A stretch of 64,000 nucleotides of DNA from Chthonomonadales bacterium (GTDB lineage Bacteria > Armatimonadota > Chthonomonadetes > Chthonomonadales > CAJBBX01). Shown in pieces: positions 1 through 64,000 of the stretch. Below the pieces are notes generated by a model, which made no database searches, was not told the DNA's origin, and was given only the letters and a program-made list of their open reading frames with translations. The position numbers were made by a program, and so were the translations under genes. The DNA lies in assembly GCA_049967475.1 (NCBI GenBank), contig JBMFSQ010000003.1, forward strand, positions 73,529-137,528. Direction: 5' to 3'. Every line of letters starts with the position of its first letter. Position 1 is the first letter of the stretch.

Positions 1-1961
1 AGATCCGCTTTCCGGTCCAGCCATTCCAACACGGTGGTGACATAAGCACTATGGCTCCAGGTAAGGGGAGCCACCGAGAGCGGCGCCCCTGTGTACGGAT
101 GGAGTTGCTCAGCCAGGACACCTGAAGCGAGGGCGCGGCGGGCTGCCCATTCCAGCACCTGGAGGGGTTCACCCAGATCGTCCAGAGATGCCGCACGGGC
201 GATCTGGTATTGCGCAACCCAAAGGGTGCATAGGAACCAGGGGTTGCCCGGAATTTGCCCGTCGCCCGCGTCAATGCGGTGGTAGGGGTCGTTTTCGTAC
301 CTGGCCAATCCGCCGACGGGAGTAGGAACCGTGAGGCGGGCGCGGAGTTGCGCAACGGTCTGCTCTACGCGCGCATCACTCGCGGGGATCATGCCGAAAA
401 AAACAAGACCCAGAACAGAAGCGTCAAGCGTGTAATCTGCCTCGAAGGTACCGGACGGATGCTTCTGGAGCGTGCGGACGAAGCGGCCGGCTTCGGGTCG
501 CCATAGAAGCGTCTCAACGGCACGTCGAATGCGCTGGGCAGCCTCCCGGTATTTTCGAGCGTGGCCGGCTTCCCCAAACGCGGCTGCAAAGTTGGCGGCA
601 GCCATGAGGCCTCCATACACGGCCCCTGCAGTCCAGGCGTGAACGCCCCAACGTTCTTCCCAAAGGTCGTACGAAGGCAACGGCAGTCCCGTGGCATGAT
701 CCACGTACCCTGCCATGAAATCTCCTGCCCGAATAATCACACTGCGGTACAGGGGCTTGATGTTCTCCACGTCGCCATATCGGTCAAAGTGCTTCCACAG
801 CGCCCAAATCACAAGGGCCGTCTCATCCTCCTGGATGGGGATTACGGGCTCCCCATCCTGGATCCAGGGATGCCAGGAACTTCCGGTACTCCCGTCGGGG
901 TTGTACTTGTGCAGGAAGTACCCTTCACGCGTGATGAGAGGCTGGCAGAAGCGGTAGAAGGCTGAGGCCGGCACGATCATTTCGGCTAGATCCAGGGAAT
1001 GCGCCACCAGCGCGCCGTCTCGCGGCCACATGTAGGAATATGTGTCTCGGTTGAACTGTTGATTGTCCGTGTCGTTTGCCGCGATGATGGCCCCGCCCGC
1101 GTCAATCTGCGTCCGGATGATGAGAAGGCTCCGCTTGAACTGCCGCACGACTTCAGCGGGCAGGCCGTCGAAATCAAAGGAGCTCTTGTTTACCCAAAGG
1201 GACCAATACGCCGCCGTGCGGTCGAGAAGCGTTTGGGGCCCCTTGTCCAGGATGAGCTGATTGAGGAGCGTAACCTCCTGGTAGCTTTCGCCTACGCAGA
1301 TCCAATAGAACAGGTCTGTTGGACGACCAGGCTGCACCAGCGCCGACACCGCAACGGTGGAGTCCACAGACCCCTGGGCGATGGGGTTCTTACTAAGGAC
1401 ACCGTCGCCCTCGGCATCACGCCATGTTCCTTCCTTGCCTTCGGATTCCTTGATACCCGTAGCATAGTCTCCGATGCCTCGGCCATCAGCTGTGCGGATG
1501 TTGATGAGGAAATACCTGGGCCCTTTGTAGTGGATGACGACGCCGAGGCGCGGATGGTAGTAGGCTGTGTCCCCAATCTCGAAGTCGGAGATATGGAAGT
1601 CGTGATGGAAAAACAGACGCACCTCCCGAGGATGGTCGGCCAGATTGTGGATGCGAACATGGCGAACGTAGATCGTCTCGTGAAAGTCCACGGCATCGCG
1701 GCAATCGAGGGCGATGCCGAGGGAGGTTGAGGTTAGGCGCACGCAAGACACCAAGGTGTCGTCTTCATAGTCTAGGGCGCGGGTCCATGTGTCGTCATGA
1801 ACCCACGAGAAGCGCCCCTCAGTCCAAACGCCGAAGCGGAAGGGGTGGCCCGCAGTATGGTTCTCGCCGCCGATGCGGGGGAAGTAGAGATCGCGAATGT
1901 GGTATTGGGCGTCGAAAGTTACCAAAAGGCGGCCATTGGCTAGTGGAATGTCTCGGGGCAC
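1..1961 (-). CDS. Glycoside hydrolase family 15 (glucoamylase-like), 3' end runs off the window
   Basis: Absent from the ORF track because it has no stop in the window. Manual translation from GTG at 1961 (GGAGG upstream) gives VPRDIPLANG..., YSYMWPRDG, SYDLWEE, LAEQLHP...PLTWSH, which are GH15 motifs. Confidence 0.9.
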   Translation of the reverse strand, partial: MPRDIPLANGRLLVTFDAQYHIRDLYFPRIGGENHTAGHPFRFGVWTEGRFSWVHDDTWTRALDYEDDTLVSCVRLTSTSLGIALDCRDAVDFHETIYVRHVRIHNLADHPREVRLFFHHDFHISDFEIGDTAYYHPRLGVVIHYKGPRYFLINIRTADGRGIGDYATGIKESEGKEGTWRDAEGDGVLSKNPIAQGSVDSTVAVSALVQPGRPTDLFYWICVGESYQEVTLLNQLILDKGPQTLLDRTAAYWSLWVNKSSFDFDGLPAEVVRQFKRSLLIIRTQIDAGGAIIAANDTDNQQFNRDTYSYMWPRDGALVAHSLDLAEMIVPASAFYRFCQPLITREGYFLHKYNPDGSTGSSWHPWIQDGEPVIPIQEDETALVIWALWKHFDRYGDVENIKPLYRSVIIRAGDFMAGYVDHATGLPLPSYDLWEERWGVHAWTAGAVYGGLMAAANFAAAFGEAGHARKYREAAQRIRRAVETLLWRPEAGRFVRTLQKHPSGTFEADYTLDASVLGLVFFGMIPASDARVEQTVAQLRARLTVPTPVGGLARYENDPYHRIDAGDGQIPGNPWFLCTLWVAQYQIARAASLDDLGEPLQVLEWAARRALASGVLAEQLHPYTGAPLSVAPLTWSHSAYVTTVLEWLDRKAD

Positions 1962-2028
1962 TGTGAGCCTCCAAAGAATGGCCCTGCAACCGTTGACTCG
2001 GGCCGAGCGATTTGATAGATTATGACCT

Positions 2029-2919
2029 ATGGAACAGGCGTCCATTGTGCATCTCGTTTTGCTGCTGATGGAAACGCCCGGTGTGGGCCCGCGAGCTGTG
2101 GCATCCGTGCTGCGCCGCGCCGCGGTTCTGCGCACGTGCCCAGAAGCGGTGATGCGCGCACCGCCTACCGTGCTGGCGGAACAGTACGGCCTGGGTCGGA
2201 AGCAAGCCGAGCGCTTTGCACAACTCGCCAGGGAACACAGAACAGTCGTCTGGGACATGGCACGGTGGCTGAGCCGGAACGGCGTGGCCGTGGTGACCTT
2301 GTCCGATGCCAGCTATCCTCAGCGGTTGCTGGGGCACATGGCGGATCCTCCTCCGGTCCTTTTCCTTTACGGGGAAGCGAGCTTGTTGGACGGCACACTC
2401 TTTGCCGTGGCCAATTCCAACAAAGCGCCGGAACCAATGCTGAAGGCGTGCGACCGGGCCGCTGAAGAGGCCAACGACGCCGGCCTCATCCTGGTAACAG
2501 GCCATAACCGCCTCGAATATCAAAGACCTGCCCTCGCTGTGCGCAGGAACGGCGGATCTGTGTGCACGGTGTTGGACCGGGGGCTGGTTCCCGGGTTCGG
2601 AGGCGATCTTACGCGGCCTCTCTTCGCCGCGGCCCGCATCTGGTCTTGTGTGTTCGACGTCCGCAAGGAACTTGCGCTTACCCCCTTTGCGCTCCACGAT
2701 TACGGCATCGGAGCGAACAACCGGAAGCGCGACGAGCTGATCTTCGCCCTGGCCGACGTCATTTATGCAGGCTTCCTTTTGCGCGGCGGCAGGATGGAGT
2801 ACTTCTGCACACAGGCGGCTGCCCGCGGCGCTGTTGTGCGCTATGTTGCGGATGGACCGCCCCGCGGATCGCCGGGGGATGCAAGCGCCCGCGCATCCTT
2901 CCGTGTCCCACCGCAGTAG
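2029..2919 (+). CDS. DprA/SMF-like DNA-processing protein (SLOG fold), divergent
   Basis: N-terminal PGVGP helix-hairpin, SDASYPQRL...DPPPVLFLYG and RKRDELIFALAD motifs. No C-terminal winged helix. Confidence 0.7.
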   Translation: MEQASIVHLVLLLMETPGVGPRAVASVLRRAAVLRTCPEAVMRAPPTVLAEQYGLGRKQAERFAQLAREHRTVVWDMARWLSRNGVAVVTLSDASYPQRLLGHMADPPPVLFLYGEASLLDGTLFAVANSNKAPEPMLKACDRAAEEANDAGLILVTGHNRLEYQRPALAVRRNGGSVCTVLDRGLVPGFGGDLTRPLFAAARIWSCVFDVRKELALTPFALHDYGIGANNRKRDELIFALADVIYAGFLLRGGRMEYFCTQAAARGAVVRYVADGPPRGSPGDASARASFRVPPQ

Positions 2920-2940
2920 CCTACGGAGAAAGGCAAGGCC

Positions 2941-4980
2941 GTGATCGGCACACGACCATTGAAGAAGCGCGCTGGGGAGAATGGCGGCGCAAAGGTGGGT
3001 CGTACGGCCGCGGGCAGTGCCTGGAGGGGCGTAACGCCGCGCGCCATCGCCGTTGCAATCCCGCTGGTAGCGGTGAATTGCTACTGGGTGCTGGAGACGG
3101 AGGGCATCTGGCACTCTAATCATGCCACCGCAATGTCGCTCTTTTGGAACACCACGTTTTTCCTGTTTGCGCTGGTGGTGCTCAATGTCTTCGTGTTGAA
3201 GCGCTTCGTGCCGCGCTTTGCCTTCAATCAAGGGGAGCTGATTACCATTTACGTCTTCATGACGCTGGGATCGGCGCTGGCAGGCCACGATTCGCTTCAA
3301 CTTGGGATTCCAGCGGTGGGCGGTTTCCCAGTGTGGTTCCAGAGCCAGCAGCCGACCCTGGGGTGGGACGCCTTCAACCGCTTCTTCCCCAACTGGGCTA
3401 TGGTGAAGGATCTGGACGTGCTGCGCCCGTACTACGAGGGGCTCGGCACACGCTTCCTGTACACCCGGCACAGCCTCTTGGCGTGGGCGACACCGGTTGC
3501 GTGGTGGTGCGCCTTCATCCTCGCCTTGGGAACCGTAATGATATGCCTCAATGTGTTCATCCGCAAGCAGTGGATGGAGAACGAGAAGCTCTCGTATCCC
3601 ATCGTTCAGCTCCCTATGGCCCTCACCCATGATGGAGGCACTCTCGATTTCTTCAGACAAAAGCCGTATTGGATCGGGTTTATGCTGGGTGCAGGTCTCG
3701 ACGCCTACAACGGCTTGGCCACCCTCTATCCGTCGTTCCCCTTGATCCCGGTGCGCCACGATTACGCGCCCCATAACCTAGGCCAATACTTCACAACCTA
3801 TCCATGGACCGCCGTCGGCGATCTTCCCTTGCCGCTTTATCCATTCATCATTGCTCTGGGGTATTTTCTTCCCCTGGATCTCTCGTTCTCGCTGTGGTTT
3901 TTCTATCTGTTCAAGAAGGGCCTCTTGGTGCTCACGGCTGCCCTGGGCATCGAGCAGACCGGGGCCCACACGTTTCCTTACCTCACAGAACAATCCTTCG
4001 GAGCATGGGCAGCCATCTTTGCCATGGCGGCGTGGACGGCCCGCCACCACCTGGCGGCAGTGTGGCGCAAGATCCTCACGAATGAAGGGTTGGATGACAG
4101 CGCCGAGCCCATGCGGTACCGGACGGCCTTTGTTCTTCTCGTTGCGTCAAGCGCGTTTTTGATCTACTTCTGCCTTCGGGCTGGGATGACGCTCGCGGCC
4201 GTCGTTGCGTGTTTCGGCATCTACTTTTTGATCTCTGTGGGCATCACGCGGATCCGAGCGGAACTGGGCCCTCCCGCCCATGAGATGGCAGGCAATATGA
4301 ACGCGCCCTACCTCATGTCGTTGTTCGCCGGCACTGCAGGAGTGGGGTTGCCCAGCCTTACGATGATGACCATGTTTTGGTGGTTTACAGGCCGGGGGTA
4401 CCGCACACATCCTATGCCGTCCCAGTTGGAAGCATTCAAGATGGCAAGTCAGCCGGGGGTAGATATGCGCGGGCTGGGAGCCGCGATGATGCTCGCCATG
4501 CTGGTGGGCGGCTTCTTCAGTTTTTGGGCAGCGATCCACCTTCAATACAACGCCGGCGTCAACGTGATGACTGCGCACAACTGGGGGCAATTTCATTGGC
4601 TCAAAAGCCAGATAGATGCGCCGCAAACGGCCACGCGCAACCTTGCAGGGCAATACGCCGTAGGGGTAGGCGCGGTGGCGGCTGTGGCGATGATGTGGAT
4701 GCGCACGCGTTTCTTGTGGTGGCCTTTTCACCCCGCCGGATACGCCATCTCTATGACCTTCGGGGCGGAGTACTATTGGAGCTGCCTCCTCATCAGCACA
4801 TTGGTTAAGTTCTTGGTCCTCCGGTATGGCGGGTATCGCCTCAACCGGCGGGTGATGCCGTTCATGTTCGGCTTGATCCTGGGTGAATATCTGGTGGGAG
4901 CAGGGTGGAGCTTCCTTTCGGTGTTGCTGAACAGCGGCCGGTATATCAACATCCGGACGTATGACTTTTGCCCAGGATAA
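2941..4980 (+). CDS. DUF6785/DUF6784-like polytopic membrane protein (putative transporter)
   Basis: 679 aa with many TM segments; motifs RKQWMENEKLSYP, TRIRAELG, WWPFHPAGY, FMFGLILGE. Confidence 0.7.
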   Translation: MIGTRPLKKRAGENGGAKVGRTAAGSAWRGVTPRAIAVAIPLVAVNCYWVLETEGIWHSNHATAMSLFWNTTFFLFALVVLNVFVLKRFVPRFAFNQGELITIYVFMTLGSALAGHDSLQLGIPAVGGFPVWFQSQQPTLGWDAFNRFFPNWAMVKDLDVLRPYYEGLGTRFLYTRHSLLAWATPVAWWCAFILALGTVMICLNVFIRKQWMENEKLSYPIVQLPMALTHDGGTLDFFRQKPYWIGFMLGAGLDAYNGLATLYPSFPLIPVRHDYAPHNLGQYFTTYPWTAVGDLPLPLYPFIIALGYFLPLDLSFSLWFFYLFKKGLLVLTAALGIEQTGAHTFPYLTEQSFGAWAAIFAMAAWTARHHLAAVWRKILTNEGLDDSAEPMRYRTAFVLLVASSAFLIYFCLRAGMTLAAVVACFGIYFLISVGITRIRAELGPPAHEMAGNMNAPYLMSLFAGTAGVGLPSLTMMTMFWWFTGRGYRTHPMPSQLEAFKMASQPGVDMRGLGAAMMLAMLVGGFFSFWAAIHLQYNAGVNVMTAHNWGQFHWLKSQIDAPQTATRNLAGQYAVGVGAVAAVAMMWMRTRFLWWPFHPAGYAISMTFGAEYYWSCLLISTLVKFLVLRYGGYRLNRRVMPFMFGLILGEYLVGAGWSFLSVLLNSGRYINIRTYDFCPG

Positions 4981-5243
4981 AGGGAATCCAGTTGTACAAT
5001 TTATTAAGGAGCAAGGTTCGCTTGTATCGCACGCGTCCGGCATATCATGATCTCATCCGCCGGCTAAGGCTGTTCCGGATGCAAGCACACAGGAGGCTAA
5101 ACAATTTTCATGACCGGGGAAGGAATCCGGGCTATGCATGCAGAAATGGGGAGACGTAAAAGCACTTTAACGTCCGTGTGCGAGGAGCGCACATGCGTGG
5201 GCTTCGCGCCCACAGGGGAACTGTGTGGGGGAGGAGGCGTGCG

Positions 5244-5465
5244 ATGGAAGTGAGCAAGGGTGTGGCGGCAGCCGTGATTGCCCTCGTGATCGCAGTTATC
5301 GCGGCAGTTGGTTACTTCATGTTCCTGAAGCCCAAAGGGCAGCCTTCGGAGCCCGTCAAGAAGATGTATCTGCAGCACGGTCTAGACAAGCCGCAAAACT
5401 ACGGCGCTCCCGGCATGGGAGGCGCACCACAGCCGGGTGGGCCGGGCTCTGGAGGGCCTCAGTGA
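5244..5465 (+). CDS. Small single-TM protein with Pro/Gly-rich tail (73 aa)
   Basis: GAGGAGG SD before ATG 5244; hydrophobic stretch VAAAVIALVIAVIAAVGYFMF. Confidence 0.75.
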   Translation: MEVSKGVAAAVIALVIAVIAAVGYFMFLKPKGQPSEPVKKMYLQHGLDKPQNYGAPGMGGAPQPGGPGSGGPQ

Positions 5466-5573
5466 TTTCGGTTTTGCTGGCCGCAAGGCCATTCCGGCCG
5501 TCGGCGGGCCAGGAGTGGTTTGGGCATAGACGGCTTCTCCAATCTGGAGAGTACTAACGAAAGGAGCAGATGT

Positions 5574-6380
5574 ATGAACGCCAAAGCTCGAGGACCAGGT
5601 TTTACGCTCATCGAATTGCTCGTAGTGATTGCGATCATTGCCATTCTGGCCGCGATCCTCTTCCCGGTCTTTGCCCAGGCCCGGGAGGCAGCCCGGAAGA
5701 GCTCGTGCGCCAGTAACCTCAAGCAGCTTACGCTCGGTTGCTTGATGTACCAATCCGACTATGATGGGCGCATGGTAAACGGGGGGTATGACTGCTGGAG
5801 TGCTGCTCCGGGGTCCGGATGCAGCCAAAACAATCCGCAGCCGACCATCCAGTGGCAGTGGGTGATCTTCCCGTATGTAAGGAACTGGCAGATCTATCGC
5901 TGCCCTACGGACCCGCGCCCCCTGGAGAATACGTTCATCAGCTATTCGATCAATAACTGGGCCAGTGATCCCAGCAACCGGCCAGGCGGGCTCAATGAAG
6001 CCGTATTGGTGCGGCCGGCGGAAACAGCGCTCCTCCAGGAAGGGCTGAATACGGGTTGGGCGGATAACGCGCGGCATGCAGAAGCCTTGAAGATGATCGG
6101 CGACTACACCACATGGACCCAGTGGAACCGCGTAACCCATGACAACCCCGACTGGAACTGGAGCGATCAGTTGCCTCGCCACAACGGTGGAAACAACGTG
6201 TCGTTCCGGGACGGGCACGTGAAGTTCTTCCGCATGGTTCCTTATTGCCAGGCGAATAAAACCACGGGGAATGCCCTCAAGTGGCAGCAGTACATGTCCA
6301 ATGATCGCGCAAAGTGGAACCCCGCGTGGGATTGGGACATGGATTTCGGCGAGCCGAAGCCTGGAAGCGGCTGCCAGTAG
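5574..6380 (+). CDS. Prepilin-type N-terminal cleavage/methylation protein (DUF1559, H-X9-DG)
   Basis: [40 protein letters not shown] and [13 protein letters not shown]; AAGGAG SD before ATG 5574. Confidence 0.92.
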
Positions 6381-6502
6381 GAACCAATCGAAGTCAGCGA
6401 CTGCTGGAGTCCGCGTGATCAGCGAACCTGTGCGCCGGCGGCGGGGCAAAGGCGCCTCGCCTCCGGTGCACAAATGTGGCTTTCTTGTGTAGCTAAGTAC
6501 CT

Positions 6503-7834
6503 GTGTTCGAAAAGCAATATGCCATGATCCTCCAAAGATTGGGCCGCGGGCTCTTGGCGCCACGGAAGCATGGTGCAATCATTGTGGTGTTGATGGTACT
6601 GTTGGGTGCCGGGGGCATCGCGTGGCTCCTTCGTCGTGGGTCGGCTCCGCCGGATTTTTCCCGCATGACGGACAGCCAATTGAGCGCGTTGGCGAGGACC
6701 CATCCGTCCGTGGCGGTATTGGGTACTCTCTTCCAGCGTACTTTGCGCCGTGGTGCATGCGATCAGTCCCTCTCCATAGCCCAAGAGATGGTGCGCCGAT
6801 ATCCCCAAGATGCTCGGGCCCACAATGCCCTGGGGATCGCCTTTGTGTCGGTAGACCGGCTGGAGGACGCGCACCGAGAATTTACGACCTCCATTACGCT
6901 TGATCCACGGCGCATCGAAGGATACGTGAACCTCGGCCGCCTTGCTATGAAGATGCGCAATTATGACCGCGCGAAGATCGAGTTTGATCGGGCGACGGCA
7001 GTGGACCCGAATTCCGCTTCGGCCTGGCGCGGCTTGGGTGAGGCGGAGGCGGCGTTGGGCGAGCGGAGCCCCGTGTCCGAGGCGCTACAGAAGGCCATCG
7101 CGCTCGCCCCGCATGATCCTGCTGCTTACGTAGATTTGGGCTGCTTCCACGCGGAGATGGGGCGCAACGAAGAGGGCCGTGCACTTCTCCAGAAGGCCTT
7201 CGATCTGGGCGATCGCTCCGGCAAACTCTATGCAGGGCTCACTATGGCCTACGCCGATCAGCCCCAATCACAGGACGAACTCAACCGGGCTCTTCAATGT
7301 GCGGCTGAGGCCGAGAAGCGCGGGGACCAAAGTTCCTTGCTCTTCTATGCAAAAGGACTGGCGCTGCAAAGGTTAGGCCGTTACAAGGAAGCCATCGGCG
7401 TCTACCGCCAGGCGGTTACCGTAAGCCCCAACGCCAATGGGCCATGGATTGGGCTTTCGCAGTGTTACCGGGCACTCGGTAGAATGGATATCGCCGAGGA
7501 GGCAGCGCGTATCGGGGAGCGGCTGCTGACGCAGAGGCAGAAGATAGGCAACCTGGAACACCAGATTCAATCCAGCCCCGACAGGCTCGATCTGAGGGAA
7601 CAGTATGCCGGCATCATGATGGCCAATCACCAATACCTGCTCGCGGCCGACCAATACCGGTATATTGCCCAACATGAGCCCGGCGATCCCAAGGCCTGGC
7701 TCAAGGTAGCCCGAGCGTTCGAGCTGGGCGGCAAGCCGGATCTGGCGAAGTATCTGCGCGCCTATGTCCGCGACACAACGGCGCATGCCAGCCGCGCCCG
7801 CAGTCTCCCCGCGGCTGTAGCGGCCAAGTTCTGA
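6503..7834 (+). CDS. Membrane-anchored tetratricopeptide repeat protein
   Basis: N-terminal TM helix plus repeated TPR motifs (AHNALG, GYVNLG, AWRGLG, AYVDLG). Start uncertain. Confidence 0.85.
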   Translation: MFEKQYAMILQRLGRGLLAPRKHGAIIVVLMVLLGAGGIAWLLRRGSAPPDFSRMTDSQLSALARTHPSVAVLGTLFQRTLRRGACDQSLSIAQEMVRRYPQDARAHNALGIAFVSVDRLEDAHREFTTSITLDPRRIEGYVNLGRLAMKMRNYDRAKIEFDRATAVDPNSASAWRGLGEAEAALGERSPVSEALQKAIALAPHDPAAYVDLGCFHAEMGRNEEGRALLQKAFDLGDRSGKLYAGLTMAYADQPQSQDELNRALQCAAEAEKRGDQSSLLFYAKGLALQRLGRYKEAIGVYRQAVTVSPNANGPWIGLSQCYRALGRMDIAEEAARIGERLLTQRQKIGNLEHQIQSSPDRLDLREQYAGIMMANHQYLLAADQYRYIAQHEPGDPKAWLKVARAFELGGKPDLAKYLRAYVRDTTAHASRARSLPAAVAAKF

Positions 7835-9567
7835 TGAGCTTAGGGTTCCCTCCTGTTAGCCGGTTGAGCGGCAAGGCCGCCGTTCCGATCCTTTGGAGCT
7901 GCTTGCTGCTGCCGATTTGGGGTTGCAGCGTGCCTCATAGCCGGGCATCCCGGACGCCTCAGACACGTTTCCTCTTTTCGGAAATCGCCCAGAAGGCAGG
8001 CATCCGCTTTGTTCATCGCAATGGTCAGGGCGCGGGTGCCAACATCATCGAGACAACCGGCACCGGCTGCGGGGTGTTCGATTACGACAACGACGGCTAA
8101 TTGGATCTCTACCTCGTGAATGGAAAATCTCCACCGGGTGACGGCAACCACCTTTATCATAACAACGGAGATGGAACCTTTACAGACGTCACTGCAAAGG
8201 CCGGCGTGGCAGGGTTGGGGCACGGCTTCGGCATGGGCTGTACAGTGGGCGACTACGATGGGGACGGATGGCTTGACCTGTACGTAACGTACTATGGGCA
8301 CAACATCCTTTATCGCAACGAAGGGAATGGAGCCTTCCGGGACGTAACAGCTAAGGCTGGAGTAGCAGCCGGCGGCTTCTCCACTTCGGCCGTCTTTGCA
8401 GACTTCGACGGTGACGGCCGGCCGGATCTGTATGTGGCGCGGTATTGCCAAATCACAAAAGACACCAAGCTCATCTGCTACCTCAAGGGGTACCCTTCGA
8501 GCTGTCCTCCGTATTACTACCCTCCCGAACCCGATGTGATGTACCGGAACATGGGGAACGGGACCTTCCGTGACGTAACCCGTGAGTGGGGGCTCCAGGA
8601 AAGCTCAGGCAGGGGATTGGCTACGGTGGCTGTGGACTATGACCGCGACGGACTGCTGGACCTGTTCGTTACCAATGACGGCTCGCCGAACTTTCTGTAC
8701 CGGAACTTGGGCCGCGGCCGCTTCAAGAGCGTAGGGGCCCTCGAAGGTGTCGCACTCACCGACGCCGGCGCCGCCGTGGCGAACATGGGCTGTGACTTCG
8801 GAGACTTCATGGGAGATGGTACGTTTGGCGTGGTGACCGGCGTGTTCGAGAACGAGGAAAAGCCTCTCTGGCGTTATGAGCGCGGAATGGGTTTCCAGTA
8901 TTACACGCGTCAATCGGGATTGAGCGCTCCCACGTTGAGCCTTTTGACCTGGGGCATCGGTTTCGAGGACTTTGACAACGACGGCCGCCTAGATTTATTC
9001 ATGGCCAACGGCCACGTTCAGGATCATGCAGACCAGATTGATCCGCGCTCTCATTACCGCCAGCCTCGAACCTACTTCGTCAACGTGGGCAACGGCCGCT
9101 TCGAAGAGCGCACGGCAGAAGGCGGGCCCGCCCTCACGACGCCGGCGGTGGGTCGCGGCGCGGCCTTCGGTGACCTGTTCAACGACGGAGGAATAGACGT
9201 ATTGGTCAACAACAATAACGGACCCGCCATGCTGGTACGCAACGATCAGCCGCGACGGAATTGGGTGGAATTGCGGCTCCTGTCGCGCGGGCCAAACTGG
9301 GAGGCCATCGGGGCCGTAGTGGAATTGGAGGCAGGGGACGTGAAACAAACGCGCTTTGTGCATACCAGCTATAGTTTTGCGTCGGCGAATGACCCGCGGG
9401 TGCACTTTGGCCTAGGCAGTGCCTCGAAGGTGGATCGGGTGAAGGTGGCTTGGCCGGACGGCCGGAAAAGCGAATATGCGGGCGTTCCGGTGAACCGCAT
9501 CGTAACACTCGTGGAGCCTGGCGCAGCCGTTCCGCATACCCTTAGGCGCCTGTTGACTTCGCGCTGA
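7834..9567 (+). pseudogene. CRTAC1-family (FG-GAP + ASPIC/UnbV) lipoprotein interrupted by in-frame TAA at 8098-8100
   Basis: ORFs 7834-8100 and 8101-9567 are contiguous and in frame, reading FDYDNDG*LDLYLVNG. Lipobox-like IWGC, several DxDxDGxxD repeats, C-terminal VHFGLG. Confidence 0.8.
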
Positions 9568-9587
9568 TCGGGGCGGGGTAAGCCGCA

Positions 9588-10856
9588 TCAGGGCTGTTTC
9601 GCTGCGGGGGCCTTGTTCTTCGTGACCTGGGGTGCAGTGGCGGTTGTTGCCGTTTGCTGTTTGAGGCGGGCAATAGCTCTTTGGTTCCCCGGATCCATGG
9701 AAAGGGCTGCAACGAAAGCCTTTCGTCCCTCAGACGGATTGCCGAGCGAGATGTCTAGATCGCCGAGGCGCAGCAGATTTCCGGGCACATCTTCTCCCTT
9801 TTCGATGGCCCGAAGAACGATTTCCCGTTCAGCGCTCCATTTGGCAAGCGGCGCCAAACGCTGGCCGATGGCACGTGCTTCTGCGTTGCGCCCGCTCTGT
9901 TGGTAGAAATCCCGCAGCATCGTGAGCGCCTCTACGCTGTAGGGGTTCGCGTCTACGGCGTGCTCCAGGGCTTGGCCGGCATCGCCGCGGTTTCCTTCAC
10001 TGAGCCACACTCGAGCGGCTTCGATGTAAGCGGGTGCCTTGTTCGCGGCAAACTCGGCTACGCGGGTGAGCTCCTGCATGCCGCGGACACGGTCGGGCCC
10101 TTGGCGGGTGGTCAAGAGAGCACGTGCAAGCTGGAGGCGGGCTTCGAGATCCGATGGGTCGGCCCTGAGGGCTGCTTCCAGCTCCTTGCGGGCTTCGGCC
10201 ACGCGGCCTGCGGCGAGAAGAGCCGCCCCAAAGGGCCCGTGAAGTGCGCTCGATCTCGGATCCATACTTTGCGCGCGCGAGAATGCCCTTACTGCCGCAT
10301 CGGGGTGGCCCAGAAGCATCTCCAGGCGCCCGAGCGCAAGCCACGCCTCGCGCCTAGATGGATTGATGGCGAGGCCGGCCATCAATTCGTCCTTGGCAGC
10401 CTCTCTACGGAACGTCTCGTCGAGAATGGCTGCGAGGATGAAGTGTGCTTCCGTCTTGTGCGGCCAGAGCTCGATCGTCTTGCGGAGGACGCGTTCGGAC
10501 ACGGCCCAGTTCCCGCGGGCAAATTCGCACCGAGCCCAACCCGTCCAGGCTTCGGATGCCACGGGGTTTATGGCAGCAGCCCGTTGATAGGCCTTAGCTG
10601 CAGGAGGAAAATCGCCGGACCGCTCCAGTCGCCGGGCCAGCTCGTAGACGACGGCAAACGGAGCATGAGGGCGCGCTGCGGCCTGCCGGAGGGCTGCGTT
10701 AGGCATCCGGGACGCCTGCCACCTCTGAATGGCGCCAGTCATGGCCAACCGCAACGCAATGCCGGCCAGAATGACTGCAATCGAGGCGACGATAATTCGG
10801 CGCATGCGCTTTCGTGAGGCTTGCAGAAGCGGCTGCGGATCGGGCGGTAGTGCCAT
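9588..10856 (-). CDS. Membrane-anchored tetratricopeptide repeat protein
   Basis: N-terminal TM helix plus TPR motifs (AWLALG, ARLQLA, LLRLGD). Confidence 0.85.
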   Translation of the reverse strand: MALPPDPQPLLQASRKRMRRIIVASIAVILAGIALRLAMTGAIQRWQASRMPNAALRQAAARPHAPFAVVYELARRLERSGDFPPAAKAYQRAAAINPVASEAWTGWARCEFARGNWAVSERVLRKTIELWPHKTEAHFILAAILDETFRREAAKDELMAGLAINPSRREAWLALGRLEMLLGHPDAAVRAFSRAQSMDPRSSALHGPFGAALLAAGRVAEARKELEAALRADPSDLEARLQLARALLTTRQGPDRVRGMQELTRVAEFAANKAPAYIEAARVWLSEGNRGDAGQALEHAVDANPYSVEALTMLRDFYQQSGRNAEARAIGQRLAPLAKWSAEREIVLRAIEKGEDVPGNLLRLGDLDISLGNPSEGRKAFVAALSMDPGNQRAIARLKQQTATTATAPQVTKNKAPAAKQP

Positions 10857-10935
10857 CAGACGTGTCTCCCGGATGAAGGATCTTGGCCCATGAATTGTTT
10901 CTGTACGAGGCCGGCACCATTCCTGCTGCCGGCAG

Positions 10936-12600
10936 TCATCTTTGCCTTAGGCGGATGCGCCGATCCACCGCACCACAAGGGTAGGTTTCCCACTTACCGT
11001 TTGGCCACCGCACCCGTACCCACGGTACGCGTTTGGTGGTACCCAAGCCGAAATGGAGCCACGGCGACGAGCTCGAAAGGTAACTCGATGCGGGTGACAG
11101 ATCTTGCAACCAAAGATCGGACCCAACCCGGAACATGACGCGGGCGCCATAGGCAAGCCAGTCTGGCGGCCGGCCCTGCAGTTCCACTTCCAGCCAATGG
11201 CCGGCACCGGCCGTTCTATTCTGCAAGAGCAACGGCCCGCCGTCGTCATCCACTACCAGCGCATCCACGCGGCCGTCGTTATCGAAATCCCCTGTTGCCG
11301 AACCGCGGCCCAGGATCATGCGCTGGAATGGCGGCCCAGCCGTTCGTGTAACTTCCTCGAAGCTATGGCCCCTGCGGTTCATAAAGAGCTGCAACGGTTC
11401 CAGGTAAGAGGTCTGCGGGTCTATTCGGCTCGCCGTGTCGTAAACGCTCCCGTTGGCGAAAAGAAGATCGGGCCACCCGTCATTGTCCACGTCTAGGAAC
11501 TTGGTTCCGAAGCTCAGCATGAGCAGTGTGGGATCTGCAAGACCGACGATTGGGCTCACATTGTCGAAATAGGGGCCTTGGTTGCGGTAGAGCGACACCG
11601 GCTCGTGAGAGAACTTCGCTGCGACCAGATCCAGCCTGCCGTCACGATTGTAGTCTGCCCAATCGGCGCCCATGGCAGCTTGCGCCTGCTGGTAAACGCC
11701 AAGGGCTACTCCCTCAGAGAGCGCTTCGTTGCGAAAGTGCATCCCTCCCATGTTGTGGAAGAGGTCTGCGGGCATACCGTCGTTCCCCAGGTAGAAGTCT
11801 ATGCGGCCGTCGTTATCATAATCTGCGTAGGCCACTACGAGGCACTTTCCCCCCATATGTCCGGCAAGACCGGATGCAGCGGTCACGTCTGTGAACGTTC
11901 CGTTGCGGTTGTTGTGGTATAGGTGGGAATATTGCGGCGCATAAGTTTGCGGGGGGCATCCACTGAGGACGCCGCCTCCCAAATTGCAGTAGTGCGGCGT
12001 CTTGTCGTTATACACAACATAGTTGCCTACGAAGAGATCTTGATAGCCGTCGCCGTCAAGATCCATGAACCCCGCGCTGCTGCACCAGCCGTTGGGCTTG
12101 AGGCGGGCTGAGCGGGTAGTGTCTGTGAACTCGAGATCCCCACTCCCGTGCAGAAGTGCGATGCAGTTGTAGCCGGTGAGCAGCAGGTCCTCGCGGCCGT
12201 CTGCATCGTAATCGCCGATGGCACAGCCCTTCCATGCTCCTCGAATGCGCGCCAATCCGCATCGGGCTGACACGTCTTCATACTGTCCCGCGCCTTTATT
12301 GAGGAAGAGTGCGGAAGTTGGTTCCCCCACCAGGAGTATGTCCAGCAAGCCGTCGCGGTTCAGATCCAAGAAGGCGCATCCATGACCGAATGCATCCAGT
12401 GCGGTGACGGGCGATATGTGCTTCGGCCCCCAGCGGAAGCGGATGCCGGACTGCTGTGCGACGTCGGCGAACCATGGGCCTTCGTGATGGGCGGCCGGCG
12501 CATCGTGAGAGGGCGCACGGTGCTTGCATCCTGCGCTGCATCCCCACACGAGGACCAGAGCCGACGGCAGGAGGACACGGTTGAGGCAGCGTATACCCAC
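10936..12600 (-). CDS. CRTAC1-family (FG-GAP + ASPIC/UnbV) lipoprotein
   Basis: Lipobox LVWGC; DxDxDGxxD repeats; GRGSATGDFDNDG; LHFGLG. Confidence 0.9.
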   Translation of the reverse strand: MGIRCLNRVLLPSALVLVWGCSAGCKHRAPSHDAPAAHHEGPWFADVAQQSGIRFRWGPKHISPVTALDAFGHGCAFLDLNRDGLLDILLVGEPTSALFLNKGAGQYEDVSARCGLARIRGAWKGCAIGDYDADGREDLLLTGYNCIALLHGSGDLEFTDTTRSARLKPNGWCSSAGFMDLDGDGYQDLFVGNYVVYNDKTPHYCNLGGGVLSGCPPQTYAPQYSHLYHNNRNGTFTDVTAASGLAGHMGGKCLVVAYADYDNDGRIDFYLGNDGMPADLFHNMGGMHFRNEALSEGVALGVYQQAQAAMGADWADYNRDGRLDLVAAKFSHEPVSLYRNQGPYFDNVSPIVGLADPTLLMLSFGTKFLDVDNDGWPDLLFANGSVYDTASRIDPQTSYLEPLQLFMNRRGHSFEEVTRTAGPPFQRMILGRGSATGDFDNDGRVDALVVDDDGGPLLLQNRTAGAGHWLEVELQGRPPDWLAYGARVMFRVGSDLWLQDLSPASSYLSSSSPWLHFGLGTTKRVPWVRVRWPNGKWETYPCGAVDRRIRLRQR

Positions 12601-12788
12601 GTAAGGTGCTGGATAGGCAGTTCGTTGAGGATGCCTTCAAACCGACGCCGGCAGCCGGAACTGAGCGCGCGCATCCTCCGACTGAAGACGCTTTAAACTT
12701 CGCATCTGGAGCGGAAAACTCCTTCCCAGGATTAAGGATCGGGCGCCAAGGGCGTGTCCACAGAGCCTGGGAAGGAACGGGTGCGCAA

Positions 12789-13709
12789 CTACGCCGCAGG
12801 AGCTATGTCCACGAGCGTGCGGGCGGACTCGAACTGGGATTGCAACTCTCCGATCATCCATTCCATGTCTTCGTCCGTAAAGGCGAGCCATTCGGACACA
12901 GCTTCCGACAGCCGCGGCGCGGCCAGGTGTTCGCTGCTGGCGAAGCCCGAGTGCCAGGCAAAGTAATCCGCTGCGTGCACTGTGGCTGCGCTTGGGAAGA
13001 ACTCATGCTCGGGGTTCGGCGCCTCCCACATGCTGGTGGAGGCCACGAGGATTGGAGGAAAGTTCCACGTTTCGGAGATGCGCGCCGCAATCGTCGTATG
13101 GTCTATGCCCAGCACCTCCCGTTCGGCCTGCAGCATGGTGATCTCATTGCGCGCTGCATGGGCCAGGGTGAGTGTGTACTGGGCGGGAAAATAGCAATCC
13201 AGAAACAGTTCGCCGATATCATGGAGGAGGCCGCCGAGGAACGCCTGTTCCATGAGGGTACGGTTGCGGGGCTGCTTCTGCCGTGCCACGATGCCCGAGC
13301 CGACAGCCGCCGCCACCGAATGTTCCCAGAACATACGCCGATTGAGGCCTGGGATGCCTCCTTTGCGCGTGAGAATACCGAAAGCAGATACCCCAAGGAC
13401 GAGGTTCCGCACGGTATTGAAGCCGAGGATCACGATGGCGTGGGTGATGGTTCCGATGCGCTTCGGGAAGCCGTAATAGGCCGAATTGACGATGCGAAGC
13501 ATCTTGGACGAGAGCGCTTGGTCCAGAGAGATCAAGCGGTTGAGCTCCTCGGCCCCGCTGTTGGGGTTATTGACGGTTTGCATGATGCGGGTGACGACTG
13601 CGGGAAGCGGCGGAAGATCCGCCAGCTTCTTCTCCAGCATCTGCTGGAAGAGTTCCTGATCAATGCGGATGGGTGTGCTGTCGGCTGGCATAGGCTCGCT
13701 CTCGAGCAA
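12789..13709 (-). CDS. Stand-alone HDOD domain protein
   Basis: LPPLP, DQALSSKMLRIVNSAYYG, FWEHS, GLLHDIG, WNFP. Confidence 0.92.
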   Translation of the reverse strand: MLESEPMPADSTPIRIDQELFQQMLEKKLADLPPLPAVVTRIMQTVNNPNSGAEELNRLISLDQALSSKMLRIVNSAYYGFPKRIGTITHAIVILGFNTVRNLVLGVSAFGILTRKGGIPGLNRRMFWEHSVAAAVGSGIVARQKQPRNRTLMEQAFLGGLLHDIGELFLDCYFPAQYTLTLAHAARNEITMLQAEREVLGIDHTTIAARISETWNFPPILVASTSMWEAPNPEHEFFPSAATVHAADYFAWHSGFASSEHLAAPRLSEAVSEWLAFTDEDMEWMIGELQSQFESARTLVDIAPAA

Positions 13710-13880
13710 GGTAGATGCGGCAACGAGCGTACTCGCGCTTAGGCGACACTAGTATTATGGAACCGGGCGGGGAGATCCTTTAGGCGTAAACCCAGGTTTG
13801 CCGCAACGGATGGCTCAACGGTGCCGGATCCGCGCGGCTAAAGGAAAGGCCGCTGAGGTTGAAGGGCGTGTTGAGAAGAC

Positions 13881-13912
13881 GTGCCGGGCGGAGCCCGCCT
13901 GTCGCCCGGCAC
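13881..13912 (-). terminator. GC-rich hairpin downstream of the KH-domain gene
   Basis: Perfect 10-bp inverted repeat GTGCCGGGCG/CGCCCGGCAC; U-tract is weak. Confidence 0.45.
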
Positions 13913-13923
13913 AGAACTTTGCG

Positions 13924-14178
13924 CTATTCGGCCGCGGTTTCTGCGGGCATCCCTACCACTTCGAGGTATACTTTGCGCTTCTCTTTCATCGCGCTTGCCT
14001 TGGCCAGCACACGCATGGCGTTGGCGATGCGGCCTTGCTTCCCAATTGCCTTACCGAGGTCTTCCGGGGCCACGTGCACACGGTAGGTGGTGGCGTTTTC
14101 GCCCGGTTCCTCTTCTACGCGGACCTGTTCGGGAAGGTCCACTACAGCTTGGACGAGTTGTTCGATAAACGCCTTCAT
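13924..14178 (-). CDS. khpA: KH-domain RNA-binding protein (KhpA/YlqC family)
   Basis: MKAFIEQLVQAVVDLPEQV...VAPEDLGKAIGKQGRIANAMR with GxxG loop. Confidence 0.85.
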   Translation of the reverse strand: MKAFIEQLVQAVVDLPEQVRVEEEPGENATTYRVHVAPEDLGKAIGKQGRIANAMRVLAKASAMKEKRKVYLEVVGMPAETAAE

Positions 14179-14426
14179 CAGGTTCCTCGCTTTCCACGAA
14201 CCTCCATCCAGGATCAGCGATCCGGCCACGGCCACGTCGGCGGGGCCATTCCGGAGTTCTCGGTGTTTGGCGGCAGGTACCCGCCAGCATCCGCTAAGCT
14301 TAATAGCGGTTAATGCCGATGGAAGGTTCCTTCGCCTTCAGATTGCGAAATTCCTGCTTATCGGCAAATCGCGCTCTTGGGATTGCTTGCGGTGCCTTCC
14401 CGTGGGCAATCCGCGCGCACTGCCCG

Positions 14427-14633
14427 TCATGGTGCCGGGACTACGTTGGCGGCTTGCCTCCCCTTAGGCGTTTCCACGGGTTCGTACAGCACATCCTGCC
14501 CTTCGCGGAGGGACTTGAAGCCCTCCATCATGATGGCGCTGTAGTGAACAAAGACGTCTACGCCATCATCGCTTTGAATAAAGCCATACCCTTTGGCGTC
14601 GTTGAACCATTTGACTTTTCCTTTGATGGCCAC
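14427..14633 (-). CDS. Cold-shock protein (CspA family)
   Basis: [25 protein letters not shown]; GTG start at 14633. Confidence 0.95.
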
Positions 14634-14766
14634 TTCTGCAAAACCTTTCTGCAGGAATAATCGCGGAAGGGTGCGCGTGCGGGGGCATGCGATCCCTCCA
14701 TTGAATGCACCCTGCAGAATGTGTGCCATTGTGTCGGTTACGCCAGGAAACCGGTACAATCACGGT

Positions 14767-16029
14767 TCATGATCCATCCGAGGCGTTGGCGAGAGCCTTC
14801 AGGCGTGCATCCAAAGCGGCCTGATCTACGGCGAAGGATTGGAGGGCGGATTGCGTCATCAGGTCATCCAGGGCGATTTGGGGCTGCGCGTTCCAGCGGC
14901 CCAGATCGGGGATCTTTCCGTGCCGGCGGATCACCTCCGCTTCTTCGGATGTGAACCGATGGAACAGATGGGTACCGTGGTCTTCGTCTGCTTGGCGGAT
15001 ATCGGCGCCGGTGAGCTTGGTGGGGGTATGACGGGCCAGGTCATCGGCCAGAGCGCGGACGCGGTCATCCACCTCCCACAGCACGGCGACCTTGGCGGCT
15101 GCATCGGGATTCAGGTGCACGGGGAGATCCGCGCCGACGTTGGATGTGAGGCGGGCAGGGTCGGGGCCGGCATCCAGAAATCCTTTGGCGACTTTGACCG
15201 GCATGGTATGCACATCTACTCCAGCAAGGGTAGCAACCTGGGAGGCCTCACGCATGGATGCGGCGATCTGCCGCGAAGCGCACTTGCCTTCGCTTCTGAG
15301 CTGGGCCACGGCTGCCTGAGAAGCCAGCGTCGCCCGTTCCCCCACGTTCCGGCCATCGCCTAAGCCGTTGTCGGCCACCACATTGTTGAGGCGGCCTAGA
15401 AACACGTTCACAAAGGCAGGGTTCGCTATTCGGGCAGCCACGTAATTCTGCCGTGCAGAGAAGCCCAGCGTGAAGTTGATTGGAATGGATTGGGCCGATG
15501 CCCTTGCTACGGCGCATATCCCTTCCGGGGTGAGCGGGATCTTGACGATGAAGCGTTCTGGGCAGACCGCATAGTATCGCTGAGCGAAAAAGACCGTGCG
15601 ATCGAGATCTTCGGCGACGGATGGGTGGAGCTCCACACTCACGCGGGCGCCCATGGCGGCAACGAGGCGAAGGGCTATGTGGCAATTCACAATGAAGCCC
15701 AGCTCCATGATGCGTTCTGCCTCCGGCAGGTTTGTGCCGAGGGAATTGAGCCGGCGGGCTGCCTGGCGCACAAGGTCGTCCATCACTCCGGTTTGCACTA
15801 CCTGGTTGGCTAGAGTGTTGTTGGTAGTGAGAGCGGTGAATTCCTGATGCCAAAGCGGCTGGGCTTCTTCCAAGAGGCCCGTGTCCAGCCATAACTCGGT
15901 TCCCAACTCGCGCAGTCTGGCAAGGGCAGGGTGGCTTGGGAATTGCTTGCCCGTTCCTTGAGTTATTGCATTGCGGGCTGCTTCCCTAAGTGTGGCGTCT
16001 ATTTCTGCCTGAACCGATGCAATCCTCAC
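14767..16029 (-). CDS. Transaldolase family protein (long form)
   Basis: LWLDTG, TTNN, VSVELHP, IVKIPLT (Schiff-base Lys), NFTLGFS, FLGRL; AAGGAG before GTG 16029. Confidence 0.85.
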   Translation of the reverse strand: MRIASVQAEIDATLREAARNAITQGTGKQFPSHPALARLRELGTELWLDTGLLEEAQPLWHQEFTALTTNNTLANQVVQTGVMDDLVRQAARRLNSLGTNLPEAERIMELGFIVNCHIALRLVAAMGARVSVELHPSVAEDLDRTVFFAQRYYAVCPERFIVKIPLTPEGICAVARASAQSIPINFTLGFSARQNYVAARIANPAFVNVFLGRLNNVVADNGLGDGRNVGERATLASQAAVAQLRSEGKCASRQIAASMREASQVATLAGVDVHTMPVKVAKGFLDAGPDPARLTSNVGADLPVHLNPDAAAKVAVLWEVDDRVRALADDLARHTPTKLTGADIRQADEDHGTHLFHRFTSEEAEVIRRHGKIPDLGRWNAQPQIALDDLMTQSALQSFAVDQAALDARLKALANASDGS

Positions 16030-16077
16030 GTGTTCTCTCCTTTGCAAGGTTTGTTGGGCAGCGGCGACTGCCTGTGG

Positions 16078-16617
16078 TTACTGAATGCCGTACCACTCGC
16101 GGATCCGTGCGCTCAATCCCATGGCGAAAACGCCTGCGCTGGCTGCCAAGGCCGGCAGGCGCAGTGGGCCGGCAATTCCCAAACCGAGTAGAGCAGCTAG
16201 GCCCAACAATGCTGCGACGATCATGGTGGCCCACCAACCTCCGGATCGCTGAGACCATGCCCAAAACGCTGCGACGATCAACCCAATCGCTATGGGAGCC
16301 ATCAACACTGCCCACAGTGCAGTGCTTACTGCGCCGAAGGCGTGCCCGATGTAGTTGGTGTGATCTTGGCTCAATGCCGGCTGGGCGCGAAAACTCCCCA
16401 TCAGTGTGGCGACAGGACCCAGCACCAGGACCATAAAATCGAAGAGCACGAACCCCAGGACGGCTGGGGGGCGCGTGCGCAGCCGCTCGAGCTGTGCGAT
16501 GCGCTGATGGTTCACTTCCAGGGTTGTGGCCCCAGCGTAGGCTGTTAGGGGCGCCGCGCAAACCGTGCAAATGGCGGCCCCGTCGGGGTTATTGGTGTCA
16601 CATTGCGGGCAACGCAA
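16078..16617 (-). CDS. Zinc-ribbon membrane protein
   Basis: CPQCDTNNPDGAAICTVC followed by about four TM helices. Confidence 0.75.
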   Translation of the reverse strand: MRCPQCDTNNPDGAAICTVCAAPLTAYAGATTLEVNHQRIAQLERLRTRPPAVLGFVLFDFMVLVLGPVATLMGSFRAQPALSQDHTNYIGHAFGAVSTALWAVLMAPIAIGLIVAAFWAWSQRSGGWWATMIVAALLGLAALLGLGIAGPLRLPALAASAGVFAMGLSARIREWYGIQ

Positions 16618-16658
16618 ACAGGCGTCCTCTCAGCAGGATACTTGGGCAACGGGTGGGA

Positions 16659-17456
16659 TCAGGCTTTCTCTCCAAGGTTCCTCTTCATCTCCATGAACGG
16701 AGTCAGCAAGTCAATGGGTACAGGCAGGATCGTCATTGTGGATCGCTCCGATGCGATTTCCCGCATGGATTGAAGGAAGCGAAGTTGTAGAGCCGCCGGT
16801 TGCGTCGCAATCAGAGCGGCTGCCTGAGTGAGCTTCTCGGCCGCCTCGAACTCGCCTTGCGCATTGATTACCTTGGCGCGCCGCTCCCGTTCGCTCTCCG
16901 CTTGGGCGGCCATCGCCCGCTTCATGCTTTCGGGGAGTGCCACGTCCCGCATCTCCACCCCGGTGACCTTTACGCCATAGGGTTCGGTCTGCTCATCTAT
17001 TACGGTCTGCAGCTTCTGGTTGATGCGGTCGCGTTGCGCAAGCAATTCGTCAAGCTCGGCCTGCCCGATGGTACTGCGGAGCGTCGTCTGGGCGATGAGC
17101 GATGTCGTCCGGATATAGTTTTCGATGCGCAGGATGGCTCCTTTGGGATCCACCACCTTGAAAAGGACGATGGCGTCCACGGTTACGGGCACGTTATCCC
17201 GCGTCATCATTTCTTGGCGGGGCACATCCATGGTTACGATGCGCGTGTCTACACGAATGGCGCGGTCGAGGTAGGGCCACAAGATAATGACGCCGGGGCC
17301 GGCGACGTGGTGAAACTTGCCCAGGCGCAGCACCACGGCTCGTTCCCAATCGGGGAGGACTTTGATGGCGGCCGGGAGTATCACCAGCGCCAAAACAATG
17401 AGGATCGCCAGCGGTACACCAATGAACTGCGTTACCAGATCGAACAGCTCTTTCAT
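16659..17456 (-). CDS. SPFH/band-7 (slipin/stomatin) protein
   Basis: ERAVVLRLGK, TRDNVPVTVDA, AQTTLRS, QAESERERRAKVI, ALQLRFLQ. Confidence 0.95.
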   Translation of the reverse strand: MKELFDLVTQFIGVPLAILIVLALVILPAAIKVLPDWERAVVLRLGKFHHVAGPGVIILWPYLDRAIRVDTRIVTMDVPRQEMMTRDNVPVTVDAIVLFKVVDPKGAILRIENYIRTTSLIAQTTLRSTIGQAELDELLAQRDRINQKLQTVIDEQTEPYGVKVTGVEMRDVALPESMKRAMAAQAESERERRAKVINAQGEFEAAEKLTQAAALIATQPAALQLRFLQSMREIASERSTMTILPVPIDLLTPFMEMKRNLGEKA

Positions 17457-17523
17457 CGCGAAGATCTCCATTCTTCTGCAATCGCCTGCCGACCGCTACA
17501 ACCGGGCTTCCCAGACGGATGCC

Positions 17524-18945
17524 TCATTGTTGTGGGAGTTCCTGTTGAGCATATACGGGCTCGGGTTCCAACGCTTCGGCCCGCTCCACACGAAGGGTGA
17601 GGCCGTCCCGTCCAACCACCCGAACGGTATCACCCGAACGCACGGGCTCAGCCCCGGCATTCACAGCTCTCCAAAAAGCGCCGTCGCAAAACACCATGCC
17701 ATGAGGATCCAGGTTCGTGCGTGCGATGCCGGTCTGACCGATGAGGGTCTCGGGTCCGCTTCCCGGCGGCCTCCGGCGCGCGCGGACTAGCGCCGCCAGC
17801 ACGGTGCCGAAGAAAAGCGCTGTCACCAGCGCCAAACTGATGACTACGACCAACGACACTTGCACGCCGGTCTGTGCATCGTTGAAGATCATCAGTGCGC
17901 CTACGATGAAGGAAGCGATGCCGCCCACCGTCAATACGCCATGGGTGGGAGCGTAGAGATCCAGGCCGAACAGGAAGAATGCCAAGAGGATCAATGCCAA
18001 CCCCGCTGCATTGACGGAAAGCACCGACATGGCGTAGAGGGAGAGGATCAATGCAATGGATCCGGCGACACCCGGCACGATGGCTCCCGGATGCTGGATT
18101 TCGGCGATGATGCCGTATAAGGCGACCGCTCCGAGGATCAGAGCGACATTGGGGTTGAGGAGGATCATGAGTAGGGATTGGATCCAGGAAGGCTCTTCAA
18201 CTTCCTCGGCTGCCCCGGTTGTGCGAAGTGTCACCTGGCCGGCGGCCGTGTCCACGCGGCGGCCGTTAATGGCCTGCAGAAGCGCCGCCTGGCTCGGTGC
18301 TATGAGATCGGCGATATGTTGCGTGACGGCTTCGGATGCCGAAAGCGATATGGAGTTGCGAACGAACTGTTCGGCGATCTTGGCACTCTTGTGCCGCCTA
18401 TCCGCCAAGGCCCGGCTAAAGGCAGCCATATCGTTGACCATCTTTGCCTTCATATCGCCGGGAATGTCGCCGCCTGTCATCAACACAGGGTGCGCTGCTC
18501 CGATATTGGTTGCCGGAGCCATGGCAAGAATATTGGCGGCCAAAGCAACGATGGCCCCTGCGGAGGCTGCCTGGGCACCATCCGGTGCGACATAGACCAC
18601 GACGGGAACGCGCGCATTGAGAAAAAGCTGAGCGATGCCCCGCATGGCCTCCGCCTGGCCGCCGGGGGTGTTCATCCGCACCAGCAGACACTGCGCCCCG
18701 GCATCCTCGGCATGCTTCAGAGCATGGGCGATGTAATCACGTGTGGGCGGCATGATGAGGCCGTCAATGGTCGCTCCAACTATCAGGGGGCGTACGCCTT
18801 GGGCTAATGCCTGGCCGAGGGCTGCCTGTTCCGCCGGGCATAGGGTCATTCCGGCACACAGAAGCACCGTCGTGAGCCCACTCGCGCGGGCGCAGAAGCC
18901 GAACCTATGCCTGTTCGTGCGGTGAACAGATGGTGCATGGTTCAT
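17524..18945 (-). CDS. nfeD: NfeD membrane-bound ClpP-class serine protease
   Basis: NTPGG, AASAG, TNIGAAHPV and C-terminal OB fold; canonical pairing with an SPFH gene. Confidence 0.92.
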   Translation of the reverse strand: MNHAPSVHRTNRHRFGFCARASGLTTVLLCAGMTLCPAEQAALGQALAQGVRPLIVGATIDGLIMPPTRDYIAHALKHAEDAGAQCLLVRMNTPGGQAEAMRGIAQLFLNARVPVVVYVAPDGAQAASAGAIVALAANILAMAPATNIGAAHPVLMTGGDIPGDMKAKMVNDMAAFSRALADRRHKSAKIAEQFVRNSISLSASEAVTQHIADLIAPSQAALLQAINGRRVDTAAGQVTLRTTGAAEEVEEPSWIQSLLMILLNPNVALILGAVALYGIIAEIQHPGAIVPGVAGSIALILSLYAMSVLSVNAAGLALILLAFFLFGLDLYAPTHGVLTVGGIASFIVGALMIFNDAQTGVQVSLVVVISLALVTALFFGTVLAALVRARRRPPGSGPETLIGQTGIARTNLDPHGMVFCDGAFWRAVNAGAEPVRSGDTVRVVGRDGLTLRVERAEALEPEPVYAQQELPQQ

Positions 18946-18968
18946 CGCCTTCCCTCTCTTCCTGTAGC

Positions 18969-18997
18969 ATTATGCGCCTTCCTGGCTCTACTGTCAA
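18969..18997 (-). promoter_or_regulatory. Sigma70-type promoter for nfeD-SPFH
   Basis: TTGACA-17 nt-CATAAT on the minus strand. Confidence 0.65.
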
Positions 18998-19003
18998 CAA
19001 GGG

Positions 19004-19642
19004 TTATTTGCGCAGAAGCCCCATGTTCACCAACGATTGCCGGAAGCCGTCTACCCACAAGTCCACGGCCTCGTACAACGCCCAAAGGATTGCGCCAAAT
19101 ACGGCTACTGCCGTGACGACGGTACGATTGAAAAGGGCGTCGTCTATTGCCTCCCATACGATGGCCGGGTGCGTGAAGGCATCCCAGGAATTGACGCGTT
19201 CGATCAAACCCATATATACGCCGAGGGAAATGAGAAAGAAGAACCCAGGGGCGAAAAGAAAAAAACGTCCCCCTGCTGCACGGAGCATCCGTTCCACCGG
19301 GCGGATGGCCAGCACGAACATGAGCATCCCGGCTCCGCTGTAGCCCAAAAAGAGCAGTGCGGACTTGGCTGTGGCCAGCATTGCCGCATGGTCTTGGCCT
19401 CTGCTGTTCTCAACAGACAGCATCCACTTGGGATCGAACAGAAGATGCCGCCACTCGGTAAGCAGGTAACAACTGTTTGGGAGGAACAGGAACCAGACAA
19501 CACCCAGCGCCAGTCCGAATGGAGCAGGGAGGCGCCGCTTCTTGGAGCCAGGATACCATCCCCATGCCAGAAGATGTGCGAGGGCCACCGGTATGAACGC
19601 CAGAAACAGGTTCCAGCCCGCCCACTTCAGAGCATTGGTCAA
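19004..19642 (-). CDS. DUF1361-like membrane protein
   Basis: WNLFLAFIP, WFLFLPNSCYLLTE..H, GVYMG...R.NSWD. Confidence 0.8.
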   Translation of the reverse strand: MTNALKWAGWNLFLAFIPVALAHLLAWGWYPGSKKRRLPAPFGLALGVVWFLFLPNSCYLLTEWRHLLFDPKWMLSVENSRGQDHAAMLATAKSALLFLGYSGAGMLMFVLAIRPVERMLRAAGGRFFLFAPGFFFLISLGVYMGLIERVNSWDAFTHPAIVWEAIDDALFNRTVVTAVAVFGAILWALYEAVDLWVDGFRQSLVNMGLLRK

Positions 19643-19838
19643 CGTGTAGCTCCTTTCCCCGGCGGCAAACCGGGTATCCTGTATCTACCGGCTTTCTGAG
19701 GGTGGTTGATCCCATAGAAGCCGGCCGTCCGGCGAGGATCCGCAAATCCGCCGCATGCTTAGACGCATCGGATGCAGGCGATGGTTCCCCGCAGGAACGC
19801 GCAATCCCTTCGATACACGCTTCGTGGAGGACACAAGA

Positions 19839-20627
19839 GTGAGCGAGCCCATTCTCAGCGGCCGACGCATTCTGGTTTGCGGAGCTCGGAACAAGTGGTC
19901 TATTGCCTGGCACTGCGCGCTGGCCCTCATGAGGGAGGGAGCCCGCACCGCATTCTCGGTGTACAGCGAACGGGAACGCGATGATGTGCGGAAGCTTCTG
20001 GAGGCTGAGGGTGCCGCCGACGCTCCCATCTACGTTTGCGACGCCACGAAGGATGAGGAAGTGTGTCGCATGTTCGAGGACGTTTCGGATGCCTTTGGCG
20101 GGCAATTAGACGGATTGGTACACGCCATCGCATTCGCCAAGCGCGAGGAACTTCAGGGAGAGTATATCAATACATCTCAAGAAGGTTTCTCAATTGCCAT
20201 GACCAGCAGCGTCTATACGCTGGTCTCTCTGGCGCGGGGGGCGCGGGAACTCATGAAGGCTGCCGGCGGCGGATGCATCGTCACGCTCACGTATCTAGGG
20301 AGTGAGAAGGTGGTTCCCGGCTACAACGTGATGGGGGTGGCAAAGGCAGCCCTCGAGGCCAGCGTTCGCTACCTGGCAGCCGACGTTGGCGGCGAGAATA
20401 TCCGCGTCAATGCGGTGTCTGCGGGACCCATCAAGACGCTCGCAGCCAGCGGCATCGCCGGGCTCTCTTCTATGCTGAAGCATGTAGCGGAGCACGCTCC
20501 ATTGAAGCGCGGCGTGTCTGCGGACGAGGTTGCCGATGCGGTTACCTTCCTCATGAGCCCCTTGGCCCGCGGTATCACCGGAGAGGTGCTGTACGTGGAT
20601 GCCGGGTACCATATCATGGGGATGTAA
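19839..20627 (+). CDS. fabI: Enoyl-ACP reductase FabI
   Basis: NKWSIAW, HAIAFA, YNVMGVAKAALE, RVNAVSAGPIKTLA; GGAGG before GTG 19839. Confidence 0.95.
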   Translation: MSEPILSGRRILVCGARNKWSIAWHCALALMREGARTAFSVYSERERDDVRKLLEAEGAADAPIYVCDATKDEEVCRMFEDVSDAFGGQLDGLVHAIAFAKREELQGEYINTSQEGFSIAMTSSVYTLVSLARGARELMKAAGGGCIVTLTYLGSEKVVPGYNVMGVAKAALEASVRYLAADVGGENIRVNAVSAGPIKTLAASGIAGLSSMLKHVAEHAPLKRGVSADEVADAVTFLMSPLARGITGEVLYVDAGYHIMGM

Positions 20628-20628
20628 C

Positions 20629-21186
20629 ATGAGACCGACACGGGAGGATGCCTGGAAGCTCCTTACTGAGTTCACCCAGAGCGAAAGCTTGTTGAAGCAT
20701 GGTCTGGCTGTGGAGGCTGCCATGGTGGGCTATGCCAGGCGTTTTGGCCAGGACGAGGAGCTTTGGGGTATCACCGGCCTCATCCACGACTTCGACTATG
20801 AACGCTGGCCCTCGGCGCCAGATCATCCACTGAAGGGCATGGCGATCCTCCGGGAGAGGGGTTGGCCCGATGAGGTGATCCGGGCAATCGGAGGCCACGC
20901 GTCCTATACAGGCATCCCACGGGACACGCTCCTGGCAAAAACGTTGTTTGCCGTTGACGAGCTTTGCGGATTCATCATGGCCGTGGCGTATGTGCGCCCG
21001 TCGCGCAAGCTCGAGGATGTGCAGGTGTCCTCGGTGCGCAAGAAGATGAAGGACAAAGCCTTCGCACGGCAGGTGTCCCGCGAGGAAATCGTCCAAGGGG
21101 CCCAGGAGCTCGGCGTGGATTTGGACGAGCACATTGCCCAGTGCATCGCTGGGATGCGTGACGTCTCGGCCGCTCTGGGCCTTTGA
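20629..21186 (+). CDS. HD/HDIG metal-dependent phosphohydrolase
   Basis: LLKHGLAVEAAM, GLIHDFDYE, LFAVDEL, KKMKDKAFA. Confidence 0.88.
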   Translation: MRPTREDAWKLLTEFTQSESLLKHGLAVEAAMVGYARRFGQDEELWGITGLIHDFDYERWPSAPDHPLKGMAILRERGWPDEVIRAIGGHASYTGIPRDTLLAKTLFAVDELCGFIMAVAYVRPSRKLEDVQVSSVRKKMKDKAFARQVSREEIVQGAQELGVDLDEHIAQCIAGMRDVSAALGL

Positions 21187-21446
21187 AGGTCCGGGGGGCG
21201 CTGATGATCGGGACTATTGCGAAGTGTGTCTACTTGGCGGGCGGCGCGGCGATAACGTGCTGGCTGGCGGTTGTGGTACGCCGGAGTTGGAAGCGCCTCG
21301 ACGAACGTATTGCAGCGTTCCGTGCAGAGCAGGAAGCAAATCAGGGAGCGCCCCTGAATCCGTATCTGGCTCTTGCAGAATTGTACGCGGAAGCCCAGGC
21401 CGCCGATCGCAGGGCAAAGGCGCGCAAAAACCCCCGGAGGGGCTAA
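21183..21446 (+). CDS. Small single-TM hypothetical protein
   Basis: Overlaps the stop of the previous gene; one hydrophobic helix; NPYLALAELY. Confidence 0.55.
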   Translation: MKVRGALMIGTIAKCVYLAGGAAITCWLAVVVRRSWKRLDERIAAFRAEQEANQGAPLNPYLALAELYAEAQAADRRAKARKNPRRG

Positions 21447-21490
21447 GCACAGGAGCTTGCCTCCTTGCCGGGGGCGGTGGCCGCAGGGCG

Positions 21491-21775
21491 TTACTCTGCT
21501 AGATCGTCTGCTTCGTCCAGCAGGTCTGCATCCTCTTCCACGTCGTCTTCCAACGCGATGGGCGTTTCATCCAGATCTTCCACGACATCATCCGCATGAG
21601 CGAGCACCCGATGCGGATCCAGTTCCACCATTCCCGGTGGGCGCGGATGCCGCTGCCTGCACTCGTCGCACTGGAACTTCACTTTGGCGGTGGAGAGCCA
21701 GGATGGTATGGAGGGGATGGGTTTGCCGCATTCAAAGCAGGTAACTTCGTTAATCGCTAGATCTTCAAGGCTCAT
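21491..21775 (-). CDS. Small zinc-finger protein with highly acidic tail (94 aa)
   Basis: CFEC...CDEC plus D/E-rich C-terminus; GAAGG before ATG 21775. Confidence 0.75.
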   Translation of the reverse strand: MSLEDLAINEVTCFECGKPIPSIPSWLSTAKVKFQCDECRQRHPRPPGMVELDPHRVLAHADDVVEDLDETPIALEDDVEEDADLLDEADDLAE

Positions 21776-21794
21776 ACGCACACCTTCCATTGGG

Positions 21795-22088
21795 TCAGGG
21801 CTCCCGGCGCTTGACCGGCGCCGGCCCGGAGGCTTTGTTGGGGGTCGAGCCTGTGTCGGCTGTGGCTGCTCGTGTTGCCCGGATTTCGTGCCGGCGAGCA
21901 TTCCAGATGGACACGGCTCCGTTCACGAGCATTAGGATCGCCGCCGCCAGATATTCCAGCCACGCATACGTGTTGGTGGGCTGCCCCGGTTCCGTCAGGA
22001 GCGCATTGCCCTTCACCATGCCGGCAATGCTGATGAAAAGCAGAATAATGCCGATGAGAATGAACCCGTTAAGATAGCGCAAAGACAC
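21795..22088 (-). CDS. Small two-TM hypothetical protein
   Basis: Two hydrophobic helices; fills the gap in a co-oriented gene run. Confidence 0.65.
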   Translation of the reverse strand: MSLRYLNGFILIGIILLFISIAGMVKGNALLTEPGQPTNTYAWLEYLAAAILMLVNGAVSIWNARRHEIRATRAATADTGSTPNKASGPAPVKRREP

Positions 22089-22154
22089 GCATCACCCCAA
22101 ATCCAAAGGCTGGAACCGTTTATTGTAGCCGCAAAGCGCGTGTGTCTGTCAACA

Positions 22155-23381
22155 TCACGGTGACGATCGGTTGCTCTGGGCGCTTTCTTCGGCTTCGCGG
22201 AGCATCTGAGCGGCATATTGCCTCCATTCGGACGCGGGGTAATCCTCGAGGAACTCCCGCAGTCCATCCGCAGCGCGGTGGTGTGCGTGGAGCCTCCGGA
22301 GGAGCAACACACAGGCACGGAGCGCGGCTGCATCGGAGTTCCAGTGTTTGGCGGCTCGTTGCAGGAGCGCAACGGCCTGTTCGGTGGCGCCTAGCTCTTC
22401 CAGTCCCGAGGCTACAAAAAGGGCTTCTTCATGCGTCAGGCCAAGATCATCACCCGGCAATTGTTCCTGTATCGTGCAGAAAGTCTCGGCAGCGGCTTGA
22501 CGGTTCCCATTGCGCATCCATCCGGCGACGGCGCTACGGTAATGTTCCGCACACTGCTCCCGGTCCCCAGCCACTGCCCAGAGGAGGGCAATCTGCGCGT
22601 GCGCCTGGACGTCGGAAGGGCGCTTGGCAAGGACTTCCTCCCAGCGGCGCAGGGCCGACATAGGCGTTCCGTCGGAGGCAATCTTTGCAGCGTCGGCGCG
22701 GAGGTATGCGGTTTGGCCGTGTGATGGCATTCCAGTCGCGCGCGCCCAGAGGATGCCGAGAATGAAGCCCGCGACATGCCCGGAATGTGCCGCCCAACTC
22801 CCGGCAGCCGCCGACGCCGGACGGACCATCTGCAGCCCTGCAGCTACGACTTCTGCTGCGACGGCGCCGGCCAAAAGTGCAGCGGCAGGTATCCGCACAG
22901 GAAGGCCGATGAAGCGAATGGAAGCTCGGTAGTATCGAACTGCGAACGCACCAACCAGGGCCGCTGCCGCTCCTGAAGCGCCGATGATGGGCATCTCGGC
23001 TGCTGCAGTTCCGGCGATCCTGGCTGCTGCCGCTTGAGCAAGGCCGGAGCCGACGGCCGCTAATCCATAAAGCAAGAGAAAGCGCTGCCAGCCCACGTCC
23101 TCCTCCACGGGCCCGCCGAATACCCAAACGAACAGCATGTTCGCCGAAAGGTGGAACACATCTTCGTGCAGGAGGCAGTAGGTGAGAACGGTTTGGATGC
23201 GGGGCGATGCAGGTACAAGGCTCAACGCAGCAAACCACTGTGTAGGGAGCTCCGGACCTCGCGTCAGGGTAACGGCGGCGATGATGCCGAATACGGTAAA
23301 GTTCGCAAGAATAAGCGCCACGGTCGCCAGCGGCGGCTGTGTGGAGCGAGCATCCGTTGCGTAGGGAAGCAGCATCGCCAA
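22155..23381 (-). CDS. Rhomboid intramembrane serine protease with TPR-like C-terminal domain
   Basis: H...FHLSANM, GASG catalytic Ser, GHVAG catalytic His; helical C-terminus. Confidence 0.88.
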   Translation of the reverse strand: MAMLLPYATDARSTQPPLATVALILANFTVFGIIAAVTLTRGPELPTQWFAALSLVPASPRIQTVLTYCLLHEDVFHLSANMLFVWVFGGPVEEDVGWQRFLLLYGLAAVGSGLAQAAAARIAGTAAAEMPIIGASGAAAALVGAFAVRYYRASIRFIGLPVRIPAAALLAGAVAAEVVAAGLQMVRPASAAAGSWAAHSGHVAGFILGILWARATGMPSHGQTAYLRADAAKIASDGTPMSALRRWEEVLAKRPSDVQAHAQIALLWAVAGDREQCAEHYRSAVAGWMRNGNRQAAAETFCTIQEQLPGDDLGLTHEEALFVASGLEELGATEQAVALLQRAAKHWNSDAAALRACVLLLRRLHAHHRAADGLREFLEDYPASEWRQYAAQMLREAEESAQSNRSSP

Positions 23382-23401
23382 AAGAGAAAGGCGTTCGAGT
23401 G

Positions 23402-24424
23402 CTAAAGGGAAGCCATGCCCTGGTACGCTGCCACAAGGCGATCCACCAGCCCTTTGATCAGCTCATCCGCAGAGACGCCCTCGGCCTCGCCCTCGAAGTT
23501 CAGGATGATGCGGTGCCTCAACGCGGGCTGGGCTGCTTCGGTAACGTCTTCCACGGCGGCATTGAACCGTCCGGCGATCAGGCTGCGCATCTTGGCGGCG
23601 AGCACGAGGGCTTGGGCACCCCTTGGGCTCGATCCGTAACGTACGTATCGTTTTACCGCTTCGGGAGCGATTTCCGCATCCGGGTGGGTCCCGCGCACCA
23701 AACTGAGAGCGTATTCCATCACGTGGGATGCCACCGGAACGCGCCGTGCGAGTTGCCTCATCCGCAAGATAGCGGCACCATCTGCCACGGGGTGCGCGTG
23801 TTGCTCTTGGGTACCCGTCGTACGTTCAACGATCGCCCTCAGCTCTTCTATGCCTGGCGAACGGACAATCAGCTTGAAGAAGAAGCGGTCCAGCTGGGCT
23901 TCCGGGAGGGGATAAGTGCCTTCCATCTCGATGGGGTTCTGCGTCGCCATCACGAAGAAGGGTTCTTGCAGGGGGCGGCGCACCCCGGCAGCAGTGACGG
24001 CGTGCTCTTGCATCGCCTCGAGCATCGCGGACTGGGTTTTGGGGGTTGCCCGGTTGATCTCGTCCGCCAGAATAATCTGCGCAAATACCGGACCCGGCTG
24101 GAAGCGGAATTCCTTTCCGCCCCCGGGCACCTCCACTAAGATGTTGGTTCCGCAAATGTCCGCAGGCATAAGGTCCGGAGTAAATTGGATGCGCGAGAAG
24201 GTAAGGTTCACGGCCTCTGCCAGCGTGCGCACCAGGAGCGTTTTGCCCAATCCCGGCACGCCTTCCAGCAATGCGTGGCCGCCGGCAACCAGGCACGTGA
24301 GGACACCCTCGATCACGTCCTCATGCCCCACGATCACCTTCCGGATCTGCTCGCGTATCGCGTGGTAGCTCCGGCGGAACTCCTCGACCTCGTTTTCGAT
24401 CTCCTGCAGGTCCTGGTCAGTCAA
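23402..24424 (-). CDS. MoxR-family AAA+ ATPase
   Basis: GVPGLGKT, RIQFTPDLMPAD, LADEINR, ATQNPIEMEGTYPLPEAQLDRF; GGAGG before TTG 24424. Confidence 0.95.
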   Translation of the reverse strand: MTDQDLQEIENEVEEFRRSYHAIREQIRKVIVGHEDVIEGVLTCLVAGGHALLEGVPGLGKTLLVRTLAEAVNLTFSRIQFTPDLMPADICGTNILVEVPGGGKEFRFQPGPVFAQIILADEINRATPKTQSAMLEAMQEHAVTAAGVRRPLQEPFFVMATQNPIEMEGTYPLPEAQLDRFFFKLIVRSPGIEELRAIVERTTGTQEQHAHPVADGAAILRMRQLARRVPVASHVMEYALSLVRGTHPDAEIAPEAVKRYVRYGSSPRGAQALVLAAKMRSLIAGRFNAAVEDVTEAAQPALRHRIILNFEGEAEGVSADELIKGLVDRLVAAYQGMASL

Positions 24425-24467
24425 AGGCTGTGTCCTCCATGGATTGGGGCTTTCCGGTGACGGTGCG

Positions 24468-26132
24468 TCATGGCCGGATGCGCTCGAAGTAATCGCGAAC
24501 GATGTGCTGCATTTCGGGTGGAATGTTCTCCCGTGACACCGCCCGTTCGGCAGCACGCTTCTGCTCCTGATAAACCTGGTAGTAGGGCGTCCCTGCGCGG
24601 ACGCCCGCATTGGGATCGCCTGTTATCTGTTGTACGAGTTCCGTGTCGTTGGCGTTGAGCTGTCCTTTTACGAGTGCGTTAGGCAGGTGCTTCGGCGGAG
24701 GCGCCCATTGAGCGGCATATCGAGCGAACGTCTTTGCCGCCTGTGTCCGCGTGCTTGCCCGCCCGCCTTTGCCCATGAGCGTAAGGCGCGGTCGGGCGCG
24801 GGGGGTGGCAGCCATGGGATTGGTCTTGACGCCGTGTCCTCCCCAAAGCATACCGGCCCCACCGCCGCCGGCTACGAGGCGCATACGGCCGGATTTGAGC
24901 GCTTCGATGAGCGCGGCAAGCGCCTCCGCATCCAGCGAAGGCCTTCCACAGCTCAGTCAAGTGCCTCCAGCTTGGCGCATCATCTCGGCCAAACGTTGAA
25001 GGGTGCGGGGATCCAGCTTCATGCGTTCCATGAGTTTGGCAATCTCAGCGAGCTGCCCGGCAAGTTGCCGAAGCTGCGTGTCGCTGAGGGCTTGGCTGAT
25101 TTGTTGAAGTTGGCGCTGAAGGCGTGCGATGGACGCAGCCGAGAGTTGACCGCTCTGTGTCAGATCCGCCAAGCGCTGCAGAGCTTCGTTTTGGGCCCGG
25201 GCGTCGCCGCTTCTGAGAGCTTGAAAGAAGCTCTGCATCAGCCTCTCGGCAGAGGCATCGGCTGGATTGGTTCTGCCGGAACGCGCAGCCGCCTGTTCCA
25301 TCTGCCTGCGGGCGAAGGTGCGTGCGAGGTCATCCATCCGTTTCCGCACCGCGGGTGAAGCGGAACCGGCGGCCCGGGCCAACATATCCTGACGCCTGCT
25401 GAGGCGATCCGTGAGCTTCTGAAGGGAGATGAGAGATTGCTTCTTGTCCAGGCTTCCGCGCTTCATCGCTTCGGCAAGCCTCCGCGCTTCAAGGGCGGCT
25501 GTGCGCGTTTCTGCCAATCGGTTACGCGCGGCAGACTGCTCGGCCTGGCGCGCGAGGCGTTCAATGCGCCTCCCTTCGTTGCGCACCTCGGCTGCTTCCT
25601 TCTTCTGCTGGGCGGACCAGAAGACGGGCAGGCTCGGCAGAAACATTGCCGCAACAGCGATGATTGCAAGCACGAGGGCTGCGATGCCTTCCTTCGGAAC
25701 CACAATGGGATAGAGAGTTTTGAGATCGAGTGCGGCTGCTGAAGCTGCGGCGTCGGCTACTTGGCGCAAGACCAGGGGGTCCTGCTGCTCCCGGCTCCCG
25801 AACTCAACAGCCGAGGCGAGCCGGTCTCCGGTTCGGCCGCGCACGTCCAAGAGCCAGGCTACGCGGAAGCTGGTCAGGGGCGTTGCGAAAGCGAAGGCCA
25901 GTCCGGCTGCCATTGCCGACGCAGCGAGGAGCGTCAGAGGCGTTACCGCCGGTTCATGGACGAGGCGCAAATGCGCCGCAATAATCCAAACCAGGCTCAC
26001 GCATGCGGTCCATACTAGGAAGCGGCTTACCCAGCGCAGGCTCATCAAGACGCGGAGGCGGCGCCTGGCCGCCCGGATGGTTGCGCTCAGTTCGGGATGA
26101 ACCCTCATGGTTTGTTGCTCCCTGGACGACAT
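24468..26132 (-). CDS. Membrane-anchored coiled-coil protein with in-frame TGA at codon 392; candidate selenoprotein with UxxC motif (554 aa)
   Basis: The two track ORFs share a frame and read ...RQAGGT-TGA-LSCGRPSLDAEALAALIEALKSGRMRL...; SECIS-like hairpin directly follows; C-terminal ENIPPEMQHIVRDYF resembles the ends of MoxR-operon helical proteins. Confidence 0.75.
24908..24955 (-). promoter_or_regulatory. Candidate bacterial SECIS element
   Basis: mRNA UGAGC-U-GUGG-AAG-GCCUUCGC[UGGAU]GCGGAGGC-G-CUU-G-CCGC-GCUCA, spanning +2 to +49 after the UGA; the apical loop starts at +23 with G second. Confidence 0.7.
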
Positions 26133-26140
26133 GCGGCACC

Positions 26141-27844
26141 TCACGCAGGCTCAGGCGGCTTGCCTCCCCTCCGAAGGGTGGCCACTCCGGCTCGTTCAAT
26201 AACCAGCGGCAGGAAGCCCAAGGCAAAAATCGAGATCACCGTCCAGCCGAGTACGCAGCAAATCCAAGACGGCGGATTGCCGGGAATGAGGTTCAATTGT
26301 TGCAGGAGGCGTCCCTTGGTTTGCGCATCCAGCAATACGACCAACGGGTTGAGATAATAGAGAACGGCTGCCGGCGAACTTGACGGCGTGCTGGACGTGT
26401 ACATCGCCTTCACTTGCCATGCAAACGGCAAAGCAGCCATCAGCCCGGTAACGCCGTACAGAAGAAGCATCGAGGTCCATCGGTTTTTCACGAGAGCCGA
26501 CAGAAGTATCCCTATACACCAGATGCCGAAAATCGCAGCAGCGCACGCGGCGGTTGTTTGCAGACCCACCGACGCCGCCCCATACAGAGATCGTGAGGCC
26601 GTTGCGCCGCTCGCCATGAACGCCCCGCTGACCACAAACAGCAGCAGTTCCCCTGCCAGCAACAGAAGGAGATACGGAAGCGCGGATGAGACGTTCCCCG
26701 CCTTGAGGCCGGCCCATCGCCACCCCTCTGAGAAGTACCGCTTCAGATTGCGGGAACGAACCAGTGGGATTTCTCCTGTGGCAAACATCGGCGCGAAGAA
26801 GAGCAGCGCTCCAAGGGGAAAGAAGAACATAAGGGGCAATGCTCGCAGGCCGGGTGCGAGCGTGCCTGCAACCGTGCCGCCTGTGCCTCCAAGCCCAAAG
26901 AAGAGTGCGGACACGTACCACAAGAGGGCGGATACGAGGCTCCTCAACAGACAAGCCTTTCGTTCCGGATAAAGCTCTAGGCGTGCCGCGGCGACAGCAG
27001 CCAGAGTGGCCACGACGAGGCCGTGCATGGCGATCGCCAAAACCCACCAGGGCACTGCCATGCCATAGAAGGTGAGGGACTGGCCGATCGGAAGGGCGCC
27101 CGGCGGCCCGAATGTCCCGGCTAGTCCGGAAAGATACCCGAGCAGTGTAGGGAGCGCAGTTGATAGAGGGACGAAGACGCTGGTGTAAACAACCGTCGAG
27201 CCGCCGCTCGGCCCACTCATGGCGGTGCTTGCCAGCCACAGAATCAATCCCAGAACGAGCAAGGGCGCCAAGAGGGTTGCATAGGTATAAACGATCGCTG
27301 CTGAGGTATTTCTTGCAACGGAGGACCAAGCCAGAGCAAGCGCTGCCAGATCCAGCCCATACAGGAGCAGGTTCAGATAATCGCGAGCCACCATCCCGGC
27401 ATCCACACCGCCCAAAAGGAAGCACAAGGACACCAGGGGCAGGGACGCCGACAAAAGCAGCATGAGGAAGCCCGCGGCCGAAAGCAGCTTTCCCATCACG
27501 ATATGAACCCGAGGAATGGGCGTTACGGCAAGCAGATCCATCGTGCGCTGCTCTCGTTCCACAGTAAGAGAGGCTGCTGTAACGGCGGGAGCGATGAATA
27601 CGACGAGGAACGCCTGAACCCCGATAAGCATCTGATAGAACCAAACGCCTAACGATCCGACCTCGGAGAAGCCCCCACTCACGCGGGCAGAAGTCCACCA
27701 ACCCAAGTATGAAAGAAACAGGACACTGGAAAGCACTACCAGATAACCCGCCAGCGCCCAATAGGCTCTGGAGCCGCGCATCCGCGTGCGCAGCTCCCGT
27801 ATGAGCACCGGGTTGTCAGCCCAAACGCGCGCTACGCCGTTCAT
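26141..27844 (-). CDS. ABC transporter permease (ABC-2 type, extended)
   Basis: NPVLIRELRTRMRG, EREQRTMDLL..TP, IVMGKL; many TM helices. Confidence 0.88.
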   Translation of the reverse strand: MNGVARVWADNPVLIRELRTRMRGSRAYWALAGYLVVLSSVLFLSYLGWWTSARVSGGFSEVGSLGVWFYQMLIGVQAFLVVFIAPAVTAASLTVEREQRTMDLLAVTPIPRVHIVMGKLLSAAGFLMLLLSASLPLVSLCFLLGGVDAGMVARDYLNLLLYGLDLAALALAWSSVARNTSAAIVYTYATLLAPLLVLGLILWLASTAMSGPSGGSTVVYTSVFVPLSTALPTLLGYLSGLAGTFGPPGALPIGQSLTFYGMAVPWWVLAIAMHGLVVATLAAVAAARLELYPERKACLLRSLVSALLWYVSALFFGLGGTGGTVAGTLAPGLRALPLMFFFPLGALLFFAPMFATGEIPLVRSRNLKRYFSEGWRWAGLKAGNVSSALPYLLLLLAGELLLFVVSGAFMASGATASRSLYGAASVGLQTTAACAAAIFGIWCIGILLSALVKNRWTSMLLLYGVTGLMAALPFAWQVKAMYTSSTPSSSPAAVLYYLNPLVVLLDAQTKGRLLQQLNLIPGNPPSWICCVLGWTVISIFALGFLPLVIERAGVATLRRGGKPPEPA

Positions 27845-28816
27845 TCAGGACACCACTCCCTTGGTGACACGCATAAACACGTCCTCCAGATCGGCGCTCC
27901 GTGCCGCGAAGGACAGCACCTTGATCTCGTTCATCACCAGCGCCTGAAGCACGGCCCACTCGCCATTCGGCGGACCTGCGTAATTGAGGGTGATGACGCC
28001 GTCGCCTTCATGGTGGGCTTCGCCGACGTCGGGCAGGGCCGTGAGGATTTCCATCGCCCGGTCCACGCGGCTGTGGCCGTCGGCTTGGGAGTTCGCCGCC
28101 TCATCGAGAATGCGCAAATCCAGCGTCTGGTGCCCGGCGAGACGCCGCATGATCTCGTCTACGGCTCCGAAGAGAAGCAGCTCCCCTCTTTCGATTATGC
28201 CGATCTTGTTGCAGAAGTCTGCAAGTTCCGGGAGAATGTGGGAAGACACGAGGATCGTCTTGCCCATGTTCCGCAATTCCTTAAGAAGTTCCTTGATCTC
28301 GATGCGGGCCCGCGGGTCCAGCCCCGATGCCGGCTCGTCCAGCAGGAGCACGGCCGGGTCGTGAATGAGTGTCTTGGCAAGGCACAGCCGCTGCTTCATC
28401 CCTCGGGAAAGCGCTTCTACGTACGCCTCCCTCTTGTTTTGGAGGTCCGTGAGGGCAAGGACGTCGTCTATGGCGCGCGGCCGCTTCTCTTTGGGGATGC
28501 GGTAAGCAGCAGCAAAGAAGTCGAGGTATTCCCACACTTTGATGTCGTCATATACTCCGAAGAAGTCGGGCATGTATCCGATCACGGTGCGGACGGCTTC
28601 CGGGTCACCGACGATATCGTGGCCGAGAATGCGCGCCGTGCCCGACGAAGGTACGAGCAGGGTAGCCAGCATCCGGATGGTAGTGGTCTTTCCTGCTCCA
28701 TTGGGCCCGATGAACCCGCAGATGTCGCCAGGCTCCAGAGTGAACGTAAGGTCGCGCACGGCCACAAGGTCCTTATAGCGCTTTGTAAGATGAACAATTT
28801 CTAGTGCCGGAGGCAT
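27845..28816 (-). CDS. ABC transporter ATP-binding protein
   Basis: GPNGAGKTT, LSRGMKQR, LLLDEP, SSH. Confidence 0.95.
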   Translation of the reverse strand: MPPALEIVHLTKRYKDLVAVRDLTFTLEPGDICGFIGPNGAGKTTTIRMLATLLVPSSGTARILGHDIVGDPEAVRTVIGYMPDFFGVYDDIKVWEYLDFFAAAYRIPKEKRPRAIDDVLALTDLQNKREAYVEALSRGMKQRLCLAKTLIHDPAVLLLDEPASGLDPRARIEIKELLKELRNMGKTILVSSHILPELADFCNKIGIIERGELLLFGAVDEIMRRLAGHQTLDLRILDEAANSQADGHSRVDRAMEILTALPDVGEAHHEGDGVITLNYAGPPNGEWAVLQALVMNEIKVLSFAARSADLEDVFMRVTKGVVS

Positions 28817-28926
28817 GGAACCCTCCTTTGGTGCTGGGTGTCGCTCATTCTATTCCGATTGCGGCGGGCGCAACCCTCCGGCCGGGAACGGTTCACAGCA
28901 GCCCCGGTTCACGCCCCACAGTGAGT

Positions 28927-29715
28927 TCATTGCCCCAGATTGGACTGGCGGCGGAAGCCCAGGATCATCCTGGCTACGCATGCGGCCCCTACGCCTCCGT
29001 AAGCGGCAAGATGAAACAGCAATACGGTTTCGGCAGTCCCCAAATGCGACGGAAGTTGGTAAAGAGCTTCCCCGGCCCGAAACGGGCTCAGCCACCATAT
29101 GGGCGTGTCCTGCCAGGCCGCGCCGGATATGGATAGGACGGAGTTGACGGCCGCCACACCGATGATCGGGAGGAAGGTAATCAGGTACGCCACCGCCGTA
29201 GCCACGCGGGAATGGCGGCTGGACCATGAGGCGTACAGACTGGTGGAGATCAAGAAGAAGGCCCAGCACACAAGAAGTGCCAGCCCGACGATCATCTGGG
29301 TCGCCTGAATGTCCGACACCAGCGACGAATAAACGAGGAACGGCAAAAACGCTCCGAAGATCGCGAGCAGAGGTAGGCTGCGAGCGGCGAGCTTGCCCAG
29401 TACGATCTCGTGCGGCGTAAGGGGCGAGCACAGCAGCATATCCCAGGTCTGCTGTTCCCGTTCTTGCGAGATGGCGTTGGCTGCCAGTCCTGGTGCAATC
29501 GTCCAAATGATCACCGCCTGCAGGACGAACGCCATCCACCAGAAGTCCGTCGCGCCCTTGGGCGCAGAGAAAGACACGATGTAGGAGATCGCCTCCCAAT
29601 AGAGCCACGCGATCACTCCGAGGGCCACAAAGCCCATTGCGGCGAGCGTCCTCGGGTGCTGGCGCCCACGGAATTTGGATCGGAGCTCCTTAACGAAGAC
29701 GGGGTTTTCCCACAT
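28927..29715 (-). CDS. ABC transporter permease (ABC-2 type)
   Basis: NPVFVKELRSKFRG, EREQQTWDMLL.SP, IVLGKL. Confidence 0.88.
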   Translation of the reverse strand: MWENPVFVKELRSKFRGRQHPRTLAAMGFVALGVIAWLYWEAISYIVSFSAPKGATDFWWMAFVLQAVIIWTIAPGLAANAISQEREQQTWDMLLCSPLTPHEIVLGKLAARSLPLLAIFGAFLPFLVYSSLVSDIQATQMIVGLALLVCWAFFLISTSLYASWSSRHSRVATAVAYLITFLPIIGVAAVNSVLSISGAAWQDTPIWWLSPFRAGEALYQLPSHLGTAETVLLFHLAAYGGVGAACVARMILGFRRQSNLGQ

Positions 29716-29717
29716 GG

Positions 29718-31958
29718 TTACCGCGATCCTCCTGGCCGTGGGCGTCCGCTCGAGTTGCGAAGGGGTTTCTTGATGCGGCGCAAGGGAGCAGGGGCAAAGG
29801 GATCCCTGCGGCTGTGCGGCGGCAGGCCGATCTGCGGATCCGCACCTGACCTCAATGTGGGAAGGGGCACGTGTATGGCAACGAGCGTTGTGCCGTGCTG
29901 GATGCCGGGTCCCGGCTTTATGGTGAGGCCGATAACCGGCTCGTCGAGCCAGCCCGTAAAAAGGAGTGGATCGGATCCCTCCAATTGCGCGGGATTACTG
30001 GAGATGGCGACTGCCAGCGCCTGCCGGATGCGGTCTTCTTGAAGGCTTGAGGTGCCGCGGGGATAGCTGCCGGAATATTGCGGGGAGGCACCCATGACGG
30101 ATGGCGCAGCGATGGCGATACGGCCCCATGGTTCTGCGGGGGCAACCCGCAGGGAAGCCAGCTTTGTGGAATAGGGTTCCATGGTCCCCAGAAACACAGC
30201 CGACGCGCGGTACGTGACGGCGCAATCCACCAGGCGGTGGGCGGTATTGTTGGTGACGCGAACGGTCCCTGCCCGAATGCCCGGAATGAAAGCGGCATCA
30301 ATCTCACCCCCAAGGTCTGCGTGGCCCACGAGTTCGAAGCTCCGGACGGACCACATTCGGACGCGGACATCACGGACGCCGTGCCCCGGCCCCTCATCCA
30401 CGGCGACATCCTGCGCTTGAATTCCAAATCCGAAGGGCGCGAAGGAGGCGCCTCGAGCGACTGCTTGTGTGTCCGCCGTGGCTAGATCGTACTTTGTTGA
30501 GGCCGGGGAGAAGATGGTGGCGAGGGTGAGAGCGCGAAGAGACCGCTGGCCTGCCGCGCCCTCCAGGATCGTAGCGTAGCTGAGGCGCAAGCTGGACCCG
30601 CGAAGCGCATAACCCACTCCGTAGGCCCCTACAGAAAAGGCCACGACCACGAGCGGCGCCGTGACCCATGCCCATTCGCGCCGATCCTTCCTGCGCAAAA
30701 TCATGTAATTGAGAGGCACGAGGCAAAGGATGTACGCCGCGAGATAGAGCCCAACAAATCCCACCCCAGGTGCGCTCGCAGCCTGATCGCCCGCTAAGGC
30801 ATCCCCCAGCATGCGCAAGGCACCTTGGGGCTCGAAGGATCCCATTGCAAAGGAATTGAGCCCTCGATGCAGTTGCGCTTCCACGATCGCAGAGGCTGAA
30901 AGCTCGGCTTGGCGGAGGCGCAGAAGTTCACGCCAGAGCGCTGGTGCGCCCGGCCATGCGCTGATCTGGCGGGAGGCGAGATCGAAGGTCGTGAAGATGA
31001 CGGTGCCCCGTCCCTCCCGCCGAGCCACGACGAGGGGCACGGCCCCCTGGGTACACACGACCACTGCGTCTGGCCCTAGCGTGCCCGTGACCACCGCTAC
31101 CGGGCTGGAGAGAGAAGGTGCTCGGTATCGGGCTGCGAGTGCGGCAAGGCTGGGGAGTTGGCGCGTTCCTTGCGGCATCATGGGTAACAGGCCGGCGATC
31201 TTGGGATCGCGAAGGCGGCTGATGTCGGGTACTCCCGATATAACGATGGCTCCTCCGTCGCGCACCCACTGGATCAGGGCACTCCACTGAGCGTCTGAGA
31301 GGGCATCCAACGGGATATCGCCCAAAAACACGCAATCGGCTGCACTGTAGGCTTCAGGGCAAGTCGGGAGGGTGAAGGGCTCCGGGTACGCCACGGCGCA
31401 CGGGTATTGCTGCCGGCTGCCGGTTCCTCTCGTGGTGAACTGCACGGAAAGAAGCGCTGTGGATGGCTGGTGCGGCAACCCCAGATCCGCTCGATGGAGG
31501 TAGCCGAGGCCGCTGCGATCCCGGGTGAGCGCTACGATCAACGGCTGGAAGGGGCTCAGGGTCTGCACCGCAGGAAGTTTCTGATCTGCCAGAACATGCC
31601 CTTGCGCCACGAGGCGAACCCGCGCTTCGTCCAGACGTGCATCTTCGTCGGCGAAGTAGGCCAACGGGACGCGCTCGTTGAGAACACCGGCGTGTAAATC
31701 CACGGACCGCATGAACGTAGTGGTGCCCGAATTGGGCTCGGATGCGGGGAAAAGCAACTGGCACTGTGCCTGTGTGGTGACACCCGTGCCTTTAACGGTA
31801 ATGAGTGCGGGCGACCAGGAACCGGCCCTCACGAAGCGGTCGAAGCCGATGAATGCATCCACGGTTAGATCGGCCCGGCAGGGGAGCGCAGTCAGGATCA
31901 GGCCTGCCAAAAGACGCGCTGCAATGAAGACGGCCTTTTGCCCCGTGTAACGGTGCAT
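29718..31958 (-). CDS. Large exported membrane protein with class I glutamine-amidotransferase-like domain
   Basis: Signal peptide ending LPCRA; DCVFLGD...LSDAQWSALIQWVRDGGAIVISG; two central TM helices. Start uncertain. Confidence 0.7.
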   Translation of the reverse strand: MHRYTGQKAVFIAARLLAGLILTALPCRADLTVDAFIGFDRFVRAGSWSPALITVKGTGVTTQAQCQLLFPASEPNSGTTTFMRSVDLHAGVLNERVPLAYFADEDARLDEARVRLVAQGHVLADQKLPAVQTLSPFQPLIVALTRDRSGLGYLHRADLGLPHQPSTALLSVQFTTRGTGSRQQYPCAVAYPEPFTLPTCPEAYSAADCVFLGDIPLDALSDAQWSALIQWVRDGGAIVISGVPDISRLRDPKIAGLLPMMPQGTRQLPSLAALAARYRAPSLSSPVAVVTGTLGPDAVVVCTQGAVPLVVARREGRGTVIFTTFDLASRQISAWPGAPALWRELLRLRQAELSASAIVEAQLHRGLNSFAMGSFEPQGALRMLGDALAGDQAASAPGVGFVGLYLAAYILCLVPLNYMILRRKDRREWAWVTAPLVVVAFSVGAYGVGYALRGSSLRLSYATILEGAAGQRSLRALTLATIFSPASTKYDLATADTQAVARGASFAPFGFGIQAQDVAVDEGPGHGVRDVRVRMWSVRSFELVGHADLGGEIDAAFIPGIRAGTVRVTNNTAHRLVDCAVTYRASAVFLGTMEPYSTKLASLRVAPAEPWGRIAIAAPSVMGASPQYSGSYPRGTSSLQEDRIRQALAVAISSNPAQLEGSDPLLFTGWLDEPVIGLTIKPGPGIQHGTTLVAIHVPLPTLRSGADPQIGLPPHSRRDPFAPAPLRRIKKPLRNSSGRPRPGGSR

Positions 31959-32061
31959 GGTCTTGTATGCCCTACAGGAGGCCGGATGCGCATTATCGGC
32001 ACATCCCACCCATTGCCCCGGTCCCGCGGTGTTCGCCGACCGCCGGAATGACTGCGGCCCG

Positions 32062-32814
32062 CTACCCGGCTGCGGTTTCTAGAACCTCGTCGGGGATGTC
32101 GAAGTTGGCGTGTACCGTCTGAACGTCGTCCAGATCTTCCAACAGGTCCATGAGGCGCAACACCTGCTGAGCTTCTTTGCCTTCGACGCGCACGGTGGTC
32201 GCCGGGATGCGGGTTATTTCCGCCGACGAAATCTGGATCGCTGCGTTTTGGAGGGCTGTCTGTACGGCGGAGAGATTGCCGGGTTCGGTGAGGACACTGA
32301 ACACATCCTCTTCCGCCTTCACATCGTCGGCTCCGGCATCCAGGGCGGCGGCGATGAGAGTGTCCTCGTCGGTGCCTTGCTTGGGGACGGTAATGAGGCC
32401 GACCGGTGGGCTGAAGAGGTACGACACGGCGCCGCTTTCCGCCAGACGGCCTCCGTTCTTCGTAAGGATGCTTCGGATGTCCGCTACGGTCCGGTTTCGG
32501 TTATCCGTAGCGCACTCGATGATCATGGCCACGCCGCCGGGGCCGTAGGCTTCGTAGGTGATTTCCTCGTAGACGGCCCCTTCGATCTCACCTGTGCCGC
32601 GCTGGATGGCGTTCTTGATCTTGTCTTGCGGCATCGAATTCTCACGCGCCTTCTGGATGGCCAGGCGCAGGCGCAGGTTCGCTTCAGGGTTGCCTCCGCC
32701 GGTCTTGGCGGCAACGATGATTTCGCGGGCGAGCTTTGTGAACTTGGCCCCGCGTTCGGCATCCATCTTGCCCTTCTTAAGGCGGATGTTGTGCCATTTG
32801 GAATGTCCAGACAA
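32062..32814 (-). CDS. yebC: YebC/PmpR family regulator
   Basis: MSGHSKWHNI, YEAYGPGG, TDNRNRT, LEDLDDVQ. Confidence 0.96.
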   Translation of the reverse strand: MSGHSKWHNIRLKKGKMDAERGAKFTKLAREIIVAAKTGGGNPEANLRLRLAIQKARENSMPQDKIKNAIQRGTGEIEGAVYEEITYEAYGPGGVAMIIECATDNRNRTVADIRSILTKNGGRLAESGAVSYLFSPPVGLITVPKQGTDEDTLIAAALDAGADDVKAEEDVFSVLTEPGNLSAVQTALQNAAIQISSAEITRIPATTVRVEGKEAQQVLRLMDLLEDLDDVQTVHANFDIPDEVLETAAG

Positions 32815-32869
32815 GGGCGAACCAACCCCTTTCTATCAGCAGTATGAAAGGAACCTTTTCTATGAGGCG

Positions 32870-32898
32870 ATTATAGCACAGCCGAGGCCGGGCGTCAA
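32870..32898 (-). promoter_or_regulatory. Sigma70-type promoter upstream of yebC and the ABC/MoxR run
   Basis: TTGACG-17 nt-TATAAT with extended -10 TG. Confidence 0.75.
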
Positions 32899-33055
32899 AA
32901 AGGTCAGAACGACGGCGGGATGAGACACGGCCGTGCTGCTAGGGTGATCTACCGCGTGCGGGGAGCGAGGTCCGCGCCTCTCATGATGCCGAAAGCAGAT
33001 CCAGCGCTCGCCGTTTCGGCGGAGGAGGCGGCTCGATAGGCCTCATGCACGCGGG

Positions 33056-33256
33056 CTAACCCGGTGTCTCCCTAATCTCGGGCGGCGCGTCCCACCCAAT
33101 GAGGCACATACTCGCTGCTGCGGTGTGGTGCTTGCCGTAGGCAATGAAGTGCACCACGTCGCCATACACGGTGATCTCGGCCTTTTCGTAGTACGTGCCT
33201 CGGTCGTGCCCAGGCTCAGTGACGCTGATCGTTCCCTGTCCCTTTATGACCACCAT
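33056..33256 (-). CDS. Small beta-rich hypothetical protein (66 aa)
   Basis: AAAGGAG SD before ATG 33256; has its own promoter. Confidence 0.7.
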   Translation of the reverse strand: MVVIKGQGTISVTEPGHDRGTYYEKAEITVYGDVVHFIAYGKHHTAAASMCLIGWDAPPEIRETPG

Positions 33257-33299
33257 AGCGATGCTCCTTTGCCGTTCTGCGGATGCTTCTCCGCCGAGG

Positions 33300-33328
33300 A
33301 TTATATCAGCTTGTGCCTCGTCAGCCAA
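33300..33328 (-). promoter_or_regulatory. Sigma70-type promoter
   Basis: TTGGCT-17 nt-TATAAT with extended -10 TG. Confidence 0.6.
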
Positions 33329-33365
33329 GGGCACACGTTTGGGTTGTACTCCGCTTCTCGTAGAA

Positions 33366-33409
33366 TGCGGGCAGCCCACTCCCATTGCGGCAGAGTGAGG
33401 CCGCCCGCA
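33366..33409 (-). terminator. Hairpin downstream of groEL
   Basis: TGCGGGCGGCCTCACTC...GAGTGGGCTGCCCGCA imperfect stem; short U-tract. Confidence 0.5.
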
Positions 33410-33433
33410 GTTTGGCACCCGGGGAAAGCCGGA

Positions 33434-35418
<1,985 letters not shown>

Positions 35419-35487
35419 ATGCGGAACCCTCCTGCAGCTTGTGGATTGAGTGTGCGGCGGTGGTCGAGTGCAACGCCGACCGCCCGC

Positions 35488-35514
35488 TTAGCACTCTACC
35501 ATCGAGAGTGCTAA
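35488..35514. promoter_or_regulatory. CIRCE element (HrcA operator)
   Basis: Perfect TTAGCACTC-N9-GAGTGCTAA upstream of groES. Confidence 0.97.
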
Positions 35515-35518
35515 TATA

Positions 35519-35548
35519 ATCTACTGAATATGGCCGGCTTCTGTCAAG
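35519..35548 (-). promoter_or_regulatory. groESL sigma70-type promoter
   Basis: TTGACA-18 nt-TAGATT directly upstream of the CIRCE. Confidence 0.7.
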
Positions 35549-35550
35549 CG

Positions 35551-36291
35551 CTAGCCGATGTGGATTAAGCCGGCATGGCGCACTGCGATAACCAGCAGGT
35601 CCAGCGTTGCCGATATGGCCCAATGGAGGGCAAATCCAGGGAGAAACGAACGGGTACGAAGGGCCAGCCAGCCCATGATGAGGCCTCCGGGAAAAGAAGA
35701 GAGGAACTCCGGCGTAGGTTTTCCCAGGTGCATGAGCCCGAAACCCACAGCTTGAAGCACTACCCCCGCCGTGGAGCCCCAGCCTCGGGCGATGCCGAAG
35801 GTGAGGAAACCGCGATAGAAGAACTCCCAGCAGAACAAATAGAAGCCGTACGTGATCTCGTAGGCTGCCAGCGCCGCCCAGCTATTCGCAGCCGAATGAA
35901 ACAGCGGGTACTGCGCTTGGAAGTCTGGGCGGTGAGCCGCGAGCCAAAGCACCGGCAACATGAGGATGTAGAAGAACCACACCACACGGGCCGTTCGGGC
36001 CTCTGGAGGCCGTAAGCCGAAGGCCCAAGGCGACTGCTTGAAGCCTGCCAGGATCAGAAGGAGCGCAGGCAGGGCAAGGAGCGTGGTATTCACCACCAGG
36101 TACTCGTCCCAGGAGTAGGGAATAGGAGAGCTCGGCGGGCTCCACACGGACCTCTGTTGGAGGTTGTAATGCGTTAGCCACGCGATAACGCCGGATCCTA
36201 CGAGGAGCGTTGCCAGACTTTGGCCGGCTGCGTGATGGCCTCCGCCGCCCGTCTTGGCTTCCGCTACGCTGGAAGGATCCTCCGAATACAT
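35551..36291 (-). CDS. CPBP (CAAX protease/Abi) intramembrane glutamic endopeptidase
   Basis: WEFFYRG, FGLMHLGKP..E, FALHW; TGATG overlap with the upstream gene. Confidence 0.88.
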   Translation of the reverse strand: MYSEDPSSVAEAKTGGGGHHAAGQSLATLLVGSGVIAWLTHYNLQQRSVWSPPSSPIPYSWDEYLVVNTTLLALPALLLILAGFKQSPWAFGLRPPEARTARVVWFFYILMLPVLWLAAHRPDFQAQYPLFHSAANSWAALAAYEITYGFYLFCWEFFYRGFLTFGIARGWGSTAGVVLQAVGFGLMHLGKPTPEFLSSFPGGLIMGWLALRTRSFLPGFALHWAISATLDLLVIAVRHAGLIHIG

Positions 36292-37685
36292 CACGCCTCG
36301 ATCCGTGTGGACGCCAATCGGCACGCAGTGGAAGCAAAGCGCTGCCGGTAGCGGGCCAGCCTGCACCCAGGAAACGAAGGCCGGCCATGCAGGCGGGAAT
36401 AGATGACCGTACCTTCCACCATGGTCAAGAGGACGTCCCTCGCTGAAGCGGAATGGACAAGGCTTGTGACGGGATCATAACACGGTTGGAGGGGCAATCC
36501 GTCCAGGCTGATGGCGGCAAGGTCCGCCCATTTCCCTACCTCCAGCGATCCGGCATCTCCGGCCATTCCGAGTGCCGAAGCGCCACCCAGCGTTGCCATG
36601 TAGAGCAGATCGGCGGCTGTGGGGGCGTCGGCTGTTCGGTTGGTTGCACGATGGATCAGAAGGGCACAACGCATCTCTTCGAACAAGTCCATGGTATTGT
36701 TTGACGCTACGCTGTCGCTCCCGAGCCCGATGGGCACGCTCCCTTGCAGCGGATCCTTGGAACGAAGGGATGAGAGGAACGCCAGGAGCGGGGACACGCC
36801 GTTGCCCAGCTTCGCGTTGGACTTGGGGCAATGCGCCCAGGACGCGCCGGCGCGAGCAGCGCGCCGGAAATCTGCATGGCCTACCTGAACACCATGTACG
36901 AGAAGCGTGTCGGAGGAAAGAACCCCGCATTCATCGAGATACGCAATCGTGCTCATCCCGGGCGGCGATTGCCACCAAGAAGTTCCACGCTCGCGAAGGA
37001 TGCGTGCAAACTCACCTTCATCGCGCAGCAGAAGGAGTGCTTCTTGTTGGCTTTCGGCTGCGTGGATGCATAGGGGGAGGCGCTCTTGCCGCGCGAAGCG
37101 GACCACTGCTTTGAGGGCTTCAGGGTGAAGGGTATAGGGCGCATGTGGGGACACCCCCAGGCGCAGGCGTGAGGATTTGGTGTGAGGGCGCAGGCGGTGC
37201 AAGGCTTGCCGCAGCCTCGCGAGGGTCGCTTCCACGGGCTCGTTGGGATCCAGGGCAAAAACCTCTTGGTAGATCACGCCCTTAAGCCCAATGATGCGGG
37301 CCGCCCTCACAGCCGCGCCACTATCTGTACAATCCCCGATCGTCGTGACGCCCGCAGCGGCAGCTTCCGCCGCCCCTAAGACGGCCGACGCAAGCCAGTC
37401 CTCATCTGTAAGGAGGTTCTTACGTTGAACCAGAGCCCTAATCCAGGGAAAGAACGGGAGGTCTTCCAGCAGGCCGCGGAACACGGTGTAGTCCAGATGC
37501 GTGTGGGCGTTCACCAAGCCGGGGAGCACGATGGCGTTGCCCAGATCCAGAACATTCGGCACGGTTTGCTTCGGGGCCGCCGGGCGGATGTCCGCAATGC
37601 GACCGTTCTCGATAAGGACTTCGCCGTTATGGATGGGGGGCGCCGCCACCGGCACAATCCAGCGCGCGCGAACGCATCGCGTCAC
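36291..37685 (-). CDS. Amidohydrolase (MtaD/SsnA-like deaminase family)
   Basis: PGLVNAHTH, SPHAPY, IHAAES, HCPKSNAKLG, GLGSDS; GTG 37685 overlaps the upstream stop. Confidence 0.9.
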   Translation of the reverse strand: MTRCVRARWIVPVAAPPIHNGEVLIENGRIADIRPAAPKQTVPNVLDLGNAIVLPGLVNAHTHLDYTVFRGLLEDLPFFPWIRALVQRKNLLTDEDWLASAVLGAAEAAAAGVTTIGDCTDSGAAVRAARIIGLKGVIYQEVFALDPNEPVEATLARLRQALHRLRPHTKSSRLRLGVSPHAPYTLHPEALKAVVRFARQERLPLCIHAAESQQEALLLLRDEGEFARILRERGTSWWQSPPGMSTIAYLDECGVLSSDTLLVHGVQVGHADFRRAARAGASWAHCPKSNAKLGNGVSPLLAFLSSLRSKDPLQGSVPIGLGSDSVASNNTMDLFEEMRCALLIHRATNRTADAPTAADLLYMATLGGASALGMAGDAGSLEVGKWADLAAISLDGLPLQPCYDPVTSLVHSASARDVLLTMVEGTVIYSRLHGRPSFPGCRLARYRQRFASTACRLASTRIEA

Positions 37686-38311
37686 TGGACCGGTTGGCTC
37701 CAAAGCTGGTCGAGCTGGGATCTGGAGAGGTTCTTGCAATGCCCATCCCCGTGGAGGACGTTATAGCGCATGCGGTCTGTGAAGACCCCGCCGTGCCACT
37801 TACCCGCCGCGTCGAAAAGTACATTCACCGAAGCCGGGTTGGGAAAACTCTCTTCGGTTACATGCCGGAAGGCAATCTCGGTACGGTAGTTGTAGCTCGT
37901 GTGAAACTTGGCATAGCTCGTAGGAGTTGCATCCAAGAGTTCGCCTGTGAAATCCTCTACGGTGTACCCGGTGTCGGCGGGGCAATGGAAGATCTCCGGG
38001 GATTTGATGTAGGGCTGGAGGACCTCGTGGAGCATGGGCATATACGGGATTTGAGCCTGGAATTCCGGAAAGCCGCTCCAAATTTGCGGCGTGTACCGGT
38101 CTGTAGCATCCAGCGCGTAGGGGTAGAGGTCATCGTAATCTTGGCTGTACATCCGGATGGACATGCCGATCTGCCGAAGGTTGCTCAGGCAGGTGATCTC
38201 CCGTGCCTTGCCGCGTGCCGTGGCGAATACGGGAAAGAGGAGAGCGGCGAGCAATGCAATGATGCCGATCACCGTAAGGAGTTCCACAAGCGTATAGCCT
38301 CGCTGCCGCAT
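37682..38311 (-). CDS. Prepilin-type N-terminal cleavage/methylation protein (DUF1559-like)
   Basis: GYTLVELLTVIGIIALLAALLFPVFATAR..CLSNLRQ; NVLHGDGH. Confidence 0.9.
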   Translation of the reverse strand: MRQRGYTLVELLTVIGIIALLAALLFPVFATARGKAREITCLSNLRQIGMSIRMYSQDYDDLYPYALDATDRYTPQIWSGFPEFQAQIPYMPMLHEVLQPYIKSPEIFHCPADTGYTVEDFTGELLDATPTSYAKFHTSYNYRTEIAFRHVTEESFPNPASVNVLFDAAGKWHGGVFTDRMRYNVLHGDGHCKNLSRSQLDQLWSQPVQ

Positions 38312-38340
38312 GGGTCCCTCACGCCCGCAGGATATCCCGA

Positions 38341-38369
38341 ATTATACAGGAAATAGACACCGGGAGCAA
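38341..38369 (-). promoter_or_regulatory. Sigma70-type promoter
   Basis: TTGCTC-17 nt-TATAAT. Confidence 0.6.
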
Positions 38370-38418
38370 GCCGACACGGCGCATCAACGAAGGCACAGCC
38401 TATGGCGCGTGCTCCTGC

Positions 38419-39402
38419 TCACTCCGCGTGCTTTACATAGATAGATGCGTGGTACCGCCGGGCAAGGCTTCTTCCACGTTCCTCTCCAATCACGCTGATG
38501 GCCGTGGAAAGGCCATCCGAAGTGGTAGCATTGGGTGCGATGACCGTCACCTCGATGCGGTCGGTAAGTCCCATGCCGGTGTGGGGATCCACGATGTGCG
38601 AGTAGCGTTTGCCGCCGATCTCCAGATACTGCTCGGTGTCGCCGGATGTGGAGATGCCGCAGTTGTGCAGGACAAGTTCCGGCGGGCTTCCTTTGCGCGC
38701 CGCGTTGGGAATTGCGATGCGCCACCCCGCCTCCCCTGGCGGAGGGTCGCCGAGGGCGATATCTCCGCCCGCTTCCACGAGTGCGCTGCGGATGCCGCAA
38801 CGCTTGAGTTCAACTAGCGCAGCGTCGTCTGCGTAGCCTTTGGCGATGCCGCCCAGGTCCAGCTTCATCCCCGGCAAAGCCAGGCGCACCGTTTTGCGCG
38901 CATCGTCCAGGATGATGTTCTGCCAGCCTACGAGCTTCCGGGCCGAGGCGATCTGTTGGGCATCGGGCAGTACATGCATCATTCGGGCGCGCCTCCAAAG
39001 GGCAACTTCCGGACCCACTGTGACATCAAATCCCCCGCCGGTGAGGCGCGAGAGCTCTACGGATGCGCGCAAAATTCTGAAGAGATCCTCGCTCACGCGG
39101 ATTGGGGGTCCTCCGGACGCCGCGCATAACCGCATCAGCTCGCTGGATGGACGGTAATCGCTCATGATCTGGTCCAGTTCTTCAAAACGGCGGAATGCGG
39201 CTGCGGCGGCCCGGTCTGCGGCGGCTTCATCGGGGGCGTAGAGAAGGATGCGCACTTGCACGCCCATATGGATTTGAGTATACTGGAAGCGCGTCCATGC
39301 CTTTTGGAGCGGGTTTGCGCGGCCTCCAAGAGGGCTCCCCAACCATCCACTCCAAACCACAAGACATAAGAGGACATCCTTGCGCATGAAGAACTTACCC
39401 AT
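38419..39402 (-). CDS. apbE: FAD:protein FMN transferase ApbE
   Basis: FDVTVGP, LDLGGIAKGY, AGGD, STSGD, YSHIVDP.TG. Start is 39402 or 39387. Confidence 0.95.
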   Translation of the reverse strand: MGKFFMRKDVLLCLVVWSGWLGSPLGGRANPLQKAWTRFQYTQIHMGVQVRILLYAPDEAAADRAAAAAFRRFEELDQIMSDYRPSSELMRLCAASGGPPIRVSEDLFRILRASVELSRLTGGGFDVTVGPEVALWRRARMMHVLPDAQQIASARKLVGWQNIILDDARKTVRLALPGMKLDLGGIAKGYADDAALVELKRCGIRSALVEAGGDIALGDPPPGEAGWRIAIPNAARKGSPPELVLHNCGISTSGDTEQYLEIGGKRYSHIVDPHTGMGLTDRIEVTVIAPNATTSDGLSTAISVIGEERGRSLARRYHASIYVKHAE

Positions 39403-39430
39403 CGGCATTCCCCGACCCGTACAGTGGAAT

Positions 39431-40276
39431 ATGGCGCCGGTGCTGGCACCGTGGATCATTATGGCATTGATCGGCGGGGGTCCTGGCCAAGCGGCAAAGC
39501 AGAAGCCGGCTCAGGCACGCCATCCGTCATCTGGGATCGCGCCGTACACGGAGACTGTTACCGTGACTGGCGACAGCAACAAGGTACGCTTCGACATGGT
39601 GCCCGTGAAGGGAGGAACGTTCACCTTTGTGGATCCCGTGTCCGGAGCTTCGCGCGTAGTGGCAGTAAAACCCTTTTGGATCGAAAAGACCGAGGTCACG
39701 TGGGATCAGTTCGATCAATTTCTGATTGTGCCCGAGAAGCCCAAGCCCGGCACTGCCGATGCCGTCGCGCGGCCCAGTCACCCGTACATGCCGCCGGATC
39801 GCGGCTTTGGCCACGCGGGGTATCCAGCCATATCGCTCACATACTACTCGGCCCAACAGTACTGCAAATGGCTTTCACTCAAGACGGGCCGAAAGTACCG
39901 CCTGCCCACGGAAGTCGAATGGGAATTTGCGTGCAGGTGCGGCGGCCCTCCGGTAAGGCTGGATGAGAAGGGATTGCAGCAAGTAGCGTGGTATTCAGGT
40001 AATGCAGGCGGCAGCACGCATCCTGTAGGGAAGAAAGAACCCAACGCCTTCGGGCTCTACGACATGCTGGGAAATGCCGGGGAGTGGTGTATCGGTGTGG
40101 ATGGCAAACCCGTGCTTCGCGGAGGATCGTTCATGGATCCTCCTACCAAAGTCAATTGCCGCGCTCGGGCGCGTCAAACCCCTGCATGGAACCAAACGGA
40201 TCCCCAGATCCCCAAGAGCAAGTGGTGGCTTTCGGACGGCCCCTTCGCGGGCTTTCGCGTGGTGCGTGAACCCTGA
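39431..40276 (+). CDS. Exported FGE-sulfatase/SUMF1-fold protein
   Basis: TEVT, YRLPTEVEWEFACR, PNAFGLYDMLGNAGEW, RGGS, GFRVV; signal peptide. Confidence 0.9.
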   Translation: MAPVLAPWIIMALIGGGPGQAAKQKPAQARHPSSGIAPYTETVTVTGDSNKVRFDMVPVKGGTFTFVDPVSGASRVVAVKPFWIEKTEVTWDQFDQFLIVPEKPKPGTADAVARPSHPYMPPDRGFGHAGYPAISLTYYSAQQYCKWLSLKTGRKYRLPTEVEWEFACRCGGPPVRLDEKGLQQVAWYSGNAGGSTHPVGKKEPNAFGLYDMLGNAGEWCIGVDGKPVLRGGSFMDPPTKVNCRARARQTPAWNQTDPQIPKSKWWLSDGPFAGFRVVREP

Positions 40277-40330
40277 CGCCATCGTGCATGGTGCCCTCGG
40301 GCGGACACAGGGCTTGGAAAGGAGATTGGC

Positions 40331-41623
40331 ATGACTGAAGAACGTGGCCAGGATCGTAATCACGTTACGCGGCGCCAGTTCCTAAAAACATCGGCTGCAA
40401 GCGCCGCAGCGTCTCTGTTCGCGGCGATGCCGCCGGGCCTCGGCTATGTGCAGGGATCCGACCGCATCAAAGTAGGGGTCATCGGCTGTGGCGGTCGCGG
40501 AACAGGTGCGACGCATGATTGCGCGAACGCTGCGCCGGGCGTGGTCATCTGGGCGCTGGGCGACATGTTCCGCGACCGCCTCGACGGATGCCGAGGCTCC
40601 CTGGCTCAACTCGGTAACAAAGCCGAGGTCACCGACAGCCGCTGCTTTGTAGGCTTGGACGCCTATAAAGGCGTACTCGGCAGCGGCGTGGACCTGGTGA
40701 TCCTCGCGACGCCCCCAGGCTTTCGGCCGATCCACTTTCAGGCGGCAGTAGAGGCGGGCAAGCATGTCTTTATGGAGAAGCCTGTCGGCACGGACGCGCC
40801 GGGCATCCGCAAGATCTTGGCGGCCGCCGGCCTGGCGGAGCAGAAGGGGCTGGCCGTGGTAGCCGGCACTCAAAGGCGGCATCAGGCGAGTTATGTGGAG
40901 GCCATCAAGCGCATCCATGATGGAGCGATCGGCGATCTGGTTGCCGGCCAGGTCTACTGGAACGGCGGCGGCGTGGGCAACGGCGTGCCGCCCAAGGCGC
41001 CGGGGCAGACAGACCTGGAATGGATGATACGCTCGTGGTATCAGTTCTTGTGGCTCTGCGGAGACCATATCGTAGAGCAGCACGTTCATAACCTGGACGT
41101 AGCCAACTGGGTATTCAACGCGCACCCCGTGAGCGCCATGGGCGTGGGAGGTCGCTCCCAGCGCACCGATCCTGTGCGCTTTCCCATGATCTTCGATCAC
41201 TTCGCCATAGACTACGAATATCCTAACGGCGTGCACATCTTGAGTATGTGTCGCCATTGGGACGATTGCCCGGGGAATGTGTCCGAGCATATCGTGGGAA
41301 CAAAGGGTACTGCCAATCCGTGGGGACAGATTTCGGGACCCAATGCATGGCGGTTCTCGGGCAATAACCCCAATCCCTATGTTCAGGAGCATGCGGACCT
41401 AATCGCGAGCATCCGGGCAGGAAAGCCGCTCAATGAGGCGCGCCAGGTAGCGGAGAGTACTCTCACCGCGATCATGGGACGTATGGCGGCCTATACAGGC
41501 CAGGTGATCACTTGGGACCAGGCGCTCAATTCGCAAGAGAACCTGTATCCCGATCTTACCGATCCCAAGGCTCCGATCCCTGTAGGCAAGCCGCCGGTTC
41601 CAGGCAAAACGCATTTCGTGTAA
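40331..41623 (+). CDS. Tat-exported Gfo/Idh/MocA oxidoreductase
   Basis: TRRQFLK Tat motif, IGCGGRG, HVFMEKP, EQHVHNLD. Confidence 0.93.
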   Translation: MTEERGQDRNHVTRRQFLKTSAASAAASLFAAMPPGLGYVQGSDRIKVGVIGCGGRGTGATHDCANAAPGVVIWALGDMFRDRLDGCRGSLAQLGNKAEVTDSRCFVGLDAYKGVLGSGVDLVILATPPGFRPIHFQAAVEAGKHVFMEKPVGTDAPGIRKILAAAGLAEQKGLAVVAGTQRRHQASYVEAIKRIHDGAIGDLVAGQVYWNGGGVGNGVPPKAPGQTDLEWMIRSWYQFLWLCGDHIVEQHVHNLDVANWVFNAHPVSAMGVGGRSQRTDPVRFPMIFDHFAIDYEYPNGVHILSMCRHWDDCPGNVSEHIVGTKGTANPWGQISGPNAWRFSGNNPNPYVQEHADLIASIRAGKPLNEARQVAESTLTAIMGRMAAYTGQVITWDQALNSQENLYPDLTDPKAPIPVGKPPVPGKTHFV

Positions 41624-41681
41624 CGCGTGTGTCAGGGGGAGCAGTGTATCAAGGCTCCCCCTCAAGCAAGGAGGCAAAACC

Positions 41682-42014
41682 ATGCCCGTTGTCCTTACGC
41701 GGTCTTCATCGGGCAGCACCGGGAAGGGATCAGCCGGAAGCAGCCCGGGAGGCATTCGGAAGCCGAAAATGCTCGCTGCTGCCATCGGGGTGCTTGTCCT
41801 GGTACTGCTTCTGGCGGCGGGTGGTTACTGGCTGCTGGGAGGGAGCAAGGCATCCGTACCTTCTTCCACCCCTTCCGCGATGCCGGAAGCCGGCGGAGCT
41901 GCTTTCACTCCGCCCCGGAAGCCTGCACCTCCTGTGGGGGCGGGTAACCTCCAAGGAGCGGCCGCTCCGAACATGCCGGTAGACATCCGAGATCAGACCG
42001 AATTCGGCAAGTAG
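41682..42014 (+). CDS. Small single-TM Pro-rich protein
   Basis: AAGGAGG SD; hydrophobic stretch LAAAIGVLVLVLLLAAGGYWLL. Confidence 0.7.
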   Translation: MPVVLTRSSSGSTGKGSAGSSPGGIRKPKMLAAAIGVLVLVLLLAAGGYWLLGGSKASVPSSTPSAMPEAGGAAFTPPRKPAPPVGAGNLQGAAAPNMPVDIRDQTEFGK

Positions 42015-42129
42015 GGGAGCGCACCTTCCGCGTGCACTCAATCGTGTGCGCGCTGAGTACCGCTTGTGTTTCAACAAGCTGCATGCCGCCTCTGGGCATT
42101 CGCCAACCTGTACCTGGAAAGGAGAGCCC

Positions 42130-42789
42130 ATGTCTGCCCGTGTCTTCACAACGACGTCTATCCTTCTTTTGTGCGCCGGCCTTCTCACAAGCCCGTACTG
42201 GGTTCGTGCTGCCGGGTTCCGCGCAGAGAGCGGCACCATCGCGCAGGTGGACTTGCAGCGTGTCTATCTGGCCAGCGACGCTCGCAAGGCTGCGCAGCAG
42301 CACATCCGGCAATATGGCCAAATCCTCTTCGAGCGGTACGCCGCAACCGCGCGCCTCAAATACCTCAACCCCGACGAACTCACGCAGTATACGCAGGCCG
42401 TCAACGCCCAAAATCCCACCCCTGAGGACAAAGCCACCGTGTCGCGCCTGGAAGCGGAATCCACGCGCCGCATGGCCGAGATGCAGGCGTTGAGTGAGAA
42501 GAAGCAGTCCGATCTCACGGATGCTGATCGAAAGCGCATCAAGGAGCTGAGCGACATTCAGGCTCTTCAACCGCAAGCGCTGGAAACGCTTCGAAACATC
42601 TATCAACAGATGGTGACCGATGAGCAGGACAAGGCAACGCAGCAGGGATTGGCTGAGGTCCGCGCCATCGTGCGGAAGGTAGCGAAGGAGCATTCCATCA
42701 CCGAGGTGTTCGACACATCCAGCCTCGTGGTAGCTCCCGTGGATCTTACGGACGAAGTTCTCGCTCGAGCGACGGGCAAGAAGCGCTAG
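42130..42789 (+). CDS. OmpH/Skp-like periplasmic chaperone
   Basis: Signal peptide; IAQVDLQRV...coiled coil...KVAKEHSITEVFD...VDLTDEVL. Confidence 0.8.
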   Translation: MSARVFTTTSILLLCAGLLTSPYWVRAAGFRAESGTIAQVDLQRVYLASDARKAAQQHIRQYGQILFERYAATARLKYLNPDELTQYTQAVNAQNPTPEDKATVSRLEAESTRRMAEMQALSEKKQSDLTDADRKRIKELSDIQALQPQALETLRNIYQQMVTDEQDKATQQGLAEVRAIVRKVAKEHSITEVFDTSSLVVAPVDLTDEVLARATGKKR

Positions 42790-42810
42790 GAGCTCAATTT
42801 GGGGCATGCC

Positions 42811-43581
42811 CTACCCGCGGAACGCACGGAAGAGCGTTTCCGCGAATTTGGGTACGCCGGTGGCCGCTGGCTCAGGTTCTTCGTACTCCATAGCGATATA
42901 TCCATGATAGCCGGCGCCTTCCAGGATCGTTCGCACCCGCATGTAATCCACCGCTTCGCGGCCGGAGGGACCGTTATAATGGACCTTGGCGTGGGTTGCT
43001 GCAGCGTACGGAGCACAGCGTTCAAACTGGCCGTAAACATCCCCGACGAAGTTGCCGAAATCGAGGTTCAACCGCAGCCAATCGCTCCCCACTGCGCCGA
43101 GCAGCCTGAGCGTGCCCTCGGCGTTGGCTGTCAGGCCGCCATGGTTCTCTAGGGCTAAGATCACCCCTTCCTGCTCGGCTGCAGAGGCACATTCCTGCAA
43201 ACATTCGACGCACCAACGGAAGGACTGCTCCTCGGTCACGCCTTCTCGGATCGGGCCGGCAAAAACGCGCAGCGTCGGGGCCCCAAGCACCACAGAGTGT
43301 CGGATCCAATCCTTGGTCATTTGGATGTGTGACCGGCGCGCTGCGGCGTCAGGTTGGGTGAAATCGCTTCCCACTGCGGTTCCAGACACGGTGAGCCCAA
43401 GTTCATGCACGTTGCGCTTGATATGATTGAGGTACGATCGGTCGGTAGTGGGAAAATAGTAAGCCGTTAGCTCAGCGGCGTCAAAGCCCACCTTGGCGAT
43501 CGTGTCCAAAAAGTCTTCCAGGGTCATGGATCCGTTCTGCAGTTCCTCCCGATAGGAATAGGCGCAGCATGCAATGCGCAT
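42811..43581 (-). CDS. Sugar phosphate isomerase/epimerase (xylose-isomerase-like TIM barrel)
   Basis: LALENHGG, LNLDFGNF, HAK, GYIAMEYE. Confidence 0.9.
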   Translation of the reverse strand: MRIACCAYSYREELQNGSMTLEDFLDTIAKVGFDAAELTAYYFPTTDRSYLNHIKRNVHELGLTVSGTAVGSDFTQPDAAARRSHIQMTKDWIRHSVVLGAPTLRVFAGPIREGVTEEQSFRWCVECLQECASAAEQEGVILALENHGGLTANAEGTLRLLGAVGSDWLRLNLDFGNFVGDVYGQFERCAPYAAATHAKVHYNGPSGREAVDYMRVRTILEGAGYHGYIAMEYEEPEPAATGVPKFAETLFRAFRG

Positions 43582-43677
43582 CCCAACGATCCTCCCTCAA
43601 GTGCAGGCGCAGGAGTGGGCTGCGCCTTTCCATGGGTGAGTTCGCCGCACCATGTGTGTTTCCCTCCGATTGCAACG

Positions 43678-46167
43678 CTAAGCCATGGACACGGGGTCCA
43701 TATCTACCGAGATGCGCTGCCTCTGTGTAGAGGGGAGTCGGCTCAAGGCGTGGAGGATGTATTGGGGCAGGGGCGCCTCTGGGTGTGTGCGGACAACAAC
43801 GTGGATGCGGTAATTCCCTTTGAGCTTGGAGAGGGGTGCCGGGGCCGGTCCAATAACCTCCGCGGCGGTACCGACCTCCTTCTTGAGGGCTTCGGCTAGA
43901 AGAACCGCCTTGGCTTGCGCATGGGAGGCGCTTTCGTCGAAGCATACGAGGTTGGCGAGCCTGGCGAATGGCGGGTAGCGCAGCTCATCGCGAAACGCGA
44001 TTTCGCGGCGATAGAAGCCTTCATAATCATGAGATGCAGCCATCTGGAGGCTGTAGTGCTCCGGATCGAACGTCTGTACCAGCACGCGCCCTGGTTCGTC
44101 GCCGCGCCCGGAACGGCCCGCCACCTGGGTTACAAGCTGAAAGGTTCGTTCGGCTGCGCGGAAGTCCGGCATATTGATACTGGTGTCTGCGCTTACCACG
44201 CCCACGAGCGTCACATCGGGGAAATCGAGCCCCTTGGCTACCATTTGGGTGCCGATGAGAACATTCACTTCGCCGCGCCGGAAGGCGTTCAGGATCGCCG
44301 CATGGGCGCCTTTTCGGGCGGTAGTGTCCCGATCCATGCGGGCGATGCGAGCCTCAGGAATGACGCGGGCCGTCTCTTCTTCTACCCGCTCCGTGCCCAG
44401 GCCGAAGCCCCGGATGCGCGTCCCGCCGCATTGCGGGCAAAGATGCGGGACGGTTCTTTGGTAATTGCAATGGTGGCATTTGAGCGCCGTCTCGGCTGCG
44501 TGAAGCGTAAGGGACACTGCGCAGTTCGGACAGCGGATGACGTGCCCGCAATCGCGGCACAGCATGAACTGCGAGTATCCGCGGCGGTTGAGGAAGAGGA
44601 TTGCCTGTTTTCCCCGACCCAGCTCCCTGCGCAGACCTTGCACAAGCGGTTCGCTCAGGAGGCACCGGCTGCGCTTCCACTCCTCGCGCATGTCTACAAT
44701 CTGCACCTCCGGCAAGGGGCGGCGATCTATGCGCTCCTCCATGCGGATGCAGGCGATGCGTCCGCGGTCCGCTTCATAAAAGGTTTCGAGGGACGGCGTC
44801 GCGCTGCCGAGAACAACGAGGGCGTCGAGGCTGCGCGCTCGCTGCCGGGCTACGTCCCGGGCATGATATCTCGGCGTCGTTTCCTGTTTATAGCTCGGCT
44901 CATGTTCCTCATCCAGAATGAAGAGGCCTATGTTGCTCAAAGGCGCGAATACGGCGGATCGGGCGCCCACGGCGATTTTGGCCGCACCCTGCTGGAGCCT
45001 GCGCCACTCGTCGTACCGCTCTCCCTCCGATAGGCCGCTATGAAGTACTGCTACCAAGTCTCCAAACCGGCGTGCGAATATCCCAACCAATTGGGTGGTC
45101 AGCGCAATTTCCGGCAGGAGCACTACAGCGTTGCGGCCGGTTGCCAGTACATGCTCGATCGCGTGGAGATAAACCTCGGTCTTCCCGGATGCCGTTACCC
45201 CAAACAGTAAGGCTTCTCGATTGTTGTGTGTACTCTCGGCGCCGGATGCAAGCGACGCGAGCTCTGCAATGGCGCGGTCTTGCCAAGGTGTGAGGGACAC
45301 GGGCGTTTCGCCGGAACGGACACCGGCGTATGGGATCCGGCGGACGGGCACCCGTTCGGCCAGGATCGCTCCCCGGGCTGCCATGCTTCGAAGCAGCGAC
45401 GGAGACACGCGGGCTTTCTCGGCCAAGTCGCCTGCTGGTATAGGGGCCTTTCCTTCTCGCGCCAGCACCGCCAGTACGTCGAGTACCCGCTTGGCTTCGG
45501 CGGAGAGCCGCGTCGTCAGTGGGGAGGCCACCGGGCCCAAGGAATAGCCGAGGATCGTTCGCTGCGTGATGCGGGGCTGCACGAGGCGGTATTCTTCACG
45601 GATGAGCCCTTTGCGCACGAGAGCGGAATAAGCCGATGGGAAGCTGCCGACGGCGCACGCCTTGCGCAAAGCTTCGGCCGACGCCCTGCCTCCCATCCTC
45701 TTGAGAGTTGTGAGCACGTGCGCTTGGAGGATGGATCTGTCGGCCACTTCCGGTTCCATTTGGGAGGATGCCAGCGTAACCACCTTCTCGAGGGAGAAGG
45801 CCATACCCGCAGGTACCACGCAGCGGACCGCGGAAAGGAGATCGCATACGTAGGCCTCCGCCAGCCAGTGGACGAGTGCTACCTGTTGCGCGTCCAACGT
45901 GACGGCCCCGTGGATACGGCCCATTAGCGGCTTCAGAATGGCCGCGAGTGGGTCGCTCCTATGCATGCGCCGCACCTGCATTACGTATCCGATGCGCTCC
46001 TGTCCACCGAATGGCACCAGTACGCATTCGCCTACGCCCAAATCTCGGAGATGATGGGGGATTGCATAGGTATACGTTGGGCGCAGGTCCGGCGCTTCAG
46101 CGTCTACAACAACATCGGCAACGGCCGCATCGTCCAATTCCGGCCAGAGTGAGGGGTCAGGCAACAT
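43678..46167 (-). CDS. priA: Primosomal protein N' (replication restart helicase)
   Basis: GVTASGKTEVY, DEEH, SATPS, four CxxC pairs, GTQMVAKGLDFP, QVAGRSGR. Confidence 0.98.
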   Translation of the reverse strand: MLPDPSLWPELDDAAVADVVVDAEAPDLRPTYTYAIPHHLRDLGVGECVLVPFGGQERIGYVMQVRRMHRSDPLAAILKPLMGRIHGAVTLDAQQVALVHWLAEAYVCDLLSAVRCVVPAGMAFSLEKVVTLASSQMEPEVADRSILQAHVLTTLKRMGGRASAEALRKACAVGSFPSAYSALVRKGLIREEYRLVQPRITQRTILGYSLGPVASPLTTRLSAEAKRVLDVLAVLAREGKAPIPAGDLAEKARVSPSLLRSMAARGAILAERVPVRRIPYAGVRSGETPVSLTPWQDRAIAELASLASGAESTHNNREALLFGVTASGKTEVYLHAIEHVLATGRNAVVLLPEIALTTQLVGIFARRFGDLVAVLHSGLSEGERYDEWRRLQQGAAKIAVGARSAVFAPLSNIGLFILDEEHEPSYKQETTPRYHARDVARQRARSLDALVVLGSATPSLETFYEADRGRIACIRMEERIDRRPLPEVQIVDMREEWKRSRCLLSEPLVQGLRRELGRGKQAILFLNRRGYSQFMLCRDCGHVIRCPNCAVSLTLHAAETALKCHHCNYQRTVPHLCPQCGGTRIRGFGLGTERVEEETARVIPEARIARMDRDTTARKGAHAAILNAFRRGEVNVLIGTQMVAKGLDFPDVTLVGVVSADTSINMPDFRAAERTFQLVTQVAGRSGRGDEPGRVLVQTFDPEHYSLQMAASHDYEGFYRREIAFRDELRYPPFARLANLVCFDESASHAQAKAVLLAEALKKEVGTAAEVIGPAPAPLSKLKGNYRIHVVVRTHPEAPLPQYILHALSRLPSTQRQRISVDMDPVSMA

Positions 46168-46307
46168 GGCGATCCTGAACGGCGGGTTGGTCGTCCTGCA
46201 TGCGGTTGATTGTGCGGGAGCACGGCTTCTTACGGCACCCCATCATGGATGCGGATGGGCCGGTCCATCGGGTGTAGTGTCGGCGCACCGGGTGTGGGAG
46301 CACGGTT

Positions 46308-49300
46308 CTAGGAAAGAACGACGGCCAACGTCTTACCTTCCGGCACCTCCACAGGATGCTCCATCGTTATGCGGATCTCTCCTTGCTCGGATTTCCAGGT
46401 AGCGGCAACCGTGCGACCGGCCAGAGACACCCGAACCGATCGCGGTGCGTGGTGTGCCTGGAGATGCAGGTGCGCCAGCCGGAGAGAACCTTCCACAACG
46501 CGTATCTCGTTGCGCTGCCCGTTGCCGCGGCGCACTTGGACGAGGCTGCCCCAGCCTAGCGGACCGCTGAAGAAGCTCTGGAAGCGGTCTGGGTGGATGC
46601 GCGGCTTGAAGGTAAGCGCGGCAGCAGGTCCGTCGTAGTGAAAGCCCGAGGCGGCCAGCAGTATGGACCAAGAGGACATGGCCCGAGCGTAATGCCCTCC
46701 ACACTCGATCTCATTCCAGGGGTTGCGTGGAATTGGAGGTCTTGGGATGCCGTCGTAGCGGCCACGCGCTCCTTTGATGATCGTGAAGGCTTCTTCGAGC
46801 ATCCCCTCATAGATGAGGTGGGCCGCCACCTGATATTCAATGCCCGTCCACACTTCGTCGGAATAGAGCATCACGATGGGCGGTCTGCCGCCGCGAGGCC
46901 AAGTGCAAATGATGAGCCCCTGGTCGCCGTTTCCGGCGAAGGCCCGGGGTGCGTGGTGCCAGCCTGTGAGGTCGGGCTTCCAGTTGTAGCGAACGATGGC
47001 GCGAAGGGCCGATGCAACGTGTTCCCGCGGAAGGATATACCCGAGCCCCAGTTGGTGCGCCCACCATTGCCCGATCAATTGGTCGCTCATGCACCCGGGC
47101 CCCACCTCACCCGGCATCTTTTCGTATCCCGGAAGGTGCTGCTGGAAGTATTCGCCATTCCAGCAGAGGCGCATGAGGTTCTGTTGGCCTAGCCGGAAGA
47201 TAGATCGGTATCGTTCCGCGGCACGCGCGTCTCCCATTCGGCGGGCCCACTCCTCGCCCGCGCGCAGAGCCGCCAGATAGTATCCGCTGATGAAGGTAGT
47301 GACACCGTGGAGAGCTTCATCATACGTGTTCCATTGATCGTCCTGAAGGATGCCTTGAGGCTCACCGCCGTTGGAGGCTGCGTCCCGTGCGATGAGGTAC
47401 TCCACCGCCCGTTGCACCCGCGGCCAGTATTCGCGGAAAACGGTGTCGTCGGGGTAGTTCAGGGCTTCACGATAGGCTTTCAATATGGTGCTTGCGTGGC
47501 CGTCTGCAAAGGGATGTTCCCCAGTTGGATGGGGCGGCGACGGCACATCTGTTCGATTATTGATGCCCCCATCCTGCCGCTGCTGATGCAGGAAGTCCAC
47601 GCGGCGCATTTCGCGCTCCAGTTCCGGGAATACACGGCTGAGCGTCTGCTCATATCCCCATACGTGGGTACAGGTGGGTTGACAGCAGCCGTTGGAACCC
47701 TCCCAGCCGTACACATCTCCATTGGCGATGCGGAATACCACCCCGATGTGGCGGATCGTGGCCATCTGCGAGGTGAGGCAATCCAGGAGCCAATAGGGAA
47801 GGCTGGTTGCGTAGAACGTGTCCCGAAAGCGCTGGGTGCGGCGGCGAACGGACGAGAAGGAGCGCATCAGTTCTTGGGCCACATCCGCTGCGCTGGGCCA
47901 AACGGTGCTGTAGTGGTTGCCCATCCATTCGCCGGCTGCATTGTACTTGTTGGGATACCACCACGACAATATAAAGGGTACCTCCAGCGTCTTGCCGGGC
48001 GGGACAACGATGGAGGAAGCAATCCCTCCATTGATTGTCTTTCCGGCTGAGGTGGGTTGCTGCTGCGGGTGGCGGTTGGCCCCGAAACCGGACCGAGCAT
48101 CGAGCTTCTCCCAAGCTTCCATCCACTCGATGAAGGAGGGAAGCGTGGTCACTTTGCCTGCAAGGGCTGCCAAGGCCAGGGAACCGAAGCCTGGGGACTT
48201 AGCGGTAGCGGACCTGGGCGCATGGTACGCAGCCCCTGCGAGTGCGCAGATCTCGCGATAGGCCGAATGTTGGGCACCGGCGAGTTCCGCCTCGGCGGGA
48301 TCTAGAATGCGTCCGGGTACGAAGGCTACAGCGCCGGTCTTCAGGGGTCTCGTTATGGCTGTGTGCCCCGAAGGGAGGGGCTGTTCTCGTGCGCCCGGGC
48401 GCAAGGAAAGACCTCGATACTCAAACTTGCCGTCGGAACCGGTCTCCACGGATCGAATATATGCCGGCATGAGGTCTGCTAGGATACGGAGCGCGCCTTC
48501 GCCGGCCGGTAAGTCCGAGAAGACAATGTCGTCCACGTTGATATGACCCCAGCCTCCCGTTTCCTCGTCAACAATCTCGATGTGGGCAGTGCGCCCGGCG
48601 AACTCGCGAACGTCCCACCATGCCGGGATGAGCGCTTCGCTGTTTCTGCCGGATGCCGTTCGTACGGCTCTTCCTTCTACGATTAGGCGCATCTGAGTTC
48701 CGGGGTGGGAACCGCCGCCGATGCGGAATCGAATGAAGCGCCTCTGAATGGTGAATTCTGGGCTGATCAAGCGCCCCGTAGCGGCATCTCCTCCAAGGTA
48801 CGAGTTTACGAGACCCTGGCCCGTAAAGCCGCTGACGGGCTGTTGATTGGGCAGGGTCCCTCTGGCTGGCTCGGTGCCGAACGCCGTCCCTTCTACCTTC
48901 CAATCCCCGTATCCGTGCTCGAAGTCCTGGAACACCACGTCGGGCCGAATAGGGGTGCCGGCGTCGGTATGGCTGTAGCGCACGTATTCGGCAATGAGGC
49001 TCGGGTGATCCCCGCTGAGCACCAGAATGGCGCCGTGCTCCACCGCCCGGCGGGCTGCTTCCAGTAGCATGGGATCAAGGTCCGGAGCTGGGTCCTCGAG
49101 CCAGATGACGGTACCCGCCGCGCGTTCCGAAGATGGCGCATTCGCGAGCCGCTCGAAGGCGTCTACCTGAAGATCCCGCGGTCTCACGGCCGGTGTGGCG
49201 TTGAGGGCTTGGATGCTGATGTTCGTGTAGATGCGGAGCGGGCGATCCAGTGCTGCCGGGTCACTGGGGACGCATTCCATAAGGAGCATCCGTCCGGATG

Positions 49301-50006
49301 AGCGGTTTACGGCTCCCCCGAAATTGGGGTGGCTCGTGCCCAGGTCTTGCGGTCCTCGCGAGAACGGAGCCGCCGGCCCCATGGCGTCGTATCCTGCCGG
49401 ATTGCGCATGAGCGCGGCAATGGACACCGGAATGGGCTCTTGGGTAGGATTGTGCACTTTGAAAAGGAATACAGCCGCCGGCATGGAGGAGAGGCGTGTG
49501 TCCAGCGGCGAGAACGGGGTAAAGGCCTCGAGTTGAAGGCGTACAGGCAGGTCCGCGTCGTGGAATGTAAGTGTGGCACAGGGGTACTCGCCCCGCATTT
49601 CAATTTGGTGGATGCGGGGAAACTCCGGGCCGCCAGAAGTCTGAAGAAGTTTGCCTGCCTCACCTGCCTTGATGACGAAGAAGCACGGAACGTAGCCGTC
49701 CCGCAGAGTATTGAAGAGCTGCCACGTGGTGAGCTGCCCATCCGCGCCGATCTCGAAGTTCCCTGTACCGATGCCGCCCAGGTGCATCCGTGCATCAGTA
49801 TGCTTGTAGGAGAGGTACACGCGCGCCTCGCCGGGGTTAGGCGGATCGCCACGCCGATCCTCGCCTGCGGCCGCGTCTATGAGGGATGCGGATGCGGCCT
49901 TTGCGGCGAGGGCGGCGGCCGCACTGCTTCCTGCCAACAACATCAATTCACGCCGCGTTACACCGTAGGGACCGCAGCTTCCAGCGCAATTGCAATTCCT
50001 ACTCAC
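46308..50006 (-). CDS. Tat-exported GH116-family glycoside hydrolase with inserted domains
   Basis: TRRELM Tat-like motif, LGGIGTG, WEG...CTHVW, QWNTYD, DQLIGQW, EVWTGIEY, PWNEIECG.HYARAM. Confidence 0.88.
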   Translation of the reverse strand: MSRNCNCAGSCGPYGVTRRELMLLAGSSAAAALAAKAASASLIDAAAGEDRRGDPPNPGEARVYLSYKHTDARMHLGGIGTGNFEIGADGQLTTWQLFNTLRDGYVPCFFVIKAGEAGKLLQTSGGPEFPRIHQIEMRGEYPCATLTFHDADLPVRLQLEAFTPFSPLDTRLSSMPAAVFLFKVHNPTQEPIPVSIAALMRNPAGYDAMGPAAPFSRGPQDLGTSHPNFGGAVNRSSGRMLLMECVPSDPAALDRPLRIYTNISIQALNATPAVRPRDLQVDAFERLANAPSSERAAGTVIWLEDPAPDLDPMLLEAARRAVEHGAILVLSGDHPSLIAEYVRYSHTDAGTPIRPDVVFQDFEHGYGDWKVEGTAFGTEPARGTLPNQQPVSGFTGQGLVNSYLGGDAATGRLISPEFTIQRRFIRFRIGGGSHPGTQMRLIVEGRAVRTASGRNSEALIPAWWDVREFAGRTAHIEIVDEETGGWGHINVDDIVFSDLPAGEGALRILADLMPAYIRSVETGSDGKFEYRGLSLRPGAREQPLPSGHTAITRPLKTGAVAFVPGRILDPAEAELAGAQHSAYREICALAGAAYHAPRSATAKSPGFGSLALAALAGKVTTLPSFIEWMEAWEKLDARSGFGANRHPQQQPTSAGKTINGGIASSIVVPPGKTLEVPFILSWWYPNKYNAAGEWMGNHYSTVWPSAADVAQELMRSFSSVRRRTQRFRDTFYATSLPYWLLDCLTSQMATIRHIGVVFRIANGDVYGWEGSNGCCQPTCTHVWGYEQTLSRVFPELEREMRRVDFLHQQRQDGGINNRTDVPSPPHPTGEHPFADGHASTILKAYREALNYPDDTVFREYWPRVQRAVEYLIARDAASNGGEPQGILQDDQWNTYDEALHGVTTFISGYYLAALRAGEEWARRMGDARAAERYRSIFRLGQQNLMRLCWNGEYFQQHLPGYEKMPGEVGPGCMSDQLIGQWWAHQLGLGYILPREHVASALRAIVRYNWKPDLTGWHHAPRAFAGNGDQGLIICTWPRGGRPPIVMLYSDEVWTGIEYQVAAHLIYEGMLEEAFTIIKGARGRYDGIPRPPIPRNPWNEIECGGHYARAMSSWSILLAASGFHYDGPAAALTFKPRIHPDRFQSFFSGPLGWGSLVQVRRGNGQRNEIRVVEGSLRLAHLHLQAHHAPRSVRVSLAGRTVAATWKSEQGEIRITMEHPVEVPEGKTLAVVLS

Positions 50007-50524
50007 CGCATGCTTTCCTTCCCGGATCCATTCATAGGAGCCGACGGCTCATCGTCGCTCCGAAGGAATGTACCACTGCGGCCGCCGCTTTTGGACACGA
50101 GGCGGATAGAATGCACGACGGCGCTGCGGTCCACGGCTTTGACCATGTCGTAAACGGTCAAAGCTGCCAATGTCACCGCGGTGAGTGCCTCCATCTCCAC
50201 ACCCGTTCGGTCCACAGTGGAAGCATGGGCTTCGATTTCCACGCGGTCGTCTAGCACATCCAGATGAACTTCCACATGAGAGAGTGCGACCTGGTGGCAC
50301 AGAGGGATCAGCTCGCTGGTACGCTTCGCTGCCATGATGCCGGCGATCCGTGCTGCGGCAAACACGTCGCCCTTGGGCACCTTGCCATCCTTAAGAAGGC
50401 GGATGGTGGCCGGTGAAAGGATCACCGATGCGCGGGCTGTTGCGGTGCGCTCAGTGGTTGCCTTGTGGCCTACGGGCACCATTCTGGCTTGGCCGCTTCC
50501 GTCGAGATGCGTAAGGTTTTCCAT
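50003..50524 (-). CDS. moaC: Cyclic pyranopterin monophosphate synthase MoaC
   Basis: LTHLD..G.ARMV, LIPLCH, TGVEMEAL, YDMVKAVD, KSGGRSG. Confidence 0.96.
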   Translation of the reverse strand: MENLTHLDGSGQARMVPVGHKATTERTATARASVILSPATIRLLKDGKVPKGDVFAAARIAGIMAAKRTSELIPLCHQVALSHVEVHLDVLDDRVEIEAHASTVDRTGVEMEALTAVTLAALTVYDMVKAVDRSAVVHSIRLVSKSGGRSGTFLRSDDEPSAPMNGSGKESMR

Positions 50525-50573
50525 TCGGCGTTCTCCTCGAAAAAAGTCCCAAACCAAAATGTGCCTTGGAGGC

Positions 50574-51197
50574 TTAGGAATACGCTTCGTCGGCAGGGAA
50601 AACAGTTGCCGCGGGTTCCGTGGTGACGGCTTTGCAGCGGGCCAGATCGCCTGGGGTATTGATATTGGTGAATGTCAGCAGGCGCGGATCCACCTCTTCT
50701 AAGAGCGCCTGTGCCACATGGAGAACGTCCATGCTCTCCAAAGCACGGTGGAGAGCCCGCTCACCTTCATTCAAGCGAGCCCGGAGGTGCGCAACGGCTC
50801 GGCCCGAGTACGCCGCGCACGTGGGCTGCAAGCAGCCGTGCACCACGGGAACCGCCGCGTCATGCCCCTCCACGAGCTGAAGCAGCAATTGGAGCACGCG
50901 TGCATTCAAGAACGGCATATCACAGGCAGCCACCAGGTGGTTGCCTGTTCCCGCAGCCATGAGGCCGGTCACGATGCCTGCCAAGGGGCCGGCGTCCATG
51001 ACAATGTCGTGCACCACCTTTGTGTCGTGCGGCGCCGGGCAGGTGCTCGCCGGCGATGCTACCACGTACACCGGATGGGTTACCTCGCCGAGGCGCGCGA
51101 CGACGGCGTCCAGCAGCGTGCGGCCATCCCAGAGCAGCGACGCTTTGTCCCGCCCCATGCGTATGCTTTTGCCGCCCGCCAGCACGATGCCTGCCAT
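50574..51197 (-). CDS. mobA: Molybdenum cofactor guanylyltransferase MobA
   Basis: LAGGKSIRMGRDKA, GPLAGI, ACDMPF, FTNINTP. Confidence 0.93.
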   Translation of the reverse strand: MAGIVLAGGKSIRMGRDKASLLWDGRTLLDAVVARLGEVTHPVYVVASPASTCPAPHDTKVVHDIVMDAGPLAGIVTGLMAAGTGNHLVAACDMPFLNARVLQLLLQLVEGHDAAVPVVHGCLQPTCAAYSGRAVAHLRARLNEGERALHRALESMDVLHVAQALLEEVDPRLLTFTNINTPGDLARCKAVTTEPAATVFPADEAYS

Positions 51198-51314
51198 CGC
51201 AATGCTCCCATCGGGGTAAAACTATTATAGCGGCCGCGGGTCCATAACACAACGGGCCGCGGTGTCTACGCGGCACGACTTTGAAGCACATCGCTGGACA
51301 GAAAGGCAGGGACA

Positions 51315-52334
51315 ATGGCCGTAGGGGGCGACAGTCTGCACAAAGTGATCATTCTAGGAAGCGGGCCGGCGGGATACACTGCCGCACTCTATACGGCTCG
51401 GGCCAACCTAGAGCCATTGCTGGTGGATGGCGGGGCCGGGATGGGGCAAGCGCTTCAGGGCCAGGGCGGCCAGCTTACCATCACTACGGAAGTAGAGAAT
51501 TACCCGGGATTTCCCGAAGGCATCATGGGCCCGGAACTCATGATCCGCATGCGAGAACAGGTGGCACGCTTTGGGACGCGCTTCGTTGAAGACCTCGCGA
51601 CACGTGTAGACATCACGCAGCGGCCCTTCAAGGTTTGGGTGGGTGACGACACGTACCTATGTCGCGTGCTGATCATCGCCACCGGAGCTTCGGCGCGCTG
51701 GCTCGGACTGGAGGCGGAAAAGCCGGTGTTCGAGGGCGGATTGGGCGGCGCCGGCGTGTCTGCGTGCGCTACCTGCGATGGAGCCCTGCCTATATTCCGC
51801 AACAAAGAATTGGCGGTGGTGGGCGGGGGAGACACCGCCGTCGAAGAGGCGCTTTACCTCACGCATTTTGCTTCGAGGGTATACCTGATCCACCGGCGCG
51901 ACCAACTACGGGCATCCAAGATCATGCAAAGGCGCCTCATGGAGAACCCCAAGATCCACATCCTCTGGAACAAGGTCGTGGTAGACATTCACGATGTGAA
52001 GATCAAGCGCGTCACCGGAGTGACCCTCAAGGACACCGTGACCGGTGAACAAAGCTTTCTGCCCATCGGAGGGCTCTTTATCGCCATCGGCCACAAGCCC
52101 AACAGCGATATGTTCGTTGGCCAGTTGGAACTGGATCCCGCGGGATATATCGTTACCCACAAGGACGTGCGCACGAGCGTTCCGGGCGTATTCGCCTGCG
52201 GCGACGTGCAAGATCACGAGTACCGCCAGGCGATTACGGCCGCGGGTTCCGGATGCATGGCCGCAATTCAGGCCGAGCGGTACCTGGCAGCCCTGGGCGA
52301 GGATCCGGCCGCCATTCCTTCAGATCCCTGGTAG
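51315..52334 (+). CDS. trxB: Thioredoxin reductase
   Basis: GSGPAG, GGQL..TTEVENYPGF, CATCDG, GGGDTAVEEA, YRQAITAAGSGC. Confidence 0.97.
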   Translation: MAVGGDSLHKVIILGSGPAGYTAALYTARANLEPLLVDGGAGMGQALQGQGGQLTITTEVENYPGFPEGIMGPELMIRMREQVARFGTRFVEDLATRVDITQRPFKVWVGDDTYLCRVLIIATGASARWLGLEAEKPVFEGGLGGAGVSACATCDGALPIFRNKELAVVGGGDTAVEEALYLTHFASRVYLIHRRDQLRASKIMQRRLMENPKIHILWNKVVVDIHDVKIKRVTGVTLKDTVTGEQSFLPIGGLFIAIGHKPNSDMFVGQLELDPAGYIVTHKDVRTSVPGVFACGDVQDHEYRQAITAAGSGCMAAIQAERYLAALGEDPAAIPSDPW

Positions 52335-52355
52335 TTTCGCAGAAGGTGCATCGCC

Positions 52356-53519
52356 ATGCGCTTCGGAGACATCATCGGCCACGAGCCGGCAATCCGTGTG
52401 CTCCGGCGAGCGCTTGCCTATGGCGAGGACACGGGTACGTTCCTTATCTTGGGTGAAGCCGGCGTCGGCAAGACGGCGTTGGCGGAAGCATTTGCCGCCG
52501 CGGCGGCTTGCCTTAGCCCTCAGCGGGAGCCCTTCGACGCCTGCGGGGAATGCGCATCCTGCCGACGGGCTGTTGTCGGCGCCCAACCTGAGATCGTCAC
52601 GATCGCTCCGGCTGGGGAGCAGACGCAGATTTGGCAATTCTGGGACCGCGAGGGTAAGCCGCCCGGCGTGCTTCAGAGAGCGCTTGGCTTCGCGCCCACT
52701 GTGGGTCGCAAGCGTGTATTCATAATCGAGCGGGCCGACACCCTCACGGAAGCGGCTGCAAACAGCCTGCTCAAGGTGCTCGAGGAGCCGCCGCCCTACG
52801 TGCTTTTTGTGCTGCTTGCGGCCCATGCGTCGCGCCTCTTGCCCACCATTCTTTCCCGGGCGAGGATGCTTCGTCTTTCGCCTGTGCCCGTTGACGAGTT
52901 GGCTGCCCGCCTTCAGGAGGTAGCCCATCTGTCCTACGATGAGGCCCGAGCCCTGGCGATTGCTTCCGGGGGGCGGCCGGGGGTCGCTCTTTCATACGCC
53001 CGAGCTGAGGGAGGTACTGGTGACATGGATCGCGTGCTGGATTGGGCCGAGGCGCTCCCTACAGCGCCGGCTCTGGCCGCGCCCCAGCTTGCGGACACAT
53101 TCAGGCGGTTGACTGCGTCGGCCACGAGTTCCGCCTCTGAAGCCGTCGAGGCGTCGGGAGACGACGGCGCAGGCACAGACCGTGTGGGACGCGGGAAGGC
53201 TGCGGCCGCCGTAGACCTCGCAACGATGCTGTATCGCGATCTGCTGGCTGCTAGCCTCAAGCGTAACGCAGAAGCTTTGGTTTTCCAGCATCGTAGCAGC
53301 AGGGTATTGGCTTTGGCGCATGCGGCCCCGCCTGTCGTGTGGGCATCGTGTTTGGAAGCCCTGCTGAAGGCCCGGCGCAGGCTGGACCAAAACGTGTCGG
53401 TACGGCTCGTATTGGAGGGCCTCACCGCGGAACTCGTGGCGGCGTGCACGCCGATGGCCCCAGACAACAGAAACCGCAAACCGAAGGGAGAAGAGGATGA
53501 GCCGGTGGAAGCAAGGTGA
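52356..53519 (+). CDS. holB: DNA polymerase III subunit delta'
   Basis: GEAGVGKT, CGECASC, AANSLLKVLEEPP, LLPTILSR. Confidence 0.9.
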   Translation: MRFGDIIGHEPAIRVLRRALAYGEDTGTFLILGEAGVGKTALAEAFAAAAACLSPQREPFDACGECASCRRAVVGAQPEIVTIAPAGEQTQIWQFWDREGKPPGVLQRALGFAPTVGRKRVFIIERADTLTEAAANSLLKVLEEPPPYVLFVLLAAHASRLLPTILSRARMLRLSPVPVDELAARLQEVAHLSYDEARALAIASGGRPGVALSYARAEGGTGDMDRVLDWAEALPTAPALAAPQLADTFRRLTASATSSASEAVEASGDDGAGTDRVGRGKAAAAVDLATMLYRDLLAASLKRNAEALVFQHRSSRVLALAHAAPPVVWASCLEALLKARRRLDQNVSVRLVLEGLTAELVAACTPMAPDNRNRKPKGEEDEPVEAR

Positions 53520-54000
53520 CCGTGTGCGCATCGTCGCGCGCGAAGTAACGGCAGATGATCTGAAGAACCAAACATACTTTGGCCACTATGGAGGCCTCAC
53601 CGGCACAGTCCAGAAGGTCTATAACGATTTGGAGATTGCCGTGGAGGTGCATCCGGAGAGCCTTTCGCAAGAAATACGGGATCGGCACCTGGATGTGCGC
53701 AACCAGATGAAAACCAAATGGCTGGAAGGCCTTTCCGAAGAGGGGAGGAGCCATCTTACAGAGCGCGAGAAGGATTTCAACCTTCGCTATGTGGTTCTCG
53801 TGTCCGGTAAGGACTTGGAAAAGGTCCCTGGGGAGGGCGGTGCTCCATCCGCTCAGGGCAAAGGCTCCGGGCCCAAGAAGGAACAAGGAGAACATGTCGC
53901 CACCATCGTGGAAGGTTCTTCGGCGGCGCGCAAGACGTTAGCCGAAATCGAGGCAGCCGAACAAGCCGAGCTGTTGAAGCGGGCGTCGGGCGAAAAGTAG
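53497..54000 (+). CDS. Hypothetical protein with SH3/KOW-like N-terminus
   Basis: WKQGDRVRIV...GLTGTVQKVY; co-oriented within the operon. Confidence 0.7.
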   Translation: MSRWKQGDRVRIVAREVTADDLKNQTYFGHYGGLTGTVQKVYNDLEIAVEVHPESLSQEIRDRHLDVRNQMKTKWLEGLSEEGRSHLTEREKDFNLRYVVLVSGKDLEKVPGEGGAPSAQGKGSGPKKEQGEHVATIVEGSSAARKTLAEIEAAEQAELLKRASGEK

Positions 54001-54137
54001 CAGCCGGCCGGTATCGCCGGACCCATCGCATTCGGCTGCTTCATGGGGTTGGGGTGGGAGAGGAAGGGCCGCTTGGACGTCCTGGCCGACGGCATGAAGG
54101 GCAATGAGGTTCCTGCGCTCCAATCAGGGAGGAGGCC

Positions 54138-55322
54138 GTGATAGATCTCGAACAACTGCTGCCCCAGATAGCGGACCTCGTGCAATACCGTCTCGCCGAG
54201 CTGGCGGCGTGTAGGGGTGGGAAGGATGCCGCGCTGGAGGTAATCGCGGGGTTGGCGGAAGGATGGGAGACGCTGGCCGAGCGCATCGAAGCTGCCGATG
54301 CAGGAGGTCTCATCGCGATTCCTCAGGAGGCGCCTCCGGCCCGCCATCCCTTGCCGGCGGTGCCGCGCGTGTATTGCGTCGTAGCGACCGATGGCTCCCA
54401 AATCGGCTATGACCGCCATGAGGTGGCGCCCTGTGCCCTCATCAACGTTGGGCGTGTACGCATCGAGTATGATGATCCGCCCGCCGTTCGGCTGGATGGA
54501 TGCCCCACGCTCCTCTACAGAACGGAGGAGCTCATGGAGGCTGATGGCGGCGACGCCCACGTTCTCAGCGCGCGCCGCATCTCCACGCTGCGCATGGAGC
54601 AAGAGTGCCAGGAACTTGGGAAACTGATACAAGAAGCTCGCTCGTCGCGCCCGACCATCGCTTTGGTAGATGGGACGCTGATCCCGTGGTCCTTGGAAGC
54701 CGAGACCGATGAAGTGCGGAAACGCGCACTGGAAGGTTTCGAGCGGTTGCTGAACATAGCGCATTCGGCGCAGGTTCCTATCGCGGGCTATATCAGCGAT
54801 CCGGGGAGCCGGGATGTTATGAACCTGCTCCACGCGCTGCGCTGCGGCATCGAAAAGGCGCCGTGCGGCCTGAAGTGTTTCTCACGACGGGCGCTGAGGA
54901 AAGGAGCTCCGTGTGAACCTCTTCAGGATCTAACGGATGCCGTTCTGTTCGCGGCAGTTCTGCAGCCCGGCGAGCGCTCGGCCGTTTTCCGCAGCCGCTC
55001 GCGCATCTTGCAGGATCTGGCGGAAGAGAACCGTACCTGCTTCTGCTACCTTCGGCTGGAGGGGGAAGTGGCGCGTATCGAAATACCCGCGTGGGTCGCC
55101 GAACAGAGCGAGTGGTTCGACCGCGTGCATGCCGTCGTGTGGGATCAGGTGCAGAAGGGCCTTGGCTATCCCAGGGCTCTCACTGAAGCCCATGAACTCG
55201 CTGTTGTGCGGGGCGAGGACCGGCGTCTCTTTTTCGAGCTGCTCAGCGCTCAGCTAGCCGCAAAGGGCCTCCCGCTGACCAGAACCGGCAAAGCTATGGC
55301 GAAGGCCGTGAGGAGCGTTTAG
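54138..55322 (+). CDS. NurA-domain nuclease
   Basis: ATDGSQI, LVDGTL, ARIEIPAW, GYPRALTEAHELAVV. Confidence 0.88.
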   Translation: MIDLEQLLPQIADLVQYRLAELAACRGGKDAALEVIAGLAEGWETLAERIEAADAGGLIAIPQEAPPARHPLPAVPRVYCVVATDGSQIGYDRHEVAPCALINVGRVRIEYDDPPAVRLDGCPTLLYRTEELMEADGGDAHVLSARRISTLRMEQECQELGKLIQEARSSRPTIALVDGTLIPWSLEAETDEVRKRALEGFERLLNIAHSAQVPIAGYISDPGSRDVMNLLHALRCGIEKAPCGLKCFSRRALRKGAPCEPLQDLTDAVLFAAVLQPGERSAVFRSRSRILQDLAEENRTCFCYLRLEGEVARIEIPAWVAEQSEWFDRVHAVVWDQVQKGLGYPRALTEAHELAVVRGEDRRLFFELLSAQLAAKGLPLTRTGKAMAKAVRSV

Positions 55323-55466
55323 GCAGGCGGGGAGGCTGAGGGCCGGATGCTCTTGGGAGCGGTCCAAGGATCCATGGTGCGGGCTGCGGGCCGAAGCCTC
55401 CAAGGTCGGACCCGCGCGGCCACAGGGGCCGACGTTGAACGTAACCCGTCTTGCCGGCGCAGGGCG

Positions 55467-56339
55467 TCATCCTGCTTCGCGCTTCGAGGCTCGATCGCCC
55501 AACATGTGCTTGCGCTGGAGGTCGAAGCAGTAGCGTAAGAGAAGTTCCTGCGTGTCGCAGGACAAGTCAGTAAAGGCGCACTGCGCGACGTAGGGGTAAG
55601 GCTCGCTTTTCGGCGCGCGGCGGCATTCCAATACGGATGCATGGAAGAGGGTTCCGCGTTCATCGGTGATGGGGATGCGCACGGTAATGCGCGTGTCTGC
55701 CTTCAGTTGTGTCGGAACGCCGATGCGCGCGCCGCTGGCCGAGATATCGCGGATCGCCCCGCAATAAAATTCCTCCGATCCGGAGCCACCGCCGGAAACA
55801 GACACCATCGTGGGAAGATCCACCCCGACCCGGAAGAATTGGCGCCGCTGGATCCGGGCAACCCAAGGGGGCCGGGTTACACGTACCTGTACGTCCTCGG
55901 CAATCTCCACGCTAAGGACCGTGGCATAGAACTGGTAGGCCGAAGTGGGAGCCGCCACGGTTACGAGAACCGCTTGATTGCGCTCCAAAAACCGCTCGTC
56001 TCCTTCCACCAGCCTCAGCAGAATGGCGCTCCGCTGTACTTGAAGCACTTCCGTACGCACCAGGGGCGGTTCGGGCACTCCTACAGGCCGAAGCGTTGCC
56101 GACGGACTGTTCTTGATGGACGATGTCGCTCGAATCTCGCCTCCCAGGTCTTTCGTCAGAGCAGCAGAAACGTGCGCCCAATAGATCCTCCGTCCGTAAA
56201 GCCAAAGGAGAGCCAGCAGGACGCCCAACCCTACCAGAGCCATCGAGCTCCAGTGGAGGCTTTGTACCGCGTGAAGGATTGTTGCCGCAGGTCGAGCCAG
56301 CCCCATCGGGTCAAGGAACGCAAACGAAAGCGCAGGCAT
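55467..56339 (-). CDS. Membrane-anchored PilZ/YcgR-like c-di-GMP receptor
   Basis: QRRQFFRV (RxxxR) and DISASG (DxSxxG); TM helix. Start uncertain; the frame is open to 56657. Confidence 0.85.
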   Translation of the reverse strand: MPALSFAFLDPMGLARPAATILHAVQSLHWSSMALVGLGVLLALLWLYGRRIYWAHVSAALTKDLGGEIRATSSIKNSPSATLRPVGVPEPPLVRTEVLQVQRSAILLRLVEGDERFLERNQAVLVTVAAPTSAYQFYATVLSVEIAEDVQVRVTRPPWVARIQRRQFFRVGVDLPTMVSVSGGGSGSEEFYCGAIRDISASGARIGVPTQLKADTRITVRIPITDERGTLFHASVLECRRAPKSEPYPYVAQCAFTDLSCDTQELLLRYCFDLQRKHMLGDRASKREAG

Positions 56340-56741
56340 CAGAGCCGATCGTGTGGAGGAGATCCTCGGAGAAGAGCCGTTCGTAGTCCTGCCCGAGCAG
56401 TGCAGCGGCCGCCGGCAGCGGTTCGTCCTGACGGCTGCGGGCCGTAACAGAAACTGATGCGCTGCGCCGTTGAGGTGGACGAGCGCAACGCTCACATTGG
56501 ATCGTAACGAATGATCGGTACCCATTCGTGCTTCTTGTCGGGCTGCAGCGGCCGGCGAATGCTTCGCGCGCAGGCTCCAGCACCTGACTGGCCAGCCGCG
56601 GACGTTAGTATGAGTTTCGGCAGAAGGCCCCTTTTCCATTACTGGGGCTACCCGCATATACCGGGGGCGCTGAAGGGGCAGGCAGCAAAGTTCCCAACGG
56701 CGAACCGCCAGAGAACTGCGCCGGCTAAGCGCGAATGGCTC

Positions 56742-58706
56742 TCAATGCGGGGTGACGAGGCGTTCGGCCAATCCCGCGTGGCGCACGAACTGGGTCAACA
56801 GGCGCGCTTCATCAGGCAGGAACGGCCGCTCATCCGTGCGGTACACTTCTACCACGCCCACTCGATTTCTGTGAATGCTTACGGGGATTGCCAAATAGGC
56901 CGAGAAGCGATCCCGGGCCGGTACGGGCGCTGATGTTGACCGGATATCCAGCTCTGCGCCGGGCAGCACCAGCGGGCGCCCTCTGCGGACGACCCAGCCT
57001 GCCAGAGGATCGGCAAGAGGCAGACTGCGCGCCGGCTGTTGACCGCTGCGGAAGCCGCTATGAGCGCAGAGTGTCAAGGCGTCGCCATCCAGCGCGTACA
57101 CAGCGCTCCGATCCGCTCGAACTACTGCGATGGCCAGATCGGCCAGGAGCTGGGGAAGATCCCAAGACGCCGGTGCGGCGCCGATGGCCCGTGCGATGCG
57201 GATGAGATAGCGCCGCCGCTCTGCGGACTTCGTGCGCGCTTCTTCCAAGCGCAGAGCATTGGAAAGTGCGGTGGCCGCAAGGTTTCCTACCGTATAGAGA
57301 AGCTCCATCTCGGCTACCGTAAAGAGGCGGCGGCGAAGCGAAAGCCCCAACAGAACGCCCAGATCCGCATCTCCTACGGACACAGGGACGCAAATAACCG
57401 ACGCCGCATGCAATGGTGCTGAGGCGTTGCGAGGGTCGGCGGCCACGTCGGCCACAGCCGTAGGGGTCATCCACTCATAGGTCCATCCCGCAATGCCTTC
57501 GCCGGGGCGCGGCCGAACACGGTTGAAGTCCGCAAGGTCCATTCCGCGAGCCGCTCGCGCCTCCAAACGCCCGTCGCGAGGATTGTGCAACATCACCGCA
57601 GATTGGTCCACTCCCAGGAGCTCCAGGGCCGCATCGGCGACGACGCCGCAAATATGATCGGGAGCTAGGTCGGTGTTAACCTTCTGTGAGAGGTTGTAGA
57701 GGGCGGTGGCTTCCTCGGCGCGGCGTGTGGCGTCGTCAAAAAGCCAAGCATTGGCGATGGCGATGCCCGATTGCGCGGCCACCACCCCAAGAAGCTCGGC
57801 GTCTGCATGGGTATAGGCTTGGGGCTGGCGGCTGGAGATGACCAGTACTCCCAGGTTCTCGTTGCGGCTTCGAATAGGCGCGACCAAGGCGGAGCGCGAA
57901 CCGATAAAGATCGCCGATGGGGTAATCGGCCGATCCGGCGGAGCCTCTGAACCTGCGTCTGAGGCTCCGGTTTCTCCGTCGTGTTGAAGAATGCGCGCTC
58001 TGCCCTCCTCCAATGCAGGAGCAACCTGCGGATCGGCGGCCGCCAACTGCACTTCCGTCTCGTCCTCGTCCAGGCCGCGATGGGCTGCGATGAAGAGATG
58101 GGTGCGCTCGTCGTTGAGGAGAAAAACCGCGGCGCCGTGGTAGGAAAAGTGGGCGCATACGGTGTCCAGAATAGTGTCCAGGACTTCCTGTACGTTGAGG
58201 CTCCCGGTTACGGAGCGCGCGGCTTCGTAGAGCACGGAGAGCTCGCGCTCGATCTGATGAGAACGCGCCAGCAGCCGTTGCCGGCTGACAGCGATAGACG
58301 CCAAACCCGCAAGGAGCTCTGCGACGGCCTCAACATCAGCACGCTCTGCCCCGGCTTCAATTCCTACGGCGATGAGCGCACCGGTTGTTACACCGTCGCA
58401 CCGGATGGGAACGCACACTGCAGGCGGTTGTTGGGAGTAGGTGATGCGTTCCGTAGCGATGCAGGCTGCCGCCAGAGATCCCTGGAATGGAATGCGCATC
58501 CCCAAGAGTTCCGCTTCATTCGGGCCGTCTACGGCAATGAAGTCCAGGTACTGCCTGGCAGCATCACACATCCCGAGGGCGGCTGTGGCAGCGCCGGTGA
58601 AACGGCGCAATTCGGCAACAAGCATGCTGAACACGCTATTGTGGATGGGACCGGCTGCCACCGTCTCTGCGATACGGGCAAGTGCTTTGTGAAGGTCAGC
58701 AGTCAT
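56742..58706 (-). CDS. Tandem GAF-domain protein (about four GAFs, no output domain)
   Basis: Repeated hydrophobic-P..G GAF cores (VCVPIR, LVAPIR, ICVPVS, LAIPVS) and YT..D/FT..E helices. Confidence 0.85.
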   Translation of the reverse strand: MTADLHKALARIAETVAAGPIHNSVFSMLVAELRRFTGAATAALGMCDAARQYLDFIAVDGPNEAELLGMRIPFQGSLAAACIATERITYSQQPPAVCVPIRCDGVTTGALIAVGIEAGAERADVEAVAELLAGLASIAVSRQRLLARSHQIERELSVLYEAARSVTGSLNVQEVLDTILDTVCAHFSYHGAAVFLLNDERTHLFIAAHRGLDEDETEVQLAAADPQVAPALEEGRARILQHDGETGASDAGSEAPPDRPITPSAIFIGSRSALVAPIRSRNENLGVLVISSRQPQAYTHADAELLGVVAAQSGIAIANAWLFDDATRRAEEATALYNLSQKVNTDLAPDHICGVVADAALELLGVDQSAVMLHNPRDGRLEARAARGMDLADFNRVRPRPGEGIAGWTYEWMTPTAVADVAADPRNASAPLHAASVICVPVSVGDADLGVLLGLSLRRRLFTVAEMELLYTVGNLAATALSNALRLEEARTKSAERRRYLIRIARAIGAAPASWDLPQLLADLAIAVVRADRSAVYALDGDALTLCAHSGFRSGQQPARSLPLADPLAGWVVRRGRPLVLPGAELDIRSTSAPVPARDRFSAYLAIPVSIHRNRVGVVEVYRTDERPFLPDEARLLTQFVRHAGLAERLVTPH

Positions 58707-58753
58707 GGCTAGGCTTGCAGGCTGAGGCCCACTCACACGCGGGATGCTCGCCC

Positions 58754-58783
58754 ATTGTCGCATAGCGGTATCAAGCGTGTCAA
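58754..58783 (-). promoter_or_regulatory. Sigma70-type promoter for the GAF gene
   Basis: TTGACA-18 nt-GACAAT with extended -10 TG. Confidence 0.5.
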
Positions 58784-58932
58784 GGGGGTTTCATAGGCCA
58801 CGAGGCGGAGTGGTCCTCCGGGTGGGTGCTATGGGCAGCCCAAAGGGGCTTGACATATTATTGGCGATATGGGAAAATACCAATGTCCTGCACGATTCAC
58901 TTGCAGCAGATCGCCGGATAGGAGGTAGGAAG

Positions 58933-60324
58933 ATGCTGTGTCTGCCGGGTGCACGGGCTACCAGGCGCCCATTGATCCACCGGCTGCGGAACCCCGGCCG
59001 CCTGATCCTGCTGGCTGGAGCGATGTTGATGGGAGGATGCACCGCAGTCTCTGCTCAGCCGACCCAGCGCGAAGAAGCCGTGCTGACACTTCAGGCGGCA
59101 ATCAACGGAGCGCTTCAAAACGCGCCGGTGATCCTCGCTGCCGAGAGGGAAGTCGCGGCAGGGCGCCAGCAAGTAAACAGCGTTCGAGGCCTTGCGTATG
59201 GAGAGCTTGACGCACTGGTTACCGCGCAGCACCTGAATGATGCGCAATTGCTCCGGCCTCTGGCTGGGCCGATCTCCGCCTCCAGCATGGCCACGGCTCC
59301 ATTTGCCCAAGACCAGCTTCATGCAGGAGCGGTCTATACCTTCCCACTGTACGATGGCAGGCAGATCGCCAACCGCATTCTAATCGCTGAACTTAGCGAG
59401 GCAAAGGCCCGCAGCTTTCTGAAAGGCACCCGAGCCGATGTGACGTACAACGTCACTGCGCTGTACGTGCAGGCTCAGGCGCTGCGGGCCCAGGCGGATG
59501 CCCTCACCGCAGAGATCGAGGAGCTGGACACCACCCGAAAGAACACAGAGCTGGCCGTGAAGATCGGGAAGCGCGCCGACGTGGAGCTGCTCAAGATCGT
59601 AGATCGGGTTCGCGAAGCAGAGGCCGCGCGGGAAGCCGTCCTTGCGCAGCGGCGGCGGGTGGTGGCCACGCTCTTGGCTGTCATGGGGCGTGACCCCGCC
59701 GGCGCTCCGAAGTTGGCCCCTCTTCCAGAGGAGCTCCCGTCGGTTCGGATGGCTTTTCAGGACCTTGAAGCGGCTGCGGCACGGCGCACCTCGGTGACCG
59801 TCGCCCAACTCACCGTCCGGCAGGGGGAGCGCAATGTGTCCCTGGCGCGCGGTTCTTTGGAGCCCGTGATTTCGCTCCAGACGAGCTACCTCAGGCATTT
59901 CGACGCCGCCTATCCGGACAATTCGCGGGAAACGTGGTTCGTAGGGATGGCCGTTTCTATGCCTTTACTGGATTGGGGGGTTCGCCGAGCTGCCCTGAGC
60001 AAAAGCCGGGAGGAGACGCAGGCGGCAAAGGCGCAAGCCGACGGCGCCAGGCTGCAGGCGATGGCTGATCTCCAGGCGGCACTTGCGGCGTGGGATGCCG
60101 CCAAGAAGCAGTTGGATGCTGCGAACGCTCAGTATGATGCGGCCCGCGAGGTCGCACGGATCGAGCAATTGAGGTACGACACGGGAGCCGGAGATATCGA
60201 AGACTTGCTGCGCGCCAGAACTCGCGAGGCGGCGGCGCGAACCGCGCAGGCCAATGCGAAGGCGCTCGTTTTGGTAAGCGGCGCCCAAATCAACCACGTC
60301 ACGGAACAGGAGGCAGTCCGATGA
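58933..60324 (+). CDS. TolC-family outer membrane efflux protein
   Basis: LTLQAAI..AL.N, two PLYDG/PLLDWG repeats, RYDTG; GGAGG/AGGA SD. Confidence 0.9.
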   Translation: MLCLPGARATRRPLIHRLRNPGRLILLAGAMLMGGCTAVSAQPTQREEAVLTLQAAINGALQNAPVILAAEREVAAGRQQVNSVRGLAYGELDALVTAQHLNDAQLLRPLAGPISASSMATAPFAQDQLHAGAVYTFPLYDGRQIANRILIAELSEAKARSFLKGTRADVTYNVTALYVQAQALRAQADALTAEIEELDTTRKNTELAVKIGKRADVELLKIVDRVREAEAAREAVLAQRRRVVATLLAVMGRDPAGAPKLAPLPEELPSVRMAFQDLEAAAARRTSVTVAQLTVRQGERNVSLARGSLEPVISLQTSYLRHFDAAYPDNSRETWFVGMAVSMPLLDWGVRRAALSKSREETQAAKAQADGARLQAMADLQAALAAWDAAKKQLDAANAQYDAAREVARIEQLRYDTGAGDIEDLLRARTREAAARTAQANAKALVLVSGAQINHVTEQEAVR

Positions 60325-61904
60325 ATCCACGCTTGCGCGCAACCCTTTGGATCCTGGCAGCTTTGATTGGGATAGGCGCTTTGGCGAGGGTGCGCATGCT
60401 GCGTGTTCGCCAACTTCAGGATGCTCCCCGCCTTGAAGAGCCTCCGCTTGCCGTGCAGACTGCTGCGGTGCGGCAGGGGCGCGTCTCCGCCACGATCACC
60501 GAGCAGGGTGTGCTGGTGGCCGAGACCGAGAGTGCTGTGGCCCCGCAAGTGATGGCTCGCTGCATCGAAGTGAACAAGCACGAAGGCGATCGTGTTCGGG
60601 AAGGAGAGGTCATCGCGAGGCTGGACGACGAGGAACTGCGCGACATCCTCAATACGCAGGCATCGGAAATGTTGAGCGGGCGGGAGGCGGCAGCAGCCCA
60701 ATTCGCCGAAGTAGCCCGGGCCCGCGAGGATGTTGCCGCCCGCAGTGCCGATGTGGAGGGTGCTCGTGCCGCCGCGGCTGCTGCCCAGTCAGAAGTGGAT
60801 GCCGCCCGTCAACTGCTGGCAGCGCAGACAGCCGATATGCAAGGTGCACAACAGGCCGTCGCAGCCCAGCAGGCGGACGTGGACCGCGTACGAGAGAACC
60901 TTGCCGCGGCGGAGGCGGCTGCTGCAACTCAGCGGTCGAAAACTGCACGGGACCGCATCCTGTACGAAAACAGGGCCATATCCCAAGAGCAATGGGAGGC
61001 TTCCCAAACGGCTTTAGTGCAGAGTGAACGTGCGGTTGCCGCGCTCAAACGCCAGATCGAGGCGCTGGGCCGGGGAGTAGATGCAGCAAAGATGCGGGTG
61101 GTGTCGCTTCAAAGGGGGATGGACGCCACGCGCCAGAGGATCGCTTCACTCTCAAACAATGTGGAGCAGGCCCACAAGAAAGTACGTTCCCTGTTGGCGA
61201 CCCTTGCCGACGCCCGCCAGCGTGTCGCCGCCCAGCGTCACACGGCAGAAGCTGCGGAACGCAAGGCCCAGGCTTTGGCACAGAACGTGATGACGGTGCG
61301 CACCCGCTTGGGCTATACGCTCATCCGCGCACCCTACGACGGCGTCATCACGGCACGTTTGGCGGAACCAGGGAACCTGGTGATGCCGGGGCAGCCGATT
61401 TACCGCATTCTGAAACCGGGCTCTGTGAAGGTCATCGTGAACCTTCCTCAGGAGGATCTGGGGCTCGTGCGGACGGGAACGCATGCGATACTCTCTGCAC
61501 CGGCTGGGTCCATGCGTGCGTACGTAACGCGCGTCTATCCCTCCCTCTCCAACAGCCGGTTGGGAGTAGCTGAGATCCTTCTTGCCCGCGCACCCTTTGG
61601 CCTTAAGAGCGGGTCCACGGTGCAGGTGGCTCTACAAACCCTATCCAAAGAAGGCATTGTTGTGCCCATTCGATCCGTTCTGGATGGCGCCCACGGATCT
61701 TTGGTTTTCAAAGTGGAGAACGGGGTCGCCCGCAGCGTTCCGATTGTGGTCCTCACCCGGGGAACTCAGGAAGCCGTCGTCAGCGGCAATCTGAGCCCGG
61801 GGGACGTCGTCGTGGTGGGAACGCCGGCAGAGCTTATGGTGGTAACGAACGGACGCAAGATTGCAGCGATCCAGCCGGGAGGGTCCTCCGATGAGGTTCG
61901 TTGA
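60321..61904 (+). CDS. RND efflux periplasmic adaptor (MFP) with very long alpha-hairpin
   Basis: Lipoyl halves EGDRVREGEVIARLD and IRAPYDGVI; TM anchor. Confidence 0.92.
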   Translation: MNPRLRATLWILAALIGIGALARVRMLRVRQLQDAPRLEEPPLAVQTAAVRQGRVSATITEQGVLVAETESAVAPQVMARCIEVNKHEGDRVREGEVIARLDDEELRDILNTQASEMLSGREAAAAQFAEVARAREDVAARSADVEGARAAAAAAQSEVDAARQLLAAQTADMQGAQQAVAAQQADVDRVRENLAAAEAAAATQRSKTARDRILYENRAISQEQWEASQTALVQSERAVAALKRQIEALGRGVDAAKMRVVSLQRGMDATRQRIASLSNNVEQAHKKVRSLLATLADARQRVAAQRHTAEAAERKAQALAQNVMTVRTRLGYTLIRAPYDGVITARLAEPGNLVMPGQPIYRILKPGSVKVIVNLPQEDLGLVRTGTHAILSAPAGSMRAYVTRVYPSLSNSRLGVAEILLARAPFGLKSGSTVQVALQTLSKEGIVVPIRSVLDGAHGSLVFKVENGVARSVPIVVLTRGTQEAVVSGNLSPGDVVVVGTPAELMVVTNGRKIAAIQPGGSSDEVR

Positions 61905-64000
61905 GCGATATTTGCGCAAGCCCCATCTGCTGCTGTCCTTGGTGCTGGTGGCGGCCTTTGTAGGGCTGATCGGCTACCAACGGATACCGGTGAACCTCTT
62001 TCCTGACTCGGAGCGCCCTCAAATTGCAGTGGTGACGGTGTACCCTGGCGCGGCAGCGGCCGACGTGGAAGCAGAAGTGAGCCGCACCATCGAGAAAGAA
62101 GTGTCCACCATTGAATTGGTGCGCAAGGTCACCTCCGTTAGCCGAGATGAAGTGAGCTCGGTAAACATCGAGTTCGAATACGAGAAGGGGCTGGAACCGG
62201 CCGCCACAGATGTAGCAAATGCCCTCTCCAAAATCTCTGCGCAGCTTCCCAGAAGCATCCAGCCTCCGATGATTTTCAAAGTGTCTTCGGCCACGCCCGC
62301 TGTCCTCACACTGGCGCTCCAGCCGAAGCCCGGAAGCCCGCTGACACTCGACATGGTACGGGAGTTGGCGGATAACCGCATCAAGGAGTGGCTGCTCCAG
62401 GTCCCGAACGTGTCTAACGTAGAGGTCTTTGGTGGGCACCAGCCTGTCATCCGCGTAGACGTAGATCCGGAACGATTGGATCGCTACGGGCTGACTGCGC
62501 AGAACGTACAAACCGCTCTGGCTGCGTTCAACAGCAATCAGCCCCTTGGCTTGGTAATCAACAGCAACTCACAATACCTGTTGAAGCGCGCTGGAGAATT
62601 CGGCACGGTAGAGGATGCCCGCAACATCGTAGTGGCGCATCGGTCTGAAGGCGATGTGCACCTACGCGACGTGGCGAGGGTTACTCGGGGGATTCTGGAG
62701 CCTCAGAGCTCCTACCATGCCGACGGAGCGCCAGCCATAGCCATCAACATTGAACGGGCGCCTTCGGGCCACGCGCTGGATACGTTCAACAGCGTCGTAG
62801 CGGTCCTTCCCCAATTGGAGCGGATGTTCCCCAGCATTGCCTTCAGTGTGCCCGACAACCAGGGGGATTTGATCAAGCTCTCTGTAGGCAACATGCAGGA
62901 TGCGCTGCGCGACGCAATTGTCATGACAGTGCTGGTGATCTTCCTCTTTCTTGCCGACATCCCCTTGATGCTGTTGGCAGCCGTCTCCATCCCTTTCACC
63001 TATCTGATCACCTTTGCCGTGATGTGGCTCATGGGTTCCGAGTTCAACCTCACCACGCTTACGGCTGTGATCGTGGCGGTGGGAATGCTGCTGGATGACG
63101 CAATCGTCGTGCTGGAAAACATCGAGCGCCACTACAAATCGTTGGGCAAGACGCCGTACGATGCTGCCGTGGGCGGCACCGAAGAGGTGATGCTGGCCAT
63201 TTTCTCGGGCACCTACGCCACCGTCATGGTACTGCTCCCGATCATCTTCATCGGAGGGTATGTGCAGACGGTGCTGCAGCCGTTCGGCCTCACCTTGGTC
63301 ATCGCCCTCCTGGCCTCTTATGTGGTGTCGGTAACGGTCATCCCTATTCTAGCGCCTGTGCTGCTGCGCTTCTCCCATGGACGCAGACCCAGCTTCATCG
63401 AACGATGGGTGCATCAGTTTGACGAGCGAGCCGTAGGGCCTCTGCGGGACGCATACGTACGTGCCGTGCAGGTGGCCGTGCGACGGCCTTGGATTTTTCT
63501 GCCCCCGGCCCTGCTCGCCCTGGTCGTGTCTCTCAGGCAAATGCCCCTGATCGGCCGGGATCTCATGTCTCCCATGGATACCGGTATCGTAAAGATCTCC
63601 ATGCAGATGTTTGCCAACACGTCCCTCGCCGCCACGGACGCGGCCGTTGCGGAACTGGAGCGGCGCATCCGAAGTCATCCCGAGGTAACAAGCATCTCCA
63701 CGTATATCGGATCCGAACCCGCCGTGATTTCGTTTGGGTCCGCCAGGACGGCGCAACAATGTGATATGACGGTGCACCTCATTGACCGCTTCCACCGGAA
63801 GAAAAACATCTGGCAGTTGGAGAATGAATTCCGCCAGGCGGGGCGCAGCATCCCGGGGATCCAATATCTGGATGTGTTCGATTACGGGGCCACACCGCTT
63901 TCGACCATCAACGCACCCGTAGATGTAATGATCTCGGGACCCGATCTCAACGAGCTTCAGCGCATCGGCGATGATGTAACTCGGCGCCTCGTGGCCAATG
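61891..64000 (+). CDS. RND efflux permease (AcrB/AcrD/AcrF family), 3' end runs off the window
   Basis: Absent from the ORF track. From ATG 61891: PVNLFPD.ERP, YPGA.AADVE, GMLLDDAIVVLENI. Confidence 0.93.
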   Translation, partial: MRFVERYLRKPHLLLSLVLVAAFVGLIGYQRIPVNLFPDSERPQIAVVTVYPGAAAADVEAEVSRTIEKEVSTIELVRKVTSVSRDEVSSVNIEFEYEKGLEPAATDVANALSKISAQLPRSIQPPMIFKVSSATPAVLTLALQPKPGSPLTLDMVRELADNRIKEWLLQVPNVSNVEVFGGHQPVIRVDVDPERLDRYGLTAQNVQTALAAFNSNQPLGLVINSNSQYLLKRAGEFGTVEDARNIVVAHRSEGDVHLRDVARVTRGILEPQSSYHADGAPAIAINIERAPSGHALDTFNSVVAVLPQLERMFPSIAFSVPDNQGDLIKLSVGNMQDALRDAIVMTVLVIFLFLADIPLMLLAAVSIPFTYLITFAVMWLMGSEFNLTTLTAVIVAVGMLLDDAIVVLENIERHYKSLGKTPYDAAVGGTEEVMLAIFSGTYATVMVLLPIIFIGGYVQTVLQPFGLTLVIALLASYVVSVTVIPILAPVLLRFSHGRRPSFIERWVHQFDERAVGPLRDAYVRAVQVAVRRPWIFLPPALLALVVSLRQMPLIGRDLMSPMDTGIVKISMQMFANTSLAATDAAVAELERRIRSHPEVTSISTYIGSEPAVISFGSARTAQQCDMTVHLIDRFHRKKNIWQLENEFRQAGRSIPGIQYLDVFDYGATPLSTINAPVDVMISGPDLNELQRIGDDVTRRLVAN

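Follow-up and report, generated by a model that had tools for sequence, protein, structure and literature searches.

The window, the whole 64,000-nucleotide stretch of Chthonomonadales DNA analysed here, very probably carries on its minus strand a single gene for a membrane-anchored selenoprotein of an uncharacterised family. As judged from comparisons of sequence, the product is about 546-558 aa long, and the in-frame TGA at 24959-24957 would be its selenocysteine (Sec) codon, read as Sec by SelB and Sec-tRNA(Sec) during translation. The gene and its critical codons are as follows.

24468..26144, minus strand: read-through gene in a single frame; homologues are full length in one frame
24957..24959, minus strand: in-frame TGA, candidate Sec codon, following a conserved Gly-Gly-Thr; the column is TGA in 33 loci
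24948..24950, minus strand: TGT Cys at U+3 in the TGA=U translation, candidate partner thiol of U-x-x-C

Two minus-strand ORFs in the ORF listing, 24957..26144 (395 aa) and 24468..24884 (138 aa), share a common frame. When 26144..24468 is translated with TGA as U, a single internal TGA is encountered, at 24959-24957, and the product reads ...RQAGGT-U-LSCGRPSLDAEALAALIEALKSGRMRL... before the terminal stop, TGA 24470-24468. An earlier note on this DNA had described one in-frame TGA between the two ORFs and the read-through sequence RQAGGT-U-LSC; the ORF listing and the translation bear out the first, and the translation reproduces the second exactly. Its figures of 554 aa and U392 apply if the start is ATG 26132, whereas GTG 26144 would give 558 aa and U396, and ATG 26108 would give 546 aa and U384. 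The last of these possible starts follows AGGGAG at a distance of 9 nt and is the one chosen by the database gene call P0002 (383 aa). Public calls split the gene, as had been anticipated: P0002 stands for it here, the genome G012 has P0008 (403 aa) and P0156 (141 aa), and P0064 and P0135 likewise treat it as split.

The read-through protein matches 0 Pfam and 0 NCBIfam families at E <= 0.01 in hmmscan, in line with the first impression that it belongs to no recognised selenoprotein family. The Cys form P0003 has sub-threshold coiled-coil matches only in Pfam and NCBIfam. Weak coiled-coil-type matches to SMC, BrxC, JetC, ZorA and designed helical proteins in Pfam, NCBIfam, PADLOC and PDB sequences were rejected as compositional, and the names of the cluster members of the family are uninformative. 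A DUF4175/TIGR02302-type architecture presumably resembles that of the window protein, with two or three membrane helices at the N-terminus, a low-complexity stretch rich in Gln and Gly, which is long and external in the DUF4175/TIGR02302 type, and a conserved C-terminus. Filing the protein there was rejected, since hmmscan gave no match to either model, for Pfam even at E <= 5. Nothing similar appears among the 119 prokaryotic selenoprotein families in Table 1 of a 2026 catalogue (PMC13188914), in a comparison that covered Pfam and NCBIfam models, a few entries having cd or PTHR definitions instead. The family was likewise not found in print in a search of the literature and of that table, a scope short of the family tables in the deep-Sep and BSepDB supplements.

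The same TGA column is shared by 33 loci with 34 TGA codons, which come from 31 genomes (at least 11 families) and two metagenome contigs. Homologues occur in 22 genomes among 41 relatives, five of which (5/22) have TGA at this column. A metagenome scan yielded three loci with TGA at the column in two; the third, L061 (26% identity), was left out of the comparison. A phylum sample of 401 genomes contains 199 with a homologue, and '1 TGA' was recorded in at least 31 of the 199 among the matches listed. The TGA follows [AS]G[GA][TG] in all 25 further loci that were fetched, a set that leaves out G389 and G077 ('1 TGA' each in the phylum sample).

Homologues have Cys or TGA at this column and the frame goes on in both, as the selenoprotein proposal of the earlier note had implied. 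Cys is present in 8 of 32 aligned rows, plus L088. The Cys-bearing G118 is the sister of the Sec-bearing G236 in the same genus (SH-aLRT 100), in a tree that is a quick search result, whose rows L082-L108 were picked for TGA or as top matches and which carries no frequencies. Cys also occupies the profile column in 30 of 153 family representatives, in an alignment that is unreliable for distant coiled-coil members. The safer figure is the count of representatives that end exactly in 'GGT', 22 of 150, where the per-residue frequency of this tripeptide is 0.0006. The UxxC motif reported earlier is present in the window gene and is not universal: own-order Sec forms have the partner Cys at +3 or +6, and subfamilies elsewhere have it at +3, +6 or +10. 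G403 has two TGAs in tandem GGT-U units, the family representative P0020 has a GGT-stop about 30 residues further on, and one subfamily shows H-x-H-T-x-E-C-L-x-P-G-G-T-stop. On a rather doubtful reading, this modularity would point to a new, non-thioredoxin class of Sec motif.

Identity within the own-order set is 37-46%, and divergence is far greater across the phylum. Downstream of the TGA, dN/dS ranges from 0.14 to 0.81 in 21 of 21 pairs, close to the upstream part and with dS saturated in most pairs. Judged by these ratios, the downstream frame is under purifying selection.

A SECIS-like hairpin with a G-containing apical loop, about 22-23 nt after the UGA, would recruit SelB and Sec-tRNA(Sec).

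24922..24942, minus strand: upper part of the SECIS-like element, a stem of 8 bp capped by the loop UGGAU about 22-23 nt after the UGA
24898..24965, minus strand: extended hairpin predicted by RNAfold, with the UGA within its lower, non-conserved stem

RNAfold assigns -37.2 kcal/mol to 24965..24898 (z = -3.84, 0 of 200 shuffles as good) and agrees with the earlier description of a hairpin with a UGGAU loop at +23 and no U-tract after it. TCGCTGGATGCG is invariant in all seven own-order Sec loci. The S-L-D-A codons TCG CTG GAT GCG are fixed in the same seven and variable in non-Sec relatives; the top of the hairpin overlaps these conserved codons, and thus part of the conservation in this set reflects the protein. 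RNAalifold recovers the 8-bp stem and the UGGAU loop, and 85.7% of cells are paired, against 34-54% with the partner slid. Double-sided changes affect only two of the eight upper-stem pairs, and the observed covariation score was reached by 6 of 500 shuffles, on a measure that is inflated by sequence relatedness. The whole extended structure is 72% paired over seven sequences, with its lower pairs often broken. As the lower stem is not conserved, the full own-sequence hairpin was dropped as a conserved element, and the claim concerns the upper stem-loop only. Other subfamilies have a different sequence at equal spacing, for example GCACUG-GGU-CAGUGC. Conservation of the hairpin, on which the proposal had been made to depend, is thus one of position and pairing, while the sequence changes between subfamilies.

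The bSECIS model, as given in a 2026 review (PMC13188914), has an apical loop of 3-9 nt with a G within loop positions 1-2, an upper stem of 4-16 bp, a spacing of 16-37 nt and an MFE <= -7.5 kcal/mol. The window gene agrees with it, having a UGGAU loop, an upper stem of 8 bp, a spacing of 22 nt and a perfect-stem energy of -13.8 kcal/mol. When MFE structures alone are considered, 22 of the 34 TGAs pass, and so do 93 of 600 controls; this check under-calls because alternative registers win the MFE, and it was replaced by explicit hairpin enumeration with the same controls. By enumeration, the spacing is 19-23 nt in 34/34 TGAs, and 31 of them qualify at -7.5 kcal/mol or better; none of the 7 Cys forms or 14 other homologues does, and among 1321 long-ORF TGA stops of this genome the share is 7.3%. 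Two of the seven own-order loci, G005 and L060, need a bulged register, their perfect stem being 4 bp at -4.1 kcal/mol.

The Sec machinery that the earlier note had proposed to look for, selA, selB, selD and tRNA-Sec, is all found in the source genome. The tRNA-Sec scores 68.8 bits and has the anticodon TCA, and selD has its own in-frame TGA at the canonical site. Of the TGA-bearing genomes checked, 33 of 33 have SelA; among the 401 genomes sampled, 218 do.

The split public calls, together with an ATG directly after the TGA in G012 that fits a coupled second gene there, would suit a true stop left by ancient fission at a former Cys codon, with the C-terminal 138-160 aa made by re-initiation. 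We consider this highly improbable. The window has no in-frame ATG, GTG or TTG in the 24 codons between the TGA and ATG 24884, and this ATG lacks a purine-rich SD in front of it, as had been observed before. The gap residues (LSCG..SLDAEALAAL) are conserved, contiguous proteins of the Cys form align with them, and start positions differ between subfamilies. Fission would leave unexplained both the position-specific hairpin (31/34 against 7% of ordinary stops) and the SelA of all 33 TGA genomes.

Structured RNA downstream of a stop can favour read-through, which counts towards decoding of the UGA without selenium, and sequence alone cannot tell Sec from another inserted residue. Such decoding, in which the hairpin would promote near-cognate Trp or Cys insertion or some other route would be used, is less probable still. 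In close relatives it is specifically Cys that takes the place of TGA at this column, the classic Sec/Cys pattern, and SelA accompanies the TGA in every genome checked. Loop and spacing fit the bSECIS model of PMC13188914. Reassignment of the TGA codon was rejected, since TGA is the normal stop of both the window gene and its neighbour. A pseudogene or assembly error, in which a single base change would have turned a Cys codon (TGC/TGT) into TGA without consequence, has a negligible probability: the same TGA in 33 independently assembled loci, 37-46% identical in the own-order set and more divergent across the phylum, excludes the assembly error that the earlier note had wished to see checked, and purifying selection acts on the downstream frame in 21/21 pairs.

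As a selenoprotein, the product would be a large membrane protein with the following features.

25974..26030, minus strand: hydrophobic segment 1, residues 27-45 from ATG 26108
25881..25937, minus strand: hydrophobic segment 2, residues 58-76 from ATG 26108
25629..25685, minus strand: hydrophobic segment 3, residues 142-160 from ATG 26108, followed by a long helical arm
24471..24620, minus strand: conserved C-terminal module G-D-P...P-Y-Y...E-N-I-P...V-x-x-Y-F-x-x-I-x-P, from the alignment of homologues

Three hydrophobic segments occur in most of the 33 family members. From simple hydropathy and a positive-inside count, we infer that the N-terminus is K/R-rich and cytoplasmic, that two helices then form a hairpin in the membrane, and that a cytoplasmic domain of some 65 aa separates this hairpin from a third membrane helix; the long helical arm probably lies outside the cytoplasm. 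P, V, Y and F are invariant in the C-terminal module, which is also found in a Niallia hominis protein; the one match of a contig search with the single protein was to this species, over the C-terminal 39 residues. A Sec placed in an interhelical loop, within a long coiled-coil protein of the membrane, would be unusual. Among catalogued selenoproteins whose fold is known, most are thioredoxin-like, according to the 2026 review (PMC13188914).

The gene lies in an operon with transport and ATPase genes.

27845..28816, minus strand: ABC transporter ATPase, DrrA/GldA-like (ORF listing and domain search)
26141..27844, minus strand: ABC-2-type permease of 567 aa, upstream; its TGA stop overlaps GTG 26144; syntenic in relatives
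23402..24415, minus strand: MoxR-type AAA+ ATPase, directly downstream, with a likely start at TTG 24415 after GGAGGA; syntenic in relatives
22155..23381, minus strand: next operon gene, encoding a rhomboid-domain membrane protease whose C-terminal extension is long

The conserved operon comprises an ABC-2 exporter, the candidate selenoprotein gene and a MoxR ATPase, with a rhomboid protease often coming next, and MoxR is downstream in most loci with enough flank. Niallia hominis has an ABC ATPase and ABC-2 permease, a protein of the same architecture, and then MoxR, DUF58 and BatA-vWA. Among the loci compared, DUF58 and BatA-vWA follow MoxR in the Niallia locus only; these DUF58/vWA (BatA/BatB) partners are absent from the window operon, where MoxR is followed by the rhomboid protease.

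The functional part of the proposal draws on motif chemistry, on the hydropathy and positive-inside count, and on the gene neighbourhood. The GGT-U-x-x-C loop would lie between two helices on the arm, where Sec and a nearby Cys could form either a redox centre of the selenenylsulfide kind or a site that binds soft metals. That such a site, redox or metal, acts from an extracytoplasmic arm with the MoxR/ABC-2 machinery is a tentative proposal, plausible but short of probable. It is rather doubtful that the GGT-U loop is the working centre of an extracytoplasmic redox- or metal-handling arm in a MoxR/ABC-2/rhomboid membrane machine. If translation stopped at the UGA, a membrane stub of 383 aa would remain, and selenium supply should therefore set the ratio of stub to full-length protein. 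If the machine proposal is true, selenium supply would switch it between a truncated and a full-length form.

A selenoprotein family of this kind would have been systematically missed, as NCBI- and JGI-sourced calls end at 'GGT' and then start a second small ORF. With a Sec-flagged family model, many records would be corrected and the selenoproteomes known from these lineages would grow. The Sec/Cys position singles out the residue probably responsible for the chemistry, giving a concrete handle for mutagenesis.

The window gene resembles genes with a SECIS element in the coding region, for which E. coli fdhF is the model, in its in-frame UGA, its downstream hairpin and the G in loop positions 1-2 of the consensus in PMC13188914. 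The spacing in the window family (19-23 nt) falls within the 16-37 nt given there, and Cys homologues and selA, selB, selD and tRNA-Sec are shared features as well. It differs from these genes in that the family is uncatalogued and that the loop and stem are family-specific and lie in a helical region that does not look enzymatic.

With the orphan predicted selenoproteins of the UxxC/UGSC type that PMC13188914 describes (such as the UGSC-containing protein and the hypothetical proteins GOS_C, DG, DW and DF), the family shares Sec/Cys pairs, a SECIS prediction, a short Sec motif with a nearby Cys and the lack of a known function. Those families have NCBIfam or Pfam models, whereas the window protein matches none. 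It is also a large membrane protein with three helices and an extended coiled-coil arm, rather than a small or thioredoxin-like domain.

MoxR/DUF58/BatA-vWA (Bat, Bacteroides aerotolerance-type) operons are similar in that the window gene lies directly upstream of MoxR. They differ in that the window protein is neither a vWA nor a DUF58 protein, and that MoxR is followed by a rhomboid protease rather than DUF58/BatA. Bat proteins have a proposed role in oxidative stress, according to the abstract of PMC3557215, and a literature search found no link between selenocysteine and MoxR/Bat systems. If the proposed membrane machine is real, the window protein would be the first selenoprotein component of Bat-like 'aerotolerance' systems.

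The minus-strand gene at 26144..24468 very probably encodes a genuine selenoprotein. A TGA at 24959-24957 closes the ORF 26144..24957, and the frame itself continues to a TGA stop at 24470-24468. An earlier note, made from the sequence alone, described two ORFs in one frame parted by this TGA only, and read-through translation with the TGA as selenocysteine (Sec, U) indeed yields one protein, ...RQAGGT-U-LSCGRPSLDAEALAALIEALKSGRMRL.... No in-frame ATG, GTG or TTG separates the TGA from the ATG at 24884, and inspection upstream of this ATG found no purine-rich SD, as had been claimed. Every point of the note's description was confirmed; the proposed number U392 holds for a start at ATG 26132 and shifts with the start chosen, to U396 from GTG 26144 and U384 from ATG 26108. 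The permease stop overlaps the GTG (GTGA, 26141-26144), and a start there would fit translational coupling with the permease. The alternative, ATG 26108, is preceded at 9 nt by AGGGAG and is where the public gene call (P0002) starts. Reassignment of TGA is ruled out because the read-through gene and the upstream permease both end in an ordinary TGA.

The genome encodes all four components of the Sec machinery. With 68.8 bits, the tRNA-Sec exceeds its 47-bit cut-off; ARAGORN calls it tRNA-SeC with anticodon TCA. SelA matches at E = 2e-137, SelB at 359 bits, above cut-off, and SelD at 348 bits. SelD itself also carries an in-frame TGA, in the canonical context ...GCTG-U-VSK..., and hairpins lie downstream of it. 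The selA, selD and tRNA-Sec genes (loci L001, L009 and L042) cluster at G000:C3:12276-14779 on the same contig, some 59 kb ahead of the window.

The SECIS-like hairpin proposed to follow the UGA was reproduced by RNAfold (24965..24898, -37.2 kcal/mol, z = -3.84, 0/200 shuffles as good). Its pentaloop UGGAU begins 23 nt past the UGA, and no U-run follows in the window sequence. TCG CTG GAT GCG is identical, letter for letter, in all seven Sec loci from the window's order, whereas the L-D-A codons vary in non-Sec relatives (TTG/ATG/CTG, GAT/GAC, GCC/GCT/GCA). RNAalifold on these seven loci returns the same 8-bp upper stem and UGGAU loop. Of the cells, 85.7% are paired; sliding the 3' partner by 1-3 columns lowers this to 34-54%. 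The G005 and L060 hairpins require a one-base bulge, and conservation across the set does not extend to the lower stem in the window's own fold. Both sides change in two of the eight upper-stem pairs; the observed covariation score was reached by 6/500 shuffles, a measure inflated by the relatedness of the sequences. Between subfamilies, amino acids and bases differ while the distance of the hairpin from the UGA stays constant: genus g54 has GCGCGC-UGGAU-GCGCGC, and families f20, f23, f43 and f7 have GC(A/G)CUG-GGU-CAGUGC, which encodes A-L-G-Q-C. This constancy is the stronger argument, compared with conservation within the order.

Perfect-stem hairpins were enumerated explicitly under the bSECIS constraints published in PMC13188914: a loop of 3-9 nt, a stem of >=4 bp, G in loop position 1-2, a spacing of 16-37 nt and an energy of <= -7.5 kcal/mol.

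Hairpin test by codon class
In-frame TGAs: 31/34 pass; best hairpin 19-23 nt after the UGA in 34/34
Cys forms, aligned codon: 0/7 pass
Other homologues, aligned codon: 0/14 pass
Ordinary TGA stops of own-genome ORFs of >=300 codons: 7.3% of 1321 pass; 1.6% if a spacing of 19-24 nt is required

A stricter, MFE-only test passed 22/34 TGAs versus 93/600 controls. In TGA-bearing homologues the hairpin keeps its position.

Of 41 related genomes searched in six frames, 22 contain the protein. Exactly one in-frame TGA occurs in five of them, from five genera of family f1 (G000, the window's own genome, G001, G005, G012 and G015), and also in 2/3 metagenome loci. The column aligned with the window TGA holds TGA in 7 of 32 rows, Cys in 8 (genomes G003, G004, G008, G017, G027, G050 and G037, and the database protein P0003), another residue in 15 and a gap in 2. 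Over their whole length, the seven Sec forms share only 37-46% identity with the window protein, and despite this all have AGGT-U-[LM]-x-x-G...SLDA...LAAL...K; their partner Cys lies at +3 in five and +6 in two. dN/dS after the TGA is 0.14-0.81 in 21/21 pairs, similar to that of the 120 codons before it, though these values are rough since dS is saturated in most pairs.

A profile of five Sec forms matched 199/401 sampled genomes of the phylum (E <= 1e-15), with one TGA inside the match in at least 31 of these among the matches listed. We inspected 25 TGA loci, 20 newly fetched and five already in the set. In all 25 a single TGA is preceded by [AS]G[GA][TG] and followed by 113-186 homologous residues, in agreement with the expectation that relatives carry TGA or Cys and continue in frame. 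The verified total is 34 TGA codons in 33 loci, from two metagenome contigs and 31 genomes of families f1, f4, f5, f7, f14, f15, f16, f20, f23, f34 and f43. The homologue in genome G403 (L087, G403:C75) carries two tandem units, ...KHEPGGT-U-NSPGGT-U-EGAG..., near positions 490 and 497 in the read-through frame, with a hairpin behind each TGA (loops GAGA and GGC), and is possibly a double selenoprotein; it was entered as 'none' in the phylum listing, its match ending before the TGAs. Two other homologues are listed with one in-frame TAA, not TGA (G047:C63:240739-241665 and G346:C57:5546-6628); each probably represents a gene that is split or broken, or else two matches lying side by side.

Genus g54 includes ten Sec forms (...KAGGT-U-LSAGACALDARQW) and the Cys form of G118 (...KACRS-C-QQAGACALDARQW), which is sister to Sec-bearing G236 (SH-aLRT 100). 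Because its phylum-level rows were chosen for having TGA, this quick tree shows only that Sec forms are spread over deeply divided branches and that some switches between Sec and Cys are recent.

SelA (E <= 1e-40) was found in 218/401 sampled genomes. Its presence in every TGA-bearing genome is a falsifiable prediction, and it passed in 33/33 (the 31 listed with TGA, G403 and G005); the result serves as a check of consistency rather than as a P-value, because related genomes are not independent. Some genomes with Cys or another residue at the column have no strong SelA match (G004, G032, G037 and G062).

A profile search over 1.84 billion representative proteins gave 136 at E <= 1e-30. Among the best 150 matches, 22 end exactly in GGT and six more in a near variant, against a background of 0.0006 per residue. 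Short proteins that begin just past the column occur too (P0064 and P0135), and in G012 the NCBI-sourced calls are two pieces, of 403 aa (ending ...QAGGT) and 141 aa. The matches included such pieces and no full-length Sec form; standard annotation thus divides the gene in two, as the earlier note foresaw. One subfamily of truncated calls (P0061, P0084, P0088 and P0093) ends in H-x-H-T-x-E-C-L-[QK]-P-G-G-T, which looks like a metal-binding site. P0020 ends ...GNCSGGT, about 30 residues beyond the column where this ending normally falls, so it seems that the GGT-stop unit can occupy different places in the arm.

The Sec gene lies between these minus-strand genes, in order:

27845-28816, minus strand, ABC ATPase, first in order
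26141-27844, minus strand, ABC-2 permease, stop overlapping GTG 26144
23402-24415, minus strand, MoxR AAA+ ATPase, after the Sec gene
22155-23381, minus strand, rhomboid-domain protein, after MoxR

The order permease, Sec-gene homologue, MoxR (often with rhomboid) recurs in most related loci with sufficient flank. Upstream, a second ABC-2 permease (28927-29715, minus strand, same orientation) and a protein of 763 aa whose only match, to DUF7408, is sub-threshold (29718-32009, minus strand) may belong to the same operon. Elsewhere in the window (16659-18945, minus strand), an NfeD-family membrane protease adjoins an SPFH/Band-7 protein, an ordinary pairing unrelated to the Sec gene. In Niallia hominis (Bacillota), an operon (L058, NZ_JBBMFN010000001.1, 24-6116) encodes an ABC ATPase, an ABC-2 permease, a 518-aa protein, MoxR, DUF58 and BatA-vWA. 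The 518-aa product, a three-helix coiled-coil protein, matches the Sec-gene protein in architecture and in the C-terminal module, with no Sec or Cys motif seen. The family is therefore a component of MoxR systems that, with its operon, extends beyond the window's phylum into Bacillota.

The protein matches no family in Pfam, even at E <= 5, or NCBIfam, and PDB and PADLOC searches returned coiled-coil noise only. A hydropathy scan found three hydrophobic segments in most of 33 members, with a domain of about 65 aa between segments 2 and 3. The 15 residues preceding segment 1 hold 3-7 Lys/Arg and the short segment 1-2 loop 0-3. By this simple positive-inside count, not a dedicated predictor, the N-terminus and middle domain are predicted to be cytoplasmic and everything after segment 3 outside. 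The outer part would comprise a long helical arm, the Sec loop, a Gly-rich stretch and a conserved C-terminal P-Y-Y...E-N-I-P...Y-F module.

Between two helices, Sec falls in a loop rich in Gly; a Cys follows 3, 6 or 10 residues downstream. The best reading of the pair is a selenenylsulfide redox centre or a soft-metal site. We tentatively suggest, at somewhat less than even odds, that such a site on an extracytoplasmic arm acts with the MoxR/ABC-2 machinery. The UGA would be decoded as Sec via the SelB-type hairpin and the Sec machinery; since insertion competes with termination, a 383-aa stub is expected as a by-product. Recoding is shown at the sequence level, by the UGA, a hairpin of SelB type, the Sec machinery and the alternation of Sec with Cys, which bears out the proposed selenoprotein.

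Selenoprotein families are still discovered regularly. This one is notable as widespread, systematically mis-annotated and structurally atypical, and the Sec position marks the likely active residue of an uncharacterised MoxR-system component. Table 1 of a 2026 review (PMC13188914) gives 119 prokaryotic families/subfamilies, each with a domain identifier; no MoxR-linked coiled-coil membrane protein is among them, none of its searchable Pfam or NCBIfam/TIGRFAM models match the protein, and the paper nowhere uses the terms 'transmembrane', 'coiled', 'MoxR', 'Armatimonad' or 'Planctomyc'. BSepDB holds 111 families and, by its own description, searches for previously reported ones, and the nine new families of deep-Sep are all other proteins. 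Full-text searches of the literature found no description of such a protein and nothing relevant joining selenoproteins with MoxR, or selenocysteine with DUF58, BatA or aerotolerance. Given no counterpart in these sources, which covered main texts, Table 1 and the searchable models, we rate the gene as one of the bacterial selenoproteins with a coding-region SECIS, sharing their kind and differing from those known as a new protein family.
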